DNA of 64,000 nt from an uncultured delta proteobacterium (lineage in GTDB: Bacteria > Desulfobacterota > Binatia > UBA9968), in assembly GCA_963745835.1 (NCBI GenBank), contig CAVUZH010000003.1:1216001-1280000 (forward strand), written 5' to 3'. Below the pieces are notes generated by a model that worked only from the letters and a program-made list of their open reading frames with translations, made no database searches and was not told where the DNA came from. Position 1 is the first letter of the stretch, and every line of letters starts with the position of its first letter. Positions 1 to 64,000 of the stretch are shown piece after piece. A program made the position numbers and the translations under genes.

Positions 1-399
1 TTGCGGGCCGAGATTTGGGTGCATCACTTCTTTTGGAAATGATTTTGCCGACGGCGAATCGTATTTCGCCAGCGCCCCTTCGTTGAACATGAACTCCATC
101 GGCGCGGTATTGGTCAGCACCACATCGTAGAGCGGCTTGCCGGTGCGCATCTCGTTAAGCACCCGGTCCATGACCTTGGTGCTGGAGGAACGCCAGAATT
201 CGGTTTCTAGTCCGGTTTTCTTCTTGAGCGCGGCGGCGATGAGGTCCATGGTGTCGTTCTCGATGGAGCCATAGACGACAACCTTGCCGCCCTCCTTCTT
301 GGCGCCTTCGACCAGCTTAGCATCCTGACCATAGAGCGAGCCCGGCAGAGCGAACAGCGCCGCCAGCCAAATCATAGAGAAGATTTTCACCGTCGGCAT
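1..399 (-). CDS. ABC transporter extracellular solute-binding protein (Fe3+/thiamine-type), 3' end outside window
   Basis: Manual translation MPTVKIFSMIWLAALFALPGSLYGQDAKLVEGAKKEGGKVVVYGSIE...; signal peptide, AKKEG-VVVY motif, GAGGAGG RBS upstream. Confidence 0.85.
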   Translation of the reverse strand, partial: MPTVKIFSMIWLAALFALPGSLYGQDAKLVEGAKKEGGKVVVYGSIENDTMDLIAAALKKKTGLETEFWRSSSTKVMDRVLNEMRTGKPLYDVVLTNTAPMEFMFNEGALAKYDSPSAKSFPKEVMHPNLGPQ

Positions 400-502
400 A
401 AGCGAACCCTCCTCGGTTACATGCAATGTTTCCTCAATATCTAAATGGTCGGCGGATGTCTATTTGTTTCTAACAGGGCCATTTGGTAACTTTATCCAGA
501 CG

Positions 503-1621
503 ATGACTGGACAACAAAAGCTCAAGAAGATCCGCGAAGAGCTGCGGCAAACTTTTCTCGAGCGGCTCGATTTGATCGATGGGGCGCTCGCCGCGCTGCT
601 CTCTTCCCATCACTTATTGATCATCGGACCGCCCGGCACCGCCAAGTCCATGCTTGCCGATGAGCTATGTCGCCGCATCGAAGGCGGCAGGTATTTTCAA
701 TGGCTGCTTACCCGTTTTACCACTCCGGAGGAAATCTTTGGAGCGGTCAGTTTAAAGGCGCTGGAACAGGATGATTACCGGCGAGTCACCAGTGATAAAC
801 TCCCCGAAGCCCAGATCGCCTTTCTCGATGAAATCTTTAAAGCCAACTCATCGATTCTGAATTCGATTCTCACCCTGCTCAACGAGCGGCTCTTTCACAA
901 TGGCAAAACCGTCGCTCGGGTGCCATTGCTGACGCTGTTCGGCGCCAGCAATGAGCTGCCCGAAGAAGAAGAGCTCACCGCGCTCTACGATCGCTTTCTG
1001 CTGCGCTTCGTGGTCGATTATATCGCCGAGGATTTTCGCTTTTTGCGCATGCTGGAATCCCAGAAACAGCCCGAACGGACAACTCTCAGCTTGGCCGAGC
1101 TCGAGGACCTTCAGAATCAGGTAAAGGCGGTATTGATTCCATCGCACGTTTATCGCGGCATCGCCGATATCCGGCGCGAATTGAACAAGAAAAATATTGT
1201 CGCCTCCGACCGCCGCTATCGTCAGTCTCTGACATTGCTTCAGGCGCATGCGTTTTTGGAGGGCGAAAAGGAAGTCGCGGAAAAAGATCTATTTTTTCTT
1301 GAGCATGTTTTATGGCGCGACCCCGCCGAGCACGAGCAGGTGCGCACCACGATTCGCGATTTGATCCTGGGATACGAGGAAGAGATTTCCGAACTGCTCT
1401 ACGAGTCGCGCGAGATCCGCGATTCCGCCACTCGTCCATGGGCCACCAGCGATGAGAAAGCGCGCGCGCTCATCGAATTTCACACCAAGCTACGCAACAT
1501 TCTCGCTAAGGTCGATCAGATCGTCGACAAGGCCAAGCGCTTGGGGCGTCCGGTGGAACGAGTCAACACCGTGCGGAGTGAAATCGAGCAGTTACAGAAA
1601 CAGATGCTGGAGCAGTTCTGA
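503..1621 (+). CDS. ravA: MoxR-family AAA+ ATPase, RavA-like
   Basis: Walker A GPPGTAKS, Walker B FLDEIFKA, GASNELP, ALYDRF and SDRR motifs of the RavA subfamily; stop overlaps next start (TGATG). Confidence 0.9.
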   Translation: MTGQQKLKKIREELRQTFLERLDLIDGALAALLSSHHLLIIGPPGTAKSMLADELCRRIEGGRYFQWLLTRFTTPEEIFGAVSLKALEQDDYRRVTSDKLPEAQIAFLDEIFKANSSILNSILTLLNERLFHNGKTVARVPLLTLFGASNELPEEEELTALYDRFLLRFVVDYIAEDFRFLRMLESQKQPERTTLSLAELEDLQNQVKAVLIPSHVYRGIADIRRELNKKNIVASDRRYRQSLTLLQAHAFLEGEKEVAEKDLFFLEHVLWRDPAEHEQVRTTIRDLILGYEEEISELLYESREIRDSATRPWATSDEKARALIEFHTKLRNILAKVDQIVDKAKRLGRPVERVNTVRSEIEQLQKQMLEQF

Positions 1622-3195
1622 TGCCTCCGCGAAGAGCAAAAAAGACACCGATCAAACGGGTCTTTCAACCTCTGCCACAAAATACCTTCTGGATTGACAG
1701 CGATGCCTACGACCGGCGCGCTTACGGCCAGCTCCGCTCCGATTCGCCATCGCTGCGAATCTTAGAAGAACAGGGCAGCACTCTCCTGCCCCACTTCGGT
1801 TCCTTACTTCAGGATGTTTTTTCGCTGTTATTCAAGGCCAATATCATCTATCACAAGGAGGCCGAAGTTCTTCCCAGCGCTCTACTTAACGAGAGATTTC
1901 TCAAAGCCATCGGACAAGGGAGCCAATACGACTTCCTGCGCGAGCAAACTCTACTGAACGAGGCCCGCGCCGGGCTCTCGACCTTGTTGCTAGGCGAGCG
2001 TCTGCTAGCGCAGATACGCGAGGAGAAATTTCTCAACCGGCGCGATTTGCGCGATCTCTGGGACATTCAGAAACAGGAAGAGATTCTCAATCAAAAGCGC
2101 GACGAGTACGAAAACGCCGACACGATCCCGGAAGAGAATCTCTCCCAAGACGGGAAAAAGGCCTTGGATAAAGCCAAAGAGCGCATGGGCGGGGAGGTTC
2201 AAGGCGCCGAAGCATCGTTGCGGCACAAAACCGCCCAACTCAAAGAAGACCTGAAGCAAATCGATGCGCAGGCAACCAATCGGATGCAGGCCGAAGCGAT
2301 CAAAGTCGCTCAACAGTTGGAGGACGCCACCGAAGAAGCCGAAACATGGGGAACGACACTCGGCACCGGGCAGAAGTCGCCGCCCGGTCAAAAGCTCGAA
2401 CTGGGAAGGCGTCTCGCCGGAAACGAGAAGCTTAAAAAGCTGGCGCGCCTGGTGGGCCGGATGAAGTTTCATGCCATGGCACTGCGCAAGAAGGCTTTCG
2501 AACGCTCCAACGAAGAAGTGCTCGAAGTCGAACGCGGCGATTCGATTCACCGTCTGCTGCCGCACGAGATGTTAACCTTGCATCATCCCACCCTGCGCAA
2601 AGATTTTTTGCGCCGTTATCTTGACCAGGAACTGATTCAGTACTCGCTGCGCGGCGTCGAAGAAAAAGGCAAAGGTCCGATGATCGTCTGTCTAGACGGC
2701 AGCTCGTCCATGGCGGGCGATAAGGAAATCTGGTCCAAAGCCGTTACTCTCACCTTGCTTGAGATAGCAAGACGCCAGCGCAGACTCTTCCGATCGATTT
2801 GCTTCTCTTCTGAAGAGACGCCCTTGCAAATTCTCGATATGAATTCCAGGGATCGTTACCAGATCGAGACCAAGATCGTAATGGATCTTGCGGAATATTT
2901 TCCGGGCGGCGGGACCGACTTCCAACGACCTTTGGACGCGGCGCTGGAGTGCTTGAAGCATGCTCGCTTCAAAAAAGGCGATGTTGTCTTTATCACTGAC
3001 GGCGAATGTCAAGTGGCGCCGGAATGGGCGGAGGAATTCCGAAAAGAAAAGGAGCGCTTGGGCTTTTCGCTTTTTTCGATCCTGATCGACGTCGGCTCCG
3101 CATCTCTCGGCACCCTCACCGAATTCAGCGATCGCATCACCACAATCAAGCAACTGACGGGGGACGAAGCCAAAGATATTTTTGTGAAGTTTTAG
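1621..3195 (+). CDS. viaA: VWA-domain protein, ViaA-like partner of the MoxR ATPase
   Basis: C-terminal MIDAS DGSSS, GGGTDF and FITDG motifs; coiled-coil N-terminus; translationally coupled to the ATPase. Confidence 0.88.
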   Translation: MPPRRAKKTPIKRVFQPLPQNTFWIDSDAYDRRAYGQLRSDSPSLRILEEQGSTLLPHFGSLLQDVFSLLFKANIIYHKEAEVLPSALLNERFLKAIGQGSQYDFLREQTLLNEARAGLSTLLLGERLLAQIREEKFLNRRDLRDLWDIQKQEEILNQKRDEYENADTIPEENLSQDGKKALDKAKERMGGEVQGAEASLRHKTAQLKEDLKQIDAQATNRMQAEAIKVAQQLEDATEEAETWGTTLGTGQKSPPGQKLELGRRLAGNEKLKKLARLVGRMKFHAMALRKKAFERSNEEVLEVERGDSIHRLLPHEMLTLHHPTLRKDFLRRYLDQELIQYSLRGVEEKGKGPMIVCLDGSSSMAGDKEIWSKAVTLTLLEIARRQRRLFRSICFSSEETPLQILDMNSRDRYQIETKIVMDLAEYFPGGGTDFQRPLDAALECLKHARFKKGDVVFITDGECQVAPEWAEEFRKEKERLGFSLFSILIDVGSASLGTLTEFSDRITTIKQLTGDEAKDIFVKF

Positions 3196-3206
3196 GGGCT
3201 CGTGCC

Positions 3207-3761
3207 ATGGCCAGCCAATTTTCGCTCAGCATGGAAGCTTTCCTGGACGGCATCAACGACGTTCTCGGGCGCGGATTTACCACCGAGGACATTCATGCTC
3301 ATCTGCAGAGAACGCTGATCGAGCCGGATTCCCTGCAGCGCTACATCTTTTTTCGTCCGGAGCGCTACACCCGTAATCTAGTCTTCAAAAACGAGTTCTT
3401 TGAGTTGCTGGTTATTTGCTGGAACATCGGCCAGCGGGCGCCGGTCCACGGCCATGAAGGCGAGCGTTGCTGGAGCCGGGTCGAGCAAGGCAGCCTGTTA
3501 TTGTGCAACTATCGCGAATTTTCCGAGAACCCATTAGTGGTGCGGCAAATTGGCGAACCTTATCGCGGCGAGCGCGGTCATCTCGACGGCCCGGCCGATA
3601 TTCACAGCGTCGCGAATCCGTCAATGGTGCCCGCGGTTAGCCTGCACCTCTATTCTCATCCCTACGATCAATGCGATATTTATGATCTTGAGAACAATCT
3701 AAAGCAGCGCGTCCGGCTACGTTACGACAGCATTGACGGCAAGGTTGTCGAACCGTTCTAG
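3207..3761 (+). CDS. Cysteine dioxygenase-family cupin
   Basis: RYTRNLV, PVHGH, IHSVAN and SLHLYS motifs; ATG 11 bp after the VWA stop. Confidence 0.88.
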   Translation: MASQFSLSMEAFLDGINDVLGRGFTTEDIHAHLQRTLIEPDSLQRYIFFRPERYTRNLVFKNEFFELLVICWNIGQRAPVHGHEGERCWSRVEQGSLLLCNYREFSENPLVVRQIGEPYRGERGHLDGPADIHSVANPSMVPAVSLHLYSHPYDQCDIYDLENNLKQRVRLRYDSIDGKVVEPF

Positions 3762-4150
3762 ATCGCCGAGCCGCCAACGTTTGAATGCGGCATTCTCCGG
3801 CGGAGCACGAATTGCTCCTGCGGTGAAATCAATCAGACCCACTGCCCAAGCCGCCATTAACTACAACCAAAACGCGGTAGGAACCCAACTCTGCGGTCGA
3901 TTTGCGACCCAACCCGCACGCCTCGATCATTCGCCGATTTGCCAATTGCATTCGACGGCTGGTCTTGGCGACACATACACTCTCGATAGTGACACTCACG
4001 TCCGGCGCATACGCAAGTGCACATGTTGCGTCAGTGATTATGCAATTGCGCAAGTCTTGTAAATGGGACAATGCAATCTCTCAAAGAGCATGATTCGGAC
4101 GTGCTGACGGGCATACCCTATTATAGGAATACCATTTCGCGCCTACTCTC

Positions 4151-4166
4151 TGGCACCTGCTTTGCT
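4151..4166 (+). promoter_or_regulatory. Sigma-54 -24/-12 promoter
   Basis: TGGCACCTGCTTTGCT, exact GG-N10-GC spacing, upstream of the hemerythrin gene. Confidence 0.7.
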
Positions 4167-4201
4167 CGGAGCAGCGGTATTCCAGTCATATGGAGGTGGA
4201 G

Positions 4202-4654
4202 ATGAACGTTTTAGATCTACTTACCCAGGATCATCAGAAGGTAAGGCAGCTCTTCGAGCAGGTGCAACAGATTCGTGATAATGACGAAAAAAAAGAGCTG
4301 TTTGATCAGATCGACACCGAATTAGCTGTCCACGCTGAGATTGAAGAGACGATTTTCTATCCAGCCTTAGAGGAACACGACGAATTGAAAGACATGGTGC
4401 GGGAGTCGCGCGAGGAGCACGAGCAGGTTGAGCAGCTACTTCTAGAAATAGAGGATCTAGCGACAGAGGACACTGATTTCACTTCCCAGCTCGCGCAATT
4501 GGAGAAGACCGTTGAGCATCACGTTGCTGAGGAAGAAGAGGAGATGTTCCCCAAGGTCCGTGAGATCTTCGATAAGGCCGCCCTTGAGCGACTGGGCAAA
4601 GAGCTCGAATCGGCTAAGGGAAACCAGATGAATCCGGGGAAACAGATTGCCTGA
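4202..4654 (+). CDS. Hemerythrin HHE cation-binding domain protein
   Basis: DH...HAEIEE..FYP...EH...HHVAEEEEEMFP pattern; GGAGG RBS (alternative start 4190). Confidence 0.88.
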   Translation: MNVLDLLTQDHQKVRQLFEQVQQIRDNDEKKELFDQIDTELAVHAEIEETIFYPALEEHDELKDMVRESREEHEQVEQLLLEIEDLATEDTDFTSQLAQLEKTVEHHVAEEEEEMFPKVREIFDKAALERLGKELESAKGNQMNPGKQIA

Positions 4655-4774
4655 GATAGTTGTGATTGTAGGTTCACCGCTGTTCGGTTCACTATCCGCA
4701 CCACTCCTGCAAAACATTTCTCTCAGGTTCGGGTGCAGATTGAGTGACGGTGTTCCTTCGAGTGGAATATAGAT

Positions 4775-5140
4775 ATGGCTCGAAGCGTTTTGCTAGTTGA
4801 AGATAGCTCACCTGCGCGGCGAAATATTGCTACATTTCTCGAGCGCGCCGGTTACCAAGTGGCTCAGGCAGATACAGGAGAAGATGCCGTTCGTTTGATT
4901 GAAGCCAGCGGCAATTTCGACGTGGTCGTAAGCGATCTGCGCATGCCGGGGATGATTAATGGTCTAGACGTTCTATCCTTTCAAAATCGCATCACTCCCC
5001 ACGCAGGGTCGATTCTGATGACCGCCTTCGGCTCGGATCAGATAAGAGATCAGACAAGACGGCTCGGCGCGGCTTATATCGAAAAGCCCGTCAAATTGAA
5101 TTCACTTCTGCTGGAGATTGAAAAACACACCCGCCGTTAG
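4775..5140 (+). CDS. Single-domain response regulator (receiver)
   Basis: LLVED, phospho-acceptor SDLRMP, MTAFG and KP motifs. Confidence 0.9.
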   Translation: MARSVLLVEDSSPARRNIATFLERAGYQVAQADTGEDAVRLIEASGNFDVVVSDLRMPGMINGLDVLSFQNRITPHAGSILMTAFGSDQIRDQTRRLGAAYIEKPVKLNSLLLEIEKHTRR

Positions 5141-5194
5141 CCCGTAATTCATCGGGACAACGCGGACGTTAAGAATCGCCTTGGAGTCGCATCA

Positions 5195-6298
5195 TTGACG
5201 CTTGACGAAGTCAAACTGATCACCGAACTCTTACCGGACGCTTTCATTTTGCTCTCCGAGTCGGGGTCGATTCTAACCGCCAACCCGGCAGCCCATGAGT
5301 TGTTTCGTACGGATCATCTTGTCGGTCTGGCGTTGGCTGATCTAATAACCGATCCGCCGTCAAAGGTTAGCGATTGCTTAGACCATTGGAGCTCCAGCCG
5401 GAGAATGATCGCCAATTCATTCAACTTGCAGTCAGACGGCACAGGTGTTCCAGTTCGCTGTGAGGGCGGCCTTCTTCAAGCTGGAAACACAAACAACTCT
5501 GCTCTGATTCTGGCTCGCTGCAGCCGTGAGAACGACGCCCCGGCCGCCGAGATAGTCGATCAGTTAAAAACAGAGATAGAGTTGTTGCAAAGGCAGCTGG
5601 TCCAACAAAAGGCTCAAGATAGCCAACAGATAGCTGTTCTGCGCACTGCCGCCGCTGTTTTTGCGCACGAGATCGCCAATCCTTTAAATGCGGTGTCCAC
5701 CTGTATGCAAATTCTCCAAACGGAGAGTGAGCGCCACGATGATCGGAATTCAGTTGTTCAGGAGATGATCGAAAGCGCAGCTATCGAGATCGAAAGGCTG
5801 ACGAGACTGCTAAACGACTTCCGCTCCTTCGCCCGGCCTCAAACCATCGATTTCAGACCGACCCAGATAAAGAAAGTTATCGAAGAAGCCCTCGCCTTGT
5901 ATACAGCCGCCCTGAGCGCCAGGGGCATTGCTGTTGATCTTTATCTACAAACGTTGCCGCCACTGATGCTTGATAGCGACAAAATGAGAGAAGCTATCTT
6001 AAACGTATTGAAGAATGCTGAAGAAGCGATGCCCGGCGGCGGGCGCCTGACGATAACGGGCCATGTGCGGGAGGAGGAAAACGTCGCGGCTGTGGAAGTC
6101 AGTGACACCGGGATTGGCGTGCCCGCGGGAGTTGACGTTTTTCAACTGTTTATGACGACCAAGCCCGGCGCATCCGGCTTAGGTTTACCGATCGCAGCTC
6201 AGATCATTGCGGCACATGGCGGGCGTATACAACGAATCGCAGAACGGGCGCCGGGAACAACCTTCGAGATCTTGCTACCGCTTTCACGAGCTTCATAA
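5195..6298 (+). CDS. PAS-domain sensor histidine kinase
   Basis: N-terminal PAS (ANPAA), H-box AHEIANPL, N-box NVLKNA, DTGIG and GLGL boxes. Confidence 0.9.
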   Translation: MTLDEVKLITELLPDAFILLSESGSILTANPAAHELFRTDHLVGLALADLITDPPSKVSDCLDHWSSSRRMIANSFNLQSDGTGVPVRCEGGLLQAGNTNNSALILARCSRENDAPAAEIVDQLKTEIELLQRQLVQQKAQDSQQIAVLRTAAAVFAHEIANPLNAVSTCMQILQTESERHDDRNSVVQEMIESAAIEIERLTRLLNDFRSFARPQTIDFRPTQIKKVIEEALALYTAALSARGIAVDLYLQTLPPLMLDSDKMREAILNVLKNAEEAMPGGGRLTITGHVREEENVAAVEVSDTGIGVPAGVDVFQLFMTTKPGASGLGLPIAAQIIAAHGGRIQRIAERAPGTTFEILLPLSRAS

Positions 6299-6463
6299 AC
6301 CTTCTTCATTCCATGTGTCGATAGAATCCGAATAGTCTAGCATATTAACGCTACTCTAACCTGACTACTTATTTTAGAACTAAGTCTTAGGCTTGCGACA
6401 GCTGCTTCGAGCCATCTGTCTAGACTTTGGAACGAAGGCGGGCGTCGAACCGCATTCAGTGCG

Positions 6464-6479
6464 TGGCACCGGCATTGCT
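6464..6479 (+). promoter_or_regulatory. Sigma-54 -24/-12 promoter
   Basis: TGGCACCGGCATTGCT, GG-N10-GC, upstream of the SRPBCC gene. Confidence 0.65.
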
Positions 6480-6496
6480 CTTTGTCGCTCGTGGCA

Positions 6497-6940
6497 ATGA
6501 AGATCATACTTAAAGCCATCGAAGTGGATTCTCCGGTCCATCAGGTCTACAGCCAGTGGACCCGATTTGAAGATTTCCCGCACTTCATGCAGGGCGTCAA
6601 GAAGGTGATCCTGCTCGATGATCAGAGGCTTCACTGGGAGACAGAGTTCACTGGCACTACAAAGGAATGGTTCGCAACCATCACAGATCTAACCCCGGAT
6701 CAGCGAATCGCGTGGGAAAGCGAGGATGGCGAATACGTTGCAGGGATCGTCACCTTCGAGCCTATTGGAACAAGCCGCACCAGACTGAATCTCAAACTGT
6801 TCTACGATAGCAAAGGTTCCCGGCGAGCGGAGGAAAGGTTTCTTTCGTCTGCCGGCGATCGCATCGAGAAGGACCTGGAGAGGTTTAGAAAATTTATTGA
6901 GAAGCAGGATACTGTGAACAATGCCGCAGGGGGTCAGTAA
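6497..6940 (+). CDS. SRPBCC / polyketide cyclase family protein
   Basis: IEVDSPVHQVYSQWTRFEDFPHFMQGV...PDQRIAWES...DLERFRKFIE signature. Confidence 0.88.
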   Translation: MKIILKAIEVDSPVHQVYSQWTRFEDFPHFMQGVKKVILLDDQRLHWETEFTGTTKEWFATITDLTPDQRIAWESEDGEYVAGIVTFEPIGTSRTRLNLKLFYDSKGSRRAEERFLSSAGDRIEKDLERFRKFIEKQDTVNNAAGGQ

Positions 6941-7158
6941 TGAAGTTCAAAGGCGGCATCTCTAAACCAGCAGGCCGTAAGCTTCTCCACCGACCGGACC
7001 CTGGACCCGGTCCAATTCCCGATCCCGATTCACCACAGCCACCACCCCACCCGTTCCCTACTCCACCGATCCCTCCTGAGCCGCCAGTTTCAAGCTTAGT
7101 TCGCTCAACCTCCCGCGGAGAGTTCTATATCACTCGCTGGCATATGCGTTGCTTTTAG
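6940..7158 (+). CDS. Small proline-rich protein
   Basis: TAATG coupling to the upstream gene; PDPGPGPIPDPDSPQPPPHPFPTPPIPPEPP tract. Confidence 0.4.
   Translation: MKFKGGISKPAGRKLLHRPDPGPGPIPDPDSPQPPPHPFPTPPIPPEPPVSSLVRSTSRGEFYITRWHMRCF
7138..7153 (+). promoter_or_regulatory. Sigma-54 -24/-12 promoter
   Basis: TGGCATATGCGTTGCT, GG-N10-GC, upstream of the lipoprotein gene. Confidence 0.68.
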
Positions 7159-7201
7159 TAGAGCAAGCGTAACGGTGAGACCCGAGGGAGAGGAGGAAAT
7201 C

Positions 7202-7471
7202 ATGAGAAAAGGGATTTCATTGGGCACAGCGATCATTCTGGCGGGATTTCTTGGGATTACATTGCCGGGTTGCTCGGATGATAAAAATACATCAGGAACC
7301 GGAGGAGACGCGGCAAAGAGCAGCGGCGGCGCTACAGGTTCCAAATCGAGTCCAGGGGGTGGTTCCAGCGCGAGTGGAACAGGGTCAGGAACTACCGGAC
7401 CCGGAAGCAGTGGATCAGCGGGAAGCAGCTCTGGAGGTAGCGGAACAGGCTCTGGGGGAAGTGGATCATAG
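7202..7471 (+). CDS. Small Gly/Ser-rich lipoprotein
   Basis: GAGGAGG RBS, signal peptide with lipobox LPGC, disordered G/S/T tail. Confidence 0.75.
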   Translation: MRKGISLGTAIILAGFLGITLPGCSDDKNTSGTGGDAAKSSGGATGSKSSPGGGSSASGTGSGTTGPGSSGSAGSSSGGSGTGSGGSGS

Positions 7472-8121
7472 ACTAGCTCTGCAAGATAGCAGGTCGAGCC
7501 GTTGCGCTATTATCCATAAATTTTTGAGCCGCGCATTTCATATATGGGACTACAGGAGTTAGCGCGGCTTGGCGAAGTGTCGCACATTCAACACGGTGCG
7601 CTCTAACGCAGACCGAAGCCGATCAGATTTTCAAGTCGAGCTTGGGAACTATCAACAACCACTCGACCAGGCGATCTCCGCCGAAAATGCTTGCGTAGGC
7701 TCCGGTAACTCCCAACGGGAAGAACAGCCATGTAAGAAGCCAGGCCTGCCAAGTGGCTTCATAGCCGATCCAACCAAGCAGATAAGGAACCGCGGCGACC
7801 TCCAGGCAGATGCCGCTGCTAAAAGTTAAAAGATCTCTTTTCCACTTACTGGACTGGAGACGTATTGCTTCTGAGTCGCGAAGGCACAGAAAAAAACCCT
7901 GTAGCAAACCTGGTTCGGAACGCTTCATCTTTGTGGAACCTTTCAACGATATTTGCGATTGGACGCCGTTGTCCGGCCGGTGGATCGCACGAGGCACAAT
8001 GTTAAGGCGCTATCGACGATAATGCAAATTCCTCGGCTAAAATCGCCGGGATTTCTTCTCTCCAGGACTTCGAAAAAAGCGTTTTGTGGCTGGATTAACC
8101 GGCGGCCGGTCCCCTAGTAGG

Positions 8122-8511
8122 TTAAGCTAGCTTCGCGCCGTGCTCAAGAAGGAGCTGTCGTAAAGCGGAGCGATGACAGCGCGCCTCGTCTTGACAGTAG
8201 CCAGCCTAACGAGAAATTCGTCTGTGATGAGAGTCCGGCCAGCAATGTGATAATGCGGCGCCGGACCGGCTGGCGCATCTCTTGCCGGTAGCGGCGCTCG
8301 AATAGAGACCAGCGCTTCGGGATGAACGGCTCGGAAAGAACCCAGGAAACAAGCTTGGCGCTGGGCGCCAGCTCCGCATCCAAACATCGTAATAGTCGAG
8401 CTTGGAATAATCTTCCTTGCGCACGCCTCGCGGCGGGCGCCTGACGGTGCCAATGCGTAAGCCCTCGTCTGGATTCCGGGCCGTCCCCAGCTGGACTATG
8501 CAAATTGCCAT
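8122..8511 (-). pseudogene. DUF488-family protein, two frameshifts (possibly sequencing errors)
   Basis: Three frames join: IVQLG..EGLRIGTVRRPPRGV / ELAPS..FERRYRQEM / YCQDEARCHRSALRQLL. Confidence 0.75.
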
Positions 8512-8594
8512 CGAGGAGTATTCTTGCTGGACTCCGGGGCTATTGATGCAACAAAGTCACAGGAGTTCATTTATGATGTTATCGGCACAACGGC

Positions 8595-9128
8595 TCAGCT
8601 CACGTCACGCAACCGTTTGAACAGATGCCCCAGTCCAAAAAAAATTGCCGACGGCAGCCAAACCCATTTCAATTCGCTCAGGATCACTGTGACTCCTCTG
8701 GGCGAAAAGAAAGCGCCGACTCCAATCGGTGAAACCTCTATGGGCTGGTAACGAAAAAAGTATCGTTGGTTGCTGAATGGGGCGAATAACCCGACTCCCA
8801 GGCCGCCATTTGTAAGCGCATCCAGCACCGGGTGCGATAATGTTGATAAAAAGAGAAACAGAAAAATAGTCAACGGACTGCCATGGTTCTGGAAAAATAC
8901 GAAGGCGACCAACCCCGCAAGTAGCACAGCAAAGAATATCGAATGTGTAAAGCCGCGATGCCCGAGCATATCGCCGTACTTGATCCCGAACTCAAATCCG
9001 ATAACGTCCAGATCCGGAATCACGGAGCAAAGGGCGGCAGCGATCAACAATGACGACGAAGCTGTGTCCTGTGGAAGCAGCACGGATAAGGCGATGGGTA
9101 CAGCAGGATGAGTTATGACTGTACACAT
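8595..9128 (-). CDS. Inner-membrane metal-dependent hydrolase (YdjM/YbcI-like)
   Basis: THPAV, PDLD, HRGFTHS and SHPVLDALTNGG motifs; TM segments. Confidence 0.85.
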   Translation of the reverse strand: MCTVITHPAVPIALSVLLPQDTASSSLLIAAALCSVIPDLDVIGFEFGIKYGDMLGHRGFTHSIFFAVLLAGLVAFVFFQNHGSPLTIFLFLFLSTLSHPVLDALTNGGLGVGLFAPFSNQRYFFRYQPIEVSPIGVGAFFSPRGVTVILSELKWVWLPSAIFFGLGHLFKRLRDVS

Positions 9129-9177
9129 GAGCTGATATTTGCACCAAGGCCGGGCAAAGCTCAACCCTTCATCTATG

Positions 9178-9891
9178 CTAGCTGATAACCTCGGCACTCC
9201 TGATTTGACGAAAGTCATTGGCGAACTTGGGTCCGGTGGCTTCGTCTTCGTGTTTGAAGAAAACATAGGCATGATCCCAAGCTTGCGAGCAAATCCTCTG
9301 TTTCCAGTGCAGCAGGTCGGCGCGACTATATTCTCGACGCCGCAGTCGCAAATAACCCCAAGTCGCAGTGCCGATCAAATCACAAACTTCGCCCTCATCA
9401 GTGTCGGTCACACAGAACGCGCAGTTGCGCATTCGCAGCGAGGCAAAGACCTCCTCGTCCACCCAGGATGAATCCCGGAACTCAAACGCTACATGCCGAT
9501 CAGCGGGCAGAAGTGATAGGAATGATCGCAGTCGCTCGAGGTCCTTTTTGAAATTGGGCGGAAGTTGGAAAAGAATGGCGCCCTGGCTTGATCCCAGCGC
9601 CGTTGCTACGCTAAACAGATCGTCGACTTCCACCGCGGCATCTTTAAGCCTCCGCGTATGGGTGATTCTTCGCGGTGCCTTAAGCACAAACCGGAACTCG
9701 GGCGGCACCTGCTCTGCCCACGACCGAAGAACAGTTTGCGTGGGGAGCCGGTAAAAACTATTGTTGATCTCGACAGCCGCGAACCGCGAGGCATAAAAGC
9801 GCAGCATCTCCTTGGCAGGGAAGCGCTCCGGATAAAACTTGCCACGCCATTCTTTGTAGCCGAAGCCGCTGGTGCCGACCCAGAGCCTCAC
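9178..9891 (-). CDS. DUF72-family protein
   Basis: VGTSGF, VEINNSFY, FQLPP, EFR and YLRLR motifs. Confidence 0.9.
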   Translation of the reverse strand: MRLWVGTSGFGYKEWRGKFYPERFPAKEMLRFYASRFAAVEINNSFYRLPTQTVLRSWAEQVPPEFRFVLKAPRRITHTRRLKDAAVEVDDLFSVATALGSSQGAILFQLPPNFKKDLERLRSFLSLLPADRHVAFEFRDSSWVDEEVFASLRMRNCAFCVTDTDEGEVCDLIGTATWGYLRLRRREYSRADLLHWKQRICSQAWDHAYVFFKHEDEATGPKFANDFRQIRSAEVIS

Positions 9892-10178
9892 GTGTATTCG
9901 AGCTTTCTACGATAGACGTTCAATGCGGCGAGATCGCGCATAGAGTTATTGTTATCATAGATTGGCCGCGGAGCCAGGACGGTTATTTGTTATGTGGTAG
10001 TGGCGGCAGTGAGTCGGCTAAACGAGCGTTTTAGGGGAGCGCCGAGAACTCGCCAAAGACTTTAACAGAAAAATATTTACGGAATTGCTCAACGCCTTTC
10101 GGCATCTCATTGACCTGTTTTTTTACTAATGAGAAATAGGGTAAAGAAGTGATTCGTTCCAAGAAGGCAAGGAACGAC

Positions 10179-11129
10179 ATGGAAGAGAAGCAGGAGGTGA
10201 GGACGGTGCGGCGGATGTTTAACCCGGAGCAAAAGTTCGACGGCCGAGGAACGGGATCTGATTGACGAGGTCCAAGCGAAACACCCGCAGTACCGCCATC
10301 GGCGTATCCAGAGGATGTTACAGCAAAAGGGATCTATCTTTCGGCCTCGGCGATCTATGGTCATCTAAAAGAGCTGGGCAGATCAAGCCCAATGAGCGGC
10401 GGGTGGCGCCGTGGAAGAGCTCTCGGTATGAGGTATGGCAGAGAAACCTGACGTGGGGCAGCGACTGGAGCAAGCTCTCGGCGGGCGGAGTGCGGTGGTA
10501 TTTGCTGACGGTGATCGATCTCTTTTCCCGATGGATCGTTGCCTATGATGTGGTGCCGAGGGGCGCATGCGGGATCGGTCAAAGCGATTTATCAGGCGGG
10601 ACTCAACAATCACGGGATTTCCTTTCACAGTTAGAGCAAGCCCGAGCTCAGAGTGGATCGGGGCTCGCCCAATACATCGGGGGTGACCCAAGAGTTTTTC
10701 AAGCCTTAGGGGGCCGAATTATCCTTTGCCTGGATAAGCAGCCCACCGACAATGCGCTGACCGAGCGGATCTATGGGAGGGTGAAACAGGAAGAGATCTA
10801 TCTGTTAGGGAACTATCCCGATGAACAATGGCACGCGACGAACTTGGCCGTTACATCGAGTCCTACAATCAGTGTCGGCCCACCAGGCGTTGTTTAATTT
10901 CACTCCGGCCCATGTGCACCAGCTCAATAACAAAAGCGTGCTGATGCGAGAACTCGACGAGATGAAAAGACAAACCCGAGAGAAGCGAAAAGCGTACTGG
11001 GCTGAGCAGCAAAAAATCAGTCAACCGTCTACCGAGGGCGGATACCGAGGTAAGGGTCGAACCGAGATCGTTGATCCTGGGGCAAATACGGAAGCCGTTT
11101 CAACACCGACAACCGGATTCTTACAGTGA
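10179..11129 (+). mobile_element. Degraded IS3-family transposase (orfA stub plus frameshifted rve/DDE orfB)
   Basis: RRMFNPEQK orfA start, YRHRRI HTH, WGSDW..YLLTVIDLFSR, PTDNALTER..VKQE integrase-core motifs across several frames. Confidence 0.75.
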
Positions 11130-11228
11130 GAGTCCCACAACCAAAAACGACTCACTTGATTCCTCAATTTTGTGCCGGATTGTCTTTTTAGATGCGCAGG
11201 ATTATCTCTTTAATGACCAGGAGGAGCT

Positions 11229-11864
11229 ATGAAAAACAATATTTCAGTTGGGTTGTTCTCCTTGATTCTGCTCTTTTCGGGTTGCGCCGGTTTCCAAGCC
11301 GCTCGAGAAGTCAACTCAGGAAGACAGGCTTACCTTATCGGCAACAACGAAGCCGCCTATGCACACTTCCAAAAGGCTGCGCAGACGGATCCGCAATACG
11401 TCTATGGTACCGCGTTGCGCCAGGGAATCTGGAGTTACGTGGGTCGGGTCGATTATGACATGGGACGGCTCCCGCAGGCGCGCCAGGCACTTGAACGAGC
11501 CCTTGCCGCTAATCGTCAAGAAGATCTTACCAGACTTTATTTCGGCCTTGCATTAGCTCGAGAGGGCGACCGCCAGCAAGGTCTCAAGGAAATAGAAGGT
11601 GGCCTGCGGGGAATGCATGAATGGTTGGAGTATGTGGATCAGAACCACGGCTCGTCCTTTGGAAGATTCTGGGATCCGGCGCGCGAGATACGTTCGGCGA
11701 TTCAGACGGACCTAGCTTTAATCTCCGGTAGAGACATCGATTGGCAAAAGCTCATCGCCTCCAGTGAATGGGTTGGCAAACGACTGGAACTTGAAAGCGA
11801 TCTTGCGAGACGCGACGAAACGATCGAGCGAAACAGAGAGAGCGACAGCCGGGGTACTCGCTAA
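11229..11864 (+). CDS. TPR-repeat lipoprotein
   Basis: AGGAG RBS, lipobox LFSGC, TPR-like helices. Confidence 0.78.
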   Translation: MKNNISVGLFSLILLFSGCAGFQAAREVNSGRQAYLIGNNEAAYAHFQKAAQTDPQYVYGTALRQGIWSYVGRVDYDMGRLPQARQALERALAANRQEDLTRLYFGLALAREGDRQQGLKEIEGGLRGMHEWLEYVDQNHGSSFGRFWDPAREIRSAIQTDLALISGRDIDWQKLIASSEWVGKRLELESDLARRDETIERNRESDSRGTR

Positions 11865-11940
11865 CAGAATGCTAGTTGTAAATCTGCCGATTGTTTTGCA
11901 GCAGCGCGTTCTTGTGAAATTCGACAAGCGCTAAGACACA

Positions 11941-12327
11941 TTATTGACCTGGACCGTATTCTCCTTCTCCTCCGGGCCTTCGGCCAGGAGAAGTGCAGCG
12001 TTGATGAATGTCCCCGACGAGGTGTGCGACGAACCGCAGAGCAATACGCTTCTCATGCGCGGGGCATCCGGTAAGCTGAGCACAGTCAAGGTACCACGGA
12101 ATAGCTTCAATGATGCAGTTACGCAGCTCGTAATCTCGCTGCTGATCGTATGTGTTCGCTTCCTTTGGGAAGTTGATAAAGTAGCACAGGTCCATTTCGG
12201 GAATCTGACGGCCAGCCTTGTCCGGCCATGTCGATGCGTCGGGTAACGTCGTACCTTGCGGGAGCCTCCTTTGATGCGTTCGCGTGCAGCGGTGGTGAGC
12301 TGAGGCTCGGCGATAGCCGCGATGATT
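11941..12327 (-). pseudogene. S1/P1 nuclease fragment
   Basis: ASTWPD, NCIIEAI and ALRFVAHLVGDIHQ motifs; 5' end replaced by the IS481 terminus. Confidence 0.65.
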
Positions 12328-12620
12328 TGTATAAATCAACGTCTGATCTGACGGTCATGGCAAAGGTTCTCGTTGTCAGCCATGGTTGATTGTCCACTCA
12401 CGCCGCGATCATTTTTTCTTTAGCCAACGCAACGCTGTCGACAAACGTCTGCATCGGAGTTTTCCCATAATACCGCCTGCCCTGATGGGGTCGTTCTTCA
12501 TTGTACCGCTTGAGCCATGCCTCCAGATCACTTTGGAGTTCTTCGAGTGTTTTGGAGATCTTCTGGCGAAACGCTACCCGGTAGAACTCATTGAGCACCG
12601 TAGTGTAAAGCGCTCACAAA
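12328..12620 (-). mobile_element. IS481-family remnant (transposase C-terminus plus right inverted repeat)
   Basis: LNEFYRVAFR..LEELQSDL..YNEERPHQGR..GKTPMQTF; minus-strand end TCAGATCAGACGTTGATTTATACA ends in ACA as IS481 IRs do. Confidence 0.75.
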
Positions 12621-13372
12621 CCCCATGAGTCTGGGGACTCTTGGCCTTCGTCCGGGTTTGGTCGCCGATGTGGCTTATGATAGTTGGCAAGACAAGCTAT
12701 CGCACCCGCTGCCGAGGTATGGGATCTCCGAAGCTGAGTGGAACGCATAGATCCATGCGTCGTCCTGCTATCTACAGCGCGGATTACGAACGCAGACACG
12801 GAGCATACAATGGAAGCGGAAAGAGGCCCGCTTCAAAAGATCAGCCAGCCAAACTTGTATCGGGGATAAGAAAAGCGCACAAAGCACCAAAGCGCAACGA
12901 TCAAGATGTCTTTTCGATTTCGCTTCCAGAAATTGCGGAAGCCATACATGGTATCCAGCTCCTTCTGATCCACGCAACAGCCACGTTAGTGAGACAAAAG
13001 CGATCACCGCCGACGCTGCAATCGTCACTGCCACCCCAATGATTACGTCAAATAATACTACCGTCATGATGTTTTCTTACATGCCCCAGTGACCGTCCCC
13101 TGCCGCGCAGTTGCTAGGGTACGAGCTACGGTAATGACCGCGAAATAGAAACTCCAAGAGCTCTTCCTTGAATCTCGCTGACGCAGCGCCTTTGAATAGG
13201 TCCACCGAAGGAAGGCGGGTTGTCGCTGCGCAGCGAGGGCGCGCTTCATAGCACAATAGATACGGGTCGATCAAAGGCCGGTGAGTTCGCCACGATCAAG
13301 AGCCGAGATTATCCAGGACGTAGCTTTTTTCGCGCCACCAACTCGGCTGTCTGTGATATGATACGCGGCGCT

Positions 13373-13642
13373 ATGGCTGTCCTGCACATCACCTACAACC
13401 ACAATCCACAGACATCCAAAGCGTGCTATGATGGTTTCTATAAAGTGATAACAAGCTACCAATACCGAAGGTTGTCTCAATCGAATTGGACGATCAACAC
13501 AGAGGAGTCGCCGCAAGCGGTCTGGCAGAAACTCAAAGAATACATCGACCCGAGCGACTACTTTCTTCTGATGCCCCTTGATCCGACTTGGTTCTCTGCA
13601 AAGGACCGGAGGGTTCTTGGTTGGTTAGCGGCGGGGCCATAG
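13373..13642 (+). CDS. Small protein with a Cas2/VapD-like ferredoxin-fold pattern
   Basis: MAVLHITY...YDGFYKVI...SNWTINT..SPQAVWQKLKEYIDPSDYFLL; no cas genes nearby. Confidence 0.55.
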   Translation: MAVLHITYNHNPQTSKACYDGFYKVITSYQYRRLSQSNWTINTEESPQAVWQKLKEYIDPSDYFLLMPLDPTWFSAKDRRVLGWLAAGP

Positions 13643-13811
13643 GCGAGCGCCGAGCCGTCTGATCCAACACAACCTGAAAGATTGTCGGCCATACTTGTTG
13701 ATGGATCAATGGCCAATGCCGGTCGTTGCGAGAAGCCTGGCCGACCCGAGTCCATTTTTGAGATTGCGTGTAAGCGAACACTGTTTAGACCCAAGCGATT
13801 ATAAGTGACAA

Positions 13812-14486
13812 CTAATTGAGGCGGCTGCTGAAATACTCCCACACGCGGTTTGACACCTCTTCTCCGGAAACTTGCGGATAGATGGTTTCGAGCTCCTCGG
13901 CGGTGAAATAACGCGGTTTTCCGGCGGACATCGCTCGCAATTGGTAGTTGGCCGCTTCCTCCATCCACAAGGTCATGACACATACGCGCCGGACGTCCTT
14001 ATCGGCTACATTGACCCCGTGGCCGCGCAGTAACATGGCGCCGTGATCACCCAAGGTGCTCGCCACTGCATCGCCCAGCTCGCGGGTCCTGATCAGAGTA
14101 ATCCGATCGTACACCTGGACATCGTTTCGAAAAATCGCTCCCGAGGCATGCACAGGCCGAATCGTTTCACCCAGCGAGCTCAAAACCACGCAGCTCGGCG
14201 GATGGACATGGCAAATCGCCTGAACATCCGGTCTGGCTTTGTAAATCCGGGCGTGTATCCAAAATTCAGTGTTGGGACGGCCATCACCGGAGAGTTGATT
14301 TCCTTCAACATCGAGCTCGAGCAAATTGTCGGCGCGCACCAGAGCCGGGCTCATTCGTGGAGGAAAGATAAAAGTACCCGTCCCAGGAATACGCGCGCTC
14401 ACATGCCCGAACGCCGCGGCGATACCTTGTTGATGTAGTATGTGGCTGGCCTTGACCACGTCACTTTTGATCAGCTCAAGATCCAT
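13812..14486 (-). CDS. Class II aldolase/adducin-family protein
   Basis: GHVSAR, EFWIHARIYKARPD, HVH and LLRGHG motifs. Confidence 0.9.
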   Translation of the reverse strand: MDLELIKSDVVKASHILHQQGIAAAFGHVSARIPGTGTFIFPPRMSPALVRADNLLELDVEGNQLSGDGRPNTEFWIHARIYKARPDVQAICHVHPPSCVVLSSLGETIRPVHASGAIFRNDVQVYDRITLIRTRELGDAVASTLGDHGAMLLRGHGVNVADKDVRRVCVMTLWMEEAANYQLRAMSAGKPRYFTAEELETIYPQVSGEEVSNRVWEYFSSRLN

Positions 14487-14541
14487 CAGTTACCTTCCGA
14501 TGTTTGGATAAGGAACACTGGCGATGCGGTGATCGGTTTGA

Positions 14542-14835
14542 CTACCGCTTCATTTCATTTCCGATCAGCCGCAATACTTCATTGAACTGGCGCTGCATGG
14601 CGATCATCTGCTCGCGCATATTGAGAACCACTTCGGCGCCTTCGAAATTCACCCCCATCTCTTGAATGAGAAGGTTGGCAATACGAATGCGGTCAACCTG
14701 ATCGCGCGGATAAAGCTTGCGCCTTCGTTGCACCACCGGCCGAATCACGCTCTCTCGCTCGAGCTGTTGGATAAAATTCCTGTCAACCTTGCAAGTTTTG
14801 ATTACCTCTGTAATTTGAAAATATTTTCGTCCCAT
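14542..14835 (-). CDS. MerR-type HTH protein, CbpM/HspR-like
   Basis: LIQEMGVNFEGAEVVLNMREQM motif; directly downstream of dnaJ. Confidence 0.8.
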   Translation of the reverse strand: MGRKYFQITEVIKTCKVDRNFIQQLERESVIRPVVQRRRKLYPRDQVDRIRIANLLIQEMGVNFEGAEVVLNMREQMIAMQRQFNEVLRLIGNEMKR

Positions 14836-14847
14836 CGCTTGCTCTCG

Positions 14848-15973
14848 TTATAGTCGGACGTCTTTGCGCACGTCCTCGGCGTAGGCTCCATCGATTTTGT
14901 CGATCACGTCTGCAGAGATATTATTGTCGCCGGGCACGCGAATCATAAGCCGTAAGTACAGATCTCCAGCAGGGCTTTGCCCGTGAGCGGAAACGCCCTT
15001 GCCCCTGAGGCGTAGTCGTTGCCCGCTTTGCGCGCCCGGCAGGAATCTTAACTTTGAGCTTGCCCATCGCTGTCGGCACTTCCACCGTCGCTCCCCGAAG
15101 CGCTTCACCGATTGTGATCGGCAGGTCCATGGATAGATCCTTGCCCGACCGTGTGAGCAGCGGGTGAGGCCGGATTCGCGGTACGATATAGAGATCGCCT
15201 GGCGGCCCACCTCTCACTCCGGCCTCGCCCTTGCCGCGCAAGCGAATTCGCTTCGAAGGCTCGGCTCCCGGAGGGATATTGACCCGAATCGTATCGGGCC
15301 GCAGCACTCGGCCAGAGCCTCGGCACACCGCGCAAGGATCGCCCGGCAGTTTTCCGCTGCCCATGCAACGCGGACAGTTCTGGCGAAACTGGAGCGGACC
15401 CTGCGCCACCGATATACTGCCGCTGCCGCCGCACTCCGGGCACTGGGTGGGGGTGCTGCCCGGCTTAGTTCCGGAACCATTACAGGTATCGCAGGTGACC
15501 GGTCGCTGCAGAGTGATCGAGGTTTGAAAGCCGCGGACAGCGTCGAGGAAATCGATGTCCATAGATGACTCGATATCTTCGCCACGCATCGGCCCTTGCC
15601 GGGTTCTTCTACCGCGGCCTCCCATGCCTCCCAATCCGCCGAAGAGCTCGCTCAGATCGTCCATATTGAATTCGTAACCGCCACCTGCCCCAGCGGACTG
15701 TTGCTGCCATTGTTGATAGCTACGCGCCTTGTCAGCATCGAAACCGGCCGCCAATCCCGCCTCACCGAATTCATCGTACAGCTTGCGCTTCTTCTCATCG
15801 CCTAATACGTCGTAGGCGGTCGAAATTTCTTTGAATTTATTTTCGGCCTCTTTGTTGCCTGGGTTGATATCGGGATGGTATTTGCGGGCAAGCTTGCGAT
15901 AAGCTTTGCGGATATCATCATGAGAGGCGCCGCGTTCGACACCGAGAATTTGATAGTAGTTACTTTCAGCCAT
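14848..15973 (-). CDS. dnaJ: DnaJ chaperone with zinc finger; one frameshift near 15040 (probable error)
   Basis: HPD J-domain, four CxxCxGxG repeats; C-terminus [18 protein letters not shown] continues in a second frame after a GGG run. Confidence 0.88.
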
Positions 15974-16059
15974 TGTACATTAGAATATCTTTGGCGCAGC
16001 CGGTTGCAAGGGGATGTACCATCTTGGAGTCACCATAATGCTCAGACCTGTCGAATAAG

Positions 16060-16374
16060 CTATGGGAAGCGTAGAAGTACAATTCCAATCACCACCAAGG
16101 TGATCCCGGCGGCAGCACGTCCGGATAATTGCTCACCGAACAAGAGCATTCCCAGTATAATAGCCAGCAGCGCCTCCAGCCCTAATACCAGGATGTAGCT
16201 CGAGCCGAGCTGTTCGTAGCGCATGGCGCGCGCTTGTATCAACGCCCCCGTGCTGAACAGCGCAGTGAGGCCCAAGGTCGGCAAAGCCTGCGTCAATCCC
16301 TGCGAATATTTCATTAGTGCACCGCCGGTGACATACATGATCGCGGCAATGGAATAGAGTACAAGCGTCTTCAT
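16060..16374 (-). CDS. SMR/DMT-family small membrane transporter
   Basis: 104 aa, four TM segments, MKYSQG and LFGEQLS motifs. Confidence 0.8.
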   Translation of the reverse strand: MKTLVLYSIAAIMYVTGGALMKYSQGLTQALPTLGLTALFSTGALIQARAMRYEQLGSSYILVLGLEALLAIILGMLLFGEQLSGRAAAGITLVVIGIVLLRFP

Positions 16375-16519
16375 TGGTGGGTCCGGTAAAGCTTAAATTG
16401 AGCGCTGAAGTTATGAGACCAAGTCGGGGATATTCCGTCGGCAAACAACAAGCACACCGGCAGGAGCGTAGCCCATGTCGCACTCAATCAGAGAATGCTC
16501 GAACTCGAAAGGATTTCGA

Positions 16520-16903
16520 TTAGCGCGCGTTCTTAGCCGCACGCGATAATGATCTTTTCGAAGCGGCGCGGCGGCCTTCACGGCGCAGCGCCTTTAAAGA
16601 TGCCCGTAAGCGCTTTTTCGAGACTGCTTTCTTTTTGGCGCAAGCCGGCCGCGTTTGACGTCCGCGGCGGCTTTCTTCCTGTTCGATTCCGACGTCTTCC
16701 CTCTGGCGGGCGGCGGGAGCTTCACCCCTTCTCGCCGCGCTTGGATAGTCCAATCGCAATCGCCTGATTTGTCGAACGCGCGCCGTGCTTGCCGCGGCGA
16801 ACGTGCTCAATCTCCCCCCGGACGAACTCCCCTGCTTGCGTGGACGGAGCCTTTCCTTCCGCTTGGCTTTGCGCGCTCTTCTGAGAGTTTGTTTCTCGGG
16901 CAT
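16520..16903 (-). CDS. Basic Arg/Lys-rich putative DNA-binding protein (DUF6496-like), frameshifted
   Basis: MPEKQTLRRARK / GKAPSTQAGEFVR..HGARS..QAIAIGLSK pieces in different frames; GGGAGG RBS. Confidence 0.7.
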   Translation of the reverse strand: MPEKQTLRRARKAKRKERLRPRKQGSSSGGRLSTFAAASTARVRQIRRLRLDYPSAARRGEAPAARQREDVGIEQEESRRGRQTRPACAKKKAVSKKRLRASLKALRREGRRAASKRSLSRAAKNAR

Positions 16904-17042
16904 TGACGCACCTCCCATGTATCTTAACTCTCTCGAATTGTATTTCCATGCCGCTGCAGTACGGAGAGCCGGGACCAAGAGGGCTAAAGCTTGGCGCCAA
17001 TGAACCTGCCTCGATCGTTAGAAGCAACGACTCAGGGTAGGC

Positions 17043-17486
17043 TCATTCCTCTCTCGCCCAGATTTGGGTTCTACCTAGTAAAGAAATGCCGATGAAACCG
17101 CGGACGTGCAAGGTCTTGCCGCCGTCTTCAAGCTTCATCTTAGCGCGGTAGATCTTGCCGTTCTCTGGATCCAAAACTTCCCCGTTTTGATACTCCTCGC
17201 CTTGCTTCGTCATTCCCCACAAGATGGTCATGCCGATCACCGGCTGATCCCGGCGCGAACCGCTGCACTTATCGCACTTCGGATTGGGATCTTCACCAGG
17301 CTGCGGAAACGTCTTCTCTAATCTTCCTTGATATTGGCCGTTCACCTCGGTGATTCGGACTAGTCCCCGCGGCTTGCCGGTGCTGTCATCAATAGTTCTC
17401 CACAAACCTGTCGGCGAAGGCTCGGCCGCCAATGCGCGGGACGACCAAAGCGCGAGAATCAGCAGTAGCTGAACGAGCAGACCCAT
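17043..17486 (-). CDS. DUF2147-family secreted protein
   Basis: Signal peptide, GLWRTIDD, CDKC, LDPENGKIY and LGRTQIW motifs. Confidence 0.88.
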   Translation of the reverse strand: MGLLVQLLLILALWSSRALAAEPSPTGLWRTIDDSTGKPRGLVRITEVNGQYQGRLEKTFPQPGEDPNPKCDKCSGSRRDQPVIGMTILWGMTKQGEEYQNGEVLDPENGKIYRAKMKLEDGGKTLHVRGFIGISLLGRTQIWAREE

Positions 17487-17638
17487 AGATAACGTAAGTC
17501 GTCCTGTAGCGGTTCTGTTGCGGTAGGCGATGCCGGTGATCCGAAATCTCACAAAGCGTGACTGCTGGCGGCGCGCCGATAATCTTTTGAGTAGCGGCAC
17601 GACCCGGTCTGAACCGATGCGATCACGCAGTGGTCGAT

Positions 17639-18703
17639 CTATTTATTCACGCCATCGATCTTAAGGTTGTACAAATTGATGACGTTCTCGCGAACGACCT
17701 TCCTTAACACGTCTTTGGGCAGATGACCGAGCTCTTCGGCGATGACTTTACGGGAATCGGGCCATGTCGATGCCGCATGAGGATAGTCATTGGACCACAT
17801 AAACGTATCCTGGCCAAAATGATCCATCAGCCATCCGCCGGTGGGATCGCTGAAGAAGGTTGCGTAGACTTGCTCCGTGACATACTCGCCAGGAAGCTTT
17901 TCCATGAAAGGAAGCGGCATCTTGGTGCGAAAACGTTTGTAATATTTATCCCATTCATGCACGAAGAACGGCAGCCACGCGACTTCATTTTCAACGTAAA
18001 CCAATTTGAGTTTGGGGAAGCGCGCCAGGACGCCACCAAAAACTAAATCGAACAGACTATTGGCGGCATCCGTAAGCTTGGTATTGACAGCGGTGCGATA
18101 GGTATCGAGTCCCGTGCGTTCGAAACGGCTATAGTTGAATCCCGTCAGAATGTGCAGATTGACCGGCATACTCATATCCTGCGCCGCTTCCCAGAATGGA
18201 TCGTAATAGTCGCTGGTAAAGGGCAGATGCTCGGGCGGAACTTGCCAGATCAAGCAGCCGACCAAGCCTTCCTTCTTACAACGTTCCAACTCTCTGATGC
18301 CATTTTTGATGTTGTAAAGAGAGATCATCGGAATGCCCACGAGGCGCCCCGGAACGGTCTGGCAATATTCGATCAGCCAATCGTTCGCGATACGGAAACA
18401 CGCCTCCTGAAGTTCTGCATCCTCGAGCGCGAACAAGCGCAGCCCCAAAGTCGGATAAAGCACCTCCGCGGACACACCGTCAATTTCCATCTCATCGATG
18501 CGCGCCCGGGGGTTCCATCCTCCGGGTTTTTCACCGGGGGAATTTCGCGCGGGAAACTTTGGGTATTTCTCTTTGAGACCCGGCGGCAAATTCCTGTCCC
18601 ACAAATCCGCCGGCTCGATCACGTGTGAATCTGCCGATATGATGCGCTCGTTCCCCAGGACCGACTCTGGCGTCCGCAAAGCAGCAGCTGTGCTCATAGC
18701 CAT
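17639..18703 (-). CDS. Amidohydrolase family protein (Amidohydro_2)
   Basis: ISADSHV, DGVSAEVLYPT, PVNLH and WSNDYPH motifs. Confidence 0.9.
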   Translation of the reverse strand: MAMSTAAALRTPESVLGNERIISADSHVIEPADLWDRNLPPGLKEKYPKFPARNSPGEKPGGWNPRARIDEMEIDGVSAEVLYPTLGLRLFALEDAELQEACFRIANDWLIEYCQTVPGRLVGIPMISLYNIKNGIRELERCKKEGLVGCLIWQVPPEHLPFTSDYYDPFWEAAQDMSMPVNLHILTGFNYSRFERTGLDTYRTAVNTKLTDAANSLFDLVFGGVLARFPKLKLVYVENEVAWLPFFVHEWDKYYKRFRTKMPLPFMEKLPGEYVTEQVYATFFSDPTGGWLMDHFGQDTFMWSNDYPHAASTWPDSRKVIAEELGHLPKDVLRKVVRENVINLYNLKIDGVNK

Positions 18704-18917
18704 ACCTCTCCTTCCCGTGATTGTCTCTTGTTTAGTCCATCCAAATCCGTTTGTCTACGAAAGGAGCCATCGGATAATTGAAGAGGGCAGCTTTCGACCG
18801 GTTCTTCGAATACTGAAGGAGAGATGGTTTACATGCTTCTCTTGAAGATGCGAGCATGACAGTTGCCATCGTTTCAACGATTGATGGCTCGGCAAACATT
18901 CGTGCAACAACGAGACA

Positions 18918-19616
18918 GTGACAACCGAATACCATCAACATCACGTAACCGGATCACGCCGTAGAATCTGGATCGCCATAGGAGTCCTCGTGGCGCTGCT
19001 GGGGATGGCAGCGGCATGGCGTTGGACGCCGTTGGCCGATCAGATCGACATCGGCAAAATTACCGCATGGGCTATTGCGCTGCGAAGGAACCCATCCCGT
19101 GTATCGATCATTCTTGGCGCCTATCTTTTCGGTAGTATTGTTTCGCTTCCGATTACGATTTTAATCCTCGCTACCGCCCTGGTGTTCGGCCCGATGGAGG
19201 GAATCATTTACTCGTTCATCGGATGTATGATCGGCGCCGGAGCAACCTACGCAATGGGCTATTTTCTTGGTAGCGACTTCATCCGAAAACTCACGGGAGC
19301 TAGATGGAAAATGTTGGAACGCAAGATCAACCAGACGGGAATCTTGGCGGTGGCAGCTCTACGCGCGATTCCGATCGCGCCGTTCACTGTAGTCAATATA
19401 ATCTCCGGCGCCTTTCAGGTGCCCGTTCGAGATTACCTACTCGGATCGCTGCTCGGTCTGGCGCCCGGAATAATCCTCACCAATCTCTTCGCGCACCAGT
19501 TACAGAGCGCCATCCGCAACCCCGGATTGGGCAGCTTTGTCTTGTTGGCCGTATTGGTGATCGTCAGCATTTTGGGAACCATCTGGTTGAGACGCAAGTT
19601 CAAGAGCAAAGACTGA
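18918..19616 (+). CDS. TVP38/TMEM64 (VTT/DedA) membrane protein
   Basis: LVFGP..G, LRAIPIAPF..VN and YLLGSLLGLAPG motifs. Confidence 0.85.
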   Translation: MTTEYHQHHVTGSRRRIWIAIGVLVALLGMAAAWRWTPLADQIDIGKITAWAIALRRNPSRVSIILGAYLFGSIVSLPITILILATALVFGPMEGIIYSFIGCMIGAGATYAMGYFLGSDFIRKLTGARWKMLERKINQTGILAVAALRAIPIAPFTVVNIISGAFQVPVRDYLLGSLLGLAPGIILTNLFAHQLQSAIRNPGLGSFVLLAVLVIVSILGTIWLRRKFKSKD

Positions 19617-19657
19617 ACATGGCGCGCAGATGTGGCAGCAGCGAATCCCTTCTGTAA

Positions 19658-20407
19658 TCAGGGCCCTGTCAAGCGCATCCCTGCGTCCACCGGCAAAATT
19701 GCCGCAGTCACATAGGAAGCTTCATCCGATGCCAAATACAGCGCCGCATAGGCCACATCGTCAGGCTCGCCGATGCGACCAAGCGGAACTCGCGTCGTGT
19801 AGCGCGCCAATTTCTCCGGCGTCGATGTATCCACCATCGGCGTTCGGACGGGTCCCGGGCAGATGCAGTTCACTCTGATCTTGTCTTTGGCATGATCCAT
19901 TGCCATCGCCTCAGTCAACCTGATCAAGCCGCCCTTCGAAGCACAATAAGCAGCTCGCCCTGCCTGCCCGAGCATGCCGGACCGCGCGCCGATATGAAGA
20001 ATGACACCGCCGCCGCGCTTTTTCATTTCCGGTATTGCTAGACGCGAAACGACAAATGCTCCTTTCAGATTAACGTCCAACGTGCGGTCCCAAGCTTCCT
20101 CAGAAATTTCTGTGATACTCCCGTTGGTTCTGACTCCAGCGCTGTTTACGACGATATCGAGTCCCCCATACTGCTGGACGGCCGCCGCGATCAACGATTG
20201 CATCTGGTCTGAATCCCCAACATCTCCGGGACGGAACAGCGCTTTTCCTCCGTGTTTCTCGATCATGGCAACGGTTTCTTTACCCTTAGACTCGGTCGTC
20301 GAGGTTCCGGCTACAGCTGCTCCCTCCTTGGCAAACATCACAGCGATAGCCTGTCCGAGTCCTGATCCAAAACCGGTGATGAAGGCGACTTTTCCGTTCA
20401 ATTTCAT
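19658..20407 (-). CDS. SDR-family oxidoreductase
   Basis: TGxGxGxG, NSAG, YCASK and RVNCICPG motifs. Confidence 0.92.
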   Translation of the reverse strand: MKLNGKVAFITGFGSGLGQAIAVMFAKEGAAVAGTSTTESKGKETVAMIEKHGGKALFRPGDVGDSDQMQSLIAAAVQQYGGLDIVVNSAGVRTNGSITEISEEAWDRTLDVNLKGAFVVSRLAIPEMKKRGGGVILHIGARSGMLGQAGRAAYCASKGGLIRLTEAMAMDHAKDKIRVNCICPGPVRTPMVDTSTPEKLARYTTRVPLGRIGEPDDVAYAALYLASDEASYVTAAILPVDAGMRLTGP

Positions 20408-20721
20408 AATGTACGTTCCTCCTCAGTTGATGAGCATACAATCGACTGTTTCTCACGGTCAACTCGTTTGTACTAAAGGGTGATCCGTCGGGAAACATTT
20501 TAACAAACCACATGCCCCAGCACCTGAGAGACACGCAAATCTGACCTCAAAACGCCTTCGGCGGATTGATCTTTGTATCGGTGTGCCGCCCAGGATAAGA
20601 CTTGCCTGACCGCTGATAGCGGCGCCGAGCACCTTCGGCCATGCAACCGGCGGCGCCTTTCATTGACTGCATGCAACCGCCGTGTTACGAAGCACGGATT
20701 AATTTGTGCAACAGAAGTATA

Positions 20722-22182
20722 GTGAAAACCCCTGAATTCGAAGAACTCAAGTCACTGGACCTGCGCCAATGCGAGAGTGTCGGCGATATCGTCGCCGCTA
20801 TGAGATACTGCGCCTTCGGTGCAAGGATGCTGGGAGAAGTGGCCAATACGATTCGCCAGATGATCGTATCGAACGAGAACCAGATTATCATCTATGATGG
20901 CGTGGAAGACTCTCAACTCGGCTTGCTTTTGCGCGAATTCGTGAAAAACAAATGGGCTCGGAAGATACTTCTTCCGTCTCAATATGCCAAGCAAAAACCC
21001 AGCGGCGAAAACATCCTTGTCGTCGGGGGATTTTCAGAAAGATACGCCGACGCCATTTACACAAAGCCGGCGCGGGCGATTTTCATAAATCCATTCGACA
21101 TGGCTCGCCCGGGGCAGATCAAGGACGGTTACTTTCCCGATGCCGTTTTTGCCGATCCGCGCTACGTGGTGCCCGTGATTTACCGGGCGCTGGACGAATG
21201 GATCAACGGCCCGCGGACCTCTGTTGACACTCTCGTTACCGATCTCGCACGGTATGGCGGTGTCGCGACGCAAGTCTCGCGGGCAGCAAAAGCGTTGCAA
21301 GCGATGGTGCGCGACAGCGGGTGCGTGCGATTTCTGACTGTCAGCGGAGCCATGACGGTCGGCAAAATGGATTTAGTAATTTGCGATATGATCGAAATGG
21401 GTTTCGTTCAAGCCGTTTCCTCAACCGGCGCGCTCATGGCTCATGGGCTTGTTTCATCCATCGGACTTAAACATTACAAATACAATCCCGCTTATGATGA
21501 TACCGCTCTGGCCCGCCACAAGTTGAACCGGGTGACGGACACGCTCGAGCCAGAAACCAATCTAGACACTGTCGAGAAGGTGGTCGGCGAAGTCATCAAG
21601 CACATTGATGGCGATCGTTCGATTAGCCCGACCCAGCTAAATAAGGCGATCGGCAAATACCTCGCCGAGCATTATCCAAAAGATCGCGGTATTCTTAAGT
21701 CGGCTTACCTCCATGGCGTGCCGGTATTCGTGCCTGCTTTCGTCGACTCAGAACTCGGCAACGATCTTTATATTCACAACGTCCGGCGCAAGCGGCGTCG
21801 GAAGCAACCGATCGTGATGGATTTAGAGCTCGACAGCAAATTATTAATCGAGCTGGTCACAAACAATAAGCGATTCGGTATTTTATCGATTGGCGGCGGC
21901 GTGCCGCGAAACAACGTGCAAAACGTTGCGCCACTAATCGAGATCATCAACGAGCGGTTGGGAAGGACGTATCCTGAGCGCCGCTTTACCTACGGAATCA
22001 GGGTGTGCCCTGATCGTCCCCATTTCGGTCACCTATCCGGCTGCACCTATTCAGAAAACGAATCATGGCGCAAAGCAGTGAAGAACGGCATCTATGCCGA
22101 AGTTTTAGCGGACGCGACTCAAGTTTGGCCGTTTCTGGTCAAGTACCTTATGGGGAAACAAAAGGCCGGCGGCGTGAAATAA
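20722..22182 (+). CDS. Deoxyhypusine synthase-like protein (possible homospermidine synthase) with N-terminal extension
   Basis: SGAMT, STGALMAH, PAFVDSELG, GGGVPRN, GHLSGCTYSE..SWRK (catalytic Lys) and DATQVWP motifs; GTG start uncertain. Confidence 0.85.
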   Translation: MKTPEFEELKSLDLRQCESVGDIVAAMRYCAFGARMLGEVANTIRQMIVSNENQIIIYDGVEDSQLGLLLREFVKNKWARKILLPSQYAKQKPSGENILVVGGFSERYADAIYTKPARAIFINPFDMARPGQIKDGYFPDAVFADPRYVVPVIYRALDEWINGPRTSVDTLVTDLARYGGVATQVSRAAKALQAMVRDSGCVRFLTVSGAMTVGKMDLVICDMIEMGFVQAVSSTGALMAHGLVSSIGLKHYKYNPAYDDTALARHKLNRVTDTLEPETNLDTVEKVVGEVIKHIDGDRSISPTQLNKAIGKYLAEHYPKDRGILKSAYLHGVPVFVPAFVDSELGNDLYIHNVRRKRRRKQPIVMDLELDSKLLIELVTNNKRFGILSIGGGVPRNNVQNVAPLIEIINERLGRTYPERRFTYGIRVCPDRPHFGHLSGCTYSENESWRKAVKNGIYAEVLADATQVWPFLVKYLMGKQKAGGVK

Positions 22183-22372
22183 ACGAATCCCCCCTGATAA
22201 ACAAATCTGATACATCAGAATTTACAGATCCCAGAGCGAGATCGAGCCGGACCTTACAGAGACTAAACGGCAGATACTGAGCGGTTGAGCGGAAGCTTAG
22301 AAAAGGCGCGCCGTATGCGGTTGAAGCCAGTAAAGCGGAGGCGAATCAGCAGGCAGTACGAGTTGTCAATCG

Positions 22373-22972
22373 CTACTTTTGTATTCCTAAAAGCTTTCGG
22401 CCGTATTCTTTAACCAGTTGCTCACGCTCTTCCGAAGGCGGCAAAGTTTTCAGACGGTCTTCGATGCGCCCGCGCTCTTCCTGTTTGAGGTCGCCCCAGC
22501 GTTCCAATCCCTTCTGAAGCGTGTCACGCTCTTCCGGGTCGAGAGGTTGAACAACTGGTTCGGCCATCTGACTGGAATCCGCCACAACAACCGCCGCTCG
22601 GTCAACTTGAGATCCCAGCACGACCGCCCGGTTAGGACGCCCGCGCTCATCATAGATGAGAGCGAAGTTCCTAAACCCAATGTTAGAAAGAAGGGAATAC
22701 ACGGCCGGCTCCAGCGGCGAACGTTCTAGCCGGAGATTCAACAATTTACTGTCAGCTGATGATGGCAGAGTAAACTGAAAGCCGGTCTTCTGTCGGAAAG
22801 CCTGAAGCGCGACAACGACAGGAATCTGATCGAAAGCAAAGGAAATATGGTCGTCGCGATATTCAACCCACTGCGGATAGAATTCCGAGGTTTGCGCGAC
22901 GGCTGCTTGGATACCGACACTAGCTAGAGCTAGACACCCGGCGATGGAGGCAATTATGGAATGTTTTTTCAT
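22373..22972 (-). CDS. Secreted hypothetical protein (STN-like region plus helical repeat tail)
   Basis: Signal peptide, AGGTG RBS, C-terminal ERWGDLKQEER..LPPSEER repeats. Confidence 0.65.
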   Translation of the reverse strand: MKKHSIIASIAGCLALASVGIQAAVAQTSEFYPQWVEYRDDHISFAFDQIPVVVALQAFRQKTGFQFTLPSSADSKLLNLRLERSPLEPAVYSLLSNIGFRNFALIYDERGRPNRAVVLGSQVDRAAVVVADSSQMAEPVVQPLDPEERDTLQKGLERWGDLKQEERGRIEDRLKTLPPSEEREQLVKEYGRKLLGIQK

Positions 22973-23562
22973 CGATCACCTCTTTTCAGGGCCGAGCAGC
23001 AAGTCCTGTGCCCCGTCCTGCGCAATCGAAAATCGTTATAGAATTACTTGCTTGGAAGCTTTTAGCGGACGAGCCTCTATAGCCCTGAAGGGAGAAAAAG
23101 AACACTTTTGTAGCACAAAGGAGTAAAGCAGCCAAAGCCACCAGCTGGGAGAAATATCTTCGATGTGGCTGGAGCGCTGGTACCGTAAAACAAGAAATTG
23201 CTGCGGTGTTTACTCCTAGGCCGAAGGAGCAGACGTTCTTTCCTTTGTAAACACTTGTCACCGTCGACATGCGACAGCGATGCCCCTGCTGCTGACAGCA
23301 ACGATGCGAAGACTCCTCCAAAATCGACCGACAAAGAAAGTTACCGTTTCGTTTATCGCAGGAGTCCTCTCTTCGTCTGAAGAATAGTTTGACGCTCTAA
23401 TAACGCAGCTATCTTCGATGAATATCGCTAACATCTCAGAGCCTTTCACGATTGCCGATTTTTTCCACTGCCTGTGTGGCTTAGTTTCGCTGCCGCAGAG
23501 ATCTTTGCTGGCTGTCTAAAGAGAAGTTTGCTAATAATGAAGTCGCCCGCGCACATCCTCGA

Positions 23563-24849
23563 TTGCAGGAAAAATTTTTGGAAGAACAACTCACAGAGTC
23601 CGTAGCAACTTCAAGTCAGGCACTCCCTAAGCGTTTCCAATTTCGAACTTTTTCGTCCCTTGGCTACCTAGACTACCGCTATCTTTGGACCGGGACTCTC
23701 ATGATGAGCGCCGGGCAATGGGTTCAACAGGTAGCGCTGGGCTGGCTCGTCTATGAACTAACCGGCTCTTCGGTATTGCTGGGATTATTGAACGGGCTGC
23801 GTGCTCTTCCCTTTCTAGTGACCGGACCGATAGCGGGTGTGGCCGCGGATCGCATGGACCGGCGACAGTTGATGCTGCGCACGCAGTATGTGCTGATCGG
23901 TACCGCATTCCTCATGGGCGCGCTCGTGGCATCCGGGTGGTTACAGGTGTGGCACATTTTTCTGTTTACTTTGATTACGGGAATAGGTTGGTCGTTTAGC
24001 GAACCCGTGCGCCAGAGCCTGATTCCTAGCGTTGTTCCTAAAGCTGAACTCGCCAACGCCATCGCGCTCAACTCCGCGGGCTTCAATCTTATGAAAGTTC
24101 TCGGGCCGGCGCTTGGGGGGGCGATGATCGCAGTTTTCGGCGCCGCCGGAAATTTTTGGGTGCAGGGCGCGGCATACGTCGTTGTTCTGTGGATGATTCA
24201 ATTGATGCACGTCCCCCCGACCCACGCCAACGCGCTCCGCGCTTCCGCGTTGGCCAATCTCAAAGAAGGATTCGCATATGTGCGGTCTACGCCTACCGTA
24301 CTGGCGCTGATGATCCTGGCCTACGTTCCACGCATTTTCGCCGTGCCCTACCAAACCTTGATGCCGGTTTTCCAAAAGGACGTGTTGCAAGTCGGTCCTG
24401 AAGGGCTGGGTCTGTTGATGGCTGCGCCGGGGCTCGGAGCGGTGTTAGCGGTGCTGACGCTCGCATCGATATCGAGCAGGGTCAAACGGCAAGGATTGAT
24501 GCTAATCGCAAGCACGATCATGCTTGGCTTATCACTCGTAGTATTTTCCCAAATAACCTCTTTTCATTTGGCGCTCATTGTTCTAGTCATCGCCGGCGCA
24601 TTTCAAATGGTGTTTCTTGCGAGTACCAGCACAATGCTGCAGCTCATAGTTCCGGACGAGCTACGGGGCCGGGTGATGAGCCTGTACATGCTTGATCGCG
24701 GTCTGATGCCCGCAGGCGCATTGTTTGCCGGAGTTGTCGCGCACGTCATCGGCGCGCCGTTGGCCGTGACTTCTATGGGAGCGATTGTTGTTGTACTTAC
24801 GCTGCTGGTAGCGTGGCGCGTCCCTCACATCAGGACTCTTGAGAGCTAA
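23563..24849 (+). CDS. MFS transporter
   Basis: About 12 TM segments, GVAADRMDRR motif A, PDELRGRV. Confidence 0.9.
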   Translation: MQEKFLEEQLTESVATSSQALPKRFQFRTFSSLGYLDYRYLWTGTLMMSAGQWVQQVALGWLVYELTGSSVLLGLLNGLRALPFLVTGPIAGVAADRMDRRQLMLRTQYVLIGTAFLMGALVASGWLQVWHIFLFTLITGIGWSFSEPVRQSLIPSVVPKAELANAIALNSAGFNLMKVLGPALGGAMIAVFGAAGNFWVQGAAYVVVLWMIQLMHVPPTHANALRASALANLKEGFAYVRSTPTVLALMILAYVPRIFAVPYQTLMPVFQKDVLQVGPEGLGLLMAAPGLGAVLAVLTLASISSRVKRQGLMLIASTIMLGLSLVVFSQITSFHLALIVLVIAGAFQMVFLASTSTMLQLIVPDELRGRVMSLYMLDRGLMPAGALFAGVVAHVIGAPLAVTSMGAIVVVLTLLVAWRVPHIRTLES

Positions 24850-24966
24850 ACGGAGTGAAGATCTTTTTTGTTTATCAAGACGCGAGCAGCTGAAGCTGGG
24901 ATGACATCCTAACCTACCGACGTGCTCTACGGCCCGACACCGGTCATCGCGAATGAAGACGCAGGT

Positions 24967-25617
24967 TTAACCTGCCGCTGACTTTGGCGGCACTTGGCCC
25001 TGCTGCAATGCCGAGATCACTTCTTCGTCCTCAATCTGAGAAAAGTCGGCGAAGAACTGTCCTACAGCGTGAAATTTGCTTGGCACTTTTAGACAGAACG
25101 CAGCGTCACATTCTCGGGCTATCGCCCGCGCCGCTTCGGGCGAAGCTACCGCCACTGCCGCGATGAGCTCCTTCGGTATCTGGGCACGGACTGCTCGCAA
25201 CGCCGCAACCATTGTCGAGCCCGTAGCTACGCCATCATCGACCACGATGACAATGCGACCTTGAGGATCGATGGGCGGACGCAAGGGTGTGTACCGGGCG
25301 CGACGCTGCCGCAAAGCTGCAAGCTGCCGCTGCTTCTCCGACTCGAGATACTCCGGATCCACCCGAGCGGCGTAGTCGGTTACGATCGCGTTCCCGCTGT
25401 CGTCGATTGCGCCGATCGCCAGCTCGAGTTCCTCTGGGTGACTAAGCTTATGAACTAGGACGACATCCAAATCGCCTCCGAGCGCGTCAGCAATGACCTT
25501 TGCCATCGGCACAGCGCCCCTCGGAATTCCGAGAACCAACGGATGCTTGTTCTTATAGACTCTCAGCTTTCGAGCCAGCAAGCGCCCGGCGTGGCGTCGG
25601 TTTCGAAATAGCCCCAT
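24967..25617 (-). CDS. Phosphoribosyltransferase-family protein
   Basis: FRNRRHAGRLLA, GIPRGAVP and PRPP loop VVDDGVATGST. Confidence 0.88.
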   Translation of the reverse strand: MGLFRNRRHAGRLLARKLRVYKNKHPLVLGIPRGAVPMAKVIADALGGDLDVVLVHKLSHPEELELAIGAIDDSGNAIVTDYAARVDPEYLESEKQRQLAALRQRRARYTPLRPPIDPQGRIVIVVDDGVATGSTMVAALRAVRAQIPKELIAAVAVASPEAARAIARECDAAFCLKVPSKFHAVGQFFADFSQIEDEEVISALQQGQVPPKSAAG

Positions 25618-25958
25618 TGTCCGATTTACATCCGTTTGCTTATGGCAGGTTCAACTTGGTTAACCGCGATTTCGCAAAATCGATCAGAGGACCGTCGCCG
25701 CCGGGAGGTCATGCCTTCTTCCTCTCTAAACTCCACACGAATTGCAACGTCAAGATCGCCCAACGCTAAGGCTTTATCCAACGCCATTCGACGTGCGGCG
25801 GCAATCGGTTATGACAATCGGCCCAGCCAACGGTGCTTCGACAAAGTCGAGCTGCGCGGTGATCAAGCACGCGCCTACTTCTGAAAGCGCTCAGCCTTCC
25901 GACGAGGATTATATGAAAGACCCACTGACCCGTGCTTGAGATTTGATGTGGCAGAAAA

Positions 25959-26049
25959 TGGCGGAGAGAGAGGGATTTGAACCCTCGGTACCCTTTTGAG
26001 GTACACACGCTTAGCAGGCGTGCGCCTTAGACCACTCGGCCATCTCTCC
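25959..26049 (-). tRNA. tRNA-Ser(GCT)
   Basis: GGAGAGATGGCCGAGTGG..., anticodon arm CACGC-CTGCTAA-GCGTG, long variable arm, GTTCAAATC T-loop, encoded CCA. Confidence 0.97.
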
Positions 26050-26365
26050 TTGAAGGCAACTAATGATGATCGGCAATATGACCGGAAACGAATTGAGCCC
26101 TTGGGCGTTCCGATACCACTCCCGGAACTCATTTCAAGCTAGCATAGGACCGCCCGATTCCACAATCCCCAGCAGTCCTGTTCACCCGCTGCCGAATTAC
26201 GTTTCTGCTTACGCCAACTCTGCCGCGGTGAACCTACGCATCATCCAAGTACTGCCGGGCGAGGGTTTCCATCAGGATGCGCGCCGCAACACGGCAAAAA
26301 ACGATGAAAGCTGGTTCCGCAGGTGAACCAGCTTTCATTACAGCCATCGGACAACCTGGCGGAAT

Positions 26366-27491
26366 TCAGCCCTCCCAGATCGGCTTCACATTGGTATCGA
26401 GCCACTTCTTGGGATCTTCGAGGTACAGTTTGTCAGTCACCGGGATCGCCTTCGTCCCTTTCGGGAACGCCACCTCGATCGAGGTCTTGGATTCGAAATC
26501 ATTCCGGGAAGACTCTCGGCCCACGGCGTCGATGACCTTTTGCCCCTCATCGGAAATCAGCCACTCGGCAAAAAGTTTCGCCGCATTCGGGTGAGGCGCC
26601 TTGGCGTAAATACCCGCCTGTCGCGGGAAAACGACTGGCGGAACGCTCTTTACATAATCAATCGGCGTTCCTTTCTCCTTGTCGTGTATCACGTCGTGCA
26701 ATAATGCCGGCATACAGATCGCATACTCACCGGCGACAACAAGCCTGAACATGGCGCTCGTGCTTTTGTGAACCGGCACGTTCAGCGTCTTGAGCCCCTT
26801 GACGAACTTATTGAATCTCGTTTGATCGTTCCACTGCGTCCACAGCCCGGCCAACATCGAACTCAGTGGTCCGGCTCTCATGGGATCGTCGAGCGCTACC
26901 TGTCCTTTGTACTTGGGGTTGGCGACATCTTCCCAGCTTTTTGGAAGATCGGCGGCCTTAAGCTTCTTGGTATTGTAAGTCAACGCTTGCACCTGCAGAC
27001 TTACCGTCGGCAAAGTTGGGTCATGGAGTACCAACACGTCTTTCTGAACGGTTTCATAAGACGCCATGGCACCGGCGGCGCGCAGCACTGATGGCGCATT
27101 GTCGGACAGAATGGTATCGACACTCGGTTGACCGCCCTGAAATTCCGTCAAAACCCGCGTGACGATCTCGGGATTGCGACCCTGCCAATAGGTCGTTTTG
27201 ATGCCCGGGTAGCGCTTTGCAAAGGCATCCGTGACTGCGCGGATATGCTCCACATCCCATACCGAGTAGACGATCAAATTCCCTTCCTGTTTCGCTTTTG
27301 GGTAGAGTTCCTTGCTGACTTTTTCGAACGCCTTGGCGGCGTTGGCCGTGGCGTTGGACGACCGCTTTCTGGCCGCTGCTCTTAGCCTCCTTGCCCGCCT
27401 TGGAAGGCGCGTCTGCCGCTTGCCCCGGGGCGCTGAAGTAAATGGCCCCCGAGAGTGCGATAGCTGTTACTATCAAATAGTTCTTTTTCAT
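26366..27491 (-). CDS. ABC transporter solute-binding protein (Fe3+-type), frameshift in the N-terminal region
   Basis: Signal peptide MKKNYLIV.. in one frame; AKQEGNLIVY, PKSWEDV and APHPNAAKLF in another. Confidence 0.85.
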
Positions 27492-27530
27492 TTTCGCTCC
27501 CCCTTGTTGATGCTGTTTATAAGTCTCATC

Positions 27531-29228
27531 TCACAAACTGAACTTCATTTTGAACGCAAACTTGGCGATGGATACTGCGATAATTAGGATAATCAGATAG
27601 ATCACGCCGCCGGCCGCTGCTTCCGCCCATTGTCCTACTCGGAAATATTCAAAGAGAGTAACTGGTCCATATTCTTTGCCGGGCGAGGTCAACAATATGG
27701 CAACGTCAACGTTGCGGATGGACTCGATAAAAATATAGAACAGCGCACCGCCCACCGACGGTTTCAAAATCGGTAACGTGATCTTGAAGAACACATGGCG
27801 CCAGCGCGCGCCATGCACCCAGGCGGCCTCGTCGAGTTCTTTATGGATATTCACAATGGCACCGGATGCATTGCGAAAAGCGTATGGAAAATACGCCACA
27901 AAGAGTCCGAGCCCTAGCGCCAATAAACTGTTGTAAAGCGGGGTACCCAAGAAAATGATCACCAGCCCAACCGAAAGCACCAGGGGCGGAAACGCCAGCG
28001 GCAAGGTGCCGATAAATTCAAATATTTTGGTGCCGTGGGCGCGGGTTCGATAAATCGTGAACGCCATGATGATCCCCGACAACACCGTGACGACGGCAAT
28101 GGTCACCGACAGGGTCAGTGAATTGTAAAGACCATTAACGAAACTTGGATGCTTCATCACCGTAAAGTAGTTGGTCAAGACGGCATTGGTAGGAAACTGC
28201 ATGAAAGTCGAATAATCGAAATAAGGTATCATCGAGACTACAATGAGCACGATGAACGGGATGGCGATGCCCACCAGAAAATAAAATAGCACGGCGAGAA
28301 ATGTGATGTACTTCCAGGGGCCGATATCGATCACTTTGACACGATAGCCCTTGCCGGTAATCGTCGCGTAGCGCTCTGAAAAACGTGTGGCTCGGATATA
28401 GAACATCAGAGTAATAACCGAAAGAGCCACCAGAACCATGCTGTAAGAGGTCGCTAGCCCGGTGTTGAATTCCAAAGCCATGGAGTCGTAAACGCGCGCG
28501 ACGAAAACATTGATACCGCCCGGCGTGCCTTGTAACACCGGTGTCTCGAACCCGCGCAGGCCGCGCAAAAAGTTAAGGACAAAGGCCGAGAGGAACGCGG
28601 GGACCGCCAGCGGAAAGGTTATGTGTAGCATCGTATGAACCGGCTTGCTGCCCGCGATATACGCGCTTTCCTCGAGTGACGGATCGAACGATAGAAACAC
28701 TGGCAGCAAGAAAAGATAGCCTAATGGCACGCAGGCCAGGCCGAACACCCAAATCATTCCAGCCAAACTGAAGGCGTTAAACCACAGCGGATTGGTCCCG
28801 GTAAGCTGCTCGATCATATTGTTGAGGATGCCGGATTTAGGTGCCAGCAACAGAATCCACGCGATGTTTTTCATGATTGGAGGCATCAAGATAGGATAAA
28901 GCGGCATCAGCTCGACCAGGCGTTTCCCAGGGGTATTCGTGCGCGCGACGATCCAGGCCAGCATTGCCCCGATGCCAGTACCCAGGGCCGCCGATCCGGC
29001 CGCGTACAAAATAGAATTGTTGAGCAGTGACCAGATCTGTTGGTCGGCAAAAACGCGCAGATAGTTCTCCGCAGAAAATCCGATGGCAGCGCCGAGCTTG
29101 CCCGTGGTGACGCTGCGCAGCAACACAACGATGACCGGAGTAATGATTGCACCCCCGGCAATCAGGCTTGCCAAGATCGGCACAAAGGTTCCTTGGCGGT
29201 ACGCAAGTTTGAAGGAATTCCAGCTAAT
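27531..29228 (-). CDS. ABC transporter permease (FbpB-type, two permease domains)
   Basis: Two EAA motifs (LEESAYIAG, LDEAAWVHG); probable ATT start 8 nt after AGGAG. Confidence 0.88.
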   Translation of the reverse strand: MSWNSFKLAYRQGTFVPILASLIAGGAIITPVIVVLLRSVTTGKLGAAIGFSAENYLRVFADQQIWSLLNNSILYAAGSAALGTGIGAMLAWIVARTNTPGKRLVELMPLYPILMPPIMKNIAWILLLAPKSGILNNMIEQLTGTNPLWFNAFSLAGMIWVFGLACVPLGYLFLLPVFLSFDPSLEESAYIAGSKPVHTMLHITFPLAVPAFLSAFVLNFLRGLRGFETPVLQGTPGGINVFVARVYDSMALEFNTGLATSYSMVLVALSVITLMFYIRATRFSERYATITGKGYRVKVIDIGPWKYITFLAVLFYFLVGIAIPFIVLIVVSMIPYFDYSTFMQFPTNAVLTNYFTVMKHPSFVNGLYNSLTLSVTIAVVTVLSGIIMAFTIYRTRAHGTKIFEFIGTLPLAFPPLVLSVGLVIIFLGTPLYNSLLALGLGLFVAYFPYAFRNASGAIVNIHKELDEAAWVHGARWRHVFFKITLPILKPSVGGALFYIFIESIRNVDVAILLTSPGKEYGPVTLFEYFRVGQWAEAAAGGVIYLIILIIAVSIAKFAFKMKFSL

Positions 29229-29287
29229 TGTCGTTTCTCCTGGTATGCAGTTTCGCGCGTAATCGATGGAAGGCGTCCGCAACAATC

Positions 29288-30385
29288 TCAAACGATAATG
29301 CTGATGGCGGATGGGTCGATCAAGAGAAAGGTCTTGCCGCGCTCTCCATCCACGTTGATCATGGGACACAACTTATGCGAGGTAACCACCAGCTCACGTG
29401 AGCCGATTTGAATATGGTGATCGGTAAGACCGCCGCGAGATTCTCGACTGGTCATCTGTCCTTGGAGCATATTATCGCTCCCGGCTGCAAAAGCTTCATG
29501 ACTCAAGCGGATCTCACTGGTGCGGATAACCACCTGACACGCTTGGCCCGGTACCACCCGCGGGACCGCCGGAGACCGCAGCGTGGCTCCGTCGAACTCG
29601 GCGATCGTCACCAAGCAATTCGCCCCATGGACCTCGACGATTTTGCCTTCAACTAAAGTCGAGTGGCCAATGAAGGAGGCGACAAACGAATGAGCCGGAC
29701 GGTTATAGATTTCGTCGGGAGATCCATATTGCAGAATCTTGCCACTTTCCATGACGATAACTGAATCCGATATGGTGAAGGCCTCCTCCTGATCATGGGT
29801 GACATAGAGCGCGCTAATACCGACCTTCTTGATTAGCTTTTTAAGCTCGCTACGCATCTCTTCGCGCAGTTTGGCGTCGAGATTGCTCAGCGGCTCGTCG
29901 AGCAAGATGAGTCGCGGCTCCAGCGCTAAACTTCGCGCCAATGCTACGCGTTGCTGTTGGCCCCCGCTCAACTGTGAAGGATAGCGTTCCTCCTTACCCT
30001 GTAAACCGACCAGCTCAAGGGCATTCAAAACCTTGCGTCGAACCTCGTCTGTCGGCAGCTTTCGTAGCTTCAGACCAAACGCAACATTCTTGAACACGGT
30101 CATGTGCGGCCAAAGCGCGTAATTCTGAAAAACGAAACCAATCTCCCTGGCATAAGGCGGGATAAGGATACCCTGCTCAATCGACGTCTGAACCTGATCG
30201 GCGATGGAGATGGAACCCCCATCGGGAACCTCAAGGCCTGCAATAGATCTGAGTAAGGTGGTTTTCCCGCACCCAGAAGGCCCGAGAAAGGAAAGAATGC
30301 CGTGGTCAAATTCAAAGCTCACGTCGTCGAGAGCCTGAACCTCATTGAACCGCTTACGCAATCGTTCGATCTTTAAGATAGCCAT
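29288..30385 (-). CDS. ABC transporter ATP-binding protein
   Basis: GPSGCGKT, LSGGQQQR, LLDEP and VTHDQEEA motifs. Confidence 0.93.
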   Translation of the reverse strand: MAILKIERLRKRFNEVQALDDVSFEFDHGILSFLGPSGCGKTTLLRSIAGLEVPDGGSISIADQVQTSIEQGILIPPYAREIGFVFQNYALWPHMTVFKNVAFGLKLRKLPTDEVRRKVLNALELVGLQGKEERYPSQLSGGQQQRVALARSLALEPRLILLDEPLSNLDAKLREEMRSELKKLIKKVGISALYVTHDQEEAFTISDSVIVMESGKILQYGSPDEIYNRPAHSFVASFIGHSTLVEGKIVEVHGANCLVTIAEFDGATLRSPAVPRVVPGQACQVVIRTSEIRLSHEAFAAGSDNMLQGQMTSRESRGGLTDHHIQIGSRELVVTSHKLCPMINVDGERGKTFLLIDPSAISIIV

Positions 30386-30877
30386 GGCTTGCGGGCAAAA
30401 AGCTCGAGCACAAACAATGTCAACACCGATCCATTATTTGCTTCAATGTAAGTTCTGGTTGAAGATATCAAAGCCAAATTCAGTATTCCCTGCTCATCAC
30501 GTCCTGACCGAATGTTGGTTGTTTAACTGCTTAGTGGTGCATCACGGAATTCGACACCAGCATGATGTACCGTTCTTGCCCCGGGCGATAAGCCACCAGC
30601 GACGAACTGAAATTCTTCTACTCTAAAGGCGACGAAAATGGAAACCAAATCGTGCAGAGCGAATCCAGTATCGGGATCAACAAGAACAATGCAAACCCGC
30701 ATCAGCGAGTTGCTGGGCAATTCTTTTCTGACTTAAAGCTATCATCGCCAATTTGAACTCGTTGCGAGCGCCAGATTCTCCTGCTTCCGTACCCCTTGCC
30801 AAAAATAAATCCTGTGATACATAACCCGTCCGTTTTTGGTTCGGAGATTCTTAGATGGGGGTACTCATCTGATCAAG

Positions 30878-31102
30878 ATGCGGAAATTTCTATCGAAATT
30901 CAGGGAAGACTTATTGCCTGTTTCTCTTTTAATGCTTTTTTTTCTGGGGCTCTACCTGCTGCTGGCTGCATTCTTAATCACCACGTTCCAAGGAGACTAC
31001 GTCACAAGTTCGGCGACCCCGCCGGCGTGCGATCCTCCCAACGCTCTCTTGAGGAGGACGCCCCGCTCTAAGATGACAGCTCCGCAATCGCTCTGCACAT
31101 AG
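30878..31102 (+). CDS. Small single-TM protein
   Basis: MRKFLSKFREDLLPVSLLMLFFLGLYLLLAAFLI; hydrophobic helix only. Confidence 0.4.
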   Translation: MRKFLSKFREDLLPVSLLMLFFLGLYLLLAAFLITTFQGDYVTSSATPPACDPPNALLRRTPRSKMTAPQSLCT

Positions 31103-31187
31103 TTGGAGGACACTTAGCCCCTTACTCATATTAAGGGAGCGACGCGTGATGTAATCCATAGAAATTCTTCAATATCGGAGGTACAAC

Positions 31188-31265
31188 ATGGTAATAGACT
31201 CGGTACTAAGAATATCGATGCTTTTTGGAGTACTGGCATCACTGATACTATGGCTCTTTCTGTAG
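31188..31265 (+). CDS. 25-aa single-TM microprotein
   Basis: GGAGG RBS then MVIDSVLRISMLFGVLASLILWLFL*. Confidence 0.5.
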   Translation: MVIDSVLRISMLFGVLASLILWLFL

Positions 31266-31344
31266 TTGCGCGGGCCTAGGAAGATCTATTGTAAAATTCT
31301 ATGGAGGCTATTGAATAATACTTCGAGCCCGGTACATTGAAGGC

Positions 31345-31488
31345 ATGGATTTTATCGACCTGATGTTGGCAGTTCTAGGAGCTGTGTCGGCCGGATTTGG
31401 TGTTGTTCTCATGATTCATGAGTGGCGAAACCTTGACTCGTTCAGGCGTCGTCTCACTCCATCCAATAAAGCCATTCTTCGTGAATAA
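31345..31488 (+). CDS. 47-aa single-TM microprotein
   Basis: MDFIDLMLAVLGAVSAGFGVVLMIHEWRNLDSFRRRLTPSNKAILRE*; TM followed by a basic tail. Confidence 0.45.
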   Translation: MDFIDLMLAVLGAVSAGFGVVLMIHEWRNLDSFRRRLTPSNKAILRE

Positions 31489-31715
31489 CATCCACGGCGA
31501 AACACCTGCAGCTTCGCCGAATCGTCAGCACCGCAATCGCTTACCTAAGTTGGAAGCCACTTGTTCGATGGTGCCGCTTAATAGTCAATGGACACGGCTT
31601 GTCTAGTCGATACAGTATTGTAGGTCCACCAGGTAGAGCCGCGACTCAGAGGCCATCGGCATAGCTGCGGCATGAACAGCTTGGACTCGGGTCAACGATT
31701 CAAATGGGGCCCGAG

Positions 31716-32537
31716 TTAGTCCGCAACCTTGATGATTTTTGATTTCTTCAAGGCTTTCCAGTCCTGATCTTTTTCGAGCAGCTCCACTGGGAACTGTCGC
31801 TGGATCCTCTCAAAGACAATTCCTTTCTTGGCGTCGTAAGTAGCATGCACCAGCAGCGCTGATGTCCAACCACCTTCCTTTAGCCTTCTTAGTCGCAATA
31901 ATTCGGTGAATGAGCCGTTGCGCGCGAATATGGAGATATTGTATCGAATGTACTCTTCCTTGGGATCGATGGGGTACACGCCTAAGGGTTGCCACAAGTC
32001 TCGAGATAGAAAGTCGATTGTTCCGAAGGTTCGTGTGCCAACGAGCAGGCTGGGAGCGCCGGATTTCATCGCGGAGTCTACAGCATTCAAATCTGTGATG
32101 TTCAACCGAACATCAAACACCGGATATTTTCCTTTTTGCACGAGGTGCGCCATGAGGCCCTCGGGTATGGGACCCATATCTACAAAGCAGAAACTGTCCC
32201 CTCCCGTAGCCTCATTGACGGTGTCCTTGGTTACAGCCGCCAAACCCTTGATGCTTTCGACAGTCGCTTCGAAGGCCTTCTGATTTTCACTGATAGAATT
32301 CGTGATGCTCTCGGCTATCGATTTGAAAGCTTCTCTTTCCGCTTGAAGAGCTTGTGCCTGCTCCTTGTCAAGCTCGACTATGGAGGTATGCAAATTGTGT
32401 ATTTCCGCGGCAATTAACAGAAGGGAAATGCTCAACATGAGGGCTTGAGTCCAGCGTTTCTTTAGCGGCCAAAGAGCCACCAAAATTGCGACAATCGCAA
32501 GTAAGGCAATGAATGTTCCAGGCGGAGGCGAATACAC
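31716..32537 (-). CDS. Membrane-anchored hypothetical protein
   Basis: 273-aa ORF, two N-terminal TM segments, coiled coil, soluble beta-rich C-terminus. Confidence 0.7.
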   Translation of the reverse strand: MYSPPPGTFIALLAIVAILVALWPLKKRWTQALMLSISLLLIAAEIHNLHTSIVELDKEQAQALQAEREAFKSIAESITNSISENQKAFEATVESIKGLAAVTKDTVNEATGGDSFCFVDMGPIPEGLMAHLVQKGKYPVFDVRLNITDLNAVDSAMKSGAPSLLVGTRTFGTIDFLSRDLWQPLGVYPIDPKEEYIRYNISIFARNGSFTELLRLRRLKEGGWTSALLVHATYDAKKGIVFERIQRQFPVELLEKDQDWKALKKSKIIKVAD

Positions 32538-32661
32538 GGTGCTTTCTAAACCACTCTCGCCCTCGATCGCGAATCATAGGGGTATGAAAACTTGTCGGAC
32601 CGTAGTTGGACACCATAGATTGTCGATCTAAGGGTGAGATGTTTCATGCCAATCGAGGATT

Positions 32662-32706
32662 TGGCGCGCCCGGAAGGATCTGAATGCCAACTCCCAGATT
32701 CGTAGT
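32662..32706 (-). repeat. Displaced tRNA-Arg(ACG) 3' half, degenerate (att copy 1)
   Basis: Minus strand ACTACGAATCTGGGAGTTGGCATTCAGATCCTTCCGGGCGCGCCA; no 5' half; T-arm damaged. Confidence 0.8.
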
Positions 32707-33022
32707 TCATTCCAACGCAGAATCACAAAGAACGAGCTGAAAAACAAGGGGCAGATTGGTGAACCCGGGCTGGCCGTTCCGTGTCCTTCCCTCTCATCCT
32801 ACGTCATTGTAGACGACCTTATGAAGCCTATACTCAGGCTTCCAGCAAGGCCGGCAGATGGCTCGGTGATTCGCGCCGAAGGTAGAATCGTAAGACACGG
32901 CATGGGAGGTTCTGACGATCCCATTATCGATGACAGCGAATGCACCGGCGCCGCATTCAACGCGGCACTCCCGGTCAGTGCCTTGAGCTTCGCGTTCCGG
33001 GCAAACTTCGAAACCTTCTTAT

Positions 33023-33442
33023 TTAGAGAGGAGTGTGAATTTGCAGGTAATTTCCCTCTGGATCGAAAAAATAAACCGACCTCCCTGACTCGCGAACATG
33101 TTCCTCGTACATGATTTTAACGCCGGATTTCTTCAGGTCGGCGACGGCCGTTGTGAAATCCTCTTTGGGCAACTCCAATGATAAATGGGAAGTCCCATCC
33201 TCAAAGTCGCCTCTTTCGAGCGGCTTGGGGCGTTGAAAGAGAACCAACTCGGCGCCGTTTTCCATAAAGAGGCGCGCCGTCAAAGGATAATGTCCCATCG
33301 CGTCTTTATAGAGGCCCCCGGTCTCGATATCGACGTCGACTTTCGCGCATGTCATGCCGAGAACCTCGGTGTAAAACTGTTTCGCCCGGTCCAGATTATT
33401 AACTGGAAGACCGAGATGGTGAACGCCTTTTAGTTTAAACAT
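33023..33442 (-). CDS. VOC/glyoxalase-family protein
   Basis: VHHLGLPV..FYTEVLG, SHLSL and YFFDPEGN motifs. Confidence 0.88.
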   Translation of the reverse strand: MFKLKGVHHLGLPVNNLDRAKQFYTEVLGMTCAKVDVDIETGGLYKDAMGHYPLTARLFMENGAELVLFQRPKPLERGDFEDGTSHLSLELPKEDFTTAVADLKKSGVKIMYEEHVRESGRSVYFFDPEGNYLQIHTPL

Positions 33443-33533
33443 GTCTTTACCCCCTTTTTTGTATTTGCAGATTTCGCATTCATGATTGTTCCACCCCGGC
33501 GCAGCTGCATAGACCTAAACTTCTTCAAATCCA

Positions 33534-34217
33534 TCAGTGCGCCATCAACCAATTGGTGATTTCTGAGATGATGGGTTGGCGATCCACGTTACGCAAATGA
33601 TGATTGCCGCCTTCGATGGGGACGAAGCGGATGATCTCTCCGACATTCTCCGCAAGCCGCTGTCCGTGCGCAATCGGAACTGTTTCGTCCTTGGTACCAT
33701 GGATTAATAGCACCGGTTTGGTCATCCGAGCGGCGAGCGTGAGCGCATCCGCCGCTCTGTGATCTTTGTCTTGTAATGGGCCGAAGCGGGATTCCAAAAT
33801 TGATTTTGCCTCTCGGTTATCCAGAAGAATCTGCTGCAAACTGCAGAAAGGCGCCAGAACGACCGCGCCTGCAAAGCACTCCTCTGTTGCGGCAGCAATA
33901 AGCGCCATGGTTCCACCGGTGGATTGACCTGCCGCCCAAATTTTGTGGGTGACAGCATCTAACACCGAGGCACACGTTGCCATATCGCTTACCCACAGGC
34001 TTAGGTCGCTTTGGCCAGTAGAATTGCCGTAACCGCGCTGGTGAAATCGGAGCGCAAAGTATCCGTGATCCGCCAATGCCTGTAAGAGATCATCGTATTG
34101 TGAGCCCCCACCCCACCCATGACAAAAGACCAATCCTTCACCCCTGCTTTCCTCTGGCAGCCAAAGAGTGACGTTCAGGTATTCGTTACTACTTTTAATA
34201 TAAAATGTAATCGGCAC
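33534..34217 (-). CDS. Alpha/beta hydrolase
   Basis: HGWGG, nucleophile GQSTGG, HGTKDETVP, GGNHH. Confidence 0.88.
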   Translation of the reverse strand: MPITFYIKSSNEYLNVTLWLPEESRGEGLVFCHGWGGGSQYDDLLQALADHGYFALRFHQRGYGNSTGQSDLSLWVSDMATCASVLDAVTHKIWAAGQSTGGTMALIAAATEECFAGAVVLAPFCSLQQILLDNREAKSILESRFGPLQDKDHRAADALTLAARMTKPVLLIHGTKDETVPIAHGQRLAENVGEIIRFVPIEGGNHHLRNVDRQPIISEITNWLMAH

Positions 34218-34253
34218 GCTTGTCTCTACGCTAGACTACTCGCCATGAATTCA

Positions 34254-35354
34254 TCACGATATTCCGTACAACCGCGCTGCATTGTCCCACAAAATTCTGC
34301 CCTTAATCTCGTCGGAAATATCAGTCCGCCTGCGGAATTTTATAACTGAATGCGGAAAGTCACAGTCGCCATGCGGATAGTCAGATGCAAAGACAATGCG
34401 CTCAGTTCCAATGACTTCAGTGGTATGCGCTAAACCATCCTCATCCGGTTCGCATGAAACGAAACAGCTGTCACTCCTGACATAATCACTGGGCTTTCTG
34501 GGTACGCCGGCAGGATGATGCATCGACCGGGAATAGTGATCATCCATGCGCCACATCCAGTAGGGGAGCCAGGCCGCGCCGATTTCCAAAAAGACGAATT
34601 TGATTCGGGGGTATTTCTCCATGATCCCCCCGCCAATCAGGGTCATGATACCGATCATCAGATTGAATGGCATACCAACCATGTGAATATAGAAATATGG
34701 ATCCTTAAACCGTTCCTGCCCCGGGCTATCAAAGCAGCCAGTGATCCAATGAACCCCCACTGCTGCGCCAAGTTCATTGGCTTCACGGAAAAAAGGATCG
34801 AAGTACGGATCATCGAGATTACGAGATCCGACAGTTCCCGTAACCACCGTTCCCACAAGTCCGAGATCCTTGATCGCTCTTCGTAACTCTTTGGCCGCTT
34901 CCTCTGGCTTCTGAAGGGGCACAGCCGCGATACCTCTCACGCGACCATCGAAGGCTTTGGATTTTTCCGCAGTGTAGTTATTATACGCACGGCACATCGC
35001 GGCCGCGAGGTCTCCGTTATCAAGATGGGACGCCATCGCCATGATGTTTGGATAGGCGACCTGAACATCGATACCTTCCTTGTCAAGATCTTTCAGCCGA
35101 CCTTCAACGTCGTCGAGTCCCGGGGCGTTGATCGCCATATCAGGTTTTCCTTTTTTGAACAGATATCCATTCGGCGTGCCATGACCCCAATTTCCAACCG
35201 GACGCGGAAACAGCTTTCCTTCCACCATCCAGTATTGAACTTTGCCGATCGACACCACTTCCGGGCCATCTTCTTTGAAGTCCCTTTCGAGGTATCGATC
35301 AAATAAATCATCTGGCTCATTGGCGTGGGCATCTGCATCAATAACCATGGTCAT
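34254..35354 (-). CDS. Amidohydrolase family protein (paralog 1)
   Basis: IDADAH, EGIDVQV and FASDYPHGD motifs. Confidence 0.9.
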   Translation of the reverse strand: MTMVIDADAHANEPDDLFDRYLERDFKEDGPEVVSIGKVQYWMVEGKLFPRPVGNWGHGTPNGYLFKKGKPDMAINAPGLDDVEGRLKDLDKEGIDVQVAYPNIMAMASHLDNGDLAAAMCRAYNNYTAEKSKAFDGRVRGIAAVPLQKPEEAAKELRRAIKDLGLVGTVVTGTVGSRNLDDPYFDPFFREANELGAAVGVHWITGCFDSPGQERFKDPYFYIHMVGMPFNLMIGIMTLIGGGIMEKYPRIKFVFLEIGAAWLPYWMWRMDDHYSRSMHHPAGVPRKPSDYVRSDSCFVSCEPDEDGLAHTTEVIGTERIVFASDYPHGDCDFPHSVIKFRRRTDISDEIKGRILWDNAARLYGIS

Positions 35355-35454
35355 CAGTAAATCCCCTTCTTATTTGTATTTACCTTGCTGGAGCCGACAA
35401 CGTTCGCAAGACATGAGTGGTTCATTAATGATGTACTCGTCATTAAAAGCCGTG

Positions 35455-36549
35455 TCATGAAAGCCCATAAAGCCGAGCAGCATTTTTCCAGAGGATGCGC
35501 TCCTTCAATTCGTGGCTCAGATCCTTGCGGTTACGAAGCTTCATGACTGTATGTGGAAAATCGCAATCACCGTGCGGATAATCGGAAGCGAAAATTATCC
35601 TTTCTGCTCCTAAAACGTTAGCCGAATGTGCCAATCCCTCCTCATCCGGCTCACACGAAACAAAGCAGCTGTCGCTACGCACGTAATCACTGGGCGGTTT
35701 GGGGAGAGTGGACAAGCGATGTGAACTAGTCGTGTAGTGATCATCCATGCGCCACATCCAGTACGGAAGCCAGGCCGCGCCGATTTCCAAAAAGACGAAT
35801 TTGATTCGGGGGTATTTCTCCATGATCCCCCCGCCAATTAGGGTCATGATACCGATCATCAAATTGAATGGCATACCAACCATGTGAATATAGAAATACG
35901 GATCCTTAAACCGTTCCTGCCCCGGGCTGTCAAAGCAGCCAGTTATCCAATGAACCCCTACTGCTGCGCCAAGTTCATTGGCTTCACGGAAAAAAGGATC
36001 GAAGTACGGATCATCGAGATTTCTTTGCCCTACAGTACCTGTTACAACAGTTCCCACCAGCCCCAGATCTTTCACAGCGCGCCGAACTTCCTTCGCTGCC
36101 TCCACGGGATTTTGAAGTGCCACGGCACCGACCGGCCTGACGCGTCCATTAAACCCTCGAGACTGTTCGGCGACGTAGTTGTTGTAGGCGCGACACATTG
36201 CAGCCGCGAGCTCTCCGTCATCGAGATGGGAGGCCATCGCCGTAATATTTGGATAGACGACTTGAATGTCGATTCCTTCCGTATCCAAATCCTTCAGTCG
36301 CCCTGGAACATCATCGAGCGATTGGGTGGTAGTTGCCATTCCTTTTTTCGCCATGTTCGTTCCGAAGTAGCCGCTGCTGGTTCCATGGCCCCATGTCCCT
36401 ACTGGCCGTGGCAGGAATTTTCCTTCTATCATCCAGCGCATTCCGTGGGCATCAACGACCTTTGGTCCACGTTCACGAAACTCCTTCTCAAGGTACCGAT
36501 CAAATAGGTCTCTTGGCTCGTTACAGTGTCCATCTCCATCAATGACCAT
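35455..36549 (-). CDS. Amidohydrolase family protein (paralog 2)
   Basis: IDGDGH, EGIDIQV and FASDYPHGD motifs. Confidence 0.9.
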   Translation of the reverse strand: MVIDGDGHCNEPRDLFDRYLEKEFRERGPKVVDAHGMRWMIEGKFLPRPVGTWGHGTSSGYFGTNMAKKGMATTTQSLDDVPGRLKDLDTEGIDIQVVYPNITAMASHLDDGELAAAMCRAYNNYVAEQSRGFNGRVRPVGAVALQNPVEAAKEVRRAVKDLGLVGTVVTGTVGQRNLDDPYFDPFFREANELGAAVGVHWITGCFDSPGQERFKDPYFYIHMVGMPFNLMIGIMTLIGGGIMEKYPRIKFVFLEIGAAWLPYWMWRMDDHYTTSSHRLSTLPKPPSDYVRSDSCFVSCEPDEEGLAHSANVLGAERIIFASDYPHGDCDFPHTVMKLRNRKDLSHELKERILWKNAARLYGLS

Positions 36550-36561
36550 TTTGTCGTCTCC

Positions 36562-37542
36562 TTAGTTCTGCTTAAATCCCAGCTCTCTTTGCGCTTCTAG
36601 AAGCAATGTTCGATTAGCGACCTGAGAAATGGGAACTTTCTTATCCACTTTTGCCCTCGTCAACGCTTCGTCTATGGCCGCTTGTAATGCTTCATCGGTC
36701 ATGGTTCCGTCTCGGCTATATGCTGGAAAATAACTGTCGAACATCGATGTGGCCATGTCACGGTTCGTTTTTGCATAGGAGGCAAGGATCTCTATAGATT
36801 CTTTCTTGTTAGTCTGGATAAATTGCAGCGCCTCGATAGTTCCCTTGAGCATCCGCTTAACCTGATCAGGCGATTGCCTAATGATAGTATCCGACACGAT
36901 TACGGCATTCTGTGGAAGATTGGTATAGTCCTTGGCCCGCGCAATAATTTTGTAGTTTTTTTTGGCGCCCCACACGTCCAACGGCGTGCTGCCGATTACG
37001 GCGTCAACTCGACCAGTCTCTAGCGAAGCAAACCGTCCTTGATCATCTCCGCTAGGCAACAGATGTAGGTCTTTGCCCGGAGTCAAACCATGACGTCTAG
37101 CAATCACATCGGCAACCAAATGCGTCGTACTCCCCAAAGTGCTGATGCCAACCGCTTTATTTCGCAGATCCCCGACCTGCTCAATTCCAGGCCGCACCAT
37201 TAAAAAGAACACTAACTTGTCTTGAGTCATCATAAGAAGTTTGACTGGGACGCCGCGGATAGCAGCTGATACCCCTTGAGCCATGGTGATCGCATAATCT
37301 AAATCTCCCGAGCCCAAGGCATTCATCGCAATGGCAAGAGAGATTCGAACGTGCTCAGAAGCAAGACCGTATTTCGTATAAAATCCCTTATGTTCCGCAA
37401 TTACGGTGGGGAGAAATCCGGGCGAGCTCGATGATATCCCGATGCGAATTTTATCTTCACCGCGCGCATCAGTAATAGTGAAAACGGCTACAGCGACGCA
37501 CATCAAGAAGAAAACATCCAACAAAGGAATTCTTAGTTTCAT
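36562..37542 (-). CDS. NitT/TauT-family ABC substrate-binding protein
   Basis: Signal peptide, KGFYTKYGL, DLRNKAVGIS, GRVDA, PDQVKRMLKG. Confidence 0.85.
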   Translation of the reverse strand: MKLRIPLLDVFFLMCVAVAVFTITDARGEDKIRIGISSSSPGFLPTVIAEHKGFYTKYGLASEHVRISLAIAMNALGSGDLDYAITMAQGVSAAIRGVPVKLLMMTQDKLVFFLMVRPGIEQVGDLRNKAVGISTLGSTTHLVADVIARRHGLTPGKDLHLLPSGDDQGRFASLETGRVDAVIGSTPLDVWGAKKNYKIIARAKDYTNLPQNAVIVSDTIIRQSPDQVKRMLKGTIEALQFIQTNKKESIEILASYAKTNRDMATSMFDSYFPAYSRDGTMTDEALQAAIDEALTRAKVDKKVPISQVANRTLLLEAQRELGFKQN

Positions 37543-37875
37543 ATGTCCCTTCCGAGATTTCGCCTAAGTCGTTGACGTTGTAATTTCTTTTATAATTTCA
37601 ATCGCTAAGCTGCCGATTTCTTCTGCTCCTCGTGGTAATTGAAGTGCCACGGCTTCCTGTTCGTCAGCGCTTTTTAGAGTTCCAGCTGTAAAATGCTGCT
37701 CCCAATGCGGCTAGATGGCTGTCTGCCGCACCGAGAATCGGTACCGCAATGCATTAGGCCGCTAAAAAACACATTGACCAAGCGAGTAGGCGCACTTCAA
37801 TTCGCATGTTCATGAACTCCCATAAACAGACCCTGTGTTGAATAGCAGACTAGGTGGAATCATAGACTTGATAAC

Positions 37876-37905
37876 GATTTATTTGAGTGATCTGTCACTT
37901 GTCAA
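37876..37905 (-). promoter_or_regulatory. Sigma-70-type promoter with a palindromic operator in the spacer
   Basis: Minus strand TTGACA, 17-18 bp, then (A)TAAAT; imperfect dyad GTGACAGATCAC between the boxes. Confidence 0.45.
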
Positions 37906-37968
37906 GTTATAAGTATGCTCGGCTGGAGACAAAGTGATCACGTCAACTAATGAGCATTGGATCACATT

Positions 37969-37990
37969 ATTACAGCGGCATTACAGCGGC
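37969..37990. repeat. Tandem 11-bp repeat ATTACAGCGGC x2 (arm-type-like)
   Basis: Perfect direct repeat about 190 bp from att copy 2. Confidence 0.6.
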
Positions 37991-38174
37991 GGAGCACATT
38001 TCAGAATGAGAATAGGGAAGAGCGCACGCGCCGGTGGAGCCTCGATCGAGGAACGAGATTGTCACTACCGAGGTCGCAAGCAGCAATGAACGATCAAAGC
38101 GCGATTGCGTAAAACTAGAGTGGAAACAAATTGGAAAGATCAGCAGACTGCAGCGTGTAAGTCATTGAGAAAGA

Positions 38175-38220
38175 TGGCGCGCCCAGGGTGATTCGAACAC
38201 CCAACCCCCAGATTCGTAGT
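38175..38220 (-). repeat. Displaced tRNA-Arg(ACG) 3' half (att copy 2)
   Basis: Minus strand ACTACGAATCTGGGGGTTGGGTGTTCGAATCACCCTGGGCGCGCCA; begins at the anticodon loop. Confidence 0.9.
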
Positions 38221-38261
38221 TAACTATAGACCGTTTTCACATGGATTGGCAGATAAGAGAC

Positions 38262-38294
38262 GCCCGTTTCTCATAGGAGAGCGGGCTTTTCTTT
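38262..38294 (+). terminator. Rho-independent terminator-like hairpin
   Basis: GCCCGTTTCTC-ATAG-GAGAGCGGGC followed by TTTTCTTT. Confidence 0.6.
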
Positions 38295-38673
38295 CTCTGT
38301 GGTTATGGTTGGTCGGCTGTGACTCTGGAAACAAAGTGGAAACAGAATTGAAAGCTCTTTAGATCGGAACTCGCTGGCGACTCGGTGGCACAACCTACTT
38401 TAAACCACGTTGGCACACCCCCGATATGGGCATCGTCTGGATGGTACCTACTCTCACGTTGCAGAAAAACAAAAAGCGATCTCATCACATTGCCTAAGTT
38501 GATTCATTTGGGCTAGGGTTCGCGCGTCACATCGTTTGTATCCTCACAATCCCCGCCTTGCATTTTCTGTCACTTGAATAGGACCTTGCCCAGTTCGACC
38601 GGGCTCTTACATCCACCACGATTGTCTGGACAGACGAATAGACCTTTAGTAGAAAGGGCAAACCGGAGGAAGT

Positions 38674-39310
38674 ATGCCATGTGATGCCCAGTGTTGGTCT
38701 GCAATAGGTAGCCTCGGATCCGCGATTGCGGCGAGTGGTACTGTGATTGTTGCCTATGTTCAACTATCAAAACTAGCAAAACAGCTGCACCTCCAAAGTG
38801 AGCAGACGAAGTTGGTTGAGAGGCAGATCGGGGAAACGCACGAGTGGAATCGGCGGAAGGCCACTCAGTAGACCCTGCATGATATTGCAACCGGTACGGC
38901 GCAGGGGCTTCTTCGAAGAATGAGGCTCGAATTTGGCTGTGATGTGGCGGCCGAGCCATCACCGGACTACAGCAAAGCATTGGCATCTTTTACAGCGGAT
39001 AAACAGCGGAAGTTTCTAGCCACTTTGCTGACACTAATCAACATATTCGAAACGGTCGCTGTGGGCGTTCGGCATGGAATTATCGACGAGGATATAGCAT
39101 GACTACCTCGGCAAAATTATGCCTGCTTATTATTTCTTCACTCACCCATTGATCGAAGAACGACGAAAGCTCTTAAAATTTGAGCGGGGTAGCGGGAGCC
39201 TTGAATATTGCGCTGAGAAGTGGCGAATCCGGCTATTAATAGAGGAGCAAAAGAGCGAAGAGCGCCGCAAGAACAAATCACTTGTCAAACCAAAGCCGCC
39301 ACTCGAGTAA
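38674..39310 (+). pseudogene. DUF4760-like protein, in-frame TAG plus a frameshift
   Basis: N-terminal TM, HEWNRRKATQ*, LINIFETVAVGVRHGIIDEDIA, then shifted DYLGKIMPAYY..IEERR. Confidence 0.65.
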
Positions 39311-39898
39311 CCTCCGGAAGTAAAGGGTGCTGGTGGTTATAAGATTAGCTGAGTTGATGAGAGATTCGCGCGGGCGCTTTTTCTCTTCTCGCGAATAACT
39401 TCCTTCCCCTGGCATTTTTGTCTTCTCTGAAGCCGCAAAACTGAATGCCTGAGATGTCCATCAGCGGTCCACGTAATGATTTACCGATTACGGGAACTAC
39501 AGAACGCTTAAGGACAAACGGCTAGCGTGCCATGAATGCTCAACATTGATGGACACTCTGATGCGGTACAAAGGCTAAGACTCGATTCAACCACAATGCC
39601 CCTAAGCACTGACCAAATGAGAAACATTGATAACCTTATGCATGCTGGAGGGCTGAACCGTGGAGACTCTAAGGGCTTCATTATTTTTGGCGGTGTCTCG
39701 CTAGATGAGGAGGAACGCTACTGCTCCTATGAGTTAGTGTGGTGAAGCTTATGCTGGGATTTAGAAAGTGAACCGCGAAAACGAAAAAACTCTGTGCTCT
39801 GGACGAAATTGAAACTGCGGATCCATAGCGTGGTCCACCCAGCGGCTCTGCCGAGTTAAAAAGAAGTAAGCACGAAGATAAACGTCAGGAAAAGACAA

Positions 39899-41911
39899 AT
39901 GAAAGGAGCTGCTATGAAACCGAAAACCGAACTGCAACCATCAACCAAACTCCGAAGAGCAGTTGTGGGAGGTTCCCTAAATTCTTTTCCTACTGCACTG
40001 CTGGTTCCCGTACGGAAAGTTCTGGCCGCCGTGTTGCCTCGCTTTCTAAAAGACAGCATGCGAAATCCAAAAGTCCGTTCAGCCATTGTTCTGGCTGCCG
40101 ATGATGCGCTGGTGAAGCAGTATCCGGTAGCGCGACTTGTGCGGGCGGATTTGCGCAGGCGGATTTTGCGGGAACGATTGGACGAGTTGCTGGATAACTG
40201 GCTGATGCCGACCCCGCCTGCCGCTCCTCCGGCGCGTGGCGCTCGTGCTGGCGCCAGGGCGGGGCGTGCCGTTCCGCGCCCGAAGGACGACGTAGCGGCG
40301 ATGGGTGATGGGTTCGAGGGTTTCATGATTAAATTGCGCGCTTCCGGAAAAATCGCCACAGCGCGGCGCGTGGTCAAAAAAGCGCTCGCCGGTTCTTGGT
40401 CAGTAAAGGATTTCGCGCGAGGTTCGAGACAATTTGAAGTTGCCAGCAACAAAGTTTCTATGTCGGCTGCCGAGGCTTGGGAAGCGACTTACCGTCTGCG
40501 CGCACAACCCGGAGTTGGGTGGGCCGAGCCCTGTTTCACAGTTCCATTGGAAGCGCCCGCTCGGCTTCGAGCCAAGGGGCGTCGCGCATCCGGCGGCGGT
40601 GGAGGGCCTGCGCCTGCCAATCCGCAATGGAGCGTGAATATGGTCAAGACCCGCGAAGCCTGGGCTTTCTCAACGCAAACAGGAAACCCAGCGCAAGGCG
40701 CCGGCATTGTCCTCGGCCATCCCGACACCGGCTGCACCACGCACTCAGAGGTGCTTTCGCCGCGGCTGCTCAAACAATTAGGCTATGATTTTTGGGACTC
40801 CGACTCTGATCCAACCGATCCAATGGATAGTGGAGTTGGCTGCACAATTTCGGCGGACTTCCTTTGCTTCCCGGGCCACGGCACCGGCACATCGAGCGTC
40901 ATCTTCAGCGACGACAATGCGGGAGCTGCGAAATTCGTCGTTGGCATCGCGCCCGCAGCGAAGCTGATTCCGTTTCGGGTCGCACCGACCGTGGTACTTT
41001 GGAGCATGAAGCGTCTCGCCGCGGCTATCCGGCGCGCAACGGATAGTGGCTGCCACGTGATTTCCATCAGCATGGGCGGCCCTGGCGCGAACACGTTGCA
41101 TGAAGCCGTGCAATATGCCGCTGAGCGCGGTGTAATTGTATGCTGTGCCGTCGGCAATCAGTGGCCATGGGTGGTCTGGCCGGCGGTTTACGACGAGTGC
41201 ATCGCTGTAGCAGCGTGCAACATCAACGAGAAACCCTGGTCAGGCTCAGCGTCCGGTGAAGCCGTGGACATCACCGCGCCTGGTGAAAATGTTTACCGCG
41301 CTTATTTCAACAAAAAACAGAAGGCCGATGTTGGTCCGGGTTCCGGCACCTCCTTCGCCGTTGCGACGACTGCGGGCGTGGCAGCGCTCTGGCTGGCACA
41401 TCACGGCATCGATCGATTGAAGTCAAACTCGCGTGTGTCCGCGCCAAACATCCCCCCCTTGTTCTTCTCCATTCTGACGAAGTATGGCTACAACAAGCCG
41501 GCCGGTTGGAACACAAGCAGTTACGGCCCTGGCATTATCGATGCCGAAAAAATTTTGAAAGCTCCGCTCCCTACGGCGCAGCCAGCGTCCGCACGTCGTC
41601 GGGTGAAGGTACTTTCACCATCCGAAGGTAATCTGGGGGAGTTCGCCAATCTGTTTCCGGAACTGTCACCCGCGGAATTGCGCAACCGTCTGGCCAGCGC
41701 GCTCGGCGCCACACACTCAACGCTCCCGGCGCGACTACGCGAGGTCGGCGACGAACTGCTCTTTCATCTTGCGGTTAACACGGAGGAGCGCGAGCGCTTT
41801 GCCGGCTTCAGTCCGGCCGGGCGGAAGGTCGGTGCGAAAGCCAGCTTGCGCGCCAGTACGACGGCCCTTCGCGCCGCGGCATCACCCACGCTCGCAAAAT
41901 ATTTGAATTAA
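39899..41911 (+). CDS. S8 (subtilisin-family) serine peptidase A, no signal peptide
   Basis: Triad GHPDTG / PGHGTGT / SGTSFA, oxyanion CAVGN; extra N- and C-terminal helical regions (start may be 39914). Confidence 0.9.
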   Translation: MKGAAMKPKTELQPSTKLRRAVVGGSLNSFPTALLVPVRKVLAAVLPRFLKDSMRNPKVRSAIVLAADDALVKQYPVARLVRADLRRRILRERLDELLDNWLMPTPPAAPPARGARAGARAGRAVPRPKDDVAAMGDGFEGFMIKLRASGKIATARRVVKKALAGSWSVKDFARGSRQFEVASNKVSMSAAEAWEATYRLRAQPGVGWAEPCFTVPLEAPARLRAKGRRASGGGGGPAPANPQWSVNMVKTREAWAFSTQTGNPAQGAGIVLGHPDTGCTTHSEVLSPRLLKQLGYDFWDSDSDPTDPMDSGVGCTISADFLCFPGHGTGTSSVIFSDDNAGAAKFVVGIAPAAKLIPFRVAPTVVLWSMKRLAAAIRRATDSGCHVISISMGGPGANTLHEAVQYAAERGVIVCCAVGNQWPWVVWPAVYDECIAVAACNINEKPWSGSASGEAVDITAPGENVYRAYFNKKQKADVGPGSGTSFAVATTAGVAALWLAHHGIDRLKSNSRVSAPNIPPLFFSILTKYGYNKPAGWNTSSYGPGIIDAEKILKAPLPTAQPASARRRVKVLSPSEGNLGEFANLFPELSPAELRNRLASALGATHSTLPARLREVGDELLFHLAVNTEERERFAGFSPAGRKVGAKASLRASTTALRAAASPTLAKYLN

Positions 41912-41941
41912 AAATCTATCCATGCTTCAGATAAATATCTC

Positions 41942-43484
41942 ATGAGCTCAATCGTCTCCGATCATTTCATTTTGCTCCCGCCGCGCGGAACCATCGTGGA
42001 GGGATTGCTCGGCACTCGTGCTCTCAAGTCATTTATGCTGCTCTCAACGATGCCCAGAAAGCTGACCGCGCAGTAGCGGTGAGAGCTGGAGCAGCACGGG
42101 CCGGCCTGTCAGGGACCGCACCAAAGATGCGTGTGCTAGACTCGCTGCACGAGAACGGGGCGAAACTCGTACAGATGCCACCCGAAGCCGCGGCTGCGCT
42201 CCGCGCCGAGCAGCCCGGCCTCAGGCTCGCCCCGCTCGTCCACTACCGGAAGGCCGACGCGCCTCGTCCTAAGATTCTCGAACAATTTCGCACGGCGGCG
42301 CGCACAACCGCCCGCGCAGCGCGTGGCCCTCAAGTCGGACGTCTGAAGCTGAAGATGCTCATCCAAGGCACTACCTTACCCGCTGTGGGCGCGGATGTTC
42401 TCGTCTTTACCAATTATGCGAACCGCGTGGGAGCGGAGGGTAAAAGCAACAAACGCGGTGAAGTCACCCTGGCTTTGGGCCCTGACCCCGTGCGTGTGCA
42501 AAAGCTTTTCATTTATCCGGCGAGCGGCTGTTGGAGTCTGCTCAAGCAGAATATCTCCCTGGCTTCTGGCCAGCAGTTCACTCTGCGCCCGCTCGATTTG
42601 TCCTTCACAGACGTGCTTCGCCATTTCCACGGCAATGCACCTCTCAACGTCGGCCAAGGTGTCAAAGTTGCCGTCGTGGACAGTGGAGTGAACCGGCATC
42701 ACGACGATCTGACGGTGGCAGGCGGACGCTGCACCGTGGCCGGAGAAATACTGCCGAGTACGGCGATGTCGGTGACAGCCACGGCACACATGTCGCCGGC
42801 ATCATCGCCGCGCGTGGCACCGCGCCGGACGGATTGCGAGGCCTTGCGCCCGCCGTGCTGCTCTACAGCTATCGCGTTTTCGGCCGAAACAGCGAAGACG
42901 CATCGTCTTTCGACATCCTAAAGGCGCTGGACGCCGCCCGCGCCGACAAATGCGATCTCATCAACTTGAGCCTGACCTACGGCCAGACGGATGAGGTTTT
43001 GCGCGCAGGTATCGAGAATGCTCGCGCTGCCGGAATTCTCGTCATTGCCGCGTCCGGCAACGATGGACGCCAGCCGGTAAGCTTTCCCGCGTCCGATGAA
43101 ATGGCAGTGGCCGTTTCCGCAACCGGCCGCAAAGGCACTTTCCCGGCCGATTCTACCTCGTTCCCGCATGGGAAAGTTCCATTCGGCAGGGACCGCAAAA
43201 ACTTCATCGGAGACTTTTCTAACATCGGCCCGGAGACGGATTTGACCGGACCGGGGGTTGATGTTCTCTCGACCGTGCCGGGCGGCTATGCTGCCATGAG
43301 CGGCACTTCTATGGCGTGCCCAGCGGTGACCGGCATGGCGGCGCGGATGCTCGCGAAGAACAAGCCCCTCCTCGGCCGGAAGCGCGATGCCGCGCGTTCC
43401 GAGGCCATTGCGCGACTGCTGCTGCGCTCGGCCCGCCCGCTGGGCTTCGGGCCAAAGTTTGAAGGGCGGGGTCTTGTGCGTTAG
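41942..43484 (+). CDS. S8 serine peptidase B, no signal peptide; frameshifts near 42040 and 42750 (probable errors)
   Basis: MSSIVSDHFILLPPRG start; triad VAVVDSG / SHGTHVAG / SGTSMA, AASGN; adding one A to the run near 42748 restores the frame. Confidence 0.85.
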
Positions 43485-43493
43485 AGTGGTGCT

Positions 43494-43718
43494 ATGAAAC
43501 GGTTTATCTTCCGCTTCCGTGGCAAAGGCGAAACATCGGAAGCCGATGTCGACCGCATCCGCTCGCAAAGCCGTGTGGTGGATGATTCCTCTCCCCGTAT
43601 GTTGCTGGTGGAAGTTCCGGAAAAAAAAGCCGCGAACTGGCCAGATCCCTCAAGGATTGGGCGGTAAGCGAGGAACGCCACCTGTCCCGTCCCAATCCCC
43701 GGCCCAAAACTCAAGTAA
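43494..43718 (+). CDS. Small stand-alone propeptide/I9-inhibitor-like protein (frameshifted tail)
   Basis: MKRFIFRFRGKGETSEADVDRIRSQSRVVDDSSPRMLLVEVPEKKAA then ELARSLKDWAVSEER..PRPK; 9 bp after peptidase B; absent from the ORF track. Confidence 0.6.
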
Positions 43719-44516
43719 GCGACGGCCGCAACAAACGTCACCTCGCCGGAGCCTGTGGAGTTACCCATTAGAAGGCAGGTTCAACTGGCAAGACCTCTCC
43801 CATAAGAATCGGTTGTGTTATTCCTCCCGGTAAATTTCGCGTGACCTTAGGCTATTACGCCATCGCGTGCCCGCGTACCATTCATGAACCGCTCAAGCCA
43901 GCTTCCCGGCACCGACGGATTCGCGGTGGGCTGGGATTCCGGTTGGGAGATCAGGAACCCAGCTACTTTTCTATGTTGCTGTCTTCAGCGCTGCTCCTTG
44001 AATGACGCGAGGGGTGCAAAATGAACCTGGCCCAACCAGAGGCTAATTCGGCGAAACACTTACAGCTTGTCAGGAATTTAGCAAAGGCCGCTGCAATGGT
44101 GCTTGAGAGCACAGGATTTGATAACCTGCGCTAAAAAAAGAATTGTAAAAGTAATACGTTATCCGCCGTGCCAGGTTGTGCCAAGTAAAACTTGCAAAGA
44201 ACTCGGGTTTACCTCGAACCGCGAAGAACTGCCGAAGAAATTGTATTCGTTCCGAGATACTCTGAGCCGTTAGGGTACGTAGCTCTTTGCCTGTTCCGTA
44301 AGGTATCCGGCATTTAAATCAAGGCCGATCTCCTGTGCATCTCTCTCCTGAGTGTTCATGAACAAAAAATTTATTATTTTTCGTCGACAGAGATGGCTAT
44401 GTGAGAGATTGCATTCATGCAGACTATCTAGAGAAGCGAACCGTCAAAACCAGCAGCAAGGGTGTCGCTAGCCGCCGATCAAGTCGGCCAACAACCATAA
44501 AAGCGGAGAACCGTCG

Positions 44517-44693
44517 TTAGGAGCAACTAGCACGGTTTAACCAGCGACGTCTCAGCAGCACTGCTCCCAACACCGTCGCCACTATAATTGGCACCACCCA
44601 GTGAAGCCCCAGGTCATGAAGCAGATAGCCCTCAGCAAAGCCGATTACGTTAAACACGAGCACGAACAGGATGAGCTTTAGACGGCGTGACAT
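44517..44693 (-). CDS. Small two-TM membrane protein
   Basis: MSRRLKLILFVLVFNVIG..WVVPIIVATVLGAVLLRRR. Confidence 0.45.
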   Translation of the reverse strand: MSRRLKLILFVLVFNVIGFAEGYLLHDLGLHWVVPIIVATVLGAVLLRRRWLNRASCS

Positions 44694-44730
44694 CGGAGTG
44701 GGGGCCGTCGGTATTGTGGTCGATACAGAG

Positions 44731-45512
44731 CTATGTCGCAGTCGTGTTAAGGCACGACTCCACGCACTGCCCAAGCCTTGGTCTTGAGGGAAAATGGTTC
44801 ATCCAGGCCATCGAGATATTCTGCCGCATTGCTGTTCTCAACGCTTCATGACGATCTGCCGATAGACGTTCCATGCACACATTCGCAGGGCCTTCGGCAT
44901 TCAAACAACGCTGCCACAGCTCATCAAACGAAGAAAACTGGCAACGCATTAACAAGTCTGTTGCTTCGATGTCGGTCAAACAGCACGGTTCCAGAGCTGT
45001 GAAAGGGCTTCAGCAGAACCATATGACCCTTGTCTGCCGAAAGGCCGCTTCGCGTTGTATCAATGGCTTCTACGGCATCCCAAAAGCAGCCGTAAAGCTC
45101 ATTAGCGCGGCTACGGTCCCACATGGTAGTTGCCACGATCCCCGCTGCTTTAGTAACGCGGCGCATTTCCATGGTTGCCTTCGGAGCATCTGGTATGTGG
45201 TCAACCGCAAGCAGAGCCATGCAACGGTCGAAAGAGGTGTCTGGGCAAGGCAGGTTTTGCGCATCGCCGAGCTCGAAGGTTACTCGTGGTTTGCGTTCTA
45301 GCGTAATCGATGAATCCCCTCGAAGGATCGATGCCCTACGATCTTCGAGGCCCGGGTGACTCTGGCCAGTGTCGCTGACAAGGAGCCAGTGCCGCAGCCA
45401 ACATCAAGCACATTCTCACCATCCCGAACATCGACAAACTCCACGAATAACGCCGCCAACTGCCGGCTCCATCGCCCATCGTCTCGTCGTACGCTTCGGC
45501 GACTTCAAACAT
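44731..45512 (-). pseudogene. Class I SAM-dependent methyltransferase, multiply frameshifted
   Basis: AEAYDETMG-RWS, VLDVGCGTGSL, VGIDPS and EMRRVTK..ATTMWD motifs in different frames. Confidence 0.75.
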
Positions 45513-45685
45513 AACGCCTCCTTCTACGTGAGCTTGGCCAATACATTGGAGTGCGGCTCGGTAGATACACTGCCTAGGATTTAGCATGTGCTGATATACC
45601 GCACGGTGTGCCCATCGCTTTGCTTGGATAGCCAACCGTGATTGTTTAAAAGCCGACGAGCAGAACAGGTGTCATGTGAAAACAC

Positions 45686-46147
45686 CTATGGCTGCAGAAG
45701 ATAACCCTCAAATGTAGGCGGGAAAACGTTATGGTCGAGCACTCCTGAAGCCTTTACATCGCCATTACCATTTTTTTCGATACGAAGGGTAGCATCGATT
45801 GTGAACGTATTGTCGTTGTTGTTGATGATGCTACCCCCGATCACCTTTCCGGAAAAACTGCCCCGCAGAGTAGTGAGATTCCATTTGCCGCCCAGAATGT
45901 CTGAACTATCAAAAGGCATCGGAAGCGGATCATGCTGCACGGAAACCCAAAAGAATCCTGGTGCATTCTTATTGTCGACTATACAGTGACAGGTACCGGT
46001 AAACACAGCGGCCTCGCACGGCAAAAACTGAGCGCAAACCTCTACGCCCGAAACCTCACCTTGTATGACCGGGTTTGATGCGCCAGCAGGCTGAGCAGGA
46101 AACAAAAATACAGCAACGAATCCTAAACCCAACAGTAACTGTTTCAT
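45686..46147 (-). CDS. Secreted beta-rich hypothetical protein
   Basis: GGAGG RBS, signal peptide MKQLLLGLGFVAVFLFPAQPAGA, four Cys. Confidence 0.7.
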   Translation of the reverse strand: MKQLLLGLGFVAVFLFPAQPAGASNPVIQGEVSGVEVCAQFLPCEAAVFTGTCHCIVDNKNAPGFFWVSVQHDPLPMPFDSSDILGGKWNLTTLRGSFSGKVIGGSIINNNDNTFTIDATLRIEKNGNGDVKASGVLDHNVFPPTFEGYLLQP

Positions 46148-46269
46148 TTGACACCTCCGATAAGAATCAGCCGACAATTAAAGCCCCGACATCTTATCAG
46201 TATGTTAACGGAACCGCCTATGACAATCTAGCTCTAGGAATGGCAGAGACTAGCTCAGGCGAAAACCAT

Positions 46270-46375
46270 TCATTGAGTCGTCGGATTCAGAATGGGCTGA
46301 TATACCGCACGCTGTTCGAGCAATTTATCCTTGAACTCCGCATCGGTGATGACGCCTTTCTCGATCAGTAGATTG
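46270..46375 (-). pseudogene. Small helical protein remnant (LLIEKG..LNP family) copy 1
   Basis: LLIEKGVITDAEFKDKLLEQRAVYQPILNPTTQ*. Confidence 0.55.
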
Positions 46376-46467
46376 GGAGTTTTCTTGAATCCACTCTCAC
46401 AAATACCGTCTCCGTTGCAGTTGCTTTCCGTCCACCGCCAGTAGGTTCTGAGATATGAGCAATCAAG

Positions 46468-46689
46468 ATGACCATTTGCCTCAGCTCCTCACAGTGGGAA
46501 GAATTAGAAAAGCACCTACCGCTGGACGCGTGCCCAAAGCGAGTTGGACTGCCAGAGTTCACGATGATCCAGGAGAACGACTGTCGACCGCTTCTCGATG
46601 AAGCGCAGTATGAGACACTCATCGGTATAGCACGAGCACATTGCAGCGACCTTGTACCATTAATAGAGAGGCAAAAACGGGCTTCCTAG
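46468..46689 (+). CDS. Small hypothetical protein
   Basis: 73-aa ORF of ordinary globular composition. Confidence 0.4.
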   Translation: MTICLSSSQWEELEKHLPLDACPKRVGLPEFTMIQENDCRPLLDEAQYETLIGIARAHCSDLVPLIERQKRAS

Positions 46690-46758
46690 TATTTCGCCAT
46701 CAGTTCACCGCGGAGCTAGGCGTCGAGACATGTGGCTGTCTTCGTTTCTCCAGAACGA

Positions 46759-46925
46759 TTACTGCGTTATCGGATTCAGAATACGTTGATAGACGGCACG
46801 CTCCTCTAGTAGCTTCTGCTTGAACTCTGCGTCAGTGATGATGCCCTTCTCAATCAGTAGCTTCGTGAGGATGTCTATCTGGGCAAAATTTGCGAGCATA
46901 AGTTCTTGCAGCGATACGGTTTGCC
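46759..46925 (-). pseudogene. Small helical protein remnant copy 2
   Basis: TVSLQELMLANFAQIDILTKLLIEKGIITDAEFKQKLLEERAVYQRILNPITQ*. Confidence 0.6.
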
Positions 46926-47080
46926 TTCCACGATGCGCCGGGTGAATGCAGCAGCCTCTTTGCCGAAGTGCTCAACGGTTTATTGGGATGCTTCGTTTCC
47001 GGAGTATCAACACCGATGAGGCGCACACGCTCACCGTTCTCCATCACCAACGCCATCGATTACACGCTCCACAACACGGT
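46926..47080 (-). pseudogene. Thermonuclease (SNase-like) N-terminal fragment
   Basis: ERVIDG / NGERVRLIGVDTPETKHPNKP / GKEAAAFTRRIVEGK; truncated by junction to remnant copy 2. Confidence 0.7.
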
Positions 47081-47682
47081 AATTGCTATCAATAGGAGCA
47101 GCGCGGTCGGCAATGCTACAGCCGAGCAGGTTCAGAGCGGCGATGAGAAAGAGAGTGACAATTAAGGTTGTGAGCTTACGCGAGCAACGAAAGGCTGGAT
47201 GTGTCTGCGCATCAAGGGCGCATAGTCGGTCAGGAGAGGAAAAGCGTCAAGCGGAATATGGCGGATCTAAAAGCGACGCTTGCAGCATGGTCACGAGATG
47301 TTACTTAAGACGCTCATAGACTTTTCTACCGCTCGCGCTGTAGTGATAACGACCACCGCGTGATCCAATGTAAGTGACCGGAGCTGTGATAAACTAGTTT
47401 TTCCCTCGATTACGCGCGGCTTAGTTTGGCTCGTTGCTTCTGTCTCGGTGGATTGAGCACGATGACAATGGTACCACCATCTTTTCTATCATGATGGCAG
47501 CCTTGTGCGTCCAGTCCACCGCCGTGGAGGTAAACGGGAACGACTATGAGCAGAGGAAGAGTCAGCAAACAAACAGCCATGCGATTTTCATTAGTCAGTG
47601 CTCACATTCTTGTGAGATACTTACTTGTTTAAGATCATCCGCAGTAGAGCAATATACGGGCTGATCTCAGTATCAAGTTCTC

Positions 47683-47859
47683 TCAAAGCGTCCCAGTCAA
47701 CAGGATGATCTTGGCGTAGGTGTCCCATCGGTCACTGGAGCAGAGATAGCCATTCCAGGTCTTTCCATCGGAAAGCCTCTGGTAGACGTAGTGATTCTTG
47801 GGATCGAGCCAGTAGGTGTTACCGTGGCCGTCCTTGCCTAAGTATTCGCGTTCTTCCAT
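47683..47859 (-). CDS. Small aromatic-rich hypothetical protein
   Basis: AAGGAG RBS then MEEREYLGKDGHGNTYWLDPKNHYVYQR... Confidence 0.55.
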   Translation of the reverse strand: MEEREYLGKDGHGNTYWLDPKNHYVYQRLSDGKTWNGYLCSSDRWDTYAKIILLTGTL

Positions 47860-48879
47860 GGTTCTGTTCTCCTTTTCCTCTCGGTTAAGCACGCCAATTC
47901 GCAAGGTATTCCCGAGCTCCTGGTTCTACGGGCCATAGTCCCTACCATCCAAGGGATTGCGTCCCGTTTCTCAATTCAACAATTTCGATTAGTTGTGACG
48001 TTCGAGGTGTTATCGAGGTGTCGAGTCGATCAAACTACGCTTCGGAAAAATCCGACCTGGGTTTTCTCGTTTGCGTTTTATCCGCTCACTAACTCCACAA
48101 TCCAGTCGGGCCGACTGGCGTTTTGGCTAATCGCCTCGATCGACTTCGTTAGGCATAAGCGAAACGTCAATCGCCAATCATGTTCCCTGTCACTTTGTAC
48201 GGTGAGCAATGGGATAAGATGCTAGACGAGAACTTCATCGCCACAATGCGAGAGGTTTTAGCTAACCCTGTCTTCCGTGCCAAAGCAGCGGCAGTCAAAG
48301 CGCAACGTTATAGGGGAAATGGTGTGCTTCTGGAATCGTAAGTTGGAGAGGTCTGCTTGATTAACGGGATCGTAGCAAGCTTCTTCCCCTTTGAATTTCA
48401 TTCCCTCTCTGGCTTCTTCCCCCGCGCGCATCGCGCTTAAAATCTCCCTTAGCATCTCGATGCTATAGCGCAGGAGCCGATTGCAGTCCTCTACTCCACA
48501 GGTACAGTGATTGTTCATAAGTGCCATGAAAGTGCTAAAAGCATACCAAGTTGTGTTGCGAGATTTTTAGGGGAGTACGGTGATGCGAGTATCGCCGCTC
48601 GGCTACACCAGCCGAAAGCTGCTTTGATTAATGAGTGAAAGAGAAAGGGGGTTTTGCTATCGCCGGACAGTGATAGCTTTGTTCGCTCATAGACTGGGTT
48701 GGACGCAAATCGGAACGGGCCGCACTATTTGTCAGCTAGTGTCGACTGTCAATCGCCTAGTCAAGATCCTTAGAAATTCGAATAGCAGGAACCGGACAAT
48801 TCGAGTGATGTTTGTTAGCCGACACTGCACCGCGATAAGTGCAGTAAGGCAAAGTCAAAGCAGTTTTGGATACTTGTCA

Positions 48880-49005
48880 GTCCAGCGTAGCTTCACCCGT
48901 ACGGTCGATACGTACGGTCACTTAGTTCCGGGTGGAAATCGTCAAGCCGTGGACAAGCTCGATCAGCGGGTAACGGTTACGGAGAAGACAGAAGCAACGG
49001 CCTGA
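48880..49005 (+). pseudogene. Tyrosine integrase C-terminal remnant
   Basis: TVDTYGHLVPGGNRQAVDKLD (catalytic Tyr motif), directly before the arm repeats and att copy 3. Confidence 0.72.
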
Positions 49006-49021
49006 TTCAATTCAAGACACA

Positions 49022-49084
49022 GTGGAAACAAAAGTGGAAACAATTGGAGAGAAGGCTAGATTAGAGGCGCGTAAGTTGTTGATT
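49022..49084. promoter_or_regulatory. Integrase arm-type repeats plus IHF site
   Basis: GTGGAAACAA x2; minus strand AATCAACAACTTA (49072-49084) is an exact WATCAANNNNTTR match. Confidence 0.7.
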
Positions 49085-49088
49085 CCAT

Positions 49089-49133
49089 TGGCGCGCCCGG
49101 AGGGATTTGAACCCCCAACCCCCAGATTCGTAG
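49089..49133 (-). repeat. Displaced tRNA-Arg(ACG) 3' half (att copy 3)
   Basis: Minus strand CTACGAATCTGGGGGTTGGGGGTTCAAATCCCTCCGGGCGCGCCA. Confidence 0.92.
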
Positions 49134-49829
49134 AAGCGAGCAGCGCTTTATCTCAGATTCTGTGAAATCACGTACCGTTTAAATTCAAGTATTTATCCGC
49201 GACTATCAACCGGAGAAAAGCTCACATAAGTTGAGCCGATGGACACATTTTGGACACATTGCAAATCAGTCCAGTCCTGCTCCTGAGCGCAGAATCTGCT
49301 GACATCCCGAGTTCCTTCCATGTGTTATCCGATTCCGCAGACACATATGGTTGCTGATCTCGTGCGGCTTTAATGTTTTTTCCATCTGTCTCGCAACAAC
49401 GACGCGACCATCGGGAAGATCTTTGCCGAATAAGCGCCATACACGAACCTATCAAGCGATCGTACCTGGAACGTTCGGCAATTTGGATCGAAGTAGTTCA
49501 CCCTGCCCGGGTGGCTGACGCTCAGGCAATGGCTTTCCGCCATTCGAATCGATTATCGTGATTCGCTCCTTCTTGAGCGAAGTCAGAAGGGATGTTCGCG
49601 CTAAGAACGTGAAATGCTCCAGTCAGCATGAGATGCTCGCGAGTCCGATAGGATCGCACGCCACCAATCAATTGCTTTTCCAAGCCCGGACACTCTTCGG
49701 GCGGTGCCGTGCGGCGAATGAACCGGAACCGCTAGTGTGTCTCATACCGCACTTGACAAGGGTATCCACGGTCCAGCGAAATGGTTCCTTTTATCAGATT
49801 CCGCTAATTTATCGACTGCCTTCACTAAA

Positions 49830-50936
49830 TCACGACAGAATGCTTGCCGCCAACTCTTGCACGTCGTTCTTTTTGTCCGGCACAAAATGCGCATAGGACT
49901 TCAGGGTGATGACAGAATCCCGATGTCCGAGGAGATTGCTCACCTTCGGTATTGCCACGCCCCGGGAAAGAAGCAGTGAGGCAAACGTATGGCGCAGCTT
50001 ATGAAGCGTAAGCCGTTTAACCTCGGCTACCTCGATCGCGCTGTCCATGATCTGCATTGCGGCCTTACGGTGAAGCGGTTTCCCCTCTATCGTCGCGAAT
50101 ACCAAGTCGTGTTCACTGCGCGGGCATTTGAGCTTCCAAAGCTTTAGTTCATGCGCCAATTCTTGCGGTAGGTCGAGACTGCGCCGGCTGCTCTTTGATT
50201 TAGGCGCGCGAAGCTGCCGCCCGCCTTTTTCTTTGGACTCATCAACGAGGTTTAACCGGACGTGAATCTTATTCCCTTTGAAGTCGACGGCCGGCCAAGT
50301 CAAACCTAGAACCTCGCCGATCCGGAAGCCGGTTAGCGCTGGAACCATGACCAGGACCCGCTCGAGACTACCCGGCGCCGTCGCTCCAACTAGCTTTTGT
50401 AGTTCCTCTTCTGAATAGACCTGCTCCGGCCTTACCTCTTCATCTTCGTTTTCTTCGTTTGAGACCTTCAGCCGTTCGGCGAGCTCAGCAACGTTCGCCC
50501 TTCCCTGAATCGGCCCATAGCGCTGCGCCAGTTTGAAGATAGCCGTCAAAGTCGTGAGGGTCTTATTGGCGGTATTAACCGACGTCATTCTCGCCCACTC
50601 CGCCGCGGCCGACTCGACAGCTTCAACCCCGACCTGCTGAATTGGGAGATCCCCGAGCAGCGGCACAATGTATTTATCGATATGCGTGCGCCAGTTCTGA
50701 AGAGTTGAAAAGCGGTAAGTGCCGGCCGCCTTCTTCCGCGCATGCCACTTCTCAGCAATGTCTTTGACGGTATCTTTCGACGGTAGGATAAAATCGCCGC
50801 GGGAGACCTGCGCAATCGCCTCTTTATCGTAATCCGAGGCCCGCTTGTATGTCGGGAAGGTTTTCCGGATCCGCTTTCCGTTCTGATCGCGAAAATCAAC
50901 GACGTAAGTTCCGGCCGCAGTTTTGTTTATTGCCAT
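49830..50936 (-). CDS. int: Tyrosine recombinase / phage integrase
   Basis: Arm-binding N-terminus, TGFRIGE, PKS, LHKLRHTFAS, LGH, catalytic Y (KSYAH); GAGGAG RBS. Confidence 0.93.
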   Translation of the reverse strand: MAINKTAAGTYVVDFRDQNGKRIRKTFPTYKRASDYDKEAIAQVSRGDFILPSKDTVKDIAEKWHARKKAAGTYRFSTLQNWRTHIDKYIVPLLGDLPIQQVGVEAVESAAAEWARMTSVNTANKTLTTLTAIFKLAQRYGPIQGRANVAELAERLKVSNEENEDEEVRPEQVYSEEELQKLVGATAPGSLERVLVMVPALTGFRIGEVLGLTWPAVDFKGNKIHVRLNLVDESKEKGGRQLRAPKSKSSRRSLDLPQELAHELKLWKLKCPRSEHDLVFATIEGKPLHRKAAMQIMDSAIEVAEVKRLTLHKLRHTFASLLLSRGVAIPKVSNLLGHRDSVITLKSYAHFVPDKKNDVQELAASILS

Positions 50937-50978
50937 GGGTTCAATCTCCTCGCTTCTCATGCTCTTTACGCAACCGCG

Positions 50979-51170
50979 TTACTTGCCGCGGCCACCTTTG
51001 ATCAGTTTGAACTTTGAGCGTTGCGCCTGCACACGTATTCTTTCCAGCTCATCCCGAAGAAATAAAAGCTCTTCGATTGGTAACCGTGCCAGCTTTTCAT
51101 ATAGGGTTTTGCGGTCATAGCTAAAACCGGCGAGTTGATCCTGGTGCTTGAATTTTGTTAGATCATTCAC
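50979..51170 (-). CDS. Small hypothetical protein upstream of the integrase
   Basis: 63 aa, ends FKLIKGG, co-oriented with int. Confidence 0.5.
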   Translation of the reverse strand: MNDLTKFKHQDQLAGFSYDRKTLYEKLARLPIEELLFLRDELERIRVQAQRSKFKLIKGGRGK

Positions 51171-51521
51171 GAAAAAAACTGTTTGGAATACATCGATAGT
51201 TTGATAGGAGGTAATAAGAGGAAGTCAACCAGTGTCGGGCCATACTGCGACCAACAAAACCTCAAAGCCGAGATCGACAAGACACTCCATCGCGCCGAGG
51301 AGCTGTTGCAGAAGAGCGGGCGCCTGCTTGAGGAGTATCGAGAAACAGTAGAACATACCCGACGAATCATCGAGCAAAGCCTTAAGCTGATGGCCAAGCG
51401 GACCGGGGACCGAAGCTAATCCCACCGACCGCTTCGAATTAGCGTTCCAGCACAGCCTTGGCAGGGCCTTTCCCGATCCTTGACAGCTACATAGACTTTA
51501 TGGCAATTGCTTCCCCACAAC

Positions 51522-51731
51522 ATGGCGAACATCCAAGACCAGATAGCGGCCCTCAAAGCGCGTTTCGACGGATTACAGGGCTCACTCGAACAGCAGGCCA
51601 AATCGAGCGCAGAGCTGCGGAACGTACTGGCGAAACTGAATGAAAGTATCGATCTGCTCGTGGAGGCAGAAAAACAACTGGATTCCCTGCAGAAAGGCCG
51701 CCAGACCGAAATCCAGCGGATCCGTTCGTAA
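51522..51731 (+). CDS. Small coiled-coil protein
   Basis: MANIQDQIAALKARFDGLQGSLEQQ.. heptad pattern. Confidence 0.45.
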   Translation: MANIQDQIAALKARFDGLQGSLEQQAKSSAELRNVLAKLNESIDLLVEAEKQLDSLQKGRQTEIQRIRS

Positions 51732-51993
51732 ACTCCGGCCCGGGGTTAAACGCCAGCTTTCTTCCTCCTTATCACTTTCTTGTCTGCTTTTTCCCGATCG
51801 CATTTAGCCTGCAACTCGGCCCTCGGTAGGTGTTTGCTGTTCAACTATCTTCAAGTTTGAAGTTTTCTTTGCCATGGGCGTCCCCCCTTTTCCGCTGCGA
51901 CTGTTTCGCTGAGCTTCAGTCAACGGGAGATTGAAGAGCCACGGCAATGCATAGCACACGATTATCGCACTGACCTGACGTATGTCAAGTCCT

Positions 51994-52206
51994 TTAGTCT
52001 TGACGTTTGGACTTTGGTCCGCCCGGTCGTCTGGTCTTCAGATATTGCTGAACGGATGTCACAGTCACGAAAGTTACGCCGTCAATATCCACGGTCTTTA
52101 GACGGCCATTCGCTACCGCTTCCCAAGCCGCTTGACGCGAGATCTTCAGCTGCTTGGCTGCGCTGGCGACGGTGACTATCTTGTTCGTGTCAATTCTGGG
52201 AGTCAT
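51994..52206 (-). CDS. Xis-like helix-turn-helix protein
   Basis: VTVASAAKQLKISRQAAWEAVANGRLKTVDIDG winged-HTH pattern. Confidence 0.7.
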   Translation of the reverse strand: MTPRIDTNKIVTVASAAKQLKISRQAAWEAVANGRLKTVDIDGVTFVTVTSVQQYLKTRRPGGPKSKRQD

Positions 52207-52722
52207 ATGCGCTTTGGTATCATCCTTCCTCAAGCCCCAGCTGCGCGTCGATTTACGCAAACCCGCGCGGCCTGGTGTTTCCGATAACTGGCTCGTTTTT
52301 TAGATAACAAATTCGAATGACAGCGGCACCACTTGACGGACTCGTAGCCATTGTGGTATCGACCCGTCCCTCGCTGCGCAGCGAATAGCTTGCGCTAACC
52401 TTTGACAGCCCTCAAAGGCGCTGCGCCGGCGAGGCCCAGGAACTTTGGGCATGGAGAAAACATCATGATGGTACTGCTTGGTTACTTCCTCATCGCAGCT
52501 GTAGCCGCCGTTGCAGCTTCGGCCCTCATCGGTCTTTTTCTTACCAACTTATCATCGTTCACTTCAAAAATTCTGATCGACTATCCCGATGGGTAGGCTC
52601 CGTGACTTCTGGAACCAGAAAAGAGACACATACTAATCCTCGCCCTTGGCGCTTCGAGTGCTTTTCTCGTCACGAAGCTCAAGCTCGCCTGGCCAGTGTG
52701 TTGATACGCCGCCGATAAAAAC

Positions 52723-53550
52723 ATGCCCCCACCTGGTACTGGCGTCTTGTCGTTTGGGCTAGTGGCGATCCCGGTCCGCATCCATACCGCGACACATAGC
52801 GAGAACGTATCTTTCCACCTGCTGCACGAAAAATGCGGCTCGCGCGTGCGCAATCAGCACTATTGCCCAGTCTGTAACATCGTCGTTGAGCGTGCAGATC
52901 TTGTCCGCGGCTTCCAGCACGCCAAAGATCAGTACGTGCCGATCACCGAAGAGGAACTCGAAAGCCTCGAGGCCGAAGCCAACAACAGCATCGACTTAAA
53001 AGAGTTCATCCCGCTTGCTTCAGTCGATCCGGTCTATTTCGAGAACACTCACTATCTCGGCCCCGACAAAGGCGGAGAGAAGCCTTATCGCCTGCTTGCT
53101 GACGCAATGGCAAAGAGCGGCCGTGTCGCGATTGCCGAACTTGTAAGCCGCGGTAAAGAGCAGCTTGTACTGATCCGGCCATACCGCAAAGGTTTGGTGC
53201 TTCACACGATGTACTACGGTAATGAGGTTCGGGACTTCAAACAGGTGCCCAAAGGCGAGAACGTGAAGATTTCGGAAACGGAATTGGAGCTCGGCGTCGG
53301 TTTGATCGAGCGCCTTACATCGGAAGAGTTCAATCCGGAGAATTACAAAGACGAGTATCGCATCCGCGTGCTCGGCATGCTCGATGAAAAGAGCAAAGGT
53401 AAGGAAATCGTGATCGACAAAGCGCCGGCGCCGAAGCACGGCCAGGTGATCGACATCATGGAAGCGCTAAAGCGCAGCATGGAAAGAGTCCCGGCGAAGA
53501 AGAAACCCGCAACGTCCACGGCGGCAAAAAAGAAAAAGAAAGTTTCCTAG
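52723..53550 (+). CDS. ku: Ku DNA end-binding protein
   Basis: LSFGLVAIPV, CGSRV..CPVC, IDLKEFI, KPYRLL, YKDEYR, VIDIMEALKRS, Lys-rich tail. Confidence 0.93.
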   Translation: MPPPGTGVLSFGLVAIPVRIHTATHSENVSFHLLHEKCGSRVRNQHYCPVCNIVVERADLVRGFQHAKDQYVPITEEELESLEAEANNSIDLKEFIPLASVDPVYFENTHYLGPDKGGEKPYRLLADAMAKSGRVAIAELVSRGKEQLVLIRPYRKGLVLHTMYYGNEVRDFKQVPKGENVKISETELELGVGLIERLTSEEFNPENYKDEYRIRVLGMLDEKSKGKEIVIDKAPAPKHGQVIDIMEALKRSMERVPAKKKPATSTAAKKKKKVS

Positions 53551-53654
53551 TTTATCACCCACCTCACAGCGTCCAGCTCTTAGTCGCATTAACGCGACGT
53601 CGCACTGTGTCAAAAGTAACAGGCTTAAGACGTTTCGCAGCCTGACCATACCTT

Positions 53655-53900
53655 TTGTTAATAAAAACAGGCGATGGCATGTACGTTGCTGCCTTCGATC
53701 AAATGAGCAAAGAACGACTTTGCGACCATTGTGAGGGGATACTCACGAGCAAAGCTTATCGCGTGATCAGTGAGGATCCGGAAGGCGGCGGGATATTGCT
53801 CGACATGATTGTGTGTCGTCCGTGCAGCGACAAAGCGCAAGAACTTGGCTTACAAATTGACGAAATAGACTTTAACGACCGGTATCTAAAAAGGGGGTAG
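53655..53900 (+). CDS. Small zinc-ribbon protein
   Basis: CDHC and CRPC pairs; start uncertain. Confidence 0.55.
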   Translation: MLIKTGDGMYVAAFDQMSKERLCDHCEGILTSKAYRVISEDPEGGGILLDMIVCRPCSDKAQELGLQIDEIDFNDRYLKRG

Positions 53901-53956
53901 CTAACTTAACAAAGAAAAACAAACGCGCGCTTGTTCTAAGGACGGAGGGTAGCAAC

Positions 53957-54196
53957 GTGGCAATGTATCGCATCTGTGCCGTGTGCATTGCGTGTGGTGG
54001 TCTTCATACAATGGAAACCACAATTAGCTTACCCGTGGGACCTGTCAACAAACAAAGCATTGGGGAGGCGTATTCTAATAAAGATCCTCCTCTCCAAATA
54101 GCCGCGCTGAAGTACGTGCGAGTGCATTGCCCTAAGACCGGGCGACACTACGCACAGAGAGACGATAACAAAGTATTCCTCGTTCCGCTTACCTAG
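53957..54196 (+). CDS. Small zinc-binding protein
   Basis: GGAGG RBS; CIACGGLH and HCPKTG motifs. Confidence 0.6.
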   Translation: MAMYRICAVCIACGGLHTMETTISLPVGPVNKQSIGEAYSNKDPPLQIAALKYVRVHCPKTGRHYAQRDDNKVFLVPLT

Positions 54197-54502
54197 CATC
54201 ATTGACCGGGTTGACCTCCGGCTAGGCCGACCCGGCAGCCTGCAGAGGTCCTAAAATTCCAACCGTCTTTTGTCCACCCATTCTCGCGCCAGTTCCAATC
54301 CATGCGCTCGGCTTCCTTCATCGTCTTGAATATCTTGCCCTCGATTCGCGCGAGTTCGATGATTGAACCGGCTCGGGCGGGTTTGAAAACAGAGCCACGG
54401 GACTCGCATCCCTCCATGTATACGGAGTGGAGGAGCCGGAGATCTTGTAGCCTTTGTATTCGAGCATTGCAGTCTGTCCCGTTGCTGATAGCTACTGATG
54501 AT

Positions 54503-54592
54503 CATTGCTGTCGGATTCAGAATCCGCTGATAAACCGCACGCTCCTCCAGCAGTTTCTGCTTAAACTCCGCGTCCGTGGATGATGCCTTCAA
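54503..54592 (-). pseudogene. Small helical protein remnant copy 3
   Basis: DAEFKQKLLEERAVYQRILNPT, same peptide as copy 2 over about 21 residues. Confidence 0.55.
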
Positions 54593-54988
54593 CGTTCAAG
54601 CGATTGCAACGGGAGTCCGTGACAAAAAAGAGACCGCTGTACGCCTGCGCAGATTAGATTTGTTTCTATCCGATAGCTTAAGGGGGGCCAATTTGGCTAG
54701 AAGCGAAGGCCGCCCCAGTCTACCCCAGAGCGGCCCATGAGTGTTGACAGGTTTTACGCCGCTCTGCCGCCCTCACCGCGGATTTTAACGAGCTTACCTT
54801 TCGGTGTTTTCTCCGTCGGCTCATCCTTGAAACTCAGCACAGTCTGAAGATAATGGTGGCCAAGTTGGTCCTGGAGGATGTTGCGCCATAGATGTTCCTG
54901 CTGCTGTTCTTTTGGTTCTTGTTTCAAGCTCGCACGTCTCAGGGTTACTCTACTTATCCGCCTTCGAAACCTTGTCTTTGCGAAGTCA

Positions 54989-55318
54989 TCAAGCTTGTAC
55001 TAAGAATGCGCTCTTACTAATTGCCGTGCTAATTGCTTCTAGGTCTTCGTGAAATTTAATAGGGTCACCTAAGTCATTTTTCATAAGAGTAATGTAACCC
55101 TGAATAATGCTCATCAGGCTGGTGAAATCAGCCATCTCTTCCTGTATAGCGATTGAACTTTCAGTAAGACTCGACTGGTATGTCTGTTTCTGCAGATTCT
55201 CAGGCGAGTCAAAGTGACTTTGTGCAGCAATGAGGTCCGCTGTTATCTGCGAGGCGCGTGCTTCAAGGCGTAGGCTAATGTACTGCAACTCTTCTCGGAA
55301 TTTTTCTGCCTGAGTCAT
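54989..55318 (-). CDS. Small protein with a degenerate HisKA-like helix pair
   Basis: MADFTSLMSIIQGYITLM..LEAISTA resembles AHDFNNLL..I.GY without the His. Confidence 0.45.
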   Translation of the reverse strand: MTQAEKFREELQYISLRLEARASQITADLIAAQSHFDSPENLQKQTYQSSLTESSIAIQEEMADFTSLMSIIQGYITLMKNDLGDPIKFHEDLEAISTAISKSAFLVQA

Positions 55319-55750
55319 ATTCTACGGCATGCGCTTACTGGCACTGAATGTCTATACATAGCAATGCTTACTCTACGCTCGGATTTCTAGGCGTCTGTCT
55401 AATATTGAACATATTTCCTCTTGGGCAAGACGTATGCAGAAGTGGGAGGATCAAAAAAAAATGAAATCAAATAAAACCCATGTCCAAACGGCCGACTCGG
55501 AAAGCCTAGACGACATACAGACGGCTTTATTCATTAACCATATAGACGCCAGATCGGATGAGACCGGGACGGTGAAAAGCGTCCACTCGAAAAAGAGATA
55601 GACACGTGGGTGGACAAACAAAGATGACCGATGTTGATCACTATCGGGAACTAGGATTTGGAATATTTTGGGATCGCCGACCTATCTTCTTCTAATTTGA
55701 GCGAGTGGTAGATTAAAGACAAACGACGGCACTTTTATGGGGAGTAACAA

Positions 55751-56008
55751 ATGAACCCCAATCGCTTCAATCGATATGCCGTGAGCGAAACCGGCGCGGA
55801 TCACACTCTATTACCCGAAGTAGAACTTTGGACGGAAGTTATACTACAGGCAATGGATGACCTCCATGGAACTACAGCACATTTGGACCACCGCTCTGCT
55901 AGGGCATGGTTTGCTTCTGACCGTACTGAACTAGGCACCTTCGTTTGGGCTTGTCAGGCCATCAATGTGGATGCGAATTTCATTCGCTGCCGATTGGTAA
56001 AGACCTAG
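55751..56008 (+). CDS. Small helical hypothetical protein (phage-type)
   Basis: GGGGAG RBS; LWTEVILQAMDD..ARAWF..FVWACQAINVD..IR pattern. Confidence 0.6.
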   Translation: MNPNRFNRYAVSETGADHTLLPEVELWTEVILQAMDDLHGTTAHLDHRSARAWFASDRTELGTFVWACQAINVDANFIRCRLVKT

Positions 56009-56592
56009 ATGCGAATCCAGACGAGCTAGTACCACGCGACAAATCACTCCAGTCGGTTTTCAAAGTTTCAGATCAACCCACTTTTTCGCGAATACCAGGC
56101 CGGCCCGCTCTGGCTTGCTCAGCGTACCGTAAGGTTTCGATGCTTGAGGCGGCGATGATCTCGGGTGTCTTCTTACGTTTAGGCATCATGTGTCCGGTGA
56201 CTTCAAATACTCCCGAATTGGGTCGTTCTTGCAAAGAAAGATAGTTGTGATATTAACTCGCGGCATTTTTGGCGTGGACATCGGCCCACAACTCGATCGG
56301 AGAAGCAATGAAGCCATTCCTCGCGTACATCTCGGATGTCTTAAATAAATGCCAAACGTATCTCAGCGTGACAGCACAGCGATCGCCCCCGGAGGTGAGG
56401 TATCGGCAAGACATACTAATCATCTCCGCAGTAGTGCTAGTGATCTTAGCTCTTTTCTTGATCGGCGCATACGTCATCACTAGGTTTTAGGCCCAGCGTG
56501 CCTTCGCTGCATTTGCACCGGGAGATACTCACATGTTTAAGTTGCGCAGATTCTGTTGCGGACATAAGAAAGACACATTCCTTGCACGATTA

Positions 56593-56847
56593 ATGACGAT
56601 CCTTTTCGTCGCTGTTTGTCTCAGCGGTTGCAGTGACAAAGATTCACAAGGGTCTTTGGAAATTGATGTTATGGCGTGGAATGAAAAGGCAGACAAACTC
56701 AAAGCCAAAATAAAAAAGGCTGCTGCTGAGAATGATTCGGTTGCCCATCGGAACAACGAAGAAGAGGCTAAACGTCTCCAAGTTGAGCTAGGGGAATTAC
56801 TCGAACGGACTAGTGCATTAGAGGCAGAAAAAGAAGGACGGATCTGA
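56593..56847 (+). CDS. Small coiled-coil lipoprotein
   Basis: Lipobox LSGC, charged helical tail; start uncertain (ORF from 56533). Confidence 0.5.
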   Translation: MTILFVAVCLSGCSDKDSQGSLEIDVMAWNEKADKLKAKIKKAAAENDSVAHRNNEEEAKRLQVELGELLERTSALEAEKEGRI

Positions 56848-57426
56848 AGCTTTAAGCATCCAACGTTAGCGAGCATTGCCCGCGCTCAGCGGACGGACCG
56901 GTGTCTTGATGCCCTTGATCATCGATTGCCTGCTGATCGTCGTCATCAAAGATTCCCGCTAAGTGATCCTTAAATGTATGCGTCATGTTAGATTTGTTGT
57001 CTGATACATTTTTACTTACTGCCTGCATCTTCATTAGGTTTTAGTTTGCTTACTTGGTCAGTGTTTGCTTGCTGATAGCAGTTGTCAAAAACCTCTATTT
57101 CTCCTTGCAAAGCCACAACTTCGTGATAGGGCTTGGACACCACTTACAGCACCGGGGGATACTCAACCATGATCGCTCTGCGCGACTTCTCTTCGAAGTA
57201 CGGCAATGACCTATTGATAGTCTCATCTGTAGTTGCCGGATTAATGCTTTGTCTGCTTGTGCGAAAGACGACAAAATGGATTACAACAACGCTCGAAGCC
57301 ATCGAGGATAGCGATTAACCGCTCACTGACGAGCGATTCGATCTCAGCGGCCTCGCCTACTTCACCAGTCCGCAGCGCCGTCGGCTTTCGCTCCTGTCAT
57401 TGCTCTATTCACGATTGCGCCAAGGT

Positions 57427-57669
57427 TTAAAAACTTCTCCTTTGAAGAATCGCATTGAACTCCACGATCCCAACCTCGTCCACCATCGCCTTCGCTCGCC
57501 TGAGCACATACCGATCCATGCGACAACGACCGGAGCAAACCAGCTTAACCGGTGCGTGCTTGTTCTTGACGGCCATTGGAGCGTGACAAAACGGATTAGA
57601 GCATCGTTCAGGATACCCTTGGAACTCCGTTAACGCCTCACTGGCGAACGTTTGAGGATCAGCCATTGC
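57427..57669 (-). CDS. Small zinc-finger protein
   Basis: CSNPFC and CSGRCR motifs. Confidence 0.55.
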   Translation of the reverse strand, partial: AMADPQTFASEALTEFQGYPERCSNPFCHAPMAVKNKHAPVKLVCSGRCRMDRYVLRRAKAMVDEVGIVEFNAILQRRSF

Positions 57670-58020
57670 CATTCCTTTGCCCAACACGACTGCTTCTTCC
57701 TTTGCATGATCATCCGCAGCATCTGCCGTCGCCGGGGCTTATTAAGTTTGGTCCGCGAGACATTCCTGAGCTGCGAGATTCGCGTTGAAGAGACGAGCCT
57801 CCGCCACAAATTCAATTTTGAAATACGGCGTTCTTTCGAAGCACTTGCACCTTTAGCTTCTTTGCCTTGTGAGCCTTGTAGCCCAGTCCGGTCATTGTTC
57901 CCGCCGCTCAAGGCGCTACGTCCGGAATCCAAACTTTTCGATCGGCCAGCGGGACTGGCCTCAATCCCTCCGGGAGCTCCATACTCTAGTCTGCATCTAC
58001 AAAAATTCCGCAGGCGCCGT

Positions 58021-58728
58021 TCACTGCCAGTGCTCGCACGCAATGTATAAATCACCCGGAATCCAAAACTCGTAACGCTGCAGCGCGCTGTCCAAATCGA
58101 AATCAATCTTTTTTGCAATCTCGCGCGCACGTTCCCAGCACGGCACGCATTTTCCGCGCTCTCCCTGCTGAACGTACACATTGATGATAGAATCGTACTT
58201 TTTAAAGATTGCGTTTTCTTCCGAAAACAGAAGATCCAATCGTTCTAGGTAACTGTATTCATCCTCATAAGCATAACCGTCATACACTGAGGGCTTGCCG
58301 AAGTAAGTTTTTCCTTTTTCCCACTCCGGCAAGTTGGGATCTTCCGCGGCTGGAGGGCGATCATCAAAACAATCGGCTTCGTCGTCCTCGTCAAGGTCGC
58401 GGCCTACAACGCGGCGCAACTCCGGTGCATCCCACTTCCACCAAGCCCAAGGGCGCAGCCCGGGGCGGTAATGCGCATGCGCCGGTACAAGCTCATCTCG
58501 AACCGCTTCGTACAATTGTTTTTTTGTTTCTTTATCGCCACGCTCCTCGCAGAGCTGTGTAAAAAAGAAATGTCCGGTAACCAAACCTCGAAGTTCTGCC
58601 AAGCCGGCATTGGCTCTGAATTTATAGTCAACATTCCATGGTATGCCTTGTCGAATCAGGTCGTGCAGATCCGAAATAATCCGGTCATTGATTCGTTTGA
58701 CGCGGATCATCTGTTTGCGTACCGGCAT
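58021..58728 (-). CDS. Hypothetical protein co-transcribed with the small terminase
   Basis: GGAGG RBS inside terS, 2-bp gap; PGLRPWAWWKW motif, C-terminal Cys cluster. Confidence 0.7.
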   Translation of the reverse strand: MPVRKQMIRVKRINDRIISDLHDLIRQGIPWNVDYKFRANAGLAELRGLVTGHFFFTQLCEERGDKETKKQLYEAVRDELVPAHAHYRPGLRPWAWWKWDAPELRRVVGRDLDEDDEADCFDDRPPAAEDPNLPEWEKGKTYFGKPSVYDGYAYEDEYSYLERLDLLFSEENAIFKKYDSIINVYVQQGERGKCVPCWERAREIAKKIDFDLDSALQRYEFWIPGDLYIACEHWQ

Positions 58729-58730
58729 TT

Positions 58731-59063
58731 TTATCGTCTACCTCCATATCTCAGCGACGGCGGCCTTGGTTTATCTGGCTCCTCGCTTAGATTTAGTTCG
58801 CGAACAAGACGAGCAAATGCGATCCTCGAATCCTTTTCGACTACTGCTTCCGGCCGAATTTTCGTCTCGCCATACTTGTTTTCGAATGTCATCCCGTGCT
58901 TTTTGATGGCTTCACGTGCCTGCTGGCACCGATCCCACGCTTCGGCAGCCAGTTGGAAAAGTCTGACGTGATGCGACTCTAATTCGTAGTCGGAAAGCAC
59001 ACTTTCGAACCATTTCCGTGTCGTTGCGCGTAGGTGCTTAGGTGCTTTCTGGTTTGGGGTCAT
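58731..59063 (-). CDS. Phage terminase small subunit, P27 family
   Basis: APKHL..W..V, L..AAEAWDR..AREAIKKHG, KIRPEA, FARLVRELNL. Confidence 0.82.
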   Translation of the reverse strand: MTPNQKAPKHLRATTRKWFESVLSDYELESHHVRLFQLAAEAWDRCQQAREAIKKHGMTFENKYGETKIRPEAVVEKDSRIAFARLVRELNLSEEPDKPRPPSLRYGGRR

Positions 59064-59089
59064 CGTTTTTTATAGAAACGGGGTCGGTC

Positions 59090-59156
59090 CGCTTATAAAC
59101 GCGACTGCTGAGCGGTCCACACCGCTGATAATCGTGAACAATTGCACGGCCCCGGT
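59090..59156 (-). other. Putative cos packaging site
   Basis: Minus strand GGGGCCGTGCAA..GACCGCTCAGCAGTC (GAC-N9-GTC dyad) about 40 bp upstream of terS. Confidence 0.45.
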
Positions 59157-59486
59157 TTTCAGCCCGATTTGAATTCTTTGACTCGCTCCTCGCGACGCTT
59201 GCACTCTTTGCAAATCGGTTCGCGCTTGCATTTGCCACCGGCCACAATTCCAGATGCACGGAATGTGCGGCTTTCTGTTGTTTGGTTTGCCCATGCTAGT
59301 TACTCAGCCTCCAAAGGGCTCATGGCAAGATCTTTCAATTTCGGATAATGGCTTGCAACATCTTTGCAGTGAAAAACTAGTCATCCGCGGGGATGATTAC
59401 AGACGCCGCCAAGATCAAAATTGACAAATCCTAAACTTCCGGTTGTGTTTCCTTTATCGTGAAGATCCCTCGAGTATCTTCGGAAG

Positions 59487-59879
59487 TTACGATTTGCCTT
59501 TTTCGATTTCGCGCAATGCGAGCAGCACACGCTTCCCTTCAGCAACAACAGCTGATACAGTACAGCCTGACATGCCGAGATACTCTTTCTTGGCTTCGTG
59601 CGCGATCAAGCTCTTTCCGGCCACCTTCGATCGCCTCATCAAGAAATCGCTCTTGGCCTTCGAGAATTTCAGTTCTTCACGAAGGGATGATTTGGTATCG
59701 ATACTCTTAATAACCGCCGTCAAAAAAAGTCCACTCAATGCGCTGCGCGTATCTACTACTGGCGCCATGATCTTCATCGTAACGTTATTGATCTCATTTC
59801 TTACGCTTTGCTTCTCGGCCTGCAGGACTTGCATCTGCTGCTTGATCTCCGTTGTTGATATCGCCTGATTTGATTCCAT
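59487..59879 (-). CDS. Hypothetical coiled-coil protein
   Basis: AGGAG RBS, 130-aa ORF in the satellite operon. Confidence 0.6.
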   Translation of the reverse strand: MESNQAISTTEIKQQMQVLQAEKQSVRNEINNVTMKIMAPVVDTRSALSGLFLTAVIKSIDTKSSLREELKFSKAKSDFLMRRSKVAGKSLIAHEAKKEYLGMSGCTVSAVVAEGKRVLLALREIEKGKS

Positions 59880-59905
59880 TTACTTTCTCCTCTTCTTTTT
59901 TTGGG

Positions 59906-60427
59906 TTATCGATTTAGCAGGTGTGAAAAACTAACCGGCCGCGTTCTACATTCGCATCGAACACTGGCCAAGAATTTCTCCGTAAACTCTTTCTGGAATT
60001 TCTCCGCGGCTGGCTCGCTTTCGCCCTTGCCAAGCATCCCCATGAACCGACCCTCGATCATTTGCTGGCGATGTTTAGTTTCATGCGCCGTTACACATGC
60101 GACTTTACCGGCGCAGTCAGAGCCATTCATGCGGATAGCGATAGTATTAGAACTCGGTAACGCATACCCCAGCTTATTTGGTGATTTTCGAATCTCTTCG
60201 GCGGTCATCTCGCGGACCGCCGGTGGATCGATCCCCAACGTGAAGCTGGCAAGTTCGCAGGCTGCCCATGCGACTATATCCCGCCGAGGCGGATCGATCT
60301 CAATGAAGCTGCGAACCAAACGCGCGCGGCGTGCTATCTGGCTCTTATGCTCTTCCACTCGGATCAAACCCCGTTGGTAAATTTCTCGACGGTCAAAGTT
60401 CCGATCAGCTCGTTCGTAATAACTCAT
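59906..60427 (-). CDS. Zincin-like metallopeptidase (HExxH)
   Basis: LGYA..IAIR..VTAHETKHRQQ..E..AEKF; AGGAG RBS. Confidence 0.65.
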   Translation of the reverse strand: MSYYERADRNFDRREIYQRGLIRVEEHKSQIARRARLVRSFIEIDPPRRDIVAWAACELASFTLGIDPPAVREMTAEEIRKSPNKLGYALPSSNTIAIRMNGSDCAGKVACVTAHETKHRQQMIEGRFMGMLGKGESEPAAEKFQKEFTEKFLASVRCECRTRPVSFSHLLNR

Positions 60428-60737
60428 GTTGCTCCTAATTCTTTCCCGATTCCGCTTTTCGCCTGAATAAACGCTTCCAAGTCCGTCCGCGCGAATCGAA
60501 CGTAGTGACCCAACTTGATGCTTTTGATTTTTTGCTCCCGCGCCATCGATGCGAGCCAAGTGGGCGAACATTTAAAAATTGTGCTGCCTCTTCGGTGTCG
60601 AATAAGAGCTTTTCCGGCTTGCCATTCCGAGCAATTAGAGAGTTCTGAAGCTCTTCCCGCACAGCCTGACGCACAAGCTGCTTCAGTCCTTCAAACAATG
60701 GATTGACCGTATCCGGCGCCGGTAAAGTGGGTTTCAT
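60424..60737 (-). CDS. Excisionase-type HTH protein, frameshift near 60565
   Basis: AVREEL..LLFDTEEAAQFLNV then shifted TWLASMAREQKIKSIKLGHYVRFARTDLEAFI; corrected stop overlaps next ATG. Confidence 0.75.
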
Positions 60738-60813
60738 TTAATTGAACCGCCGAAGATGTTTAGTGCGTCCTGCACCTTCGCGTTACTATGGCCGTTCGGA
60801 TTCGTTGCTTTTC

Positions 60814-62010
60814 CTATAGAGTGGTATGGGAAAGCAAAGCATTTTGCCCATCAATTAGGCAGTAAAGGAACGCATCGGCTTTTTTACCGGTACCGATCCT
60901 TTCTATCTCTCCGCGCTCTCTTAATATCTCCAAGGCTCTACGTGTTAGCTTTTCCGTCGTCTCTGCCTCTTTGGCGATGGTCTTCACGTCCATCGGCTCT
61001 AGGGTAAGAACGGCCTTGACCTTCTCCAGTGCTTGGGATTGTCCAAACTCTTCCGGTGTACCGAGAACCTTGTAGTCATCGCCCACTAGCTCGACTATCA
61101 ACTCCGGTGGACTCTCTTCATATCGACCAAGCGTCTTTAAGATCCGCTTGTTGGATGCTTCGCCCGGTCTGCGTTCGAGAAATATTGCCTGATCAACGAG
61201 GCCAAAGAGAGCCGATCCACCGCGGATGCTCCTACCGTCATCTCCTCCGCTTTTCCGCTCATGATGTATCAGCAACACGGCTGCATCCGTTTCTCGCGCC
61301 ATTTCTAGCAGCGGCGATACTTCCCGGATCACCTCCATGTTGTTGTTCTCGTCCATGACGTTCCAGAATCGGGAAAGCGAATCGATGACAACCAAGACAA
61401 TCTTCTTTTCGATTACAAAATTCTTGATGGTTTTGAGTGTTTTGGACTGCTCTTGAACTGTGCCGACGTGAACATAAACAGGATCATCTTCTCTCAAGCC
61501 GAAGCGCTTGAGCCGTCTCTCAACGTCTCGCACATGCTCTTCTACCGCCAGGATCAACACGGCACCGCGATCGGTTTTTCGTTCCAGAAAGTCCAAACCC
61601 TGAGCGATACAGATGATCAACCGGTAAACCAAGGTGCTCTTGCCGGTCTTCATGTAGGCGATCAGTAGGTTAAGAGTGCCTTTGGCGATGAACCCAAAGA
61701 GTAGGTAAGGAATAATTGCTGTCACTCGGCTTAATAACTCAGCCGCGGAAACAGGATTAAAATGCTTTGCTTTCCCAATATCTCCCTTAGGGACAAGCAA
61801 AGCATTTTGGCCACCTTGGCGCCGGCCGCGCTCCGCTTGTAGTATCCTCATCTCCTGCTCATTGTATGTCTCGAGGATTGGATCGCCGGCTTGTTTGGCC
61901 CAGCGGATGTCTTCGTCAATCAATCTCTGAGCCTGATCAAGCCGTGCATCGGAGTACGTAGAGAAATCAGGGTGCTCGCGCCAGCCGTTATCTTCAGCCG
62001 CGCTCGTCAT
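60814..62010 (-). CDS. AAA_25 / RepA-type RecA-fold helicase with C-terminal wHTH
   Basis: Walker A AYMKTGKS, Walker B VVIDSL, LIHHERK and IRGGSAL motifs. Confidence 0.85.
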   Translation of the reverse strand: MTSAAEDNGWREHPDFSTYSDARLDQAQRLIDEDIRWAKQAGDPILETYNEQEMRILQAERGRRQGGQNALLVPKGDIGKAKHFNPVSAAELLSRVTAIIPYLLFGFIAKGTLNLLIAYMKTGKSTLVYRLIICIAQGLDFLERKTDRGAVLILAVEEHVRDVERRLKRFGLREDDPVYVHVGTVQEQSKTLKTIKNFVIEKKIVLVVIDSLSRFWNVMDENNNMEVIREVSPLLEMARETDAAVLLIHHERKSGGDDGRSIRGGSALFGLVDQAIFLERRPGEASNKRILKTLGRYEESPPELIVELVGDDYKVLGTPEEFGQSQALEKVKAVLTLEPMDVKTIAKEAETTEKLTRRALEILRERGEIERIGTGKKADAFLYCLIDGQNALLSHTTL

Positions 62011-62129
62011 CTTCCAAGGTCCTCGCGGATGAAGCGGAGCGCATCGAGTATCTGATGCTCTTCGGCTTCGCTCCCCGCCAGAGGATAGATTTTCAACTCA
62101 CCACCGATGATTTCAACGATGGCCCGCAT
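62007..62129 (-). CDS. 40-aa protein coupled to the helicase gene
   Basis: MRAIVEIIGGELKIYPLAGSEAEEHQILDALRFIREDLGR*; ATGA overlap. Confidence 0.45.
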   Translation of the reverse strand: MRAIVEIIGGELKIYPLAGSEAEEHQILDALRFIREDLGR

Positions 62130-62259
62130 TGGTATCCCGCTTGCGGTATCGAGTGGAGTGATGTATCTGTAGCCATAGTTTAATCCCTTTCGCCCGCCCG
62201 ATTTTGCAGATCGTGGCGGGCATTTTTGTGCTCGCCGTGCGGGCTATGGTTTCTTTGCT

Positions 62260-62466
62260 TTAAGCCGCTTCAACCGGCTCTCGCCGACGGTTTCTCAACT
62301 CCGCTTTACACGCCTCGACATCGGACTTTCGAAAGACCCGGCGTTTTGCAGTTGTCATGATCGATGGCAACCGGCCGCTTCTCGCCAGGTTGTCGACCGT
62401 GCCCTCGCTTACCTCTAAACTGCGTGCGACGAATGATCTCGTCATTAAAACTTCAGCGTCATTCAT
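62260..62466 (-). CDS. Xis/AlpA-like HTH protein
   Basis: MTRSFVARSLEVSEGTVDNLARSGRLPS..RRVFRKSDVE; GAGGGG RBS. Confidence 0.78.
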   Translation of the reverse strand: MNDAEVLMTRSFVARSLEVSEGTVDNLARSGRLPSIMTTAKRRVFRKSDVEACKAELRNRRREPVEAA

Positions 62467-62616
62467 AAGACCCCCTCGTCACTCCGTTTTCTAAAACATG
62501 CTTCGTTAAGCTATGCTTCATAATGTTAAGTATGATACAGTTAAGTCACACGGCAGAACAACACCTGCCGTGTTACAATTATTTTGCGAAAAATGCCTCT
62601 TAGCCGTGTGACAAAA

Positions 62617-63471
62617 ATGAAAAACGATAAACCCCACAAGATTCTTCTCGGCCGCTATCGCCTTCAGGCGCTTGTCAAATTCCTAAGCATCGATTTTGAG
62701 ACACTAGATAATAAGAAGACGACGGGTGTTCTCTTAAAAGAACTGCTGCGCGCGGCTCGCTATAAGGTGGATTGGAAATCATTCCCAAACGGGAATGATG
62801 AACGGCACAACTGGCGCCGCGATGCAGCAAGGGTACAGCGTGAATTGAAGAAAGACTTGCGGCTCATTGCTGACGGTAGCCCCGATCGGGAGAACAGCGC
62901 CGGAATTTACCGAATTGTAAAAAAGTTAGAGGCCGCTAACCGGAGCGCTGATTATTCGATGGTTCATCGTTCATCTCGTGGCAGTAAGCGGCCAAAGCCG
63001 GTAACGACGCTTAAAGACCGGCCAGGACAACAATTACCGGTGATGAATCCATTCTCGAAAGACGCTGGAGAGATTCTGTGCGGCGGTATCGTGTATAGCC
63101 TTGATTGGGGTCCAAGGGATTCGCTTCGCGAACAGATTTACTTTCAGCTTGCCCTCGCAATCAAGGACCGGTGTCTAGAAGATCTAAAGATCTGTCAATC
63201 GTGTAAAAACTTATTCGTGCTTATGAAAGCGAATCAGCGGTTTTGCTGCGGAACATGTAGAATTGCCGATAACAATTCGCGGCGTCTCAAAAAACAAGAG
63301 ACAACTAAGAAATCGGTATTCCAGGAGAAACGAGAAGAGAACCGAAAACGCGCAATCGATAAGGCGCGCAGGCTCCTTAGACAAGGCAAGCCGATTTCAA
63401 AGATACTGGGAGAGACGGGCCTGACTCAAAGAATACTTAAAAAATACCTGCCGGAAATCGCGGACGCTTGA
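62617..63471 (+). CDS. CGNR-type zinc-finger protein
   Basis: LKICQSCKNLFV..QRFCCGTCR; divergent from the HTH gene; start uncertain (ORF from 62584). Confidence 0.7.
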   Translation: MKNDKPHKILLGRYRLQALVKFLSIDFETLDNKKTTGVLLKELLRAARYKVDWKSFPNGNDERHNWRRDAARVQRELKKDLRLIADGSPDRENSAGIYRIVKKLEAANRSADYSMVHRSSRGSKRPKPVTTLKDRPGQQLPVMNPFSKDAGEILCGGIVYSLDWGPRDSLREQIYFQLALAIKDRCLEDLKICQSCKNLFVLMKANQRFCCGTCRIADNNSRRLKKQETTKKSVFQEKREENRKRAIDKARRLLRQGKPISKILGETGLTQRILKKYLPEIADA

Positions 63472-63571
63472 AATTACGCTGTGCCCCCCCTACTGCGACC
63501 GCAAGTGCTCGGGCAATGAAGCATCGGAAACGCACAGACGCAGAACTCAGATGAGATCAAGGGTTAAATGA

Positions 63572-64000
63572 TCAGTGAACGCTTGGATCGAGTTGGTCGA
63601 TGCGCGATTTCCGTACTAAACTCTTCAGCAAGGCCTCATCCCTACAAATGACAAAACGGTGACTTTTAGCTGCTACCGCGAGGTTTATGCCGCGGACAGT
63701 CTCCTGCGAAGCGTCTTTCCAGCCAACCCGTTCACCTTCGTCGAACATAATCAAGGCGATCTGCTGGGTGAGTGTAACGAGTTTGCGAGTCCCTGGAGTG
63801 AACACATCAATGCCCTCGAGCGGAGTATCGTGATGCGCCGGGCGTATTAAAACAACGGGGCTATCGGATGTTACAAACGAAGTCTTCTTAGGTGCTCGGA
63901 TAAATGCCCAATCGATTTGATGAAAATACGCAGCAAAATCTAAGACTATGCCCATCATCATCGAAAGGCTGAAGTTCCTATGCACTTTTACGTCGTAATT
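63572..64000 (-). CDS. DUF4238-like protein, 5' end outside window
   Basis: W.F..APKKTSFVTSDSPV..VRGIN pattern. Confidence 0.6.
   Translation of the reverse strand, partial: NYDVKVHRNFSLSMMMGIVLDFAAYFHQIDWAFIRAPKKTSFVTSDSPVVLIRPAHHDTPLEGIDVFTPGTRKLVTLTQQIALIMFDEGERVGWKDASQETVRGINLAVAAKSHRFVICRDEALLKSLVRKSRIDQLDPSVH

Follow-up and report, generated by a model that had tools for sequence, protein, structure and literature searches.

Does a run of three short-spaced genes, two encoding S8 (subtilisin-like) proteases, A and B, and one a small protein, C, form a single proteolytic system, and what would a protein of this size do beside two proteases? The genes lie in the 64,000-nucleotide stretch of DNA analysed here, called the window. 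An earlier note on this DNA had proposed a candidate three-gene system acting as an inhibitor-gated cascade in defence, cell death or addiction. A, B, and C are co-oriented and as tightly packed as the note described; the gap between A and B is 30 bp, because A ends at 41911 and B begins at 41942, and the gap between B and C is 9 bp, from the end of B at 43484 to the start of C at 43494. The unit is also richer in G+C than its surroundings, as had been remarked, with 0.59-0.63 over positions 40000-43499 against 0.44-0.53 (about 0.47-0.50) in the flanks. A promoter and terminator scan of the locus gave nothing above chance, with no plus-strand terminator-like site between A, B, and C.

The unit is carried on a remnant island of 10.9 kb that is flanked by direct repeats of a tRNA fragment (Table 1). 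The two copies, termed family D3, are 79% identical at a spacing of 10914, and the left copy is likely the left boundary of the island. No whole tRNA was found at the repeat boundaries by ARAGORN or Rfam. The tyrosine integrase belongs to the neighbouring right-hand element and is outside the repeat-bounded island.

Table 1. Positions of genes, frame breaks, and island features in the window.
Feature	Positions	Strand	Basis or remark
Gene A, S8 protease, intact, 670 aa	39899..41911	+	Pfam Peptidase_S8, AlphaFold2, Foldseek
Gene B, S8 protease, pseudogene read in three frames	41942..43484	+	Pfam, family alignment
Gene C, stand-alone small protein, predicted propeptide-like, split by frame break	43494..43771	+	C profile
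B first frame break, -1	42041..42042	+	one base missing relative to the allele of run X1
B second frame break, -1, in GAAAT (putative)	42744..42750 (about)	+	reading frames; outside long-contig cover
C frame break, A8 homopolymer	43621..43628	+	reading frames
Left copy, 67-nt direct repeat	38153..38219	.	reads as 3' part of a tRNA gene (minus strand)
Right copy, tRNA-fragment direct repeat	49067..49133	.	pairs with 38153-38219
Tyrosine integrase	49833..50960	-	Phage_integrase 4.3e-24

B, with two frameshifts, and C, with one, are pseudogenes here, and A is the sole intact gene. The first break of B is polymorphic, as run X1 carries an extra G behind 42041 at a depth of 12.1 of 12.1 that is absent from X5 (0 of 12) and X6 (0 of 2.6). 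The second falls just before the His-motif region. A 678-nt contig of X5 spans 43217-43894 without gaps, across the A8 run of C. Contigs of other studies thus show the break of C as well as the first of B, and neither is an error of this assembly, so two of the three breaks that had been flagged for polishing are real. Contig cover of 42129-42676 is little or none in X1, X5, and X8, which carries no weight because only about half of each run was read. A B deletion allele of 1.1 kb is likely present in the population. In RNA runs X19 and X20, only 5-6% of the sampled words were present. With B and C broken, no function can be claimed for the pair in this genome, and what follows on them concerns their families.

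Gene A encodes a cytoplasmic S8 protease that resembles pro-subtilisins and belongs to a large family separate from that of B. It matches Pfam Peptidase_S8 at 9.7e-28 and 97.7 bits (curated cut-off 21.8), and the catalytic residues D276, H327, and S485 and the oxyanion residue N420 are invariant in its family alignment. The extra helical domains that had been described at both of its ends are seen as helices 16-102 and 579-669 in its AlphaFold2 model. In Foldseek, the model matches unautoprocessed pro-subtilisin E best (E 4.7e-19), and it superposes also on fervidolysin and pro-Tk-subtilisin; ISP structures appear only among the sequence matches of the catalytic domain. An Atlas search with the C-terminal helical domain returned no usable match. 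A scan of genome contigs with the single protein yielded no relatives, and an alignment-based scan recovered them; the resulting set holds 80 loci (L002-L081), with the A gene called in 77.

Both halves of B match Peptidase_S8, the C-terminal part at 3.5e-37 and 128.7 bits (cut-off 21.8). The residues D234, H268, and S444, along with the oxyanion N361, are invariant in the B-family alignment and readable in the pieces of B in the window, which together with the A alignment bears out the full D/H/S triads ascribed to both peptidases. B is composed of a propeptide-like N-terminal domain, a middle segment of ~100 aa that forms a conserved block in family alignments, and the S8 domain. The N-terminal domain is kept in all 18 aligned members and has no match to Pfam I9; it is a putative propeptide, the name deriving solely from where it lies and from its sequence pattern. 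In a crude hydropathy scan, a signal-like N-terminus is seen in 1 of 27 A-family, 0 of 18 B-family, and 0 of 100 C-family sequences, in keeping with the earlier reading of both proteases as lacking signal peptides. The N-terminal piece of B was not found in 60 related genomes (71-100% complete), in viral contigs the B alignment found only catalytic-domain relatives, and 80 viral S8 loci gave no match to the C or B-N-terminal profiles. A homologous B, that of metagenome locus L083, matches the PADLOC model 'subtilase' at 5.1e-52 over nearly its full length; the model may belong with gasdermin-associated proteases.

C is read as a frame-0 part (43494-43631) and a frame-2 part (43628-43768) followed by a stop, and these pieces match the C profile over positions 1-48 (E 3.6e-16) and 45-75 (E 1e-5). 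With the break read through, the end of C moves from 43718 to the stop at 43769-43771. The family is large, with 959 clusters at E<=1e-3 and 381 at E<=1e-10, and every one of the best 150 of the 959 clusters has a length of 66-143 aa. Among 13 members searched at E<=10, none matches Pfam Inhibitor_I9 and other Pfam families give nothing beyond three chance-level matches; the C profile has no match among solved structures. The AlphaFold2 model (pLDDT 82.5) is a compact, charged alpha/beta fold with the element order E-H-E-E-H-E, ending in a conserved Pro/Arg-rich tail that is PLPDPRP-like.

Structural comparison places this fold in a broad class. The pro-subtilisin E prodomain aligns with C in VIA at Z 6.7 (rmsd 2.6 A, 62 residues), in a ranking where the rows are tied within one Z unit and the prodomain is level with other ferredoxin-like folds. 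Foldseek gives no PDB match at E<=0.001, with the PfSUB1 prodomain only 30th (E 0.09), so the fold by this measure is a generic ferredoxin-like sandwich. A search of the ESM Atlas by structure returns three stand-alone clusters and then, in rows 4-7, N-terminal parts of S8 proteins with TM by query of 0.62-0.64; in three of these four clusters, Inhibitor_I9 is found on 69-95% of members. The kinship of C with the N-terminal domain of B, first noticed as an echo between two sequences, is true at the family level, with an hhalign probability of 87.5% (E 3.6e-6, 43 columns) using 100 rows and 66% (E 5.5e-5) using 13 rows. The fold class of C is predicted to be propeptide-like, as once expected of the small ORF, and a Pfam I9 match is absent.

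The pairing of B with C is a constant feature of the B family. A C homologue of 72-92 aa directly follows B, at a spacing of 10-40 nt, in all 11 metagenome B loci that have downstream DNA, so the small ORF is indeed conserved beside an S8 gene. The ten complete homologues are each a single open frame, and that of L084 is truncated at the contig end. A profile of 100 C-family proteins found no match in the other 149 loci, which comprise L002-L081 and 69 further S8 loci. The neighbours of the pair differ at every locus, with toxin-antitoxin genes near 2 of 7 loci and a transposase near 1 of 7. B-C is a self-contained, conserved module of two genes, found widely in metagenomes from soil and water, and the pairing of B with C as protease and putative inhibitor is supported.

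How C may contact B was addressed with a predicted complex of L083 B (residues 200-501) and L083 C. The complex has an ipSAE of 0.88, compared with 0.08 for the best control, its runs share at least 72% of contacts, and the partner pLDDT is at least 74. In calibration, 116 of 157 solved complexes reached the mark, as did 2 of 215 mismatched pairs; these counts are only rough here because analysis-specific alignments were supplied. A high complex score may reflect memory of solved propeptide-subtilisin complexes. The predicted interface on B comprises residues 235, 268, 271, 331-336, 360-361, and 440-445, at or beside D234, H268, N361, and S444, and on C it comprises sheet residues and tail residues 65-76. 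The lowest-error contacts come from E65 of C, a nearly invariant Glu, and resemble those of the helix-capping Glu reported for propeptides in the available text of PMC6993865. C is predicted to be seated on the catalytic domain of B, its Pro-rich tail reaching the active site.

These features suggest a mode of control. B would be made as a cytoplasmic zymogen with its own propeptide-like N-terminal domain, and C would be a 72-92 aa paralogue of that domain. The beta-sheet of C would pack on two surface helices of the B catalytic domain, the tail would lie in the substrate cleft at the catalytic Ser and His, and mature B would be held inactive in trans until C is removed, by analogy with eukaryotic stand-alone I9 inhibitors. 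That C binds the catalytic domain of B as a propeptide mimic is quite probable, and we lean slightly towards inhibition, rather than help in folding, as its main role. Here we infer inhibition itself, its release, and what B may cleave. It counts against this reading that B already has a propeptide-like domain, so that the purpose of another in trans can only be inferred.

C could instead be a trans-acting folding chaperone for B that works at the same site and is then degraded, with no lasting inhibition. The kinship and the predicted docking are equal evidence for this role, subtilisin propeptides act as both chaperones and transient inhibitors in the available text of PMC6993865, and the place of C so close behind B points to joint production of the two proteins. 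However, the N-terminal domain kept by all 18 B members would normally cover the folding need, and the stand-alone mimics described in that text function as inhibitors; we regard a chaperone as unlikely. A further reading takes C as the substrate of B, a latent effector licensed by a cut in its C-terminal tail. Small proteins encoded next to proteases and made toxic by one terminal-tail cut are widespread in defence in the available text of PMC12642450, the predicted position of the tail at the catalytic residues would suit a substrate equally, and the PADLOC match of L083 B is in line with such a role. Nevertheless, C is related to the N-terminal domain of B, its fold is compact and charged, a hydrophobic 19-residue window of at least 1.6 occurs in none of 100 members, and a tail cut would take off only ~10-20 variable residues. 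The C members match no Pfam family, which would bear on the Pepco and EACC1 families, both included in Pfam, if the models searched covered them. An effector of this kind is very unlikely, and a propeptide mimic that inhibits B remains the reading carried forward here.

Gene A bears on the same question, as it could stand upstream in a zymogen cascade and fire B by removing C or the B propeptide. The shared G+C level, the short gaps, and the lack of a plus-strand terminator-like site between the genes favour such a link, and A-family genes recur beside S8, caspase-fold, CHAT, and trypsin-like partners. A same-strand peptidase lies within two genes of A in 23 of the 77 loci, a count that overstates independent events because related loci share neighbours, and several of these peptidases appear secreted or housekeeping (M4 with FTP propeptide, S41, S46, S66). 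Three loci (L024, L034, L058) even have the order A, another S8 protease, and an ORF of 88-90 aa; these ORFs have no Pfam match, and although propeptide-like by eye, they were rejected as relatives of C at an hhalign probability of 0.3%. In the other loci examined, the two parts are separate. No A homologue accompanies B-C in any of the 6 B loci with at least 1.2 kb upstream, and the 80 A-family loci have no match to C or the B N-terminal domain (C profile; tblastn with the N-terminal fragment of B and the two fragments of C). Intact B-C loci exist, but no intact A-B-C locus was found, and the proposal of a conserved three-gene system is not upheld; we consider the cascade distinctly unlikely. 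The frame breaks, finally, might be artefactual or bypassed, for example by transcriptional or ribosomal slippage on A8, with B and C expressed whole. A -1 slip in the A8 run would restore the family frame of C, and the extra-base allele of X1 abolishes the first break of B. Against this, contigs of other studies keep that break (depth 12 in X5 and 2.6 in X6) and the A8 run (X5), the B break sites are not homopolymers of note, every complete C homologue is an uninterrupted frame, and the neighbouring DUF4760 gene is likewise fragmented. Expression of whole B and C at this locus is highly improbable.

The inhibitory reading has its nearest precedent in eukaryotes. Stand-alone propeptide mimics of MEROPS family I9 include Pleurotus POIA1, yeast proteinase B inhibitor, Arabidopsis SPI-1, Toxoplasma MIC5, and Plasmodium SUB1-ProM, the last encoded beside subtilase genes and selective for one; in the available text of PMC6993865 every named example is eukaryotic, and free-standing mimics are described from fungi, plants, and apicomplexan parasites only. 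Docked as predicted, C would place its sheet on the catalytic domain and its tail in the cleft, in the geometry given there. Unlike these mimics, C is bacterial and cytoplasmic, occurs in 959 clusters in a fixed module 10-40 nt after its protease, ends in a conserved tail rich in Pro and Arg, and fails to match the Pfam I9 model, and its inhibition is putative. No bacterial counterpart of subtilase propeptide mimics was found in the literature searched.

Other protease systems share parts of this arrangement. The pro-subtilisins with a propeptide in cis (pro-subtilisin E, Tk-subtilisin, fervidolysin) resemble the model of A, and the N-terminal domain of B is related to C; in contrast, A bears a helical domain of ~90 residues at each end and has no signal peptide, and B has its conserved ~100-aa segment before the catalytic domain. 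Bacillus ISP and IPI are likewise a cytoplasmic subtilase and a dedicated protein inhibitor, but IPI, with the Ig-like all-beta fold given in the available text of PMC3901451, is no propeptide mimic. The Pepco/Trypco, EACC1, and gasdermin modules, as far as the available text of PMC12642450 describes them, also combine a protease with a small partner of unknown family whose tail is addressed by the protease, whereas in those modules cleavage activates the partner, a latent pore former or an enzyme, and C resembles the propeptide of B. IetAS is a small operon with a cytoplasmic S8 protease as well, yet the IetS models match only weakly and partially (window B at 3.4e-4, L083 B at 3.8e-7 over ~140 residues) and no ATPase gene is adjacent, so identity with IetAS was rejected. 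The literature searched holds no described defence pair of an S8 protease and a small partner of the B-C kind.

Nothing in the surroundings connects the B-C pair with defence. Of 45 ORFs on the island and right flank, PADLOC marked none as a defence neighbour except for two marginal partial matches, and the defence setting once proposed is not supported. The statement that no AAA ATPase or gasdermin is adjacent agrees with our searches; Pfam found no AAA ATPase (IetA) among the ORFs flanking the unit, and no gasdermin was found among the neighbouring ORFs of the window (PADLOC, Pfam) or beside B-C at seven other loci (Pfam). A bacterial gasdermin system was therefore rejected, and no sensor or NTPase gene adjoins the unit. 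What survives of the inhibitor-gated cascade is a propeptide-like partner of an S8 protease, and the three-gene cascade and its defence role are not supported. It is possible, although doubtful, that the B-C module serves addiction, abortive infection, or defence. For a type II toxin-antitoxin-like pair, in which a co-encoded partner binds a harmful toxin directly and neutralises it, the binding of C to B is the part predicted here. A bolder form, in which B-C is a new widespread addiction or abortive-infection module whose subtilase is silenced by a labile free propeptide copy and fires on its loss, with A-family proteases as upstream triggers of bacterial zymogen cascades, is decidedly improbable.

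Taken as a whole, the locus is somewhat more plausibly than otherwise explained as a cassette that was acquired horizontally, sits on an integrative island now in decay, and joins two separable things, the B-C module and gene A. The copy in this genome is degenerating, which leaves A as the one gene that could retain its function. Across the wider family, B-C pairs behave as a mobile two-gene cassette. If C inhibits B, there would be ~1000 sequence clusters of unannotated bacterial cytoplasmic protease and inhibitor pairs. Such pairs would show how a broad-specificity protease stays safe in the bacterial cytoplasm, and they raise the question of what purpose the kept protease serves.

B and C, the broken S8 protease gene and the broken small propeptide-like gene of the window, form a module. 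At the 13 B-family loci from a metagenome scan, a C-related ORF of 72–92 aa starts 10–40 nt after B wherever downstream DNA is present (11 of 11). A profile of 100 C-family proteins matches all of these ORFs and both pieces of the window's C (positions 1–48, E 3.6e-16; positions 45–75, E 1e-5), with no match in the other loci compared or in 80 viral S8 loci. The C family counts 959 clusters at E<=1e-3, the best 150 all 66–143 aa long, and has no Pfam match. Relatives of the N-terminal piece of B are about 450–505 aa long with 38–52% identity; the piece was not found among 60 related genomes. What surrounds B–C changes from locus to locus; toxin-antitoxin genes are close by at two loci, and one has a transposase. 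In the window, A, the intact S8 protease gene, precedes the pair in a unit as tight as the earlier note described (30 bp between A and B, 9 bp between B and C) and, also as it described, more GC-rich than its surroundings (G+C 0.59–0.63 vs 0.44–0.53). The conserved S8–S8–small-ORF neighbourhood that it proposed searching for recurs as far as the B–C pair is concerned, but no A homologue is near B at any of the six loci with at least 1.2 kb upstream of B.

The intact C model (pLDDT 82.5) runs strand-helix-strand-strand-helix-strand, followed by a low-confidence tail. The I9 fold that had been expected is present in the model. C fails the sequence test of Pfam Inhibitor_I9. This fold class is common: Foldseek gives nothing specific, and by VIA the prodomain of pro-subtilisin E (Z 6.7) is tied with many ferredoxin-like domains. 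More specific evidence comes from three sources. A profile comparison of C with B's own N-terminal domain (87.5%, E 3.6e-6) bears out, at family level, the claimed echo of B's putative prodomain. Among the Atlas structural neighbours of C, rows 4–7 are four clusters of S8 N-terminal regions, three of them carrying Inhibitor_I9. Of the two proteases on which docking had been suggested, the catalytic domain of B is predicted to bind C, the pair from locus L083 scoring 0.88 against 0.08 for the best control, with at least 72% of contacts shared between runs and a partner pLDDT of at least 74. Of 157 solved complexes 116 attain the calibration mark, as do 2 of 215 mismatched pairs; with alignments of our own, these figures are only approximate. 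In the predicted complex, the sheet and tail of C (residues 65–76) contact B at or beside D234, H268, N361 and S444. The score may be partly memory, because propeptide-subtilisin complexes have already been solved.

Gene A matches Peptidase_S8 and has many full-length relatives (640–660 aa, 40–50% identity); its catalytic D276, H327, S485 and N420 show no variation across the family alignment. The top structural match to its AlphaFold2 model (pLDDT 80) is unautoprocessed pro-subtilisin E. Among 80 loci from species-representative genomes, with A callable in 77, no single neighbour of A is conserved. A scan of 97 proteins at E<=1e-5 shows, in 23 of the 77, a peptidase domain in a same-strand gene no more than two positions from A; these are not independent events, since related genomes have neighbours in common. 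The peptidases are S8 (7 loci), Peptidase_C25-like (5, often with an 83–97 aa ORF next), Trypsin_2 (4), CHAT (2, of which L054 also has S8 and is tallied there), M4 (2), and M10, S41, S46 and S66 (1 each); part of them look secreted or housekeeping.

Several of these neighbourhoods have features of their own. At L005, L041, L056, L057, L067 and L080 the A homologue is followed by a 523–541 aa protein of one cluster, weakly Peptidase_C25 in five of six, and at L041, L056 and L067 then by an ORF of 85–97 aa from a separate cluster that matches nothing in Pfam or PADLOC; at L061 this small-ORF cluster is represented in the absence of the larger protein. The C25-like protein and its small ORF are a second recurring protease-plus-small-ORF arrangement. 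Trypsin_2 proteins of ~400 aa immediately follow A homologues at L052:9182-10408, L065:2889-4082 and L078:9185-10372; that of L052 matches the PADLOC model 'nacht' over its whole length (6.6e-75), and at L078 a trypsin-AAA_22 protein matching the model 'trypsin-like' comes next. At two loci, an A homologue and a second S8 gene are followed downstream by a CHAT protease whose N-terminal domain is Peptidase_M17_N-like (L034:4458-6098, L054:10870-12540). Mutually alignable ORFs of 88–90 aa without Pfam match immediately follow the second S8 gene at L024:11048-11311, L034:4172-4441 and L058:10852-11121; tried as relatives of C, they show no relation by hhalign.

Most likely, C is a free-standing propeptide mimic that would bind mature B and block the protease, until a presumed release signal frees B for its presumed targets. 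Eukaryotic stand-alone I9 proteins bind and block their mature subtilases, according to PMC6993865, which also describes Plasmodium SUB1-ProM as encoded, like C, beside subtilase genes. It is rather unlikely that C is instead a folding helper provided to B in trans. Still less probable is a latent effector licensed when B cuts its tail, as PMC12642450 describes for Pepco and EACC1 modules. Between these two in probability, and itself unlikely, stands the three-gene cascade of the earlier note, with A feeding into B–C. In its favour, A is close to B–C in the window and is habitually beside other peptidases, but no second A–B–C locus was found among the loci surveyed.

The module in the window is a relic. 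C had been taken to end at 43718; read past its A8 break, the frame continues further (see table). Contigs of four public runs were aligned to the unit, with coverage at the first break of B and the break of C and none at the second break of B. Two of the three frameshifts, which the earlier note wanted polished, hold in contigs of other studies: the window's version of the first break is found in X5 (depth 12) and X6 (depth 2.6), and a gap-free 678-nt X5 contig spans 43217–43894, so the C break exists beyond the window's assembly. X1, possibly the source sample, holds an allele without the first break, an extra G behind 42041 regaining the family reading frame. Short contigs of X1 and X5 join 42120 to 43217 via 17 other letters (shorter side 30 letters, the limit of trust), and in each run the long contigs break off at these positions, which suggests a further allele in the population that has lost 1,096 bp of B. 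The conclusion from this comparison is that decay of B and C is under way in the window's lineage and that A is the sole intact gene.

Features of the unit, the island, the right-hand element and the AlphaFold2 model of A
Feature	Position	Strand	Reading
Direct repeat, left copy, 67 nt	38153-38219		reads as 3' part of tRNA gene
DUF4760 gene pieces	38674-39310	+	three consecutive short ORFs, middle one DUF4760 (1.4e-6)
Gene A	39899-41911	+	uninterrupted 670-codon frame
Gene B	41942-43484	+	readable only with two shifts back by one frame
B first break	near 42041/42042	+	reading-frame inspection
B second break	GAAAT, about 42744-42750	+	reading-frame inspection
Gene C	43494-43771	+	frame broken in A8 run; stop at 43769-43771
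C break	A8 run 43621-43628	+	continues in next frame to stop
Direct repeat, right copy, 67 nt	49067-49133		reads as 3' part of tRNA gene
Tyrosine integrase	49833-50960		right of second repeat, phage-like genes beyond
HTH_17 protein	within 49833-62010		right-hand element
Ku protein	52723-53550		right-hand element
Small terminase-like gene	58731-59063		right-hand element
AAA_25 protein	60814-62010		right-hand element
A helical domain	residues 16-102		followed by disordered linker
A second disordered linker	residues 219-238
A S8 domain	between 219-238 and 579-669
A C-terminal helical domain	residues 579-669

The unit lies between two repeats that are 79% alike and 10,914 bp apart, with similar short words before each copy; no whole tRNA was called at either. 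The remainder of this 10.9-kb stretch consists of short ORFs without Pfam match and the DUF4760 gene, whose three pieces just upstream of A look, by sequence, like one fragmented gene. The stretch is read as a decayed integrative island beside a second integrated element carrying phage-like genes (49833–62010). A defence setting does not emerge from PADLOC, whose scan of 45 ORFs, covering the island and its right flank, gave no noteworthy match. A repeated element (33–101 nt, 63–88% alike) has three copies in the island (45577-45609, 46283-46374, 46772-46863) and one in the right-hand element (54513-54604). A 68-aa minus-strand ORF (46853-47056) has a partial match (1.4e-6) to the PADLOC model for SNc+LTD and looks like a piece of a gene of the staphylococcal-nuclease type.

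A and B both belong to family S8. IetAS is ruled out, since B matches IetS weakly and the ATPase gene is absent here; a gasdermin system is ruled out by the lack of a gasdermin gene. The flanking ORFs hold no AAA ATPase or gasdermin, in agreement with the earlier note. In its predicted binding, C resembles I9 inhibitors. No description of a bacterial pair of the B–C type was found in the literature searched. The interest, a moderate one, rests with the module as a family; the window's copy is a relic.
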